A stretch of DNA of 64,000 bases from Botryllus schlosseri (taxonomy: Eukaryota), in contig CM119376.1 of NCBI GenBank assembly GCA_051294905.1, forward strand, positions 992,001 to 1,056,000, read 5' to 3'. How positions within the stretch are numbered: position 1 is the stretch's first letter; the number at the start of each line of letters is the position of its first letter. The translations under genes were made by a program, and so were the position numbers. The notes under the pieces were generated by a model, which worked only from the letters and a program-made list of their open reading frames with translations, made no database searches and was not told where the DNA came from. Positions 1 to 64,000 of the stretch are shown here, piece after piece.

Positions 1-11900: not shown

Positions 11901-12537
11901 CATCCATCAACCCATCGTCGGTTACAGTGTAGCTAGTACTGCTTCCAACTTCGGTTCCGTTACCTTGGTCATAATGATTCTCTTCGAGTAATGATGCTAA
12001 AGACAGCTCCTCATTTGCGTTAGACGGGGTTTTGAATTCCGTAGTTACGCCTGGTAATTGTTGGACTTCCTCAATCCATTTCAGCCCTATGATATTAAGT
12101 GGGACTCCTGATCCGGTCACAAATGGAACGGACAGTCCACCAATATCAATCACTACAAAGGAGTCCACTTGGGACGAGCCACCTATTCCAGTCAATTCCA
12201 TGTCTATTGGTTGACGTTTTTCCCAGCTTCGTGGATATTTAGTTATAACGACCTTTTTCATTATCAAATTGGGGATGCTCCCCGTGTCAGCTAGGAATTT
12301 TGTACCAGTTACTGTATCAATTAAATACAACAACTGGCCTCCAAACAATTCCGTAAAATCGGGCTGTAGGGGGTCATCCGGCATATCAAGAAATGTAAAT
12401 AAGGGTAATGATGAGTTATGTACAGTTTTTGTATGTTGAATTATTAAATTGTCTGGGAGCTGATTCACCGGATCAATCAGCACCCCAAGGCGTTTTTTGA
12501 AAGTCGTATACCTTGATTCAGTTCTTCGTCCGTCCAA
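8929..12537 (-). CDS. pol: Pol polyprotein: aspartic protease - insert - RT - RNase H - Tpt1/KptA-like domain; no integrase
   Basis: FLADTGS (12280-12288); RT motifs LDLKKAYFH, MPMGLK, YIDD (10372-10383); Ty3/gypsy-type RNase H TDASD..KEL..TDN..DGLSR (9529-9930); C-terminal ~165 aa with YHCRH, HGHT, LYHMT, HLS motifs. No ATG start; likely expressed by -1 frameshift from gag. Confidence 0.95.
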   Translation of the reverse strand: MDGRRTESRYTTFKKRLGVLIDPVNQLPDNLIIQHTKTVHNSSLPLFTFLDMPDDPLQPDFTELFGGQLLYLIDTVTGTKFLADTGSIPNLIMKKVVITKYPRSWEKRQPIDMELTGIGGSSQVDSFVVIDIGGLSVPFVTGSGVPLNIIGLKWIEEVQQLPGVTTEFKTPSNANEELSLASLLEENHYDQGNGTEVGSSTSYTVTDDGLMDAANQFSVERKMAAGASTGMEITTGASDELKLATNVTQNPWEIIGVETGMPADTVNEDVERGIPAGVKMDLHEKTGPEHSRGCTCPDDNRNPAHSCMATITTDIQSEMSSGENKDLHEKTGPKCLRGCTCPNNLNDSAHSCMTTATVMSTFPKGSIEAAIAGQPDAHPDMSDKESGDFMMHVSPEKGPPAEKESVGVTVGAGTRRDQRHTSKDLALSPPTPKTRSSRISNQPMAGPVTTYVLQKDTHPRVKTELENLCAQSVALAKLPYKPPDLTTPENTIIADDVWKAVYTPFASELEDLRGHLGGPQTMKYKCDIELKDPSTKPFVSGPYNLKGEGQAKALKEAVDNFLDLGVIERGFAEWKLAIFVVPQKMNERQKQEDGWKQAWRVVQNLQPLNAAIKSIEVPPPLVPDVKQLAQGRGVLSLLDLKKAYFHMDVTERSKQYVGIAIKGMHVRWRKMPMGLKTAVALWSANMQECVVKPITEKYQQHMKQVGRTDEENATPMEAYIDDIFLSTKTVEDHLLLLRMVFEQLAKMKLTVSINKCFIGKRRVNLLGATLTGKEIEVQPERIRALRELSPPHNVYELRGWIGALRYISEHIPELSLKLAKFDALTGKVPATQGRVTPVLWTNELLQDFKTAQAALDDAKVLYHLDPNLPIFVETDASDIGFGSIIFQTEKGCKPPFEKVYPIAYYSQKWATPTAKAYDPCTKELKALKDSVEKWQSMLRALPFTIITDNTGVFGLLKRMTDKAKNPSPKPLIQRWLNHLAGFQIKEVVHLSTMQVFTSDGLSRSYWMEMAAGEDDPHVWATIPKKKGVSNRQKRPRPEKIQQMLMYHCRHELCDNSVNGFHPWEDICSIFQKKTGEQMDTDEIQSVMQRCDRAITTEYGMAAAHGHTKGTPPPYCKYEGNEVLYHMTTENNARQIMSAGIERMNRRFIHLSRTPTKKSKRRNVVICMKAANLRNEGLELLQSNVQDVVLCEGPISPTVIQKM
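11479..11697 (-). repeat. In-frame 84-bp direct repeat (period 135 bp) in the protease-RT spacer
   Basis: 11479-11562 and 11614-11697 encode DLHEKTGP..RGCTCP.....AHSCM twice. Confidence 0.9.
12454..12498 (-). promoter_or_regulatory. -1 programmed ribosomal frameshift signal
   Basis: Slippery heptamer A AAA AAC (12492-12498) in the gag frame; pol is in the -1 frame; stem-loop 4-5 nt downstream, UGGGG(U)GCUGAUU / AAUCAGCUCCCA (12454-12487). Confidence 0.85.
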
Positions 12538-15293
12538 TATGGAGCATCATATTGACGCGGCCGATCATGATATTGAGGTTTCGTCCAGGCCACTTGGGTG
12601 TTTCCCCCAGATGGACGTGCAGGTGGTCCATGAGGACCCCATTGATCCCTATCATGCCAGTGGGTTCTGTCTCGGTTTTTTGGCCTGGTATCGTAATAGG
12701 CTTCGCACAAAGCGGTTCTCTGTGTAAACGAGGGTGAACCTTGAGCAGCCAGATATCGATCAAGTCCTTCAATTGTTAGTATGTTATTTCTCGCAAGGAA
12801 CGGTTTCCAGTTTCGTTCTGCAGATTCTTTAACATGAGGGGGTACAGGTCGTGCTCGCCCACGAATTACCCATCCTAATTCCTCATCTCTAGCAAGAACC
12901 TTATCGTTTAGCCACAGTATGAATTTAGCCACGCAATTTCGGGATTGATGTCCCGGTGCCTTACAGTAGTAACAGACGGACAGGGATTGTCCCTGAGTAG
13001 GATTTAGATACAATCCTAGAGGAGCGAAAATATTCGGGTTTCCAAGAAAATTGTATCTCTCACCTTGACTATCCGCAATGTTGCGGGCTTCCTGGCTGCT
13101 GGACGGCGTAATCTGTGAGTTGTCTGCACCCATCCCGGAATCCTGCGTACTCGCCACTCGCGGACTTCGGTTTGAGGTTTCCGGTCCTGGCCTGGCGCGT
13201 GAAGATCTTGTTGTTCTCGTTGGCTGTCCGTCAGGTCTCGATGATGCGTTACGCCCATCCTGTTGGTGTACTGGCCTGGCCCTCGGGCCTTGTCCACGCC
13301 TACCAAATCCATTACCATTCATGATGCGGGTGGGGAATCGATTGTTGCGTGCTTTACGTTGAGGATTCCGACGTTGTAACGGCACCTGGTCTGCATTGGC
13401 AAGTTGACGCGGTGAGGTCCCCCTAGGTGATCCAGGAGGTGTTGCCCCCTCAAAGTTATTCAGTGGTTGTAGGGGCGAGGGTGATTGTACCACCGGCGGT
13501 GGGGTGTCACCAGGTGGAGGAGGAGTGTTGAGCTGACTGTCCTCTCTTCCATGAGTGGGATAACTGTGCACTATTTGTCCTGCAGGTTGAACATTATAAA
13601 TGTGTACTGGCGGCAAGGACGGTTTTGTATCACGTACTTCCTTTGTTTCCTGATACCTGGGGCGCGTCTCTTGCTCGTCCAGAAACTCGGAGTTCCAAAC
13701 AAGTTGTAGTTCCTCCGCAACTTCACGCCATCTTTTATCTTCTTCCCAGCCTCGTAACATCAATCTGAGCGCTTCGGGAAGTCGTTGTCTTAGATTTCGG
13801 AAAAGACGCAATCCATCCGGATTATCATCAATAAAACTATCCATGTCTATTTCTAGTTGTTTCAAAGCGCTATTCAGCAGAGGTAGCGGCTCATCCTCCC
13901 AGCGATAATTCCTGCGGAAATCCCCAATGATTTTTTCATCATTTACCAATCCCTGGGGATTGGATAAGGAAAGAGATCGCATCACCGATTCCCAATCTGC
14001 TTCCCCCGAATTGGTATTAAAAAAATTTCCCAGTTGGGTAGCCTGCTTGTGTCGGCCAGCAGCCCTCAATTTCTTCTGCAGCGCATTAGCCAAAATAACA
14101 TCCACATCCGTATTTCCAGTACCATGGCGTATTCGTCGCATTGAATTCTCCATCCATTTTAGCAATGGCATGTCTCCAGGATCCATCATAAGCTGCAGCA
14201 TTTCTTTTTCTGATTGGATTTTAGTAGATACATTAAGTATTGGGGCTAAAGCACCAGAATTCTTATGTAGCTGTTGCTGCCGTTGTCGCCTAGTCCTTCC
14301 CCCATTCTCTTTTGGAGTGGAGGTAGCGCGAGGTGTATCAGGAGAACGAGAGATATCGGCAGGTTCCTCATCGCTAGAGTCATCCGCAGAATCCTGGGAG
14401 CTGGCACCGCCCCGTAGAGACCTTATATTATCTCTTAATTCCTTGGAAAGATGCTTTAATCGAGTCTGAAAGTCGACCTCACTGTCTTCTGCGGCAGATT
14501 GTTCCTCGCCTGGACTACGAAAGGTTACACGTTGTGAAGCGCCATCCGCTTTTATACGAGATTCTGTCGCCGAATTGCGGCGTTCTGGCCAACCTTGATA
14601 TCCCCTATAGTTACTCAAGGAACTTTTTGCAGGTTTCGCCCTTGTTCCCATCGTTGTTGGGTTACCATCTTTTTGTTTGCGGCGCGCACCACTGCCAATA
14701 TGGAAGCATGATGTCGTCCCCATTCGAGAGTCTGACAACGAGGACGAATCAGAACGTGGTAGCTTAGGATAGACGGCCGTCACAGTATGACAATCCAGAC
14801 CCTTACGGACCGTCATTGTTGGTCCTGGTTGTACGTCATCCGACGGCTGCTCAGCGAGCGGGACGTAAGCCGGAGGATCATGTTCTGGTGCATTTGGAGT
14901 TACTGTCAAAACGGGAGATTGGACGCTCTCTCGCGTAGCCTGAGCATGCGACCTTCCGAGCTCGAACTCTGACGTAAGGATGTCATTCAGCACGTCGGTG
15001 GAGACCTTCCCGCTAACTCTTGTTGTGGCATCACAAACAGCTTTGAGGTCTGCTTGAGCTTTTCGAACCTCTTTCTTTGCCTTTTCTAACCCTTTCATGG
15101 TTTCCGGCAGAGCTGTCTTTACCTCTTTCAATAGCTCTGTTTGTTCAGCCACGTCCTTAGCCAGTTGTCTTTCTTGTCGCCGGACATCTTCATGGCGTTT
15201 TTGTGTAGCTTTAAGCAAGGTAATCCCTTGTTTGAGTTCGTCTGTTGCTTCTGATGGCTTTTTCCTTTTTAATGCTTTCAACATCCTACGCAT
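12477..15293 (-). CDS. gag: Gag-like protein (938 aa)
   Basis: N-terminal coiled coil, PPAY late-domain-type motif (14865-14876), helical central region, Pro- and Arg-rich segments, CCHC knuckle CYYCKAPGHQSRNC (12933-12974); overlaps pol at the frameshift. Confidence 0.88.
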   Translation of the reverse strand: MRRMLKALKRKKPSEATDELKQGITLLKATQKRHEDVRRQERQLAKDVAEQTELLKEVKTALPETMKGLEKAKKEVRKAQADLKAVCDATTRVSGKVSTDVLNDILTSEFELGRSHAQATRESVQSPVLTVTPNAPEHDPPAYVPLAEQPSDDVQPGPTMTVRKGLDCHTVTAVYPKLPRSDSSSLSDSRMGTTSCFHIGSGARRKQKDGNPTTMGTRAKPAKSSLSNYRGYQGWPERRNSATESRIKADGASQRVTFRSPGEEQSAAEDSEVDFQTRLKHLSKELRDNIRSLRGGASSQDSADDSSDEEPADISRSPDTPRATSTPKENGGRTRRQRQQQLHKNSGALAPILNVSTKIQSEKEMLQLMMDPGDMPLLKWMENSMRRIRHGTGNTDVDVILANALQKKLRAAGRHKQATQLGNFFNTNSGEADWESVMRSLSLSNPQGLVNDEKIIGDFRRNYRWEDEPLPLLNSALKQLEIDMDSFIDDNPDGLRLFRNLRQRLPEALRLMLRGWEEDKRWREVAEELQLVWNSEFLDEQETRPRYQETKEVRDTKPSLPPVHIYNVQPAGQIVHSYPTHGREDSQLNTPPPPGDTPPPVVQSPSPLQPLNNFEGATPPGSPRGTSPRQLANADQVPLQRRNPQRKARNNRFPTRIMNGNGFGRRGQGPRARPVHQQDGRNASSRPDGQPTRTTRSSRARPGPETSNRSPRVASTQDSGMGADNSQITPSSSQEARNIADSQGERYNFLGNPNIFAPLGLYLNPTQGQSLSVCYYCKAPGHQSRNCVAKFILWLNDKVLARDEELGWVIRGRARPVPPHVKESAERNWKPFLARNNILTIEGLDRYLAAQGSPSFTQRTALCEAYYDTRPKNRDRTHWHDRDQWGPHGPPARPSGGNTQVAWTKPQYHDRPRQYDAPYWTDEELNQGIRLSKNALGC

Positions 15294-15301
15294 AGTCCTT
15301 C

Positions 15302-15571
15302 CTATTGGCTGGAGAAAGTACTGTTGACAGAAGTTATTAGATCAGGTGAAGATATATTAAAATGGATTGTAGATCCTTGCGGCGTAATCGTGGGAGGAAC
15401 GTAAGCAGTAGATGCGCTGCTGTTGGATCCCAAAAATACGTTCAATAGATTAGAAAGCGCTCCAGGCGATACGTGCAGATAGATTGCTGCCAATATAATC
15501 AGGAGAGATATAGAAGATGAAAGCAAGGATACGACAAGTACAAGTTTTACGATGGTCGTCTTAGAAAGCAT
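15302..15571 (-). CDS. ORF0: 89-aa predicted single-pass membrane protein between PBS and gag
   Basis: ATG 30 nt after the PBS, stop 8 nt before the gag ATG; hydrophobic IVKLVLVVSLLSSSISLLIILAAIYL. Confidence 0.6.
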   Translation of the reverse strand: MLSKTTIVKLVLVVSLLSSSISLLIILAAIYLHVSPGALSNLLNVFLGSNSSASTAYVPPTITPQGSTIHFNISSPDLITSVNSTFSSQ

Positions 15572-15600
15572 CGATTGGTCAACGTCTGTACACCGGAAGT

Positions 15601-15619
15601 ATCCCCGTACTGGCCACCA
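15601..15619 (-). promoter_or_regulatory. Primer-binding site complementary to tRNA-Ile(AAU) 3' end
   Basis: Minus strand TGGTGGCCAGTACGGGGAT is complementary to ...AUCCCCGUACUGGCCACCA, the metazoan tRNA-Ile(AAU) 3' end as I recall it, including the post-transcriptional CCA. Confidence 0.88.
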
Positions 15620-16352
15620 ATTTTGTTTTTAAAGTGCAGCTCCACAACGATTGTTGTGCGAGTAGTCCACACTTGTTCGGGTTACTTCCTAGTAAAGCGT
15701 TGCCTTTCGTTTGCTTTAGTATCCTGACGACGTCTGTAAATGGTGATTGGAGCAACAACAGTGGTAGGATTGTTTCTTCTCAAGTTGACAATGACCCTGG
15801 GGTCCAGAATTTTAATCTACCTTTATCTACTGATAATCTAGAAGCTTAATACAACCAAATACTCCAATCAATTAATCATGTAGACGGAAATGAAGTAACT
15901 CTATGCAAAACTTGGTTAAATTGGCATACACATCATTCATCAATTATAACACAAGGCATGGTTTAACCTATACATCATCATACATGATTAATAAACATTT
16001 TCAATACTCCAAGGTTTGTTTACGCGTATAATTCATGCGACGGCCTGTCCTGCCGTAAATATCAATTACATTTCAAATATTTTGTAACTCCATTCAGCAT
16101 CATAATCCTCAATATTATCGTGATCATAATATTTCAAAGTAACATATCAACATTAAGGACGTCATGTCTTCAGTGCAATCAAAATCACTATGATCCTACT
16201 AATCAGACCGCATGATACTACCCTTAACTAAGATGCCACTTAATACAGGCATTGCTGATTGTTCAAACAGTTTTTAGTGTTCATTATTTAGTTAATTTAA
16301 TGGTATTGTTGTTTAAGATTTTATAAGATTTTATATTGTTTTTCAATAATTA

Positions 16353-16476
16353 TTTATTTAGCCTATAATAAGGGTTCGCACCGTAAACTTCGGATTTTGT
16401 TTCCCTAAAACTAGGGCTTCGATCCCTAGGGTCCTGCTTAAAAATAAGGGCGTAGCAGTGTATAACGCCTTATATA
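16353..16476 (-). promoter_or_regulatory. Candidate genomic-RNA promoter / R region: TATA, hairpin, poly(A) signal
   Basis: TATATAAG (16469-16476), CTAGGG/CCCTAG stem (16411-16429), AATAAA (16353-16358), in that order upstream of the PBS. AT-rich context lowers specificity. Confidence 0.4.
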
Positions 16477-16757
16477 CATACTGTAGGGATGACGAGGCCC
16501 CACAGTATTAAACATCATTCGCAGTCACAAATTAGCAATAATCAGTACCAACTGTGAAACATTTCTGAATGTAGGTTGACCAAATCCTTTTAATAAACTG
16601 TGATCGTTACGAAATCAATTCACCGTGCGACAAAATACAATAAAATTACTCTACGCAAGACGCAATAGAGATTCTTGACCATTCTATATTCCGTAGGCCA
16701 GTTATAACACTTTATATACATACATGAAAACAATAGCATTCATGGGCTTAATATTTC

Positions 16758-17207
16758 TCATTGAACTAGGACATCTATAGTATCCTCAGGGTAAAAGGGT
16801 TCCGTAGATTCGGCTTGTTCTTTCACCCATTCATCCGTTATCAAATTTTCCATAGGATGCATTCGAGCCATATAGTTGAACCACAAAAGTTTAGCCCTTT
16901 CATAATTTCCATAGGCCATTTCTTTTATCATTTTGTGGTTTTCTAATATTCCTGGGTAGTCAATAACAAAGGGCTTTTCATCGGAAAGGGTTTCGTTAAC
17001 CCGTTTGCAAAAACATTTCAATCCAAGTTTGATATATTTGGGTGGAGTCTTTGACCACTCGTACCATCTATGAGAGGGGAGTATTCTCGCTTCATATCGC
17101 TCTTTGAATAGCCAAAAATAAAATATCAAATCTTGTTCCGCTACATTAGATCCAACTATTCTGGTGACATCAACATCACCATTATCATTTATCACCGCGT
17201 TATTCAT
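16758..17207 (-). CDS. Unknown protein, family A subtype 2 (149 aa)
   Basis: Shares F..F...YE, RW..W..T.P, Y..AK.LW....RMHP..E.W with 19120-19515. Confidence 0.8.
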   Translation of the reverse strand: MNNAVINDNGDVDVTRIVGSNVAEQDLIFYFWLFKERYEARILPSHRWYEWSKTPPKYIKLGLKCFCKRVNETLSDEKPFVIDYPGILENHKMIKEMAYGNYERAKLLWFNYMARMHPMENLITDEWVKEQAESTEPFYPEDTIDVLVQ

Positions 17208-17370
17208 ACTGAATTTTCTGAAAGAAATTAATCATCCAGGTAAGGGTCTATTTAGTCATGCAAACGGAAATGAATTAACTCAATGTAATACTTAATCAAA
17301 TTGGCATACATGTCATACATAATTAATAGACATTTAATTTAGCAAACAATAAAATGTACAATTTATGCAT

Positions 17371-17829
17371 TCATTGTTCATAATTATCACATCCATTACA
17401 TTTCATTTTATGTATAAGTATAGCAGCTCTCACATCAGAGGGAAAAGTATCATAAAAGAGTTTATCCGTGGTGTAAATACAAAATCCAGTTCTATCAGAA
17501 CAAGGCATTCTTTCCAACACCCATCCTTCGGGTATCACATCTGAGGCAGGATGCAATCCAACACAGAAGACGAACCAACAAAATTTAGCATGTTCATAAT
17601 TTTCAAACAATATCATGCGGGCGATGGATAAATGCTTTTTGTATAGCGCATCAAACAGTTTGTCGGATACTCTCAGATTGCAAATCCTCAAGTAAGGTGT
17701 CATAAATATCTCCAGTTCATCCCGTGTTGTTGCAGCCCACTTGCCAAAGTCTTTGTGTTCATATTTCTTTTCAAAGGAATCAAAGAAAACGTCAAGTTCA
17801 TGCTTTGCTCTAGCAATTTTATCCCCCAT
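17371..17829 (-). CDS. Unknown protein, family A subtype 1 (152 aa)
   Basis: Shares KLFD.LY..H..IAR, W F...LHPA...PE...ER.P with 19521-19976. Confidence 0.8.
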   Translation of the reverse strand: MGDKIARAKHELDVFFDSFEKKYEHKDFGKWAATTRDELEIFMTPYLRICNLRVSDKLFDALYKKHLSIARMILFENYEHAKFCWFVFCVGLHPASDVIPEGWVLERMPCSDRTGFCIYTTDKLFYDTFPSDVRAAILIHKMKCNGCDNYEQ

Positions 17830-17966
17830 ATTTTCTTAATATAGAGAATTTTATATTGATTATTAGACCAGAACTTTCCTTAATAACATTTCCTACACTC
17901 ATATGAGTATAACAACACTTCTAGAGTATTCAATAATTGTGATAAGCATACTATATACATAACAAT

Positions 17967-18461
17967 TTACTGTGCATACATATCAGTCCATTTTCGTGCC
18001 GTCTTCTGATAACTATCATAATCATCCCGATACAGTCTGGCGCTTTCAACATCCATTGGATCTTCTGGGTTAGGGGAAGCCAGCAATGACGAAATTGAGA
18101 CCAACACCTTGCCCATCGTTAAAGCAGGTGACCATTCATTTGCAAGAATGTCAATACATATGGTACCCTTACGGCTTATATTCGGATGAAAAATTTTGGT
18201 CTCAAATTTGATCTTCGGAGGCTTGAATGGATATTCCGTTGGAAATTCGATTCTAAGGAGAAATGTCCCTTTTTCATATGGTGTTTTTGAGGGTCCGCGC
18301 AAAAGTGCTTGCCAAATATAGATATCTGACTCGTCCATCGGCCCTGCTTGCAAAATGACAGGATTTGTTTGAATTTCTTGATCGATCTTTCGCCGTTCAA
18401 CATGTAACCTATGTCTTGCCATTCGGTGTAGATTAATATTATCCAACAAGACTTGATACAC
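17967..18461 (-). CDS. UBE2D: Intronless E2 ubiquitin-conjugating enzyme, UBE2D/Ubc4-5-like
   Basis: GP..TPYE.G.F, YPFKPPKI.F.TKIFHPNI, catalytic Cys in ICIDIL, WSPALT, SLLASPNPEDP. Real start probably MARHRL. Confidence 0.93.
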   Translation of the reverse strand: MYQVLLDNINLHRMARHRLHVERRKIDQEIQTNPVILQAGPMDESDIYIWQALLRGPSKTPYEKGTFLLRIEFPTEYPFKPPKIKFETKIFHPNISRKGTICIDILANEWSPALTMGKVLVSISSLLASPNPEDPMDVESARLYRDDYDSYQKTARKWTDMYAQ

Positions 18462-18483
18462 ACAGAAAGAAAAAAAAATATTA

Positions 18484-19008
18484 TTAATTCAGTCGTTTAT
18501 CCATAGTATACATGGCCCGTGAAAAACCGGCAATAGTTTTGCTAGTAATGTTCCAATCTTCATCAACATTAGCTATAGCCAACACATATCGTAGAAATAC
18601 ATACAAGTAGTATGCAGGGCTCTCTCCAAAGTTTTCTTCCACAATTTGCTCCAGTACTCTTTTGGCGCATTCCAATTGTTCCGCCACCTCATGGTCCCGG
18701 TATAGCCAGACAAGAAAATCTTTCAATACATACTCCATGTCATTGGCTGTCAACTTCGGAAAGTTTTCTATTCTTTCTTTTATTCGTTCATGTACAACTC
18801 CCATCTTTAGCCAAGCAACTCTGCTGTCAGGTATCGTAGGGTATAGACACGGTCTGAACTTGTTCCGATTCAATTCCTTCTTCTGTGGGTCTTTAGGCAC
18901 ATACTCATACTTTTCATGATTAACTTCCAACATGCCACAGTCAAAGATCAAATAAATTATTAATGTCTTAAAATTCTTACACAAAAAAACCCAAACATTA
19001 TTAAACAT
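18484..19008 (-). CDS. Unknown helical protein (149-174 aa)
   Basis: Open frame packed between neighbours in the same orientation; no recognised motif. Confidence 0.65.
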   Translation of the reverse strand: MFNNVWVFLCKNFKTLIIYLIFDCGMLEVNHEKYEYVPKDPQKKELNRNKFRPCLYPTIPDSRVAWLKMGVVHERIKERIENFPKLTANDMEYVLKDFLVWLYRDHEVAEQLECAKRVLEQIVEENFGESPAYYLYVFLRYVLAIANVDEDWNITSKTIAGFSRAMYTMDKRLN

Positions 19009-19119
19009 TCAACGAATCTTAATCAGCAAACCAACTTAATTACACACATAAAAGTTTTTAATTCTAGTTGTTATATTAGATATAGTGGAAAATCTGATGC
19101 AGTATATGTATCATTTCAG

Positions 19120-19515
19120 TTAATCATCTTTCAAACATCCTTTTATCCATTGTTCTGAAAAGCTCTCCTTCAGGGGATGCATACGAACAATATGTTGGTA
19201 CCAAAGAAATTTGGCTTCCTTATAGTCTCCCAGTGTAATAATTGCAATCCTATTATGTTCCTTGATAGCAGCATGATACCCCAGAGCCTTGCCTTGCGGA
19301 GATAATGCACTCCCATAAACTTTGTCAACATACAGCGTCAGCATTCCAACAATGTCATTGGGTCTTGTCATAGCCCATCTTTGCCATCTGTCGGAAATTT
19401 CCACATCTTCTTCATAATATTTACAGAACATGTCAAAATAATATTTCAAGTCGCACACTGCGGATTCATATTCCGTTTGCAATAATTCCTGGTTACTTAT
19501 GGTTCTTCGAGACAT
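19120..19515 (-). CDS. Unknown protein, family A subtype 2 (131 aa)
   Basis: Paralog of 16758-17207. Confidence 0.8.
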   Translation of the reverse strand: MSRRTISNQELLQTEYESAVCDLKYYFDMFCKYYEEDVEISDRWQRWAMTRPNDIVGMLTLYVDKVYGSALSPQGKALGYHAAIKEHNRIAIITLGDYKEAKFLWYQHIVRMHPLKESFSEQWIKGCLKDD

Positions 19516-19520
19516 TCCTC

Positions 19521-19976
19521 TTAATCGCGTAATATAACGATTTTCGAAAAAGCGTCTTCTAAAATTGGAACAGCAACAGTTTCAAATTCTCGAGCATTCA
19601 GAAGTAATGTTGCAGAATCTTTTAATTCCATTTGTGGTAATCTTTCATCCAGAAATTCTTCTGGTAGATATTTATGAGCCGGATGTAATTTTAGAACAAG
19701 TCCAAACCATGTATATTGGGCCAGATCAAAATCTTTTGTAACAAAAACGCGAGCAATATCACTATGTGCGTCATAAAGTTTATCAAAAAGCTTTTCTGTC
19801 ACATTCGCAAAACAATGATGAAGGTATTTCTTTATTAATTGTTTGAATTTTTCCTTTGGGGTATTTTTCCATATCTCAAAATTTTGATGATGGTATTCCT
19901 GTTCAAATTCATCATAGTATTCATTAATTTGTTTCTTGGCTAGCGTAATTTCCCAATTCTCTAATACTCTAGTCAT
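19521..19976 (-). CDS. Unknown protein, family A subtype 1 (151 aa)
   Basis: Paralog of 17371-17829. Confidence 0.8.
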   Translation of the reverse strand: MTRVLENWEITLAKKQINEYYDEFEQEYHHQNFEIWKNTPKEKFKQLIKKYLHHCFANVTEKLFDKLYDAHSDIARVFVTKDFDLAQYTWFGLVLKLHPAHKYLPEEFLDERLPQMELKDSATLLLNAREFETVAVPILEDAFSKIVILRD

Positions 19977-20122
19977 CTTAATACAGAATAAAATACTTTA
20001 AAATCGTATGTTCAATTTTACGAATAATTGATTCATACACGCAAAAGTAACTAGTAACATTATGCATCATACATATGTATCAAGAACATTCATGCCACAA
20101 AATAATAGTCCTGCCTGCTCCA

Positions 20123-21817
20123 TCAAGCTCTATACACCTTTATCTTTTCAAGTATTGTTTCACCACAAATGTTGCATCTTTCGGTATTTGTTGCACATTT
20201 TTCACAACTACATAAATGTCCACAAGGTATGAAAGTAATTTCACTTTTGTTTCTCTTGCAATTTTTGCAAAGCACACTCTCTTGTATTTCTTTCAAACTT
20301 TGCGCGATTTCATCCACCGACATTGTTTCTGCAACTGCTGCTTCTTTCGTTTCTTTGTTGTTGTTCACTTCGTGATTATTTTCAGATATGCTATCGCCTT
20401 GTTGTTGTGTTGTTTTCGTTGGACTGGCGGTAATTGTATTTACTGTCTCCAGTAAGTCCTGAATTATATCACCAGTAGAGAAATGATCATTAGTCTGTCT
20501 ATTTATGGTTCCTTCTATTTGATCTCTCGTAAATCCCATGTCTTCCAGTTGCATCCTGTTTATGTATTGTCTAGATAACCTTGGTCGATTATGGTTCCTT
20601 CGTATCTCCTCTCGTGGTGCATCAAGACATATTGCATTCCTTATCGATGGTCGATTGAGATTGGGATGTTCATCTCTTAGTCGTAAAACGAAATCAATAC
20701 CTTTCATTTGCAAAACATATTCACAACCAGGAAACCACTTTGCATGCTCTGTCCACGGCTCATCATTGTAGTTCCAATTTTGTAATCCTCCGTTGCAGTA
20801 AAAGCATTTCGCCCTGTCCGAATCCCCTAGATAATACATACCCGCTTTAGCCAATTGTTCCGTTGTTGCGAGGATCCTGGGCCATTTTTCATTAAACGAA
20901 GATATTCTTTGCTGTAACGTTGTCATATGCAAATTTATCGGGTAAAGGCAAGGGAATCTTTCCACCAACTGGAGTTGTTCTTCTGGCGATGGATCCGGAG
21001 GTTCTCCCCTATTAGTAGTTAACCTTTCAATTTTTATTTTAAGTTCATTATCTGCCTGATTTCTCTCGGAGTCTGTCAAGGGCATATTTCCTGCATACTC
21101 GTTATTTGCCATTCTGCATTTTGTAAAATGTCTTTTATGTTGTTCAAGGACATTATCAGTGGGTGCCCAATTTCTCAGTACTCCTGAACATGAAAAACAT
21201 TGCGCTCTGTCAAGATTTCCCAGGTAAAAAAATCCCTGTTTTGCCAATTCCCCTACCAAGTATGGAGTAGGATAGGAAGGCCATTTGTCAAAGGTTCTTC
21301 TTCTCTCTAGTTCACTTCTCAAATTTGCTGATCGCAATGAAGTCTCATGTTCTTGGTCACAAATGTTCGCAAACACGGTTTGCGGTAAGGGACACTTTTC
21401 CTCTTTGATAGTCGGTCTTTGCACATTCCGATTAGTTTGCTGACTTCTTGTAGTAAGGTTAAGGTGGCACCTCATTTGTTCAAAAAGGAGCCTCCCTGAG
21501 CAGTTTGAAATAGGCAAGTTATAACCATGTTGTATGGTCACCATGTCACAAGTAGATTTATGCCACTTGTCATCAAAAGGATCGTCTCCAGTGACCCATT
21601 TTTCCACAGATACTCCACAGCAGTAACATCTTACTCTATCTTGAAATCCTGTCCAATAGAAACCCGCAGCGGCTAGATAGCTCGGTATCACAGGAGTTTC
21701 TTTCGAAAAATGTTTGAACGTTGCAAGTCTGTAATGCTCAACCCGGTGATCTCCAGGTGGAATATAAACGCAATTATGTCCAGGAGGATCACGATCTCTT
21801 TTCATCAGAATGCCCAT
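20123..21817 (-). CDS. iap: Intronless inhibitor of apoptosis: 3 BIR + UBA-like + C-terminal RING
   Basis: Three BIRs (R..TF...LA..GFY.G..DR..C..C....W...D....H....C), LEDMGF UBA-like motif, RING CKNC...PCGH...CEKC...CNIC ending KVYRA. Confidence 0.95.
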   Translation of the reverse strand: MGILMKRDRDPPGHNCVYIPPGDHRVEHYRLATFKHFSKETPVIPSYLAAAGFYWTGFQDRVRCYCCGVSVEKWVTGDDPFDDKWHKSTCDMVTIQHGYNLPISNCSGRLLFEQMRCHLNLTTRSQQTNRNVQRPTIKEEKCPLPQTVFANICDQEHETSLRSANLRSELERRRTFDKWPSYPTPYLVGELAKQGFFYLGNLDRAQCFSCSGVLRNWAPTDNVLEQHKRHFTKCRMANNEYAGNMPLTDSERNQADNELKIKIERLTTNRGEPPDPSPEEQLQLVERFPCLYPINLHMTTLQQRISSFNEKWPRILATTEQLAKAGMYYLGDSDRAKCFYCNGGLQNWNYNDEPWTEHAKWFPGCEYVLQMKGIDFVLRLRDEHPNLNRPSIRNAICLDAPREEIRRNHNRPRLSRQYINRMQLEDMGFTRDQIEGTINRQTNDHFSTGDIIQDLLETVNTITASPTKTTQQQGDSISENNHEVNNNKETKEAAVAETMSVDEIAQSLKEIQESVLCKNCKRNKSEITFIPCGHLCSCEKCATNTERCNICGETILEKIKVYRA

Positions 21818-22057
21818 AGTTTCAATTCGGTCATTTCTCGGTGTAATTGCTTTCGATGGAACAGGCGTTCAATAATACAGGTCAAAATGTCAAGATATAA
21901 CCATACCAATACAACATTCTAGTAATAATACATAAACATTCTGTTAAAAAAAAATATCATTATATAAGATTTCTCGAGGTTCCAAATTAGCATTGGTTTG
22001 ATAAATTCCATGGATTGGGTGTAAAGTCATTATTTAATCGTCAATATGTGACAACAG

Positions 22058-22750
22058 TTAATGGAGATGTATGTCCAAAATATAGGAATTTTCCAGATAT
22101 TGATTCATTGACTGGGTTTCCTTATCTACTTTCTTCGAGTATATGTATATATATGCATCCATAACGGAGGTATCAGAACTCAGCAACATATAACCTTTTA
22201 CTCCTAGGTTGGTTTGGCTGTACCAAGTCCATTTGCAATTCGCATCTGTAACATAAGCCAGACTATTTGCACATACTAACAATCTTGTATGGCCCATTAC
22301 TACTCCTCGTATCACTTCATATATTACTCGTCTCATACATTGGGGAGGTATTCTTCGGAAAACTCCCATCAAGGTTTCCGTAATTATAGTCCATGTATCG
22401 TCATCGGGTCGTATCGTCTGTTTACTCCATACTATGAGTCGTTGTCTTGAGGAATCTTTCACAATGGCAGAATCTTGGGAGTCGTCAGAGTCCGTATTAC
22501 TAGAAATTTCGTCCTCCGACGTTTCTCCATGGGGTTTTCTGTCGCCACATGGAAGTTGTCTTTTGTACCAATTATGTTCTTGTTCAAAAAATTTTTTTAA
22601 CATATCCATCAGCAACTTCAGACATCCAGTATTTTTTCGCACGTCGATTTTATCTAGTTGATTCATCAATTCACAAAAAATAGCAGTGTTATGATCCTGT
22701 ACTTCAGATAGATACATTTTATCCCTGTGAATATAACAATAATGTGCCAT
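22058..22750 (-). CDS. Unknown protein, family B (230 aa)
   Basis: RRVIYEVIRGVVM and W..Q.NLGVKGY shared with 25742-26365. Confidence 0.78.
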   Translation of the reverse strand: MAHYCYIHRDKMYLSEVQDHNTAIFCELMNQLDKIDVRKNTGCLKLLMDMLKKFFEQEHNWYKRQLPCGDRKPHGETSEDEISSNTDSDDSQDSAIVKDSSRQRLIVWSKQTIRPDDDTWTIITETLMGVFRRIPPQCMRRVIYEVIRGVVMGHTRLLVCANSLAYVTDANCKWTWYSQTNLGVKGYMLLSSDTSVMDAYIYIYSKKVDKETQSMNQYLENSYILDIHLH

Positions 22751-22970
22751 AACAATAAAAGATCCTGATTCAAGATTTCAATGCATCAAATCTCGATATT
22801 GGATATCATACAACATACATGTAATACATTCACTCACTATGATACAACAATAATAGAAACATTTCATAGGTTTTCTAAACATGTAGATTATCATACATGC
22901 CTCTATTGCTTCCCTAAAGATTCAAATCACTCATCTCTGATGATATTGCACATAGTGACCAACATTGTTT

Positions 22971-23918
22971 TCAATGTTCCAATGTCCTAAAGTTAGGATC
23001 AAGAGCAATTATCTCTAAAAATAGTTGAAACCTTTCCTCCAAGGCCACCCTTCTTTTCCAGAGCCACTCCTGTAAGTAATGAGGAATAAGTGATCTTGAT
23101 ACCCCATTCAGCCTTCTAATAGCAGCTTTAAAAAAATTCCAAGACACCTCGATCAATTGTGTATTTATGCCTTCTGTGGTGACAAATTCGCGATCATGAT
23201 TAACTATTGAATGTTTATAATTCATTCCCAGGCTTTCCAACTTGCGGTAACTGGCAAATGAATCAGTCCATATAGTGGATCCCTCTTTTACGTGTTTCAT
23301 AATTATTTCTGATAATACAGAGGTTTTTCTCCCTTCTTCAGGTACCAATTCTGCAAACATTTCTCGCGTTTTCATATCTATTCCAGCCAAAACCCAGCGT
23401 TGGCGTATTATTCTTCCACGATTAAATTTTCTTTTGGCCACAAACGTCTCATCAATTTGAATTACATGTGATTTACCTTGTGATATTCCCCCTATTAGTG
23501 TACCTCTTCTTTCCATCTCCCCAGAGCATATCTTACGAAGTTTCTTGGTCCAATTCACCATTGTTCTCTTGCTGACGTGTGCTTCAAAAGCTATTTGTCG
23601 TTGAGATACATCTATGGTCCAAAGATAAATCATCATTACAAGTTGGGTGAGTCTTATTTTACTTCCCTCAAATAGCGATCTTTTCCTTATGGACGTGGTA
23701 GTTCGGCACTTTGAAACCGGACACCTCCATCTATATCCATCCATAGTTCTTTTGCATTTTTCTTCATTCATCTGTTGTCCACAATTAAAACATGTTGCCT
23801 TTTGAACAAGGAGTTGCCGTGATCGCAGAAACTTTATACATTTTCGTTCACTTGATATTATACCACATCGAGCAAGATTGAATAGATTTTTTCTTTTTCT
23901 GGATTCTTTAGTCTTCAT
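22971..23918 (-). CDS. IS1595/ISXO2/Merlin-family DDE transposase, copy 2 (315 aa)
   Basis: Zn ribbon CFNC..WRCPVSKC, HTH region, IQIDET, WTDSFASY, NH, TQLIEVSW, YLQEWLWKR; catalytic D, D, E present. Confidence 0.92.
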   Translation of the reverse strand: MKTKESRKRKNLFNLARCGIISSERKCIKFLRSRQLLVQKATCFNCGQQMNEEKCKRTMDGYRWRCPVSKCRTTTSIRKRSLFEGSKIRLTQLVMMIYLWTIDVSQRQIAFEAHVSKRTMVNWTKKLRKICSGEMERRGTLIGGISQGKSHVIQIDETFVAKRKFNRGRIIRQRWVLAGIDMKTREMFAELVPEEGRKTSVLSEIIMKHVKEGSTIWTDSFASYRKLESLGMNYKHSIVNHDREFVTTEGINTQLIEVSWNFFKAAIRRLNGVSRSLIPHYLQEWLWKRRVALEERFQLFLEIIALDPNFRTLEH

Positions 23919-23986
23919 ATTTATTTAAAACTTTATTGTCTTTTCAAAAGTAGTTTCTGTATATACAAACATTGGAAAGTTAAATT

Positions 23987-24541
23987 TCATGCAGGCACTT
24001 TCAAAGTCATAAATTGACAATCGGCTTCTTTTAATGAAATTCCCTGCGTCTTTGCCCATGCGTATATCTGAACTTCCGGAAAGATTATCCACATTATGAA
24101 ATCTCTTTCAGAATCTCCCTTTTTTAGAAATTCCCTCATTTCCGGATTTACTTTTTTTAAAATTGTTACCCAATTTATGCAGATTTCTGCAAAAGCCATC
24201 TGTATAGGTTTTTCAGGGTAAATGCTTCCTGTATAAGTTTCTTCCCACTCATTTTCAACCAGATGTTTCCCAGGCCAATGATTATTACCCGTAGTAAAAC
24301 CATACTTTTGCTTCCAATATTGCAGCCGTGGATTTAATTCGTCGTACATTATGTCACATAAGTGATCCGTTAATGTATATGTTGTCAACAGAAACTTCAG
24401 CGACTTTAATCCTTTATCTATTAGTGTTTCTTTTTGGGGTATCCATATCAAATGTTGTTTTTCCGGATCATCACAACGCAATCCCAAGCACATTTTGATA
24501 CTTTTAGTAATATTTTTACCGTATTCTAATATATTAAACAT
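23987..24541 (-). CDS. Unknown protein, family C (184 aa)
   Basis: NPRLQYWKQ and ERDFIMWIIFPE shared with 27744-28616. Confidence 0.75.
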   Translation of the reverse strand: MFNILEYGKNITKSIKMCLGLRCDDPEKQHLIWIPQKETLIDKGLKSLKFLLTTYTLTDHLCDIMYDELNPRLQYWKQKYGFTTGNNHWPGKHLVENEWEETYTGSIYPEKPIQMAFAEICINWVTILKKVNPEMREFLKKGDSERDFIMWIIFPEVQIYAWAKTQGISLKEADCQFMTLKVPA

Positions 24542-24605
24542 CTTATTATTAATTGAACAGGAAAATACTGAATCAATACCTCAAGATTCCACATTTTCTT
24601 TATAT

Positions 24606-25655
24606 TTACATTAGTTCAATAGTGACTAGCCACACAATAACGGCAAATGTACCTTTTGAATGTATAGTTACATAATGGGATAAACTTTTCATCTCATCAT
24701 AATATAATCTCGATTGTTTGCGCACATGGGGTTTTTTGGTAAACGTTCCATTATTATTTCTTTTCAATTTTAAAACTTCCAGCCTCGGTAATTTTTTTAG
24801 TAGATCATCACTAAGAAATTGGACGTGATTATAACTAAGATCAATAGTATGCAGATATTTGAACGATATATTGGAAGAAAGAGAGAAAAACTTCAAGTTG
24901 TTACTATACAATGTTAATCTCTCTAAATTACATAGTGATTTAAGCACTGTCATTTCAAATGCAATTAGTCCATTTTCGTCCATGTGTAATGTTTCTAATT
25001 TTCTCAATCCTCTGAAGGCCCCATCTTCTATAACTTTTATGGCGTTCCTTGATAAATCCAGTATCCTGAGACGGCGCAAGTGAACAAATGTTCCATTCTT
25101 CAATCTTTTTATCTCATTATTGTCCAGATATAGCTTTTGCAGGTTCTCCAGACTGGCAAATATCGATTCTTCTATCTCTGCCAGCAAATTACTGCTTAAG
25201 TACAAACTTTCTAGTTGATGTAATCCTGAAAAACTTTCCTTTTCAATTCGTGTGATGTAGTTTCGCCTCAAGTTTATCTCCCTGAGTTTTTCATTTTTGC
25301 AGAAGGCTCCTCTTGATATTGTTTGGATTTTATTCCAACCACAATACAACACCTCTACGTCTTTATATTTTTCCAATTGTTCTTTGGTTATTTCCCGTAG
25401 ACAGCTGTCGTTGATGAATATCTTTACTGTGTTCCGACAAGATTTTGCCAGGTATATCTTGTCAGGATCCGGAATCCTTGTATAACTCGAATGGTCGCAC
25501 CAAAGTACCAAATTGCTTCCTTGCATGCATTCCGGGTATAACATGGTTCGTCTTTCATTAATCGTACATTTCTTTTGTTCTATTGTTTCCGGATAAATAG
25601 CATAACACATGCCCAGCCATAATACTAGTAGTTCCACTCGATTCATTTTACTCAT
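24606..25655 (-). CDS. Secreted or anchored leucine-rich-repeat protein (349 aa)
   Basis: Signal peptide, Cys-capped N-terminus, 9-10 24-aa LxxLxLxxNxIxxIxxxxF repeats, hydrophobic C-terminus; intronless. Confidence 0.9.
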   Translation of the reverse strand: MSKMNRVELLVLWLGMCYAIYPETIEQKKCTINERRTMLYPECMQGSNLVLWCDHSSYTRIPDPDKIYLAKSCRNTVKIFINDSCLREITKEQLEKYKDVEVLYCGWNKIQTISRGAFCKNEKLREINLRRNYITRIEKESFSGLHQLESLYLSSNLLAEIEESIFASLENLQKLYLDNNEIKRLKNGTFVHLRRLRILDLSRNAIKVIEDGAFRGLRKLETLHMDENGLIAFEMTVLKSLCNLERLTLYSNNLKFFSLSSNISFKYLHTIDLSYNHVQFLSDDLLKKLPRLEVLKLKRNNNGTFTKKPHVRKQSRLYYDEMKSLSHYVTIHSKGTFAVIVWLVTIELM

Positions 25656-25741
25656 GAATTAGATAACCCACTTTGTTACTCTATACCTTCGAAAAAGTGT
25701 CCTTTGTAAGTCAAAATCTTATTTACATTCGTTGTCATTAC

Positions 25742-26365
25742 TCATGATTGTTCCGGTATTATAGAGTCAATGTTCACACTTTCCCCTTCGTAGGGGTAAG
25801 GATGTATTTCTATACGTCTTATCCTTTTTGTTCGCCAATGTATTGAACTTGAATAGCCTTTTATGCCCAAATTATTCTGACAATTCCATTGTTCCATATG
25901 TGGCGGATCTTTACAAATTTCTCTCTCCTGGTACACGTCCTTTGTTATATTAGTGTTTGTAAGTTTCATCACCAGTCCTCTAATTAATTCATACAACATG
26001 ACTCTTCTTCCCAAAGAGGTGTATTCCTTTGCTCTTATTTCAAATATCTCTTCTACCACATGATTGAATTTATTAAAATTTTCTTCGGTTATTTCCTCAT
26101 CTAGTGCTGCCTCTTCTAGGCCATTGTCTGTTTGTTTAACCCAATCAACTCGGTCCGTAAGCAATTCCCATATTCTTTCCTTTAACTGGTATCTCTCATA
26201 CTCGCTGTCATATTCTTTAAGATTCAATAGGTCCAACTCGTCATATACATCGTACAAAAGACACCAATTTGATGGATCGTAACCTTCAATATAATCAAAA
26301 TCTAACATTCTTTTTTCAAACAAAATAGCAATTTCGCACAATTTACCATTTTCAGGATATAACAA
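25742..26365 (-). CDS. Unknown protein, family B (207 aa)
   Basis: RRVMLYELIRGLVM and W..Q.NLGIKGY shared with 22058-22750. Start uncertain. Confidence 0.78.
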   Translation of the reverse strand: MLYPENGKLCEIAILFEKRMLDFDYIEGYDPSNWCLLYDVYDELDLLNLKEYDSEYERYQLKERIWELLTDRVDWVKQTDNGLEEAALDEEITEENFNKFNHVVEEIFEIRAKEYTSLGRRVMLYELIRGLVMKLTNTNITKDVYQEREICKDPPHMEQWNCQNNLGIKGYSSSIHWRTKRIRRIEIHPYPYEGESVNIDSIIPEQS

Positions 26366-27743
26366 TTCTCAAGACTTATATAATTACTTTTACTTTTCAC
26401 TCATAACTTATCAAGTATACTCCATTTATCAATTCATTAATCACCCAATACTTATTAGGCAATAAATCTCTCCCCCCCACAAGGGCAATATAATCATTTT
26501 GTAATTTTTTATTTTCTGGTTTTTATTTATATAATTTTTTTCTCATTAAGATTTTATCTCGTATATAGTTTTTATCATTCGGTTTTGGTAATAATTTTAT
26601 CAATTTTTATGATCTATAAACATAATTAGACATTTTATTTTTTTGAAGATTTTTTTAGTGGGGAAAGTTACACAACATGTCAATTGAAACATTATTAAAA
26701 AGTAATATTACTCATCATCCCTGCCTTCCCTTCCATGAAAAATATTTAGACACAAGTATCTCTGAATGACAAACTACTCAATTCAAGGGTTATTTATACA
26801 GAGTTGTTGATAACAAGTTATTACACAACTGTGTCTCATAGAGACCATCAGAGGAAGGGTGCCATGAGACAGAGATGTGAGTAATTTTCAAAATGTTATT
26901 TTACAAAACTATTACATAATCAAATATTGGATAAAATACTAGAGGTTGAGTCCATTATTACGCATGTTATGTACAGTGCAATAAAGAATTTTCATAATCT
27001 TAAAAATATTATAATAATCAGCAATAACTTAAATAGCAGCAAATTGGTATGAGGCTCATACAAGGAGATTTGGCAGAGCGACAATTTTGGGTGAAACGGA
27101 AAAAATTACGCTCACGTCAGTATTTAAAAAATATAATTCGATTAGCATAACATTTAAGTATAAGCACGAGGCGATTTGTGATAGTATAGGTGGTCTGGGG
27201 CCATTACAGACTAAATTTCAACACGAAAATTGCAGCCAAAAATACATACATAACATTTAATATTATGGGAGACAAACACCGTACAATTCTTCATAATTTA
27301 CAATAACAAGTTCCTCTCGAATTTAAAAAATTTTTGCAATAAAGGTAGGTCGATCTTGCATTCAAGTACTCAAGTTCTCATAGTCCCCGGGATGTCATTC
27401 TAGGGGAGGTGATAGCGGGAACAATCCCAGCGATTGATCAATGTATCGGAATCTTTTAATAAAAAGGGAAACTGTATTAATAACTCTGAGTAAATATATA
27501 TCGTAAAATACAGGTATATAGTTTCCACTTTTGCTAATCTCAAGTTTCGCTATACCCGGCTTCTATACTTTTTCCGTTAAGTTTGACCTTTGGTAGTGGT
27601 GCCGAATTGATAAGTTGTCCTAAACCACCACCGGTCAGCCCTAAATAATTTAGTTATCATGGCTTGTCTAATAGGCTAGCCCTAAAAGTCCAGATCAATC
27701 AAGACAACTTCTAGATCAGACTAATAGTAGCTTTATTTTCAAA

Positions 27744-28616
27744 TCAGCCCATATTACCACCAGAGACAGCATGGGGTCCGTCTACACTGGGTCTCCGTAA
27801 AACTATCATTTGGGTCGGAGCCTCTAGTTTGTTTGGAAACCTACTGTCTCTACTGGTTGAAGACTCAGTATCAAACAACGATGTAGTTTCCGAATTGGTA
27901 TTTTTAGCTAATTGTTTGTCTCCCTCTTTTTTTAACGAGTTTTCAAAGATTGATTCCGACACTTGGTCAACCGGTAGAACAAAAACGCCTCCCACATAAC
28001 CAAACGTGCTCGTGGACCCGTATGTAAATCTCCATTGTTCTAGATTTCCCCCAAATAGGAATTCAAATTCTGCGTCCATCCGACATCTCGTAAAACAAAA
28101 TGTTCGCATGTTTTTTGCCCCCCGATATTGTTGCAACAGGAGAGCTATGGCGGTTATTATCGCTTCTGGATATAACACATAAAGCAATATATGTCCTTGA
28201 TCTCTTTCGGTGTTTTGAGCTAGTCCTCTGTGCATGCTACAAGCCTCTTTCAAATAGTTATGGCATAATGTCATAAGTTCCAAAATCTGTCCAGTATTCT
28301 TGAAATACGGTTTTACGTGCCTCATAAGATAACATTGTTTACATTCACCGACCCCTACCGGGTGAAAAGGCTTTCCTATTTTTATCCAGTCCTCTTTGGT
28401 GTACATACATTGTTGCCAATATTGTACCCTTGGATTGTCCCGCTCACAAGTGCCGAACAAGAGGCTCATCAAACGATCCCGAACCGGCGCAGTTTTTATG
28501 GTTTCCATTACCATCTGCTGCCTTTGCGTAAGATCGAACTGCATTGCCCACTCGTAGACAACCTTGTGATCCGTATTAGGGTCGCACAATAGCCCGTAGC
28601 ACATTTCTTTCTTCAA
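27744..28616 (-). CDS. Unknown protein, family C (290 aa)
   Basis: NPRVQYWQQ and ERDQGHILLYVLYPE shared with 23987-24541; Ser/Thr-rich tail. Confidence 0.78.
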   Translation of the reverse strand: MKKEMCYGLLCDPNTDHKVVYEWAMQFDLTQRQQMVMETIKTAPVRDRLMSLLFGTCERDNPRVQYWQQCMYTKEDWIKIGKPFHPVGVGECKQCYLMRHVKPYFKNTGQILELMTLCHNYLKEACSMHRGLAQNTERDQGHILLYVLYPEAIITAIALLLQQYRGAKNMRTFCFTRCRMDAEFEFLFGGNLEQWRFTYGSTSTFGYVGGVFVLPVDQVSESIFENSLKKEGDKQLAKNTNSETTSLFDTESSTSRDSRFPNKLEAPTQMIVLRRPSVDGPHAVSGGNMG

Positions 28617-28789
28617 TTAGTTCACTATTTATAACTCTAGAATACAGAATGTTTCCTCCTTTATTCATACAACCCTCAGTAAATTGGTTCATATTGTAAA
28701 TCAATATGAAACAGAGAAAATACATTGGTTAAATTTTTAATCATACAACCTTACCAGTCATGTGAGTCAAACAATATGCTAGAATTTAT

Positions 28790-29302
28790 CTAACCATCAT
28801 CATGATATGATGTTGTAGGTTGAATTTGAGCGGTAGGTGGCTGTTGCCGAAACATGATACTGCCAAAAGATGTATACGTCCCATCTGACATCACATTGCT
28901 ATTATGCGGCAAGTCGTGGCTCGTTGAAGGTGGCGTCAGTAAGGGCGTCAAGAAAGGACTACTTGTTGATGTTGAGGAGCTGGTCTCTATTCTTCTATTC
29001 TGTTTGTTTGGGGCAGATTTTCTTTGTGAATATGGTTTTACTTTTGCTACCTCTCGATTTTTGACGTGTTTTCTACGATAGTCATTTCGCCATGGCCACT
29101 CTTTAACTTTTTCATTGTTTGCTCCCATCCCTTCGAAGAAGGACTCCGCATAATGTCTAGTTTGATTCTTAATGTCCTCGAAAAAATCATTCCATCTTTG
29201 TAATCTCTCTGTTTTTTTCACGCCTCGAAGTTCCTCATACCATAGTTCGATATTTTCAATAGATAGCTCCCATAATTGTTCTTTAGTTATTGAGGCAGAC
29301 AT
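28790..29302 (-). CDS. Unknown protein (170 aa), helical N-half, basic and Ser/Pro-rich C-half
   Basis: ATG-started ORF co-oriented with the array; no recognised domain. Confidence 0.65.
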   Translation of the reverse strand: MSASITKEQLWELSIENIELWYEELRGVKKTERLQRWNDFFEDIKNQTRHYAESFFEGMGANNEKVKEWPWRNDYRRKHVKNREVAKVKPYSQRKSAPNKQNRRIETSSSTSTSSPFLTPLLTPPSTSHDLPHNSNVMSDGTYTSFGSIMFRQQPPTAQIQPTTSYHDDG

Positions 29303-29819
29303 TCTTTAATTTACGACACCGTGTTATTTTTACACCTTAAAAATAATAGTGTTTCTTTAAGCCGAGATTATTGTAAGATATCGTTAATGATATATATAAA
29401 CATTGAATCGTGCTAACTCTTTATTAATCTTGTTTGGGGTTAATTATTCCTTTACCGGGTGAAGAAAAGTGTTATCTTTGGCCACTTGTCAGCCTAACAA
29501 TTCTTGATTTTCTTAACTCAGGGCCAGTCCGAAATTGCCAATATCAAGAATAGATTGCACTGATTGTGAACTTGCAAAGTCAAGCAAAAATTATATTTGT
29601 TTGGAGGTGATGACTAAAATATCTATTCCGACGTATTGGCAAATCCATCAGCCAGTCACATAATGGTAAATTTTTATACACTACCATAAAGCAGAATAAT
29701 TTGCACCAGCTTCATCAAAAACAAAATTTTCACAAGCTAAACACAATATTTTGCCACACGTTTCCTTGTTTTTAATACTGCTGCCCATTTTATGACCATG
29801 GAAAAACGGCCAATTTATT

Positions 29820-30155
29820 CAGACTGAGCCTAACTATACTCGCGATTTCGGAACAAGATGTCGTTGAACATGTGTGACCTTGCGTTTGCGTTTGCGGTAA
29901 TATCTCTGACTATGAAACCTAGGTACGGAAAGATTGACGCATGTTGGCTTTTGTTATTAATATGGCCATGCGCCACATAGCCTGATCCGCGTAAACTCAG
30001 AATAGCGATATACGGTAAGCTCGCAACAATGCCAAGTTATAATATCATTGGTCTATGAACTTCAAAAGCTTTTCGCGCTTCGCGCGGTAGTGGCATGCAC
30101 AGTATTTCGTCAATCGAATGTGACCTTCGGGCTGGAAAAGATTGGCCAGCCTTGA
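29820..30155 (-). mobile_element. Diverged fragment of the host hAT MITE family (cf. 5772-6110) inside the element
   Basis: Reverse-complement similarity to 5772-6110, e.g. CGCGCTTCGCGCGG, TTCGTCAATCGAATGTG, TTGGCCAGCC, ATGAAACCTAGG. Confidence 0.8.
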
Positions 30156-30420
30156 CTAATTCAAACTTTTATTTTGTATCACATACCATCCTAATTGTTC
30201 TCTCTCTCTTAAAATCTGCTAAATAACCTGTCATTATTCCATGGTTACACAAGAATTCTCTTTTTCAAACGACAACACAGTCGTCCACAGTATTTAATTG
30301 TTTCACTATGAGACACAGAAAACATAACATATCTTGTAACAGTCGCAACATAATTAATGTACATTCACGATTTTGCTGATCACATTAATTTGTACATTTT
30401 GATCACACAGTTTTCCAATT

Positions 30421-44200: not shown

Positions 44201-44662
44201 ATGTATTGAACCAAAGTTATTTTTTCGACGATATGTTGTGGTTCTGGTCAAGGCTGCCAACGTAATATCGGGAGATATTCTTGATAGTTTCCGATTGCAC
44301 CCGCATTCTCTTTCGTATTGTCTAACATCGTTCCAATACCTCTTGTCAGACCCCGAGGGTGCAAATAACTTGTACAATTGATCTTGGCTAGCTCGTGTTG
44401 GACCAAATTTGGGCGTCTCTTCGTATATTGGAAAATTATTTTCCGTTTCACCTATTGGCCAACTCTCGTTTAATTTGAATAGACGATTAAGGCGGATGTA
44501 TCTGAGACCTTGATACCGGAACGTTGTCCATCCTGTAAGATTAAATGCTAACCTCACACTCATAGCAGATAGGGGCAATAATTGGCCATGAGTTTGAAGA
44601 TATCCTCGGTGTAGTGTTAAGGCTACTGCCAGCACAATCCATAATTTAAGATAACGATTCAT
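41264..44662 (-). CDS. Type I membrane glycoprotein: env-SU paralog + Tyr/Asp-rich segment + mucin stalk + TM (1132 aa)
   Basis: Signal peptide; YWNDVRQYERECGCNRKLSRISPDI aligns with env YWTSVQEFERTCLCQRRLGQITPNI; Thr/Ser-rich stalk; TM LIFAVCVTIMVGCMYLCYA; basic tail. Confidence 0.88.
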   Translation of the reverse strand: MNRYLKLWIVLAVALTLHRGYLQTHGQLLPLSAMSVRLAFNLTGWTTFRYQGLRYIRLNRLFKLNESWPIGETENNFPIYEETPKFGPTRASQDQLYKLFAPSGSDKRYWNDVRQYERECGCNRKLSRISPDITLAALTRTTTYRRKNNFGSIHTWKYVVGREARGTMAVPRVILRMISPNATPQVTIHQLLTVYKLSVMNILAQYATVTARCQQRSEAILGWRVNKVEFNVCVQGEANQIQCLGCSFFTDDLAVNILSRDFVIMEIDNSIRASGTGTQEAYSYSQWPAGVKLPRLHHDIVWLKARNETGPRERPANFDGHTWFRLRIYALREHLNNETQRIMGKRNFPTMLQGSIECERKKNQKVCRNSIGSLKTALAFKEVLYDPYTNQPVYADHSNGHLQIASPRPTGQESPLKAWPKSLPNCKQPGRLGEFILTASFKNYGQNTRHMDYYLARLGMHYIEVTKRRLRRLSLPIYKMRRKLGSLDRSITGKEMESLSQALRSALTPQKLSRINEELLSYMSTRKLMEVQFHDIRIFQPNVVYTATICAGILVYTPYAYKDNSKIRTNSKMPLSTAESITTKAESYEGTTRGVSPSSETGVWFNFAPVVTTPETTMTGVKTITIAEGNVRMTNQYDTNYYNYDYIEGYDEGFSYAGYDNNTSFQDSGNYYYNYYDEDGEYDGSLKRGAIPVAYTTNSTNIIKTAMTLPMMETPISTKNTQYTIELTTDTTISTPRTSAHTLDNITTALSTTTITPYTRGLTSAIVISGTTSSTPLPAILTTVHSSRENNTSPRPTASITTLLTTVKTVSEQKRRRTSPINIFTTVEPPTAISTQMDAQKSISIATTGATFSESELITRVPMKRGVNARLQWNTMTYQISTKNGEMLDSLSVPIKKTPQITQIPKSYIQLNHHTNQLKDTTPPRAHFNMMFDASQVATTVETHQYFVTSKSRSNTEPDNLNKKQDLQVRTKSTSMLSSGYYQSDPTSVSKNDVVRSWKSISNSALSSITPSIEEEGKATLSIPHTLPTARYDRLDRITFDFYGRLHKLHEIEQGYASGKIIVDINNRKDLEGSLNNHALIFAVCVTIMVGCMYLCYAKCRRVAAKTYLREVIRRNNRKTYITAVTLHEKLR

Positions 44663-44749
44663 ATTATTATAGATTAGTTAGTATATCTGTGGACTTATGA
44701 AAAAATTTAAATTAATAAAAGTCAAATCCTTTGAGTACATATGCGCGCA

Positions 44750-47293
44750 CTACATTCTTGTCGATTTGGCCGTTTTAACGGGGTTCGATGCCGATGATAT
44801 GTACATTGTCAATTGAGTATTCGTGTTCCGCCGTTGTACCTTAGGTTTTAACTTGGGACAGCAAAGACTGCTATAACGACAGCCACAAAACAAGATGATC
44901 CCAGCCCCCAATATCAAAATTACTGGAATTAGAACAGGCCCCAGGCCAGAAAAAATTCCGCTCACTCCCTTATTGAATATTCCTCCGACCGCACCTAATC
45001 CATCTTGTAGTAGATCTCCTGTGCTATCTTCTACTGATTTTATCAAGCTTCCTGCACCGTGTGCCATATCTTCTATCGTTTGGCCCAAGTTATTCATAAA
45101 TTCTTCTCCTCCAACAAATTCGAAAGGCTTAATTGTAATATTCTCATATCGCCAATCAGAAATGTTCATGTACACACTCTTATTCAGATCTTCTCTCCAA
45201 ACTTGGAGACCCAAATCCACCTTCTGTTGGGCTTGATCTAGACTGATACGATTAGCACGTAGTTCCACTCCAATGTCATTCGTCTCATTGATGTAAGCGT
45301 CTCTATAGGCTGTCAATTGCTGAGCGTGTTCTTTTATCCGCAACGTTCCTTGTCGGATTTTCGTAAGATATATCTTGCTGGAATCAAATATCAGCTTACC
45401 AGTTAGGTTTGCTAGTTCATCCAAGACCAACCGATCAAGGGCCAGTTCAGCTTCGTTCATTTCCTTATAGTTTTGAAAAGAGGTCAAAGAAGCTGTGGCT
45501 TGTCGTACTATCATTTGTCGGTTCCTTTCTATGTACTTTTCCATTAGTACAAGTCGTTTATTTGTCAGTGATGTCCTTACTTCCATAGCAGCAATCGTTT
45601 GATCCAGTTTCTGTTGTTGCGCTGTCTGTAGTAGCGAGAGCTCGTTAATCTTTCTTCCTAGTGCAGTGGATCTCTGCGTGGCCTGTATCATTCTATTATT
45701 TATTTGTCTGCTAAGATCCATCGTCTCTTCATGTAACTGGGATGAAACTGTCGCAACGACGGCGATCGTGGATATTACAGCGAATACCAGACATAGCAGT
45801 TCTGCCAGGAACCTTTTACGCCTTCTACGCGTACCCCGTTGTGCGGTATTACTTGATACCAATTCCCCTTTAATTTCTATTGGACCCCCTGGAAAGCGTG
45901 GTCGGTTTAGCTCCGGATCAAAATGAACATGGTCCCAAAAGGCTGCCTTCAAAATGGGTCCTCCTACAGGGTCGCGGCACAAATCCTGGTTATGTGATAT
46001 TCTATTTTTACATGCTTCATCCGATGCAGTAAGAGAGGGGAAGAATTTCCACATAGGCCTGGGAAAAGGTACCCATGTTGATGTAGATGCCTTAAACCTA
46101 GTCGGCACACCATCAAAAAGGTTATTCCACCTCATGCCCTGATTGCCACGATTAGCATACACACTGTGATCCAGATTTGGAAGAGCCGGTTGTATCCATT
46201 TTACTCTGGGAGGAAAATTTGTCGTTGGTAGATCACCCCATAGAGTGGTATTCATTCCTGGCCAGAAGTTGCACGAATGGGCTATTACACGACCCCTTGG
46301 CCATAAGTGCTCAAACCAGTCCTGATTAATCCATCCCCCCTGAGCCCGGCATGGTATCAATGGAGTGCGCACATACTGCACCCTACTTACTTTAGTCATT
46401 ACTATTTCTTGGATGATTATATCCGCCTTATTTGGTTCCAGGGCAGAGATAACTCCTCTAAAATCACACCTTGTACAGATTCCCAATATGACCCCTTTCT
46501 CCCTATAGGAGTACAACTGTTGCCAATAGTCGCCCCGGTAGGCTCTTTTTTGTATAAGCTGCCAGCATTGTGTAAAACTATTGCTACTGGCATTATACTT
46601 ATTCAATTCATTTATTTCGGCTCTGTCCCGGTCTCCCATAGGCTCTTGACGGCATGATGCTTCAATAGCTGAATAACTTTCGAACAGTCTCATCATAATT
46701 AATTTAAATTTGGTAAGAGCAAACATAGTGTAATTCTTGCCAAGGTCATGAAACGACATGTATTGGTCCCCACTCCAGAACCAACGAATCCTATAATACC
46801 CTATTGGACGCACGAACATGTTCGTTTGTTTAAGGACATCATAGGAAATATTGGGCGTGATTTGGCCCAGGCGCCGCTGACAGAGACAGGTGCGTTCAAA
46901 TTCTTGTACGCTTGTCCAATATCTTCCATGTGGAAACGCCATTTGTTGTAATGAAAATCGCTCAGCCACTACGTAACCAAATGACTTACTGTAAAACAAC
47001 TCAGGCCGTCTATATACATGTCGCTCCGCCGTTTTATTGAAGATGCTCATCAATTGATAGTCCTCCCATTGTGTATCATTTAAAGTGACCCATCCATCAG
47101 GCAGTGATCCTCGTAGTTCACCCAGCGTCCCCTGAGTGAAAGACCGTGCCCTACTTGTTACAGGATCTGCGAGTCCGTGCATGCCTTTCGCCGCCGTATG
47201 CAGCACCACATCAGACGTACAAATGATACCAACAAGGATAGACAGAGAATAAGGAAGGAGGTCCATGGCACAGACAGTGGTGGTTCTCGCCAC
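44750..47293 (-). CDS. env: Envelope / class I fusion glycoprotein (~840 aa)
   Basis: Signal peptide from ATG 47266; many NxS/T sites; furin site RRRRKR (45812-45829) directly followed by hydrophobic FLAELLCLVFAVISTIAVVATV; heptad repeats; Gly-rich membrane-proximal region; TM LIPVILILGAGIILFCGC. Confidence 0.9.
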   Translation of the reverse strand: MARTTTVCAMDLLPYSLSILVGIICTSDVVLHTAAKGMHGLADPVTSRARSFTQGTLGELRGSLPDGWVTLNDTQWEDYQLMSIFNKTAERHVYRRPELFYSKSFGYVVAERFSLQQMAFPHGRYWTSVQEFERTCLCQRRLGQITPNISYDVLKQTNMFVRPIGYYRIRWFWSGDQYMSFHDLGKNYTMFALTKFKLIMMRLFESYSAIEASCRQEPMGDRDRAEINELNKYNASSNSFTQCWQLIQKRAYRGDYWQQLYSYREKGVILGICTRCDFRGVISALEPNKADIIIQEIVMTKVSRVQYVRTPLIPCRAQGGWINQDWFEHLWPRGRVIAHSCNFWPGMNTTLWGDLPTTNFPPRVKWIQPALPNLDHSVYANRGNQGMRWNNLFDGVPTRFKASTSTWVPFPRPMWKFFPSLTASDEACKNRISHNQDLCRDPVGGPILKAAFWDHVHFDPELNRPRFPGGPIEIKGELVSSNTAQRGTRRRRKRFLAELLCLVFAVISTIAVVATVSSQLHEETMDLSRQINNRMIQATQRSTALGRKINELSLLQTAQQQKLDQTIAAMEVRTSLTNKRLVLMEKYIERNRQMIVRQATASLTSFQNYKEMNEAELALDRLVLDELANLTGKLIFDSSKIYLTKIRQGTLRIKEHAQQLTAYRDAYINETNDIGVELRANRISLDQAQQKVDLGLQVWREDLNKSVYMNISDWRYENITIKPFEFVGGEEFMNNLGQTIEDMAHGAGSLIKSVEDSTGDLLQDGLGAVGGIFNKGVSGIFSGLGPVLIPVILILGAGIILFCGCRYSSLCCPKLKPKVQRRNTNTQLTMYISSASNPVKTAKSTRM

Positions 47294-47395
47294 GTCATAA
47301 ACTAAATATAATCGCGTACTAGACCTAGACTACCGTCTGTAAAAACACAGAATAACAGATATCGTCATTTTCGTCCTGGAACCTTATAGCGGGGT

Positions 47396-48322
47396 TCACA
47401 ATTGTGGTAATATAGGAGACCCATCAAATTTGTCAAAATTATACCGTGGATCATTGTGTATAGTGCGCAGGAGTGCCAAGAATCGGTCAGTCTTTTGATG
47501 TTGACGTTTCCACAAAAACTCCCCTACGTAATCAGCCAAAAGGTGACGTGCTAAACCACGAGACCTATGTAAATGATATTTAAGCTGTCCCCAGGCCCCC
47601 TCGATTTCATTAGTACAAAAAGCTGTCCGAGGGTCCTTAAACCACCGGGAGTGGTCCACTACACCGTGTATATAACCCTTCCCCCAGCTTTCTATGCCCC
47701 TGTAGGAAGGGTAGGCATCGGTTAAAATTGTGGACCCCTCTGCCACATTTTCTACTATTAACTTTCGAAATACTTGAGCAGTCCTGTCAGAAGTTATTTC
47801 GATGAACATTTCTCCGGTGGCTTTGTCTATTCCCCCGAACGCCCAAATGGCTTTAACGGCTGGTCCTTTGTCTGAGGCAACCCGACGCTTAGCCAGATGC
47901 GTTTCATCAATAACTACACAACCGCCTTCATTTCCCAAACGTCGCTTATTCCTGTGAAATTCGGCCGTACAAAGCTTTCGCAATCGGCCACACCAGGTGA
48001 CCGTTGAACGTTGGCTAATCTCGGCTTCATGCGAAATTTGGGTTTGCAACGCGTCATGGGACCAAAAGTAGAACAATATTAATAATTTGGGAAGTTCTAC
48101 CTTGCTTCCCGCGAATATCGAGTGTTTCCGTATAGTCGCCGTAGTGTCACAGGGGTTGCATCGCCACCTAAATCCATCATCGCCTGTTGACGTAATTTCC
48201 TCTTTCATTATTTTTTTACATCGCTTGCATTTCATCCTTCGCACCAACAACCCGTGATTTCTCAGAAATATCACACAATCCCGTGTGTTTAGCAATGCAC
48301 CCGATTCGACCAAACTCAACAC
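47396..48322 (-). CDS. IS1595/ISXO2/Merlin-family DDE transposase, copy 1 (next to right end)
   Basis: CKRC..WRCNPC Zn ribbon, VIDET, LTDAYPSY, DH, TNEIEGAW, YVGEFLWKR. No in-frame ATG at the homologous N-terminus; probably spliced from ATG 48575-48577. Confidence 0.92.
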   Translation of the reverse strand: MLSLVESGALLNTRDCVIFLRNHGLLVRRMKCKRCKKIMKEEITSTGDDGFRWRCNPCDTTATIRKHSIFAGSKVELPKLLILFYFWSHDALQTQISHEAEISQRSTVTWCGRLRKLCTAEFHRNKRRLGNEGGCVVIDETHLAKRRVASDKGPAVKAIWAFGGIDKATGEMFIEITSDRTAQVFRKLIVENVAEGSTILTDAYPSYRGIESWGKGYIHGVVDHSRWFKDPRTAFCTNEIEGAWGQLKYHLHRSRGLARHLLADYVGEFLWKRQHQKTDRFLALLRTIHNDPRYNFDKFDGSPILPQL

Positions 48323-48409
48323 ATTGTATGTTCTTTTCCGCGTATCTGCGCAAGTAAATAATACGACATGTGGCGTCGATCAACTCCCCATCGTCTTTGG
48401 CGGATCAAA

Positions 48410-48423
48410 CCCCCCTTTTTCTT
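48410..48423 (-). promoter_or_regulatory. Polypurine tract (plus-strand primer candidate)
   Basis: Minus strand AAGAAAAAGGGGGG, matching the MLV-type PPT AGAAAAAGGGGGG. Confidence 0.65.
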
Positions 48424-48611
48424 GGCGTTTCATGTGTACTGACTCTCTCCTATTTTAATCCCGTGTTATTCCTATGACAGGGTTATTTTTTTCACTTGTT
48501 CCTTACCAGGCCTAATGATTTTTTCACCCTCATTTCAATGTACATGCAAAACACTTACTATCCCACTACACACCCATTTTATGGTGCAACAACTATCGCC
48601 GCCTAGACCTC

Positions 48612-48634
48612 CGGGCACTTATTTCACAAGTACC
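48612..48634 (-). repeat. Right terminal inverted repeat of the giant element
   Basis: Ends in CC, followed by TSD GAATAATT. Confidence 0.85.
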
Positions 48635-49540
48635 GAATAATTCATTGAGTTCTATTGGACTGCCATAAAATACAATTCCCAAAATTGCCATTCGACAAAA
48701 TGTGTCCTAATTGAGCATTCCCGGAGTGGCTGCTTCGTCGATGTATAAGCCACATCGATTTAAATCCTTGTTTCTTAGATTCCGAATGCATATTATAGCC
48801 GACGCATGGCATTTCCTTATAAGGAAATATCTTCTTTCTCCATAGCGCTGTGCCTTTCTACGCATTCTGAACAGATGCTTGACAGACTGACATTAACAGG
48901 GTCAGCTAACAGCTATACTCGCATTCACCAGTTACTCTTAATTCGGAGACATCTTCTGATCGGTGAATAAGGTCCGGTATCAGTCCAACTCTAGCATCGG
49001 CGCATGGGTGGTAGGGGAGATGTGGTACCGATGGATCACTGGGTCCGAAAATACAGCAATAGTTTTCTATGATCATGTTGTCGTTACGCTATGTTAGTTT
49101 GATCAGCGATCCGTATTAAGGAGAACTTTCTCGAGCCACGTTTTGGACAGGATTAGGTAACGTCTTGTAGATTTATCGGCTGTTTTATGTTTTTGGGGGT
49201 CAAAAGTAAATTTAGTTACGGGGAGAATTTTTCATTTCATTGCAATATGATGAAGGGGCCAGCCACGACTTTTGTAGCAAATTAAAGGTCATATATAAGG
49301 TTCCATTTTAGCGAGAACTTCCAGTAACATTGGATCAATAAATGTGAAGAATTTTACTGAATTCAGAAATTTTTGTGTTAGGGTACCGATGATACAGCGC
49401 CCTAAAAACATCATGGTTATATAGACTTTTATAACATGAGCTACAGTTTCTATCATGGCAGAAAAGATGCTTAGATATCCTCATAGAAAACTGAATAATG
49501 TTTTTTGTCAGTACAGAGTCTATTCTTGAGTCTCTAGATC

Positions 49541-51573
49541 ATGCCAACTTTCAAAAAATATAAAACTAAGAGAGCTTCATTTTCTGAAGAGGACTTGAAT
49601 GACGCCTTACGAAAAGTATATGAGAAAGGCATGAGTTTGAGAAAAGCATCGGAGCATTTCAATATTCCATTCGCTACTTTGGCGAGGTACATGAGAAAAA
49701 AAAAGAGAGGTCGGACAAGAAAAAGTGCAAAAGCTTTCTCACGTAACAACACAGGTATACAAATGTAGTTGATTCAGCATATTGATAATGAGGGTAGCAA
49801 TAAATTTGTCGAAAGGTCATAAACAGTTATAAAAGGTTTTGATAATTAGTCCTGAGTATCAGCAAATTATCAAATCTGCAACTTCGTGAATTGGTTTAAG
49901 ATTTCATTTGTTATTTGCAGGTCTTCACAAAAGATGAGGAGGTTGCATTAGAGCGTCACATTTTGCAGTTATCAAAAATGTTCTACGGCTTAACGAAAGT
50001 TCAAGCACGAAAACTTGCTTATAAGTTCGCTACCATGAACAAAGATGTACCAAGAAACTGGCAAGACAATGAGGCTGCTGGGGAAGATTGGTTAAAAGGA
50101 TTCCGTAAAAGAACTGGAACCCTTGCGCTTCGCAGTCCCGAGTCGACCAGTATCGGAAGATCTATTGGATTTAATCGTCCAGTTGTGTCTAAATATTTTG
50201 AGACTCTGAAGGAGGTTTTGCAACGCGGTACTCCAATCTGTGGACAGAATATATGGAATTTGGATGAAACCGGTATTTTAACAGTTGTCAAGCCGGCTAA
50301 AATATTGTCGCATAAAGGTACAAAGCAAATCGGTAGGATATCTTCGGCGGAAAGGGGAGTGACTGTCACTATGTGCTGCTGCATAAATGCAATTGGTAAT
50401 TCTACTCCACCAGTCTACATATTTCCACGAAGACATTTCCAGGATCACATGTTGAGGGGTGCACCATCAGGCAGTTTGGGTTTGGCAAATCCTTCTGGCT
50501 GGATGACCTGCGATCTTTTTCCTGAGGCTCTTGCTCATTTCATAAGTTTCATGAACGTGAGTAAAAGCAACCCGGGGCTATTGCTGATGGATAACCATAT
50601 TAGCCATCTTTCGATCCCTGCTATAGAAATGGCAAGAAAACATGGATTGAGGATTCTTACATTTCCGCCGCATTGCAGCCACAGATTACAGCCTCTTGAT
50701 ATAGGAGTGTATGGGCCATTTAAAAACTACTATTCATCAATTTGTGACTCCTGGATGACAACTAATCCCGTTAAGAGCCTGAAGATATATGATGTTGCTG
50801 AGCTCTCAGGACAAGCATTTGTAAAATCATTCACAATGGAAAACATTACTTCTTCCTTCAAGTCAAGTGGTATACACCCCTACAATCCATGCATCTTTAG
50901 TGATGACTCATTTCTGCCTGCAAGTGTTACAGACAGGCCCATTTCCACTGACTGTGACATAGAATCCGGGACGGGTATCGAGCCGATATCGATACGCCAA
51001 GAAAATGTCGGAGTAGCAAGTCCGTTGAATCTGAATTCACTGGTAAACTTGGATCATGGTGAATCAGACGAACCCTCATCTTCATTCAGCTTTGGCAGCC
51101 CAATCTCTGCATCAAGTCCAGCATGCTCCGATTTGAGTCAAATATCATCTGACATAAGTACAGTGCTACAGCATGTTTCACCCTATCCCAAGACTAATAC
51201 TGTGAGGAGGCCTTCAAATAGGAAAAGGCGCAAATCTGCTATCATAACCGATACGCCAGAGAAAGAGATCTTAGAGAGAAGTCAAAATACCAAAGCTCAA
51301 CCTAAACGTCGCAAATCTATGCTTCCTGTCTCATGTGACAAGCTGCGCACTAAGACACAGCCGGTCATAGCTCAGTCTAAACAAAGAAAATCAACACTTT
51401 CCGCCTTATGTGACAGGTCGAGCAGAAAAAAACTGCCAACCGTAACTCAGTCGAAACAAAGAAAATCAATGCTTCATGCCGAACCTGGCGAAACAAAAGG
51501 AAGCAAACAAGCAGTCGACGGGGACTTTGTTATTGTCAAAGTCTTTTCTGAAGTTAAAGGCAGGGATATATAG
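49541..51573 (+). pseudogene. pogo-like transposase (HTH_psq, CENP-B-type HTH, DDE_1), two exons, apparent frameshift
   Basis: Exon 1 HTH (SLRKASEHFNIPFATL); intron 49755-49920 (GT..AG); exon 2 NLDETG, LMDNHISH, QPLD. The exons join in frame only if one A is removed from the 9-A run at 49696-49704. Confidence 0.8.
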
Positions 51574-52199
51574 AACTCCGGGATGGCTGACTTCTTTTTG
51601 GCCTATACATAAGTAGGGCTATATACCAACCTGCAATCTACCTCGAAATCTTCACTTTCTTTCGCAAGTTAGCGATGTAGGTGTTTATACAATCGGATTC
51701 CTTGACCTTTCGCCGCCTTCCTGGTGAGCAAGCAAGACATTCTAGAAAACATGGGTCTTCCCATACCTCAACCTTTATGCTAAGCAAACTCAGACAACGT
51801 TGAACATCAGCAATTTCATTCAGTAAATCATAAATACAGAAAATACTTCAAATTAACCTAAATTTACCGACAGGTAATACATATAAAGGTGGATAACGAA
51901 GAAAATCAGTATTTTCTAAACGTTCAACACATTGTTTTCCAAACTTTTTCAGTGTGGGTGATAATTTTGAAAAGTATTTGGGAGAAGTAATATAAGTCAA
52001 ACAGGAAAGAGTAACTATATGATGCTGAGACTTTTTGAATTGTAAAGGCTCTTTTGAATACTACAACACGCCCAATTTTCTCCACTTTTTCGTCGATAGA
52101 CATTCCTGAGCTTTATCGTCATTGGCTGTGCAGTAGCAGTACATCCCGAATCAAGCTTCTGAAGGGTTCGATACTAATTCGCAAGTATTGGAAATTATG

Positions 52200-52440
52200 T
52201 GTAATGGTGATGCGTCCGGCTTCTCGATCGGTAGGTCGTGGGTTCGATTCCCGGCCGGATCAGACCAAAGACTCGAAAACTGGTATCCGCGGCTATCCTG
52301 CTAGGCGCTCAGCATCCACGGATAGCATGGAGGAGAAAAAAACGGGGGTGCAGACTGGGTTACCTTACGGTCGTATAGCATCTCCGCTGTCAAAGCATCA
52401 CGATGGTGCAGGCGAAAAAGAATATCATATCTCTCGCTCT
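52200..52440 (+). mobile_element. tRNA-derived SINE inside the pogo element
   Basis: tRNA-like head with B box GGTTCGATTCC followed by a non-tRNA body (AAGACTCGAAAACTGGTATCC); related to 61510-61790. Confidence 0.7.
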
Positions 52441-53032
52441 CTCCAGAAGATTTTCGGACATGATAACTGATTCAATGGACTGAGTAGATATTAAAAGCGT
52501 CGCTGCTGAGACACAAGACCCAAATTTCCAGATTGAAGCCAATATTTGAAGATGGTAATGCAAGTATTGTATAGCAGCATATCCACTGATGATGTGCTGT
52601 ACAGAATGGAACGTCGCATTTCGTTTCATGAATCTGCAACAAAAATTAACAATTTAGAGATACAAATCAATCATAAACCCAATCTTTACGAATAGCTTGA
52701 TCTGGGGATTCAACCCAGTGGTGTTAAACCGCCAAATATGTTAGATTTTTATATCTCAATTCCAAATGCATGAAGCTGGACGCTTGTCCATTAGAGAATG
52801 AAACATCAAAGTTCAGATTGAATCGGGTTTTTCTGCATGGTGTCGTAATACAGAGCTCATAGTTTACTTTGGTCTTGACGTACGTCACAATGATGCAAGT
52901 GTACGGAACGAAATATCCTACACCTCTTTCAGCAACAGTTATATGTGAAAGCTATAAGACTATTAAAAAAAGTTCTTTAAATTTGGACGGTACAATTTAG
53001 CGATCTTTAGCAGTGGAATAGAGCTGTGCTAG

Positions 53033-53690
53033 AAAACTGATAAGCTGCTGGTATTTCTTTCAAAAGCAATCAAACAGTCAAACTGACGTTAGTGGCAGAA
53101 CCCTTGCAGAAATTCATTAGCACCACCTATAATATCAAAAGGTATTAAATGTTGTTTCCAATATTTAGTTTTTAGTTGCATACATTTGTCCTATATGCAA
53201 TTTAGGTTGCAAGGTACGTGCAAGATAAAAAAAGTTGAGAAGTGACAACCACTGATTTAACCGCCATAATATTCCAGCTATTAATTATAATGTCGACAAA
53301 ATGCACACTGCAAAGTTGACAAAATGGCAGAATGATCTTTACTATAGTATAGTATAGCAGTGCAATACAGGGGGTGGGAAACTGATGAGCTGCTGGTATT
53401 TCTTTCAAAAGCAATCAAACAGTCAAGCTGAAGTTGGTGGCAGAACCCTTGCAGAAACTTTATCAGCACCACATAAAATATCAAAAGGTATTCAATGTTG
53501 TTTCCAATATTTAGTTTTTAGTTCCATACATTTGTCCTATATGCAATTTAGGTTGCAAGGTGTGCAAGAACAAAAAGGTTGAGAAGTGACAACCGCTGAT
53601 TTAACTGCCATAATATTCCAACTATAGAGTACAATGTCGACAAAATGCACAGTTGATAAAATGGCAGGATGATCTTTTCTATAGCGTAGT
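53033..53690. repeat. Tandem duplication, two ~345-bp units
   Basis: AAACTGAT.AGCTGCTGGTATTTCTTTCAAAAGCAATCAAACAGTC... repeated at ~53033 and ~53379. Confidence 0.85.
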
Positions 53691-55027
53691 ACCTCAAGCC
53701 ATAAGCAGTTGATTCGCTCAACACACACACACACACGACAATATATTTAAATGGATTTCAATCCTTGATTTGATATAGCTCACCAGAATCAGACGAACTT
53801 ACCCATGCATGCTGAGCAGAGGTCCTGGCTGTGTCGCAAGGATTTGACGAAACCTTTTTAACTGTGATGCAGTTTCAAGAGTTCAATCTTCCTTTGCCAC
53901 ATAGGCCTATACAGCATTTCCCCATTGCCACATCCTGACGATAGAGTTAACTTATCCATCATGAGAGAGTGGTCAACATCAAGTCGATTGATGTGATGAA
54001 TAGTCCTGTCTCTGTCTTGTATCTTCAAAAGTTTCAGTGGCCAGCAAATGACTTGGCTATATTTTACAGTTCCCTGCAACGGAGGTATCTTTCCAGTATA
54101 GTGGCATTTGATTGCCAGTCATTAACAAACATATTCATGCATCACTAGTAGCCTATCGGTATCTGTAAAGACAGATTGAATTTAAATGGTGCCTGGACTG
54201 TTATACAATTATGAAAACTTCTGACTACCGTGTATTGTATTGTACCACTTAACCACTACCATACTCCAAGGGTTTGTATTTTGCGTAAAAGTCTAAAATT
54301 CATCCTGACTGTTTGACTGAAATGCAACTTGCATACTGGTACTTAGAGGCTGCAGTTCTTGGTCATTTCACCCTATTAAACTATATAACTGTCTTCTAGG
54401 AAACCACGGGTAGGTATAGAATCATTAGGCTCGTTCGATACTCCTTTCCTTTCCTTTGTTCTCCATCATGTTCTACAATTAGGAACGTAGCATGGATGAA
54501 CTATAATTATCAAGTAACCTATTACATAAAATCCTGACAGACGAAGGCACTCTAAACTGGCGGCAGTTACTGTACTGTACACTGTGCAGCCTAGGACTTG
54601 GGCTTATTATGCAATTCTATAGCATCAGATCAGATCAGTCATTAAAAGCACAACGTAATCAATACTAAAATCATCCTGAAATGTAATTCTAAACATTCTG
54701 CTACATCCTGATATGCACTTACGCTTATCACTGTAGCAAAACATACTCGATACGCGGAGATATTCCGAATACCAGCGATATATCGTACAGGCATACCGAT
54801 ACCGGTAGTGCCGATAATAACCTGCAGCTGAAGCTACATAACCAATACTGCTAAAATGATCAACTACCTGAACATCACATGAGTCCTCTAGCTTTATAAA
54901 CGTTTATATATTGATATCATCTACCACCAATCACAAACTAGAAAGGCAATTCCGTTTCTCCAAGTCATGCACAGACAAAGCGCTGTCAGCAATCCTATCT
55001 GCAGTGAGTGCGCGAAAATGACCCTAC

Positions 55028-55342
55028 TTGTGTATGACCGCGATGACGCAATCGACGGAGTCAGCCATCCCGGAGTTCTATATATCCCTGGTTAAAGGCC
55101 ACAAAAATTTTCTTGGAAAAATCACAGGGGACCCAGATGCTGATGGGGATTTTGAAGTCAGCTTCATGAGGCGATCTCGTACTATCAAGGATGCGTTCCT
55201 GTTCCCAGATGAACCCGATGAGGCATCCATATCTGAGATGGATGTAATTTCGGTCCTGCCATCTCCAACCCTATTTGATAAAAGCAAACGGTTATGCAAT
55301 GTTTACAAATTTAGTATAAATCTTGCTCGCTATGGAATATAG
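55028..55342 (+). pseudogene. Probable C-terminal accessory exon of the pogo-like transposase
   Basis: G.ITG.PD.DGDFEVSFMRRS....FLFPDEPD...I...DVI..LPSP resembles C-terminal extensions of invertebrate pogo/DDE_1 transposases; lies just inside the right TIR. Confidence 0.5.
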
Positions 55343-57034
55343 CGCGGCAGAGCTGGAAAGAGGAAGGAGCACTCTTGCTTCCAAACAAACTTTGAATTCA
55401 GAACTTGTTGGCCTTGTTAGCCAACATCATTTCGTTGTTGAAGTTCTATTTTCATTCTGGTATAGCGTTCCTAAGCATACTGTAAGCTTCTCATGAAGCC
55501 TTGTTTATTCATTCATTCTTTTGTCGAACAAAAGAAATCGACATGCAGTTCTTTCCATTTAAAAAAAAGTTCGACAGCATAATACTATGCTAAATTATAC
55601 TCGAGAAAGGGTATTGTCAAATACAATGAAGACGCTAGAAAATGTAAGCGAATGCAGTGCTTTGTAGGCCTAAACGTTTTATATTGTGCGAACAGAAATA
55701 TGAAAGAAAAATTTTGCTCCATCGGTCCCATGTATGTGAGTCGAGGGTCCCACCGGGGTGTGACCGGATGCACATTTGAGTAGCCAACTTTGAACGCTTC
55801 TTAATATTCATTGATATAGCAGGGATCCTCGCGGTATGGTGGATTAAGTAGCACTAGGGCCCAAGTGTTGGAAAAACAAAAGATCGTAAGTCCAGTTGAA
55901 AACTGCTTGGATGTAGAGCACCAAGTCTGTTTTTCGATCCATCGGTACCACATCTCCCCTACGTCGCGATATTAATATTTATAATCATAATCTAAGTTTC
56001 AGCACAAATTGAACTCATACTGATATCAAAAACATAATTCCTCTCAGGCGACTTTGCACCCCCTCATACCTTCACGTAGGTTCCCGGGAACACCGGCAAA
56101 GAACCGCTGCTCCAGTCGGGTATGAAAGGTGGTGGAATCATTGGCTATTTATCTGTAATCCTGTTGTTATTTTGAAGTCTCATGATATTGGATGATATGA
56201 CTTCAAACGGGAATAATATATATAAGAAACGAAATGTGGGACATCTATCAAAAAGGGACAAATGCCAAACAGCAGATAGAATAGATTTTAATTACTATAG
56301 TCACCTTGAGAAGTATCACGATAGCAAGATATTAATGGGAGCCAAGCCTGACCCTGCGTCTCAGTAGAGACCTACGTCGATCTGAAATCGCATGTCTTTT
56401 GAAAAGTGTAAGTTTTTTGACCCGTGAGTTTAATCAGTATGGCCGACGATGTGAAGTAATTAGGCTTCTAAAGGTACAAAACTTCCATAACGTAAAATAC
56501 GGTCATATTGCAAAATTTATTCCAATCAAATCTTTGACTGACTCTCATCAGAAACAAACTTCAATAATTGCTGTTGATCAGATTCGAAATACAGAAAGAA
56601 TTTTGTCGTTGTGACAAATAAATAAATGACAAGTATAAAAACTATCGAACGGCATATAAACATTGTATGCATATTTAAAGGGCACAGTTACGGTATAACA
56701 GAAACAAATTCAGCTATAAAATAATCGAATTTCAACGCAGCACAAACGGAATATTCTCAGAGTTTCCGAGGTTCGCTCCTGCTAAGAGTAAGTTAGAGCT
56801 TATTTTGTTGAGATATTGAGGTAATTATCGGAGACTATATAATTATCGAATGCCACATTTGATAATATATTACAGTAGGGGCTCGTCTCATAGGCCAAAT
56901 GGAGTATTACACCCCTATAATTCTAATATGAAGAGACTCTTTGGGGTTCAGAACTTTAATATACATTTTAATATATTTCTGCAATGAATATATTATTAAA
57001 ATGTATATTAAAGTTCTGTACCCCAAAATATTTT

Positions 57035-57484
57035 AAAACCCGAAGCTTTTCGAGCTGACACTCTTCAAGGGCAATCGTCAGCAAATGGAGAATTTCAAAA
57101 ACATGTATCTAGCTAAATTGCATATAACCAATTATGACGTCATAGAAACAAACAACATGAAATACAGGCAAACCGCCAGCGCAGCTAGTGGCCAATATTC
57201 AGATTGACTAAATATTCCTTTTGCTGACACAAGCGCGGTCGGGGGATTTTATTATAAGTGGATTCCAGTGCAGACAGATGCTGGAAATTAGTGCGGCCTC
57301 AACCTAATATATAGAATTTTTCTTAGCGATAGTTTTTTAGCACAAGTTACATTCTCAGTCAAATGCTTTGTTTCTATGACGTCATAATTGGCTGGATGCT
57401 ATGTAGCTAGATGCATGTTTTTGAAATTCTCCATTTGCTGACGATTGCCCTTGAAGAGTGTCAGCTCGAAAAGATTCGGGTTTT
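57035..57484. mobile_element. Foldback MITE with ~117-bp inverted arms
   Basis: Arms 57035-57151 and 57368-57484 (CGAGCTGACACTCTTCAAGGGCAATCGTCAGCAAATGGAGAATTTCAAAAACATG and its reverse complement). Confidence 0.8.
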
Positions 57485-57773
57485 AATATATTTCTGCAAT
57501 GAATATATTATTAAAATGTAAATGCCAATATGCTATGACAATATTAACAATATAATGTATTCTTTATTGACGCTAAGCAATGTTGAAATAGCACAATTGT
57601 GGTATTTTCCGTGTTTTCGCTTGTAGATGCAAGGCAGACATTTCTTTTCACATCGATAGCTTCCGAAAATATAAATGATACGTCTGCATGTTATAAATGT
57701 GAGTTTCCAATGCAGACAAAAGCACCTAAGATGTCGGATATCATCAGGAATGTCTTCAACGAGCAATAATTTC

Positions 57774-60315
57774 TCAAAATGCAGATAGCTGATAATGGGG
57801 TTTTATGATGCCTTCTGCGATGTGTTTGTTCTCCAGGCGTTTTTCTTCAGTAACGTAGCCTTGAGTTGATATGCTGGCGGATGACAGTTGATAGGAAACT
57901 TCTGGAAATTCACCGTAGCTGAAAATAATCATTGGTACTTTGAGTTCATGCTGGACATTTGTATGATACGGCGAACTTCGATATGATCATATGACCACAC
58001 TATTCAGATCAGTTTTCCCAATCTTTGACTTTTGACCCCCCTTGAAAATGTTGAGAAATCAAACACCCCTATTGCTTTCAGTTTCTTGAAAAATGAAGAA
58101 CATTTATTTCAATTAAGATACTGGTTTATACAGTAACCAACCAGTAGTAATAATAGAAAATAAACGCACAATAAACAAGATAGTACATTATTTAGTTATG
58201 ACAAATACAATTATTGTGATGGTTGCTGTTATTTCTGTTCTAACGAAGTCTTATTCGCTGGTTTGGTCGGGGAAAGAGCGAGGGAGCCATTTTCCACAGC
58301 TTGGGAACCCCTGATTTACGTGTGTCAATAGCCATGCAGATTCAATCAGTTGAGGTGTCATCCCCATTCCATTACCATTGTAGATTAGTGTGAGCTCATA
58401 GCTCATACCAGATGAGGAAGGTTTATGTTCAAACGCGTTCTTATTTACCATATCAACATTGAAAAGTTGACAACCAGACCAATGTTCTCTCTAAGCTGCG
58501 CACGTGCGCAAATGCGCAGTGTCGAAGCGGTCTCTGCGCAGAGAAAATCTAAGTTGCGCACAAAAAATCCGAAGTGATGTTTTATTTTCAAGTCGTTGAG
58601 CACTGTTGTCCATGGGACCACGCAGGCGCGCAAACTCGTGAAAAATTAGAAGGAACATTGCCAGAGGCAAATAGTGTTATCGCTGAAGTCTTACACCGAG
58701 GAACAAGTGCGGCCCGCAAAGGTAAATATTGCGCTCCGCGAAGAAATGAGACTTTGCAATCACGAGCGCCTATCGAAAAATCTTTTCTTTTAGTATGGTC
58801 TCGTACGCGTGAGCGATACTGATATCATTTCAATAGCGCATTATTTTCTGGGAATGGCGAACTAACATGGTTTAACAAAGTTATAAATAACAACGGGCTC
58901 TCGAAGTTAATCTGCGAGAAACTTGCGCATAGTCTTCTCCGCGTGTCATGAACATTGCGTAAGATTTCCTCAGGACCGTAACCGCCGCACCAAAACCCTC
59001 AATTAGGGGGCCGAGATCGAAGGGATCCCAAAATTATTTTGTGAATTAACATAAATCATGGTGTATTTTTTGGGAATTTTTCAAAATATTTTTCGCGCCG
59101 CGCGCGAATTAATTTTGTCAAATATCCTAATTATTGGGCACCCTTCCCTTCCCACAACAACAAATACGCGTGATTTCGAGAAATGGGCACTTGGGCGTCG
59201 GTCATTAGGCCTACCTTGCCACGACGCACCAAGACATATGAAGTTATAGGCTATGTGACATGTGACTCCGAGAAGTGCGCCAAAACGATCAGCATAGCGA
59301 GAAAACCTTGGCCGAAAAGGACTGCCCTATATGCTGACCGAAAACTTCGATACATATACATATAAGTTTAATTGTCCATAGGCGCGTAAATGGCTGGCGC
59401 TGAATGTTCATGTGCTGGCGATCCGAGTCCCACAACAAGACAAATGCCATATCGAGGGAACATTATTTGCCAGTAGAGAAATACCAATTTTAAATCGTGT
59501 TCGTGTTTTAATTTAGTACGTTTGAGCGATTTCAATTTCATTTGACCTAGCCGATAGGACGTCACGAAATAACATCATGTAACGAAGTCATTATACCAGC
59601 GGGTGCGCGCGAAGATGTTTAATTAATATTTAGAGGACCTACCTTTTTTAACACAGCTCACTCGATCAGCTTTACCGGTAAATCTGATTATGTGAGCAGA
59701 GAGAGGATAAAATGGATATCAATAGATATATGCATTTATGCAATTCCCGATCATATTGACTGATTCAATCATGAATCATATAAAATTTTCGCGCTTCGCG
59801 CGTTCAGGCGAGGCAATCACCCAACCGGCCCCCGATGTAGATGATAAGTATCGGCCAAAGGTGGAAAGGCCGATAGGCTTATGTGGGGGGCTGGTTGCGC
59901 ACTATTGTCCAAGTGCCTGCACAGTGAGTTAACGTGTTTGCGCAGACTCGTGAAAAATTAGAGGGAACATTGAACCAGACCTACAAAACTACGCGATTAG
60001 GTATCATTTTATGCCTGTTGTACGTGGCCAAGGGCAGTGGTTTTTAATAATCGTGTAATTGCACACGCTTGAATTAAAAGCATTCATCTCACCGTATTCG
60101 TTGCCAGGTGTTGGGCGAAACGTCAAAGTTTTGTTCGGCTCTGTTCACCTGGCACGTAGACTTAGGTAGCACATTCGGCACCAAACAACGACGAAAACCA
60201 ATAAGATAAGTCCCATTACCAGTCCCACTACAATCCAGCCGACGCTGAAATGTAGCCGATGTCAAATATTGTACCGACAAAAAGTGTAATCCAGTGTCAA
60301 CAACCATTTCGCGAT

Positions 60316-60350
<35 letters not shown>

Positions 60351-60353
60351 TGC

Positions 60354-60396
<43 letters not shown>

Positions 60397-61166
60397 AACA
60401 CTAAGAAACACGCACCCAGACCTACCCACATACACACGAACAGCAGACAAACAGCGGGATCTTCAAAATGCTCAACTAGAACTAGCGCAACAACGTCTCA
60501 CTTTTCAAAACTCGCAAATAGAACTTGAAGTAGAATTAGAACTAAACTACATAGCTAACCCCTTAGTTAACTATAATCCAACTAACTAACTATATTCAAT
60601 TCCGAAGCAACATATTAATAGTTCATTTATCGGAATCGGATAGGCCACATGGCCTTCAGTACGACATAAAAGTGCGCGGAGTTACGACTCAAAAATCGAA
60701 CCTAGGGTTTCGCTACTGATAGGAGTGTCGACTCTGAGCTAGCAACAACATCACGCAACAGAACACCAGTGTCACGATTCACGCCAAACTGCGACGCGTG
60801 TTTTTCTAGTTGTTCGGCAACTAACCTTTTTTCGAATGCGCAACTACAACTTGAACTAGAACTATACTCAAAACCAAGTAGTTAGTTAACCGTCAACTAA
60901 CCAGACGAGTAGTTTGTATGAGTGTCTCAGGCACATACGCAGAGAAACACGGAAATACACATACACACAGAAAAGCTAGATATAGTAACGCAATAAAAAG
61001 GGTATGGGAAAGATTGTGTGTCCATACTCTATTTCAGACCCTGTCCCGCCAGTGGACGAATCTCCACCTCCAGCAGCTGCACCTCGATATCCGAAGCCTC
61101 CTCGGCCACCTCCTCGGGAGCTTCCTCCTCGGGAGCCTCCTCCCCGGCCTCCTTTTCCAGAGACAT
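57774..61166 (-). CDS. Partial host gene: small type I membrane protein (Gly/Arg-rich exon, TM exon, cytoplasmic exon)
   Basis: Phase-compatible GT-AG exons 61040-61166 (VSGKGGRGGGSRGG...), 60149-60244 (VGWIVVGLVMGLILLVFVVVWCRMC) and 57774-57918 (YGEFPEV...SAF*). 5' exon not identified. Confidence 0.5.
58480..59972. mobile_element. hAT-like non-autonomous element (family of 4084-4279), composite
   Basis: CAATGTTC left end, GAGGGAACATTG right end, 8-bp TSD AACCAGAC (58472-58479, 59973-59980); extra internal right end at 58660. Confidence 0.85.
60320..60391. repeat. (CT)n and (CA)n microsatellites
   Basis: Direct reading. Confidence 0.95.
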
Positions 61167-61509
61167 CTGAATTGTATAGATACAACACATTAGGAATTGT
61201 GCGAACTTTCATGCTCGGAATGGTAACTTTGGTAATTCAGAGGTTCGTGTCCGCAAAAGAACATGCATACAATCTACACCCGGAAGGTTTGCTGTATTCT
61301 TTGAACTACAACAAACTCCTATTCCTATAATTGGCTGCATTGAGGTGATAGCAATGAATGGGTTTTAACAGACAACTCAGATGAACATGAGGTCGTCTAA
61401 AATTCGAGTTATTTTCGAGAATTCTGCTCAAATATCACACAATTTGAGTTTGTAATAATGAATTAGCTCGTTTCCGTGACATCCGCGTGTTATCCAGGAT
61501 AGAGCCGAG

Positions 61510-61790
61510 AAGATAGCGCACTGGTGGACCGTCCGGGTTCTTGGTCGGTAGGTCGTGGTTCCGATCCCCGAACGGGTCTGATCAACGACCTGCTAATTAG
61601 TAAGACTGGTATCCATGGATTACTACTTGGCGTCGGGATGGCATGGAAAGGTGCTGCAATACTTGAAAAGCCGTACAGGTCATACACTCATGGTATGTAT
61701 ACGAGGAATGCATAGCTCGTGTGTATGAATATCACGAGTCGGTGTCCTACGCCGCGAAAACATCAGTGACAAAAATGCAACGTTCTTGTC
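61510..61790 (+). mobile_element. Diverged tRNA-derived SINE
   Basis: GGTAGGTCGTGGTTCCGATCCCC head and AAGACTGGTATCC body similar to 52200-52440. Confidence 0.6.
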
Positions 61791-64000
61791 TTGGTTCTAG
61801 GATACGATCTCATCTTACTGCGCAGTAGCAGAGTAAACTACGCCTGATATAACCGCATCATATACTTTGATGAAGTGATGCTAAATTCTTTTAGGCTCCG
61901 ATGATTCTTTGAGAAACGCAACAATACTACAGCTGTGAATTAGACGGAATATTTGTGAAAGGTCACTTTAAAATCGAGTTAACCAAACCTGAATGTTTTC
62001 CAGAGGTGATTGTTATCATAAAATGCCATTGAAGTATGAATGCGATAACCTTACCTGACACGTAGCTTGCGATGAGGAAGAGCATCAGTGTTACCGCTAT
62101 CGTGCTTGATTTAATTCGTAGATTTCCCATGTTTCACGGATGAGCTATATGAACAGTACTATTCTGCAATGGGTAATTGATTTATTTGACTATTCGTACC
62201 TCGGAAATGCATGATTTAAACTTCCAGAAAAAAGAGATGATATATGAGATGGGACACTCACAACGTTTCCAACTGTCGTCTGAATAAGTTTTACTCGACC
62301 TATGACAATATATCGCATTACTCCAACTCAATCGTGACCCAGTATAAGAAGTATTACACTCAAGTTTCTGAGAGTTTGTCGTGTAAAATAGCATGTTCTA
62401 TCAACTGCAACTCGGTGTAAGCATCGCATTTTCAGCGTGACATGATTATATACCTTATATACCGTCCATGCGTCGAGAAAAGCGTTGTATGCAAGGGGAA
62501 TTCTCGAACACGGAATCGTGACGCATTCGTAATAGATTATATTCGATGCGCAATAAGACTGCCTGCGGCGATGTTTCAGCTGAGATTTCAAATCAATCAT
62601 ATATCAAATCCTGGCCATGCAGTTGAATTTACTCGTAAAAGTTCGCAATCATAATGTGCACTTCTATTATTTTCATCCTTACAAAACACACAAATGTACA
62701 TTAAGATATACAAGTGAAAATGCGATATAATAAATGTATAGGAGGACGTCGAAACGACTAATTATCGTCTCTCATTACAACATCCGCTTCGTACTCAAAT
62801 GCCAGTTGTAACAATATCCATTCGATCTTGATCATACACTTCCCAACACTTTTCATTAGTTTTTCAATCGGGTCTCTCTATTGTGAATCCGCCGTAAACC
62901 GACATAGGGAGGAAGGGGCCCTGATAAAATTCTGGAAATTCGAAACGTATTGCTGACATTCGACCGGAGCCTCTAGCTTTACCGACCACGCAAACATAAT
63001 TATTGGTTCCTGGATTATTTTTTATAAAAACACGAGTCAGCAGTATAGTAGGACTTGGCACAATCATTCGAGTCGAGTATAGCGAAAGCACAGAAATTAC
63101 AATTACGATACTATCGTCTCACTGCGAAAGTCTTGAAATATCGATTGGTCATATCAAAGCATCCGTACATGTACTAAAAAGTTTCGCACGCTTGGAGAAA
63201 CGACGGTTCTTTGAAGCAATGACTCCGAGCCATAACATTATTTATGTTGTTTGTGGTATTCACAGTGTTTTTCGATTGTAACAGTCATTTACAGAATGAT
63301 GATATTCATATTTTTAATTCCGAAGCCAACATGTATAGCTCAGTCCCACTTCTATAGGCTATGTAAGACACTATTTGCGTCCGTCAGATGGCTAAGAGGA
63401 ATTATGGAGTCGACATTGATCAGACATTTGTTTTGAATCTGTGGCTAGATAGCGTACTGGATCATACCACGAGGTTACCTCGCCATTTCCATAACATTGT
63501 CTCAAAGCGCTAATACATTGGTGTGGTCGAAGAAAGACCACATAGTCTTCAATGTGTTTCTACCTTGCATCATTATTGTGGTCGCATAAGATGCGCCATG
63601 TGCATATTTCTATTGGTTCTGCTGAAACTCCGCTATCTCGGAAGAGCAATATACCAGTAGCTTTTAACCTCCGTGCTACCTCACCCGTGGAGCGATTCCG
63701 ATTTTGGAGAGGCGGCAATATTCAGTGGCGATGCTATAGATAGATCCCCAAAACCACCCCTGACCTGGGCACTCTTAGTAGTGACACTTTTGAGCTAGAA
63801 ATGGCTACAAGAACATCACACAATATAACAGCGGTATCACGATTTACGCCAAATTACGACACGTGTTTCCTATCTTTCCAATAACCAATTGCAACTGCGT
63901 AATTACAACTATTATCATTATTATTAATTGTGAAAGTAAGTCATTGTGGCGCTTATCACCTCGTGAGCCACGGCAAAAATATCGTAATACAAGTCGCAAA

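Follow-up and report, generated by a model that had tools for sequence, protein, structure and literature searches.

Reverse-transcribing elements are known to enter genomes by means of an rve integrase, a tyrosine recombinase, or target-primed reverse transcription, and pararetroviruses have, to our knowledge, no integration enzyme. Caulimoviridae encode a movement protein, are non-enveloped, infect plants, package gapped open-circular DNA, and have genomes of ~7–10 kb. DIRS/Ngaro are reverse-transcribing elements thought to integrate circular DNA with a non-integrase enzyme; they possess a tyrosine recombinase, generate no target-site duplication (TSD), and rebuild their ends from internal complementary or split repeats. 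Merlin/IS1595-IS1016 transposons are characterized by a D-D-E transposase, short imperfect inverted ends starting with GG, and TSDs of 8–9 bp.

The integration mechanism of endogenous pararetroviruses is described as unknown in the accessible text of PMC10175614, which presents Teratorn, a piggyBac–herpesvirus fusion, as the first case of a DNA virus fused with a cut-and-paste transposon and mentions, in the same portion, no Merlin or caulimovirid fusion case. Teratorn resembles the element reported here in that a virus genome appears to have been given integration by a cut-and-paste transposase, and the excision of a Teratorn circle is, in that text, proposed but not demonstrated. It differs in being a DNA-replicating herpesvirus of 180 kb with a piggyBac enzyme, whereas the present element is reverse-transcribing and has a Merlin/IS1595 enzyme. 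The largest retroelements given in the accessible parts of PMC6431247 and PMC10175614 are Burro, Ogre, and Terminons (25–40 kb); Burro likewise has BIR domains and an env-like region, but Burro and Ogre differ in their LTRs and integrase and Terminons in being Penelope-like.

The window analyzed here, that is, the whole stretch of 64,000 nucleotides, contains an element of 39,979 bp (8656–48634), delimited by searching both ends in the host genome, where ~30–40 copies stop at identical bases. Judging from its sequence, we propose with a probability of about 0.78 that it is an enveloped retrovirus- or pararetrovirus-like element, likely replicating via circular DNA and likely inserted by its own Merlin transposase, so that its linear map is a circular permutation. 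Like Caulimoviridae and endogenous pararetroviruses, it has a tRNA-primed reverse transcriptase (RT)–RNase H (RH) without an integrase, a single internal primer-binding site (PBS), no LTR, and a circular gene map, the circularity being read from permuted natural copies; the inserts of its relative, family B, also resemble fragments of endogenous pararetroviruses. Unlike Caulimoviridae, elements of this kind reside in an animal host, measure 17–44 kb, and have env-like genes, their own transposase with precise ends and TSDs, and an apparent spliced leader at the RNA end; a profile scan of 22 ORFs found no movement-protein family. With Retroviridae and Metaviridae (Ty3/Gypsy with env) it shares the order gag–pol–(integrating enzyme)–env on the circle, contiguous in families G and F1, together with a CA-like fold, a CCHC knuckle, a PBS, and an apparent plus-strand stop at A58, but it differs from them in lacking an LTR and an rve integrase, in its inverted ends with an 8-bp TSD, in a Tpt1-like domain at the pol end, and in a separate RT clade. 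PF12762 transposases, short imperfect inverted ends starting with GG, and 8–9-bp TSDs are shared with Merlin/IS1595-IS1016 transposons, from which the size of 40 kb, retroviral machinery under selection, and signs of an RNA intermediate set the element apart as other than DNA-only. With DIRS/Ngaro it would share the integration of circular DNA by a non-integrase enzyme; membership in that group was rejected, as there is no tyrosine recombinase, TSDs are present, and no internal 12-mer copy of the termini occurs. The element is caulimovirid-like in replication and Merlin-like in insertion, and it is a member of neither group, nor of LTR elements or DIRS.

Ends, gene content, and selection

The following boundary features were defined.

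8648..8655, no strand: left TSD, 8 bp, identical to the 8 bp at 48635–48642 and present once at the empty paralogous site L092
8656..8678, no strand: pol-side terminal inverted repeat, 17 of 23 letters matching the other end; 49 matches in the host genome
8813..8868, minus strand: 56-bp subterminal motif with a palindrome, behind pol in the window and behind the second glycoprotein gene in family G
31000..41200, no strand: ORF-poor 10-kb stretch, part of the element, common in pieces to 9/9 candidate copies scored
48612..48634, no strand: transposase-side terminal inverted repeat; 46 matches in the host genome
48635..48642, no strand: right TSD, 8 bp, pairing with the left one

The 49 pol-side and 46 transposase-side ends in the host genome yielded 46 paired copies of 4.7–81 kb, among which 20 are full-size (37–40.5 kb). 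Short inverted repeats with TSDs of 8–9 bp, the terminal hallmark of Merlin/IS1595, were found in 28 of the 30 family-A copies examined, in 4/4 of family D, and in 3/3 of family G. A segmental duplication of the window flank (L092, G000:C6:1169500-1172500; 99.7% identity) lacks the element and has the target once, which indicates that the insertion in the window is recent; the empty site of another copy, on C16, was seen in all four sequencing runs examined. As the initial annotation had stated, there is no repeated LTR: self-BLAST of the element gave no LTR-like repeat, and long terminal direct repeats were also absent from a repeat search. PF00665 (rve integrase) was not detected in pol or the other ORFs scanned, and Rfam gave no match within the element. 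A host repeat (74% identity, inverted) lies at 29528–30154 inside the element and at 5772–6415 in the left flank, and is likely a secondary insertion; to the right of the element, an unrelated DNA transposon carries a pogo/Tigger-like DDE_1 transposase (49541–51573, plus strand).

All genes of the element lie on the minus strand, in the order transposase 1, env-like ORF, second glycoprotein, 10-kb ORF-poor stretch, accessory genes, PBS, ORF0, gag, and pol, which agrees with the gene order first claimed for the coding strand.

47396..48345, minus strand: transposase 1 (IS1595/Merlin); ATG-started ORF at 47396–48235, PF12762, conserved frame running upstream to a splice-acceptor-like site ending at 48346
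44750..47266, minus strand: env-like ORF, 838 aa, with a basic cleavage site, hydrophobic peptide, long helices, and membrane anchor predicted from the sequence
41264..44662, minus strand: second glycoprotein-like ORF, 1132 aa, paralogous to the surface part of env, with which it cross-matches in tblastn
22971..23918, minus strand: transposase 2, IS1595/Merlin-type; PF12762, and NF033547 above cut-off
16758..30918, minus strand: accessory genes, including a ubiquitin-conjugating E2 (17967–18422), an IAP (20123–21817), an LRR protein (24606–25655), and ~10 unnamed ORFs
15302..15571, minus strand: ORF0, 89 aa, between PBS and gag, with a hydrophobic N-terminus; 75–98% identity among copies
12477..15293, minus strand: gag, with a capsid-like helical domain (13644–14228) and a CCHC knuckle (zf-CCHC just under cut-off)
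8929..12384, minus strand: pol, protease–RT–RH–Tpt1/KptA-like domain, without integrase (Pfam RVT_1, RT_RNaseH, PTS_2-RNA)
8929..9498, minus strand: Tpt1/KptA-like domain at the pol end; residues R36, H37, R79, and R132, counted within this stretch, do not vary among 5 aligned relatives

Both transposases match PF12762 above cut-off, as expected of IS1595-type DDE enzymes, and D-D-E motifs are present in the PF12762 transposases; the ATG-started part of transposase 1 scored 66 bits against 75 with NF033547. Its frame is conserved for at least 31 codons upstream of the ATG (48236–48346), with an acceptor-like site in the same phase in families A, E, F1, and G, and a first exon might lie across the end junction. 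Transposase 2 is present in G5 and F1 and absent from G1 and G4, and is thus dispensable in relatives. The env assignment is weak, combining the sequence motifs with a weak Atlas score (0.90), the features being nearest to those of class I fusogens; a structure model (pLDDT 36, one homologue only) was too poor for a fold search. In the second glycoprotein-like ORF, a signal-like N-terminus and a C-terminal hydrophobic stretch were recognized by eye.

The gag and pol products are of retrovirus type, with a capsid fold and zinc knuckle in gag and protease, RT, and RH in pol, the capsid match being moderate. Thus, the gag core model (pLDDT 84) gave retro-type capsids as 21 of its 30 top fold matches (best Z 6.3), while Foldseek matches of the model were not significant and the Atlas yielded no usable gag match. 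The protease motif in pol was recognized by eye, and PF00077 was found in the family-B homologue. Among solved structures, the best match of pol was 8r0s (E 8.6e-18; entry title 'Enzymatic polyprotein'), with foamy and Ty3 structures ranking lower. We take this entry to be a caulimovirus RT; a possible caulimovirid affinity is that of the PDB ranking, and the RT tree described below contained no named caulimovirid. The PF01885 domain that closes pol does likewise in P0001, P0027, P0029, and family B, and its four invariant residues match the Tpt1/KptA catalytic tetrad; the domain may modify RNA or DNA ends. In relatives, an endonuclease/phosphatase or a dUTPase follows RH, replacing or adding to the Tpt1-like domain.

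Median dN/dS against the window copy was 0.036 for RT-RH (27 copies, 4 of them with stops; dS up to 0.44), showing strong purifying selection, and was 0.099 for transposase 1, 0.196 for gag, and 0.245 for the Tpt1-like domain. The RT is therefore not dead cargo. These values bear on the simplest alternative, namely, that the element is a cut-and-paste Merlin transposon with a captured retroviral cargo that moves only as DNA. The inverted ends, the TSDs, the intact and selected transposase, and the empty sites all conform to it, as does the multiplication of short derivatives that have no RT; a cargo RT would, however, have decayed. Moreover, recombination among copies is strong: four-gamete incompatibility climbs from 0.28 to 0.64 with distance (721 sites), and the copies are mosaics, which also speaks against movement as DNA only.

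Primer-binding site, spliced leader, and transcript ends

Two features on the accessory side of ORF0 record how the copies were made.

15601..15619, minus strand: PBS for tRNA-Ile(AAT), with a fixed core at 15603–15619 and a hypervariable border at 15601–15602, corresponding to tRNA positions 58–59
15845..15868, minus strand: DNA copy of the host 24-nt spliced leader, the inferred 5' border of R; in 42/45 copies, and the 5' end of thousands of host cDNA reads

The internal tRNA-Ile PBS proposed in the initial annotation was borne out, since the minus strand at 15601–15619 complements the 3'-terminal 19 nt of host tRNA-Ile(AAT), counting its CCA. This pattern occurs 10 times in the host genome and 0 times read backwards, and all six loci inspected are tRNA-Ile(AAT) genes; by simple arithmetic, a given 19-mer is expected ~5e-7 times by chance in the window. 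The PBS lies 6,945 bp from the left element end and 33,015 bp from the right, upstream of gag as in LTR retrotransposons and retroviruses. Its length of 19 nt holds for the window but not for the family, in which the fixed PBS has 17–18 nt and no more than 11 of 45 copies show the 19-nt match. In 43 of the 45, the 17-nt core is intact, whereas the two letters that follow, which pair with tRNA nucleotides 59 and 58, are AA in 27, AT in 11, CA in 4, AC in 2, and AG in 1, with frequent small indels. On a tree of the 45 copies built without the border columns, the four windows over this border were the top 4 of 735 four-letter windows, with 25–27 changes (median 5). Between close copies (flank distance ≤3%), the border differs in 39 of 50 pairs, which are not independent of one another; in the same pairs, 445 other windows differ in 7.9% on average (maximum 52%), and positions after 10 other homopolymer runs in 0–30%.

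According to PMC8599865, the plus strand of retroviruses stops short of m1A58, after 18 nt of the primer have been copied, and PMC4787781 reports misincorporation by RT at m1A. Hypervariability at tRNA positions 58/59 would follow from a plus strand that halts on the primer in every round. From this sequence pattern, copies appear to have been re-made by tRNA-primed reverse transcription with a second strand transfer at the PBS. The border scar further implies that the minus strand left the PBS toward the accessory side and returned from the gag side, and so must cross both ends.

The homologous place is occupied by a PBS for host tRNA-Thr(AGT) in the sister families E, F1, G, and H; of 30 loci with the tRNA-Thr pattern examined, 3 are tRNA genes and 27 element loci. 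The border was invariant among the loci retrieved of one Thr-type subfamily, for which the search pattern itself fixed 18 letters. A short family without RT-RH and transposase 1 retains the ends, TSDs, leader, and PBS, and its border is variable too. DNA copying can neither focus changes at the tRNA A58 border nor switch the PBS between two host tRNAs, and the variable border in the short family is equally at odds with it, so that movement solely as DNA, already largely refuted, is highly improbable. An explanation of the short-family deletions as spliced-out introns was rejected, as the junction sequences do not fit.

The spliced-leader copy, identical to the 'Chordata 1' leader in the accessible part of PMC3795323, lies 225 nt upstream of the PBS in the window, 218–270 nt upstream in 42 of 45 copies, and 218–243 nt upstream in 26 of 27 Thr-type loci. 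Its identity to that leader suggests a tunicate as the host. When RNA reads were mapped to a short natural copy, 5,298 of them had the template-switch adapter directly behind this stretch and unrelated sequence on the other side. The leader borders are the next most variable spots after the PBS border (24 and 20 changes); a G directly precedes the leader in 31 of 42 copies, and a partial second leader stands behind the first in some relatives. In the simplest reading, the genomic RNA would be trans-spliced and strong-stop DNA would terminate within the leader, and R would start with the leader copy that the element itself carries near the RNA 3' end. In run X22, 410 coding-strand reads lie just upstream of the leader; they would fit an RNA 3' end there, provided that the library is of 3' type.

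Several minor features were noted in and around this region. A 77-bp repeat at 15872–15948, upstream of the leader, recurs at 17252–17328 between accessory genes, and a 53-bp unit at 16007–16059 has 3–4 repeats in family G; either may be a promoter or processing signal. A hairpin-like short motif at ~15795–15810 (minus strand), downstream of the leader by ~40 nt, is shared by families A, C, D, E, and F and is a possible RNA signal. The host genome contains 236 exact leader copies; of the 30 loci read, the majority are part of this element class or of other repeats. Two loci (L157 and L158), in which the leader is followed by a splice-donor-like sequence, may be leader-RNA genes or LINE heads.

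Two further candidate signals concern the ends of the linear form.

48410..48423, minus strand: weak polypurine-tract candidate, intact in 23/23 full-type right ends read
8769..8774, minus strand: AATAAA behind pol, a possible poly(A) signal of inserted copies, present in the window

The polypurine tract, taken at first as part of the retroviral layout, is not well supported: besides being kept in the 23 full-type ends, it is degenerate in 8/8 short-family ends, nothing equivalent exists in families G and F1, and it was rejected as a general cis signal. The AATAAA, likewise pointed out earlier, is real in the window but not a family feature: no more than 17 of 33 copies have one within their final 300 nt. 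Some single-cell reads were placed close to the pol end; given these and the AATAAA in about half of the copies, many transcripts may stop before the junction. No end-to-end joint was present among the joints listed when reads and contigs of four runs were compared with an 8-kb natural copy holding both ends, a listing dominated by flanking repeats.

These observations are also compatible with two RNAs made from an inserted linear copy, one of leader–PBS–gag–pol and the other of transposase–env–accessory–leader, between which template jumps at the leader and PBS would yield a linear DNA trimmed by the transposase, with no routine circle. Such a scheme accounts equally well for the PBS and leader scars and for the selection on RT, fits the reads near the pol end and near the leader as well as the absence of a junction among the joints listed and the host-genome ends, and requires no 40-kb RNA. 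It does require a second priming event beyond the pol-side end, and there is no internal copy of either terminus of the kind seen in DIRS. We consider it unlikely, and the relatives of the element weigh further on it.

Relatives opened at other points of the gene circle

Families C, D, and E (63%, 59%, and 93% RT-RH identity, respectively) open between pol and transposase like the window. Family G (92% identity) is ordered accessory–leader–PBS–gag–pol–transposase–env–glycoprotein 2, with ~130 bp and no element end between pol and transposase; it opens instead behind the second glycoprotein. Its three copies measure 38,267, 38,383, and 44,155 bp, each with an 8-bp TSD, and their 3' end resembles the pol-side end of the window over 33 nt at 79%, in addition to the 56-bp motif, which is retained in this 3'-terminal region at 88–93% identity in 3/3 copies. 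F1 (88% identity) shares this contiguous order, its pol and transposase being 45 bp apart; its upstream end and TSD were searched for and not found. In the RT tree, G and F1 are placed separately among the pol-opened families. Two opening points among families mean that an end-joined form is needed to get from either order to the other.

Family B (46% RT-RH identity) has the same pol domains and no transposase. All five of its loci read pol–ORF–env–accessory–(leader)–gag and are broken at different points in gag or pol; one exceeds one unit length, amid inversions. No PBS was found in family B, and its candidate primer site is not tRNA-derived (0 tRNA genes in 8 loci). The circular permutation originally suggested is thus corroborated by two kinds of relatives, that is, G and F1, in which the transposase and env follow pol directly, and family B, opened at five points of the gene circle. 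Without some end-joined form, neither the moved break point in G and F1 nor the permuted family-B inserts are explained by two RNAs from a linear copy.

An end-joined template need not be a free circle, since head-to-tail chromosomal tandems or concatemers would give the same permuted, junction-spanning RNA, and one family-B locus is indeed longer than a unit. Among the 49 left and 46 right ends in the host genome, however, opposite ends are always more than 2 kb apart, that is, no head-to-tail pair exists, and nearly every copy has its own TSD; a tandem source therefore seems very improbable.

Relatives with the same pol domains at 35–47% identity were found in public assemblies and form one clade in the RT tree; the metagenome and viral contigs scanned contained none. 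The element-type RTs form a clade of their own (SH-aLRT 99), apart from integrase-bearing hits, in this quick, midpoint-rooted tree of 54 rows with no named references (18 from this genome and 36 search hits covering at least 330 residues, further hits being left out).

Proposed replication and insertion cycle

Returning to the circular reading, we propose the following cycle. An end-joined circle would give rise to an RNA of more than unit length, with its start upstream of the PBS and the host leader added by trans-splicing. The tRNA would prime the minus strand, of which ~250 nt would be copied up to the leader, before a jump to the RNA 3' end, where R, the element's own leader copy, matches. 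The minus strand would then proceed round via the accessory genes, env, transposase, joined ends, pol, and gag, and the plus strand, halting on the tRNA at m1A58, would pair with the PBS and thereby close a gapped circle. Finally, the transposase would cleave the joined ends and insert the linear form, and an inserted copy would have to be excised or copied out as a circle before it could take part in the cycle again. The free circle, the single 40-kb RNA, and cleavage of the abutted ends by the transposase are still inferred. An unspliced RNA of 40 kb with many acceptors counts against the cycle, being at the size limit of 30–40 kb reported for RNA-based elements (accessible part of PMC6431247), and no evidence for IS1595/Merlin enzymes acting on circles was found in the literature, including the accessible part of PMC7835479.

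In its fullest form, which we hold to be fairly probable, the proposal is that of a new reverse-transcribing animal virus. It would be enveloped, with a circular pararetrovirus-type genome of 17–44 kb or more and a terminal redundancy starting with the host trans-spliced leader; a captured Merlin transposase and movable inverted ends would stand in for integrase and LTRs, one genome would preserve both the ancestral state without transposase (family B) and two opening points, and the inserted copies would be latent proviruses returning as circles. In this lineage, the known modes of genome entry appear to be joined by another, in which a DNA transposase acts on a circular reverse transcript, and the transition is visible in one genome: without transposase, with transposase, and with ends moved. 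It would represent an integrase-less, tRNA-primed, enveloped animal RT virus with the largest genomes of that group, in which the host spliced leader is apparently used as a strand-transfer sequence. No published description of such an element or route was found in the literature search, outside which lay Repbase and most subscription papers and supplements. With the scar at the PBS border, any such element can be tested for an RNA intermediate simply from its sequence.

Two single-copy deletion derivatives were also observed. In one (L090:9456), window position 15623 is joined to 40792, the deletion ending 4 nt from the PBS; in the other (L077), 16063 is joined to ~48203, the deletion ending just upstream of the leader. 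Both deletions are what misdirected first strand transfers would give.

Follow-up and report, generated by a model that had tools for sequence, protein, structure and literature searches.

Organization of the element

The 64,000-nt window from Botryllus schlosseri that we analyzed contains an element of 39,979 bp (8656-48634), which codes for two Merlin/IS1595-type transposases, a gag, an integrase-less pol, two envelope-like genes and diverse cargo. The features given below lie on the reverse strand, save for the target-site duplications and an ORF-poor stretch, which are given without strand. The element is bounded by imperfect terminal inverted repeats: the right (3') GG-ended copy (8656..8678), at whose outer point other copies of the element also end, differs at 6 of 23 positions from the left (5') copy (48612..48634), which starts with GG. 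These are flanked by identical 8-bp target-site duplications (right copy 8648..8655, left copy 48635..48642). The GG start is present at every end of the element that we read (28 left and 31 right), with an inverted repeat of ~23 bp, and a target-site duplication flanks all 14 copies with both ends read (exactly 8 bp in 12, 9 bp in one and 7 of 8 matching in one) and 7 of the 10 sister copies tried. Neither LTRs or a terminal direct repeat, nor internal copies of the ends, a polypurine tract or Rfam matches were found in the element, and none of the 31 right-end and 28 left-end flanks displays a copy with joined ends.

Both transposases possess the D-D-E residues, namely the core Tnp1 (279 aa; 47396..48235; Pfam E 6e-10) and Tnp2 (315 aa; 22971..23918; Pfam E 2.5e-17, along with motifs and tree position). 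Tnp2 has a dN/dS of 0.10 and is optional in sister families; Tnp1 yields no usable dN/dS, as three of its comparisons matched Tnp2. We rejected the notion of Tnp2 as a separately inserted Merlin, as no element-type inverted repeats surround it and its place is kept in sister families. The two envelope-like genes are an 838-aa ORF (44750..47266) featuring a basic cleavage motif, a hydrophobic stretch, long helices and a membrane anchor, for which a class I fusion role is tentatively predicted (low-confidence model, pLDDT 38; atlas lead 0.89-0.90 with low recognition), and a membrane glycoprotein-like ORF of 1132 aa (gp; 41264..44662), whose N-terminal part is related to the former. Adjacent to these is a stretch of ~10 kb without long ORFs (30919..41263), which is found in other copies at 86-96% identity.

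The pol (1151 aa; 8929..12384; dN/dS 0.13) combines an aspartic-protease motif, reverse transcriptase (RT) and RNase H domains with a C-terminal Tpt1/KptA-like domain (identified by Pfam and by Tpt1 structures, E 2e-6). The latter occupies the place of the retroviral-type integrase, of which no trace was detected in any ORF scanned by Pfam; the tyrosine recombinase of DIRS elements likewise has no Pfam match in the 20 element ORFs of at least 100 aa. The neighboring ORF (938 aa; 12477..15293; dN/dS 0.24) is termed gag-like for its single CCHC knuckle (E 5e-4, just under the Pfam cut-off) and its position, and no capsid domain was detected in it. The RT-RNase H-Tpt1 layout is also displayed by outside proteins (P0001, P0002, P0093, P0094, P0097 and P0106), which constitute a long-branch RT clade in quick trees; their genomic context is confined to 4.7-kb contigs, so that use of a Merlin transposase by these relatives would be conjecture. 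The element RT did not group with caulimovirids in quick trees with two caulimovirid rows and long branches, and the pol tree agrees only partially with that of Tnp1.

An 18-nt primer-binding site (PBS; 15602..15619) is complementary to the mature host tRNA-Ile(AAT), including its CCA, and is present in all 30 copies read (exact in 27). Of 336 windows of 5 nt, those at its 3' edge vary most (11 alleles; entropy 2.89 vs. a median of 0.56), and variation just past nucleotide 18 is seen among copies that are 95-99% alike; these hypervariable bases directly after the site are likely a scar of reverse transcription. Sister families show other primer sites, one matching the host tRNA-Thr(AGT). The adjoining non-coding leader (15620..16059), which is 73-79% conserved across sister families, holds a motif of ~55 nt, present in repeated form in the sisters, and shows no Rfam match or excess folding (z -0.45). 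Upstream of the primer site, a motif scan recovered a TATA-like box (16476) and an AATAAA (16358) within 16353..16476, which are candidates for a single promoter and poly(A) signal. By these features, the element is retrovirus-like but not an LTR retroelement: LTRs and an integrase are missing, and its termini are those of a DNA transposon.

The E2, the IAP and other cargo

The cargo includes a UBE2D-like ubiquitin E2 (151 aa; 17967..18422; Pfam UQ_con, E 4e-48), which, in agreement with the sequence-only reading, is a single open frame with intact H79-P80-N81 and catalytic C89 residues. Its best solved relatives are UBE2D2/D3, its E3-binding loops are intact and its dN/dS of 0.08 indicates purifying selection. 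It is ~50-56% identical to canonical UBE2D, with a Gln at the position of the backside Ser22, and in the tree it joins a divergent array of host paralogues (99/99) and is separated from the host UBE2D-like genes, leading us to reject orthology to canonical UBE2D. Its closest host relatives and the host UBE2D-like housekeeping genes are single-exon too. Related E2s are found in Polinton-like elements of the same genome, where the 10 kb read contains no IAP; a single capture shared by these and the present element was rejected by an AU test (p 3.5e-6, from a quick tree, with the tested group defined in the knowledge of an earlier tree), suggesting that the Polinton-like elements captured their E2s separately.

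At a distance of 1,700 bp is an IAP (564 aa; 20123..21817), also a single open frame, with three BIR stretches (Pfam E 6e-58), a UBA-like region and a C3HC4 RING (Pfam E 2e-9), which bears out the intronless 3xBIR-UBA-RING protein described earlier, with the UBA by alignment only: it was missed by Pfam, and was placed at residues ~415-457 by their alignment with the helical region that follows BIR3 in cIAP1 (3T6P). The zinc ligands of BIR1 are atypically spaced (C-x2-C-x18-H-x3-C), in the same way as those of a host gene. The IAP, too, is under purifying selection (dN/dS 0.14). As its host counterpart is spliced with at least eight exons, its loss of introns fits the capture via mRNA that had been proposed for both genes; for the E2, this argument falls away, because derivation from an intronless host paralogue array makes its own lack of introns uninformative.

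Their membership in the mobile element is upheld, since the IAP lies 1.3-1.8 kb from the E2 in 24 of 26 E2 copies (the other two being internal deletions) and both are under purifying selection. The sequence-only reading had stated that intronless host orthologs together with missing linkage in other copies would refute it; the host E2 relatives are indeed intronless, but the linkage holds in those copies. The two genes co-occur in both families that carry them, and were not found in the spans read from nine sister copies, one of which lacks any cargo. They are a conserved but optional host-derived cargo of the element.

The interval between them holds three orphan ORFs (174, 131 and 151 aa; 18484..19976), which are linked as tightly as the E2 and IAP. 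Two orphan helical ORFs (149 and 152 aa; 16758..17829) are paralogous to the ORFs of 131 and 151 aa; searches of viral and solved folds with a model of the 152-aa family (pLDDT 80) gave no match (best Z 5.4). The element also has an orphan of 230 aa (22058..22750) and further cargo (184, 188, 286, 170 and 165 aa; 23987..30918) that includes a secreted-type LRR protein (24606-25655).

It had been proposed that the E2 and the IAP form a matched ubiquitination pair. The RING retains all its zinc ligands and a tail aromatic (Y562 at cIAP1 F616), and it displays N519, K521 and G552 at cIAP1 V573, M575 and R606. These three positions are polar or glycine/aspartate in all seven element copies read, and are also altered in the closest host gene; both the E2-binding hydrophobic residue and the linchpin of the cIAP1 RING are absent from the element IAP. 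Since a RING polar at the Val573/Met575 equivalents and devoid of the linchpin Arg606 is seen in 7/7 copies, the matched pair is doubtful as judged from sequence. A dedicated, co-adapted pair is accordingly an unlikely reading, even with the joint presence of the two genes in both families, the conservation of both and the preserved zinc ligands and tail aromatic in its favor. An R606A mutant of cIAP1 is defective according to the available part of PMC6349121, the three intervening ORFs are as tightly linked, and there are Polinton-like E2s without a nearby IAP as well as RING-less IAPs in other repeats of the same genome. A complex prediction for the RING dimer with the E2 (score 0.02) counts neither way.

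Mode of propagation

The element in the window and five sister copies share the gene order Tnp1-env-gp-cargo-PBS-gag-pol, and four other sister copies have the order cargo-PBS-gag-pol-Tnp1-env-gp. This is the same gene ring cut at two different points. The two orders could also arise by the movement of one gene block, without a circle.

We consider it probable that this element propagates by reverse transcription through a circular intermediate and is integrated by a DNA transposase, the E2 and IAP being optional host-derived cargo. Here, tRNA-primed reverse transcription would give rise to a DNA circle; in place of an integrase, the Merlin-type transposase of the element would open this circle where its ends are joined and insert it. 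The template, by analogy with caulimoviruses, could be a terminally redundant RNA from a promoter upstream of the primer site, and enveloped particles may be formed. The cargo would likely keep the host cell alive and blunt immune signaling, with the IAP acting mainly via its BIR domains. The E2, which has intact E3-binding loops, would work with any RING ligases that are present, and not necessarily with the IAP of the element, the RING of which is degenerate at its E2-binding surface. In an RNA of 40 kb, the many single-gene cargo ORFs would need read-through.

A giant cut-and-paste Merlin transposon with DNA-only movement, whose passengers are a retroelement module and host genes, would account for the ends, duplications and transposases, which satisfy the definition of Merlin, and is in keeping with the lack of an LTR, a polypurine tract or a junction copy. 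Yet passenger gag, pol and envelope-like genes are not expected to be under purifying selection, nor does this reading anticipate a perfect primer site, switched between host tRNAs, with variation just after nucleotide 18; we deem it improbable. There is a similarly small chance that the template is an RNA transcribed from one end of the integrated copy to the other; the RT would copy ~33 kb up to the 5' end of this RNA and jump to the 3' end, and transcription would not require an excised circle. While no excision would be needed here to explain the scar and the internal position of the primer site, and the inverted ends might bring the RNA ends together, the element shows neither direct repeats at its termini nor internal copies of its ends, and the conserved leader lies, along with the motifs resembling a promoter and a poly(A) signal, just upstream of the primer site.

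Relationship to known elements and viruses

Caulimoviridae and DIRS elements have a Gag-protease-RT-RNase H set without an integrase and a circular DNA stage, with tRNA priming in caulimoviruses; DIRS elements rely on a tyrosine recombinase, and caulimoviruses lack any integration enzyme. A circular dsDNA stage like that of Caulimoviridae would fit, indirectly, the two cut points of the one gene ring. With LTR retrotransposons (Metaviridae), it shares gag (by knuckle and position), protease, RT, RNase H and a tRNA primer site, but not the long terminal direct repeats or retroviral-type integrase.

With the Merlin/IS1595 superfamily, as described in the available part of PMC8101967, it shares GG-ended inverted repeats, an 8-9-bp duplication and a DDE_Tnp_IS1595 domain with D-D-E residues. 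However, Merlins move as DNA only with a single transposase gene, whereas the present element has 40 kb, two transposases, conserved gag and pol, envelope-like genes and a primer site with a scar, the last of which would reflect an RNA stage; the term 'reverse transcriptase' is nowhere in the main text of that paper. The giant Gypsy-like Burro elements of planarians are similar in exceeding 30 kb, being RT-based and having env homology with BIR and ubiquitin-related cargo (available part of PMC6431247). The parallel with Burro drawn earlier holds for this cargo theme and not for the architecture: in the same portion of PMC6431247, Burro has LTRs, an integrase and a BIR inside one polyprotein, with no E2 named, in contrast to the separate single-gene cargo and absence of LTRs and integrase here. 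Teratorn, a fusion of piggyBac and an alloherpesvirus, also has virus-like genes moved by a captured DDE transposase, inverted ends and host-derived cargo, but is a DNA virus with a DNA polymerase (same portion of PMC6431247), as against the RT and primer site of the present element.

We found no description of the element in our literature searches, and none of 64 candidates among viral contigs was confirmed as a relative. It is about an even call whether it represents an animal virus that is new at the level of the order, enveloped and reverse-transcribing, whose genome of ~40 kb passes through a DNA circle as in pararetroviruses and is integrated by a bacterial-type IS1595/Merlin transposase instead of an integrase, with a Tpt1-like end-processing domain capping pol and a captured E2 and IAP for control of host ubiquitin and death signaling, this being the first E2 in a retroelement. 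The split of mobile elements by RNA or DNA intermediate, and the orders within the former, rest on the integration enzyme; tRNA-primed reverse transcription with insertion by a TIR transposase would, if true, be a new combination. In size, the element comes close to the maximum for RNA genomes; the existence of recent, nearly identical copies opens its mechanism to testing.

The E2 has the features of UBE2D (UbcH5) in its HPN, cysteine and E3-binding loops but comes from a divergent paralogue family; likewise, the IAP resembles cIAP1/cIAP2/XIAP in domain order, zinc ligands and tail aromatic but has no CARD and a degenerate E2-binding face. No E2 in a retroelement was found among the literature matches listed. 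The only known viral E2, per the abstract of PMC7771050, is pI215L/UBCv1 of African swine fever virus, a DNA virus; by that account it is, similarly, a virus-borne E2 acting with host ligases. IAPs are accessory genes of adintoviruses as well, which are DNA viruses (available part of PMC8502044). Selection on an E2 in this element and the independent acquisition of E2 paralogues and IAPs by Polinton-like elements of the same genome point to the control of ubiquitin and cell death as a bottleneck that virus-like elements may have in common in this host.

Architecture of the carrier element

The element that carries the E2 and IAP genes is more striking than the cargo itself. Four other copies align with it from 8652-8656, three of them past 47,500 and one as far as its sequence was read, and searches with the end sequences place its borders at 8656 and 48634 (39,979 bp). 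Each end starts with GG within an imperfect 23-bp inverted repeat, and the same 8-mer is found on both flanks. Left ends were read for 28 copies, and in all 14 of these for which the right end was among the loci fetched there is a target duplication, exact over 8 bp in 12, of 9 bp in one and matching at 7/8 positions in one. GG-ended inverted repeats and duplications of this 8-bp type are the Merlin marks as PMC8101967 defines them.

On the minus strand, the gene order is the transposase Tnp1, an 838-aa envelope-like ORF (env), a 1132-aa membrane ORF (gp), a 10-kb stretch devoid of long ORFs, 15 cargo ORFs (including the second transposase, an LRR protein, the IAP and the E2), the primer site, gag and pol. 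Both transposases retain the D-D-E residues. Pol combines a protease motif, RT, RNase H and a Tpt1-like domain; no integrase was found in it, and no LTRs were found on the element. The Tpt1-like domain (8929-9460) keeps two histidine motifs and has an alanine in place of the arginine that precedes the second glycine-histidine in solved Tpt1 proteins, so its chemistry may differ. Six outside proteins likewise join RT and/or RNase H to Tpt1 without an integrase, and one of them, P0094, shows an endonuclease/exonuclease/phosphatase match after its Tpt1-like domain, which may be a different partner for integration or reflect a fused gene call. In quick trees, the element's RT forms a separate long-branch clade; among 53 loci, two marine metagenome contigs, just 4.7 kb long, are close.

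Among the matches listed by full-text literature searches (Repbase and subscription journals lie outside them), nothing on Merlin with RT, Tpt1 with RT or integrase-less TIR retroelements describes an element of this type, which within the reach of these searches is new; the supplements of PMC8101967 and PMC8502044 list elements and genes that may bear on this.

Several smaller features accompany the element. A 77-nt repeat at 15872-15948 and 17252-17328, each time downstream of a cargo ORF, is perhaps a common 3′ signal. Close to the right end lies a 26-bp palindrome (8808-8833), the core of which we take to resemble an AP-1/Maf site; in a circular form of the element, its position would be upstream of Tnp1 and env. 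The stretches 5761-6490, 29723-30164, 31331-32064 and 49978-51573 comprise host non-autonomous repeats inside and beside the element and a pogo-like DDE_1 transposase ORF beyond its left end. Elsewhere in the genome (G000:C5:10285870-10299819), the right end, 5 kb of pol and the flank are doubled, 14 kb apart, which is a local segmental duplication.

Primer site and a candidate circular intermediate

Positions 15619-15602 are complementary to the final 18 nt of host tRNA-Ile(AAT), including the CCA, which is absent from the two tRNA genes examined. This primer site is present in every one of the 30 copies read, which were the top-scoring of 40, and exact in 27. Variability inside it is near zero; ranked by variability, the top three of 336 five-base windows sit at its 3′ edge, with 11 alleles and an entropy of 2.89 (median 0.56). 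It is at this edge that RT meets the methylated A58 of the primer tRNA, and for that reason we read the hypervariability as a probable copying scar of RT. Primer sites differ in the sister families: one matches host tRNA-Thr(AGT), and another, in family A, is without an assigned tRNA. Gag, pol and env evolve under purifying selection (dN/dS 0.24, 0.13 and 0.22, window versus 3-4 copies).

Sister copies with pol 60-84% identical fall into two gene orders: those on C12, C7, C11, C13 and C8 share the window's order, and those on C3, C1 (two) and C16 run cargo-primer site-gag-pol-Tnp1-env-gp, with a pol-to-Tnp1 gap of about 130 bp in the C3 copy. The C13 copy lacks cargo and has only Tnp1, env, gp, gag and pol, which are the element core. 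GG ends with an 8-bp duplication were recovered in 7/10 sister copies tried (six exact, one 7/8), individual pairs being less certain as the end search tolerated 10-12 mismatches in 24. Closed into a ring, both orders would read gag-pol-transposase-env, which is the retroviral order but with a transposase in place of the integrase.

We consider it probable that the element moves by tRNA-primed reverse transcription, a DNA circle and transposase-driven insertion. A host tRNA would prime reverse transcription at the internal primer site, the product would become a DNA circle, and the transposase would insert the circle DNA into the host genome; a promoter-like motif at 16476, a poly(A)-like motif at 16358 and a conserved 440-nt leader could yield a terminally redundant RNA transcribed from the circle. 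Against this reading count the lack of a joined-ends copy among 59 flanks and the weak case for env as an envelope protein. The two gene orders have homologous right-end sequences and may consequently have arisen by block movement without a circle. Two rival readings seem unlikely, to much the same degree: an end-to-end transcript with a template jump, and a DNA-only Merlin element that carries passenger genes.

The E2 and IAP as cargo

The sequence-only reading of an E2 beside a BIR-RING IAP is borne out in the window (G000:C6:992001-1056000; genome 495 Mb). The E2 (17967-18422, minus strand, 151 aa; Pfam UQ_con, E 4e-48) has UBE2D2/D3 as its closest solved structures and retains the HPN at 79-81 and Cys89. 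The IAP (20123-21817, minus strand, 564 aa) lies 1,700 bp away with three other ORFs in between; its three BIRs and RING are confirmed, and the UBA-like part of the proposed 3xBIR-UBA-RING layout is visible only when aligned to cIAP1. Across 26 E2 copies (89-100% identical, 24 without an internal stop), the IAP lies 1.3-1.8 kb from the E2 in 24, the remaining two having lost it through internal deletion. One sister family has both genes (E2 74%, IAP 64% identical); neither was found in the stretches read of nine further sister copies by ORF-level comparison, which broken remnants may escape. Both genes are constrained (dN/dS 0.08 for E2, with 34 synonymous and 10 non-synonymous differences, and 0.14 for IAP, with 82 and 43; E2 pN/pS 0.12 across 25 copies). 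They are genuine cargo of the element.

That they form a matched ubiquitination pair is doubtful. According to PMC6349121, the E2 contact of cIAP1 is centered on Val573 and Met575, with Arg606 serving as linchpin (R606A is defective) and Phe616 required in trans. By alignment to cIAP1 and its extension, the element's RING has Asn, Lys, Gly and Tyr at these four positions, and that of the sister family Gln, Arg, Asp and Tyr; the same applies to 7/7 copies read, and the C12 host gene is altered as well. With the contact and linchpin positions altered and all zinc ligands retained, this RING probably acts as a weak or non-canonical ligase, or chiefly as a dimer module. The E2 keeps the usual loop residues, which serve in E3 binding, and is probably an active enzyme that can work with host ligases. 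Some RINGs function without an arginine at the linchpin position, and the pair reading thereby keeps some weight.

Origins of the cargo genes

The proposal that missing introns point to mRNA capture finds support in only one of the two genes. The IAP has a spliced counterpart on C12 (at least 8 exons, 40-82% identical over aligned parts) and three further spliced relatives on C5, a pattern that fits capture through mRNA. In a tree built with 5 of the 23 distinct element sequences, the E2 clusters (99/99) with divergent single-exon paralogues that form a host array on C1, C148, C15 and C5, apart from the canonical UBE2D-like host genes. As these too are single-exon, in a survey that a spliced UBE2D with small exons might escape, intron loss is not arguable for E2. 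Of the two grounds named against the earlier interpretation, intronless host genes thus apply to E2 and not to IAP, and absent linkage in other copies fails; overall, that interpretation is partly supported, as real linked cargo without the E2 intron loss. Transfer of E2 from host to element is likelier than the reverse because the element clade nests within the array's diversity, on a root that is not firm; array and element have only coding sequence in common.

The array is large (G000:C1:34.12-34.49 Mb, C148, C15:8.36 Mb and C5:2.64 Mb; 53-79% identical to the element's E2). Other single-exon host genes (L194, L195 and L197-L201) are presumably UBE2D-, UBE2A-, UBE2N-, UBE2E- and UBE2G-like; a UBE2L3-like gene, L130, is spliced. 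Polinton-like elements L186-L190 (e.g., G000:C2:36466401-36476400 and C11:4519501-4529500) carry divergent UBE2D-like E2s beside tRNA-Ala and tRNA-Pro genes, with a 425-aa ORF showing a weak double-jelly-roll match and, in L189, an integrase. Their E2s group with other C1 array members, on a branch of the array separate from that of the element's E2; a single E2 capture common to them and the element was rejected (AU p 3.5e-6). Two more Polinton-like elements, L209 (G000:C2:31.12 Mb) and L210 (C11:4.69 Mb), bear a RING-less 3xBIR IAP with a hydrophobic tail at its end, and RING-less 3xBIR IAPs of 385-404 aa, 48% identical to the element's IAP, occur as inverted pairs at L203-L205, L219 and many other places.

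Follow-up and report, generated by a model that had tools for sequence, protein, structure and literature searches.

Background

To our knowledge, reverse-transcribing viruses either integrate by means of their own integrase, between LTRs, or remain as circles without one. The polypurine tract (PPT) that defines U3 follows env, and a position ahead of env is where a central PPT would lie. The PPT of MuLV has been printed as AGAAAAAGGGGGG (PMC3407194). In the Caulimoviridae plus-strand primers lying far from the PBS are normal, and the portion of PMC4462095 drawn upon here describes, for CaMV, how the RNA is terminally redundant and its poly(A) signal conditional, and how gaps occur both at the PBS and at two stretches of polypurine. 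The Kuafuorterviruses, as summarized in PMC11673190, possess an integrase, two LTRs and IADD/VADD/LADD motifs, and DNA transposons of the Merlin/IS1595 type are described as having TIRs that start with GG and range from 24 to 462 bp, together with TSDs of 8-9 bp (excerpted from PMC8101967).

The 64-kb stretch of DNA analysed here, the whole of which is referred to as the window, contains an element that is a Merlin-bounded, permuted, integrase-less retrovirus-like unit. A first-pass annotation had drawn attention to a purine tract near the upstream end of that element, and had read it as a gammaretroviral PPT at the ‘wrong’ end and as independent evidence for a circular permutation. The tract itself is probably ordinary, and the novelty lies in the element that carries it.

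The element and its termini

The element around the tract spans 39,979 bp, and is bounded by imperfect, GG-ended TIRs and an 8-bp target duplication. Its principal features are as follows.

48635..48642, no strand: upstream copy of the 8-bp TSD, GAATAATT, a direct repeat
48612..48634, minus: upstream TIR, begins GG, 17/23 identical to the other end; depth step and loose end to another flank at 48634
48410..48423, minus: purine tract AAGAAAAAGGGGGG, then TTTG; letters read directly
48346..48365, minus: probable 3' splice acceptor, pyrimidine-rich, with its CAG end at 48346; splicing predicted from sequence
47396..48345, minus: IS1595/Merlin-type DDE transposase (Pfam PF12762; relatives 74-76% identical)
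44750..47266, minus: env-like gene 1, with a signal-like start, basic cleavage-like site, hydrophobic peptide and C-terminal membrane-like segment (features from sequence)
41264..44662, minus: env-like gene 2, S/T-rich, membrane-protein-like (features from sequence)
30919..41263, no strand: gene-poor 10.3-kb block, probably nested host repeats
16758..30918, minus: accessory ORFs, all sense, comprising an LRR protein, a second IS1595-type transposase, IAP, E2 and small ORFs without assigned identity
22971-23918, minus: second IS1595-type transposase, in the accessory block
20123-21817, minus: IAP, in the accessory block
17967-18422, minus: E2 ubiquitin-conjugating enzyme, in the accessory block
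15601..15619, minus: PBS-like 19-mer, begins TGG; position from sequence
12477..15293, minus: gag-like ORF containing a CCHC zinc knuckle (E 5e-4, slightly below the curated threshold)
8929..12384, minus: pol, with protease-like motif, RT, RNase H and Tpt1/KptA domain, and no integrase (domain search)
8739..8749, minus: alternative purine run GAAAAAGGAGA, directly 3' of pol, near the AATAAA at 8774; a candidate only
8656..8678, plus: downstream TIR, begins GG; from sequence, read support covering the upstream end only
8648..8655, no strand: downstream copy of the 8-bp TSD, GAATAATT, a direct repeat

Within the window, 17 or more of 23 positions match in only 4 of 49,352 such pairs, and the sole GG-ended pair is that of this element. 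The upstream end at 48634 was confirmed by reads of three public runs (X1, X16 and X5): depth in X1 was 803-3032 inside that end and 108 in the first bin outside, depth in X16 (from another organism) was 13-40 inside and 3 outside, and in X5 a contig runs from 48634 into another flank. Although these depths cannot be read as copy numbers, it is clear that the family is multi-copy. From the TIRs, the target duplication and the multi-copy ends we infer that insertion would have been carried out by the encoded transposase.

No LTR-like or R-like repeat was found in the element, nor any R-like repeat shared between the surroundings of the tract, those of the PBS and the end of pol, and no internal copy of either terminus was present beyond chance. 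A DIRS-like scheme is ruled out by the lack of an R-like repeat and of such internal copies. Because the PBS is internal and terminal redundancy is lacking, reverse transcription of the whole element would need either a circle or tandem copies; no TIR-to-TIR (circle) junction occurs among 19 of 323 loose ends listed, contigs being apt to drop rare forms.

Several further observations concern the upstream end and its surroundings. The upstream TIR (48614-48634) self-folds into a 9-pair hairpin. In X5, depth reaches 400-640 over 48187-48630 compared with 0-93 over the transposase and env, X1 being flat; this excess might reflect a short transcript, open chromatin or deleted derivatives. Differences to other copies across 46300-49600 favour sense-strand G-to-A in X1 (54 versus 24, p 0.012), and the bias has no significance in X16 or X5. 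A separate transposon at 51561-55090 displays perfect 23-bp TIRs and an 8-bp TSD, with a DDE_1 transposase ORF at 49978-51573.

Gene content and the lineage of pol

All of the non-overlapping ORFs of at least 130 aa in the element (21/21) lie on the sense strand, on which the order is transposase, two env-like genes, accessory genes, PBS-like 19-mer, gag and pol. In alignment A5 the acidic residues of the terminal transposase are invariant (DET, TDA and N-x-x-E motifs, with D, D and E kept), and env-like gene 1 gave no Pfam match. The second, internal IS1595-type transposase shares 38% identity with the terminal one, and no TIR was noted alongside it. A nested repeat at 29528-30154, separate from the gene-poor block, matches 5772-6415 outside the element, and a 77-nt non-coding repeat, 79% identical between its copies, occurs at 15872-15948 and 17252-17328; both copies follow small accessory ORFs, and one lies 250 nt ahead of the PBS. 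The PBS-like 19-mer at 15619 is presumably of the tRNA-Ile type, and that of the relative L003 presumably of the tRNA-iMet type; no tRNA gene was found in 6 loci, and the 64-kb window contains no Rfam match or tRNA gene. Around the PBS the RNA folds with mild stability (z -1.94, 20 shuffles). AATAAA occurs at 40 sites, one of them (8774) directly 3' of pol, and the RNA run X24 supplied only 18 partial reads.

The absence of integrase extends across the pol clade, in that the domain was found in none of nine close relatives scanned (four of which are fragments) and in all four of the more distant controls. The RT profile of the clade scored 195 bits with Ty3, 180 with 8r0s, 119 with foamy virus and at most 98 with MLV-type chains, and the best single-sequence PDB match of the RT was again 8r0s, which we take to be the CaMV RT. 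The label ‘gammaretroviral’ is therefore a poor fit, since the clade scores higher on Ty3 and on the caulimovirus-type enzyme than on MLV. With the RT nearer to Ty3 and the caulimoviruses, and with the Ty3 PPT lacking a G tract in the excerpt that describes it, there is no lineage reason for an MLV spelling of the tract. The features by which an element would be assigned to Gammaretrovirus or Retroviridae (an RT closest to the MLV type, an integrase and LTRs) are all missing from this one.

The Tpt1/KptA domain that ends pol (8929-9420) is common to P0006, P0007, P0008, P0011 and L002; in other relatives the same C-terminal slot holds a dUTPase (P0021) or nothing (P0013). In a metagenome scan, two of 79 loci (L002 at 56% identity and L003 at 34%) were taken as clade members by identity and E-value, and gene order was compared in these, the other 77 loci (21-31% identical) falling outside the comparison. 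No transposase match occurred in the loci of that scan, and L002, which ends 77 nt after pol, gives no information on ends. Among viral contigs no relative of pol, transposase or TIR was found, a single 26% match apart, and prokaryote genomes gave no match beyond one weak one of 27%.

The purine tract and its setting

The tract AAGAAAAAGGGGGG is 14 nt long and contains five A, and its last 13 nt correspond exactly to the MuLV PPT; like a retroviral 3' PPT, it is a sense-strand purine run with a terminal G tract. The first-pass annotation was thus right that a MuLV-like tract is present, although the string that it quoted, of 15 nt and six A, fits only with 2 mismatches. Its placement of the tract about 210 bp inside the upstream end agrees with the measured 212-225 nt from 48634, the span of about 32.8 kb that it gave from tract to PBS measures 32,791 nt (PBS at 15619), and the tract does not stand ahead of a 3' LTR, the element being without any LTR-like repeat.

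How unusual such a tract is depends upon how narrowly it is defined. The MuLV 13-mer appeared in 0/200 Markov simulations of the element, A4G6 in 14/200, and eight purines followed by G5 in 30/200, such that a generic purine-G tract is not rare by chance (7-15% of simulated elements). In the non-coding ends, 673 nt in all, eight purines and G5 have a chance of 0.9%, six purines and G4 one of 8%, and any run of 14 purines one of 22%. The tract is the sole occurrence of eight purines and G5 in the whole window, and one of seven G-rich purine tracts on the sense strand of the element, three of which are non-coding (48423, 39846 and 26478). The tract exceeds chance modestly, with no correction for its having been picked out after the fact. 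The TTTG that follows it and the CAAAAT ahead of the PBS form a 4-bp inverted match, reminiscent of retroviral ends, and from the last accessory gene to the PBS no purine run exceeds 9 nt. RNA folding of the left end that holds the tract is not unusual (z -0.86).

Similarity of the transposase to its relatives begins at the CAG at 48346, 64 nt after the tract; the first in-frame ATG after the acceptor is at 48235, and coding similarity starts about 110 nt earlier than that. Because the similarity starts at a probable splice acceptor, the tract would lie in an intron or an outron. No exon supplying the transposase start was found; that it lies across the joined ends is speculation.

Conservation of the tract in relatives and close copies

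Conservation was assessed by a proxy at the protein level, in transposase relatives that retain upstream read-through and are known only as proteins. Two of the five relatives reach the tract (P0158 and P0159, both 74-76% identical to the terminal transposase of the window), P0157, P0160 and P0161 stop short of it, and a second search added one further, short relative. The upstream read-through of P0159 is DNA-homologous to 48495-48346 (score 56.4, compared with 22.3 for the best of 60 shuffles), and has R-K-T-A in place of the R-K-R-G of the window, so that two G positions of the tract must be C. P0158 also has R-K-T-A, with identical spacing from the transposase anchor; its best local alignment is weak (22.5 against a null maximum of 18.5-20), and lies upstream of the tract without covering it. 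Under any possible coding, the purine run at the tract site in these two relatives is at most 8 and the G run at most 2. The downstream read-through of P0159 matches the transposase-env spacer of the window (E 9e-4), and P0159 probably belongs to the same kind of element.

A lack of conservation had been named beforehand, together with the absence of a plus-strand discontinuity at the tract, as counting against the PPT reading, and by this protein-level proxy the G run is absent in both of the readable relatives. Among close copies, G5/G6 length varies, with one G missing in 13% (X1), 55% (X16), and 7% and 15% (X5) of depth; no substitution inside the tract occurs among 40 of 309 rows listed, an absence that says little because conservation at that distance extends over the entire left end. 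Since the G run is lost in both diverged relatives, since the splice acceptor follows 64 nt on, and since the RT lies nearer to Ty3 and the caulimoviruses than to MLV, the tract does not supply the independent support for circular permutation that had been claimed for it. Non-conservation does not prove non-use, as primers of the caulimovirus type could, by analogy, turn over between families.

A shorter purine motif, AGGAGAGAG at 48443-48451, seems better kept than the flagged tract: at that position P0158 reads N-R-R-E and P0159 reads N-M-R-E-S. Loose ends at 48454 in X5 and X16, in diverged subfamilies, lie beside this motif.

Gene order and a relative in canonical arrangement

The 34%-identical relative L003 carries a PBS-like site (1846), then gag, a pol without integrase, and an env of 1337 aa, which displays weak similarity to env-like gene 1 (E 6e-7, pairwise) and env-like gene 2 (E 5e-4, pairwise). 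A transposase and an LTR repeat are both absent from L003, and between pol and env it has no purine run that reaches 10. The whole of this integrase-less gag-pol-env unit (1713-12400) has a 27-bp perfect inverted repeat 30 nt ahead of its PBS. In the window, env stands at the opposite end of the element from pol. This arrangement supports a gag-pol-env order opened between pol and env, with Merlin ends and the transposase at the break. The circular permutation model put forward by the first-pass annotation thus draws support from the PBS-gag-pol-env order of L003, the one relative from which the permutation is read, and not from the tract.

The same comparison limits what the tract could do: the L003 order puts it before env, where it would be at most an internal plus-strand primer. 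A 3' PPT lies after env, directly upstream of a duplicated 3' LTR; here there is no LTR, and the tract precedes env. The further proposal that the 32.8 kb from tract to PBS constitute one unduplicated U3-R-U5 is not supported, given the position of the tract before env in the L003 order and the 10.3-kb gene-poor block within the span, and a ‘32.8-kb U3’ is formal only. Nor need the tract mark an LTR, since the plus-strand primers of a circle-replicating element need not mark any (PMC4462095, in the portion cited above).

Interpretation of the tract and of the element

On balance, we favour the interpretation that the tract is a look-alike of the MLV PPT, namely a family-specific spelling of the non-coding, Merlin-type left end, in an intron or outron that precedes the transposase; this sequence would neither set a U3 nor be required for plus-strand priming. 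Its host would be a multi-copy element in which an enveloped retroelement lacking integrase is fused to a Merlin transposon, the opening lying between pol and env. The exact MuLV 13-mer, the TTTG/CAAAAT inverted match and the absence of tract substitutions among the rows listed all speak against a look-alike. Some of these same features would suit a working internal plus-strand primer, of the caulimovirus or central-PPT type, that produced a gap (not an LTR start) on a circle while other families used other runs. An exact MuLV-type tract, non-coding, on the sense strand and with a 0.9% chance within the ends, in an element whose 21 ORFs are all sense and whose clade lacks integrase, agrees with such a role, as does CaMV, on whose 8-kb circle plus strands are primed from two stretches of polypurine (PMC4462095, as excerpted). 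The best single-sequence PDB match, to a caulimovirus-type RT (8r0s, presumably the CaMV RT), points the same way. We nevertheless consider a working primer unlikely, given that the G run is gone in both readable relatives, that no TIR-to-TIR junction appears among 19 of 323 loose ends listed, and that an RNA of about 30-40 kb would be needed, running past 40 AATAAA sites of which one is directly 3' of pol. That the tract is a 3' PPT in the literal sense, with everything as far as the PBS a single U3-R-U5, is very improbable: the PPT-like letters, the TTTG that follows, the CAAAAT before the PBS and the lack of any purine run better than 9 nt in the interval from the last accessory gene to the PBS are set against a relative in which env follows pol (so that a U3-defining PPT is expected after env), the absence of an integrase to use att ends, an unconserved tract, and a span of which at least 10 kb is gene-poor.

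The look-alike interpretation of the tract is compatible with more than one cycle for the element. It is possible, if somewhat doubtful, that the element is a DNA-only giant Merlin transposon, which carries gag-pol and env as cargo expressed from mRNAs of their own, undergoes no reverse transcription over its full length and needs no PPT; this agrees with a look-alike tract, and differs on the cycle. TIRs, an 8-bp TSD and a transposase suffice for insertion, a gag-pol mRNA could terminate at the AATAAA at 8774, and there is neither terminal redundancy, nor an internal copy of an end, nor a junction among the 19 of 323 loose ends listed. An intact RT-RNase H across a clade without integrase would, however, be hard to retain without a reverse-transcription step, and a PBS is retained upstream of gag both here and in L003, in a strict one-strand order. 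We tentatively entertain, at rather less than even confidence, an enveloped animal virus of pararetrovirus-like habit, which would proceed through transposase excision, a circle, an RNA of tens of kb, tRNA-primed reverse transcription, and re-insertion between pol and env by a Merlin transposase in place of an integrase. The element would be excised and its ends joined into a circle; reverse transcription of a longer-than-genome RNA would start at the PBS, and the plus-strand primers, which would differ from family to family, might include the tract at 48410-48423 as one internal primer; and the circle would be re-inserted at the joined ends. The integrase-less clade, the kept PBS and the one-strand gene order favour this cycle, and the lack of an end-to-end junction (19 of 323 loose ends listed), the 40 AATAAA sites and the RNA length count against it.

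Comparison with known systems

No description of such an element was found in the openly accessible literature searched, Repbase reports and supplementary files excepted; that a transposase integrates a pararetrovirus-like circle is plausible, and undescribed in that literature. If true, an enveloped virus that is stored in circularly permuted form and relies on a Merlin transposase for its insertion would represent a third way, beside integrase-driven insertion between LTRs and persistence as a circle, and its RNA template would be at or beyond the largest known (that of Burro, about 30 kb with LTRs). Dropping the tract as evidence keeps the permutation model honest.

With the MuLV PPT the tract shares 13 identical letters, the sense strand, and the 2 nt and TG that follow (PMC3407194, in the part describing that tract). 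It differs in not lying before a 3' LTR and in being unconserved, within an element that has no integrase and whose RT is not gammaretrovirus-like. The Caulimoviridae, and CaMV in particular, resemble the element in the absence of integrase and LTRs, in one-strand genes and in a tRNA PBS (the tRNA type here being presumed); the element differs in its animal host, its env-like genes, its roughly fivefold larger size, and its probable TIR/TSD insertion by a transposase that it encodes. The circle and the terminally redundant RNA are features of CaMV, and are hypothetical in the present element.

Merlin/IS1595 transposons, in the description of PMC8101967 available, share with the element GG-ended TIRs, an 8-bp TSD (seen in one copy) and a DDE_Tnp_IS1595 domain, while the element is 40 kb long, carries gag, pol, env-like and accessory genes, and has TIRs alike at only 17/23 positions, at the short end of the range. 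Invertebrate gag-pol retroelements are represented as well by Kuafuorterviruses, Ty3/gypsy and Burro, the last being, in the excerpt that describes it, a giant LTR element of about 30 kb with env. Kuafuortervirus membership was considered and ruled out, the pol of the element having YIDD, with no integrase and no LTRs. Teratorn, a combination of piggyBac and an alloherpesvirus, provides the parallel of a gene set of viral origin that a DNA transposase bounds and inserts (PMC6431247 and PMC5601938, as excerpted), differing in that the viral partner here is reverse-transcribing and the transposase is of the Merlin type. In its overall organization the element resembles a Teratorn-like logic, with Merlin ends and caulimovirus-like absences, outside both Retroviridae and the Kuafuorterviruses.
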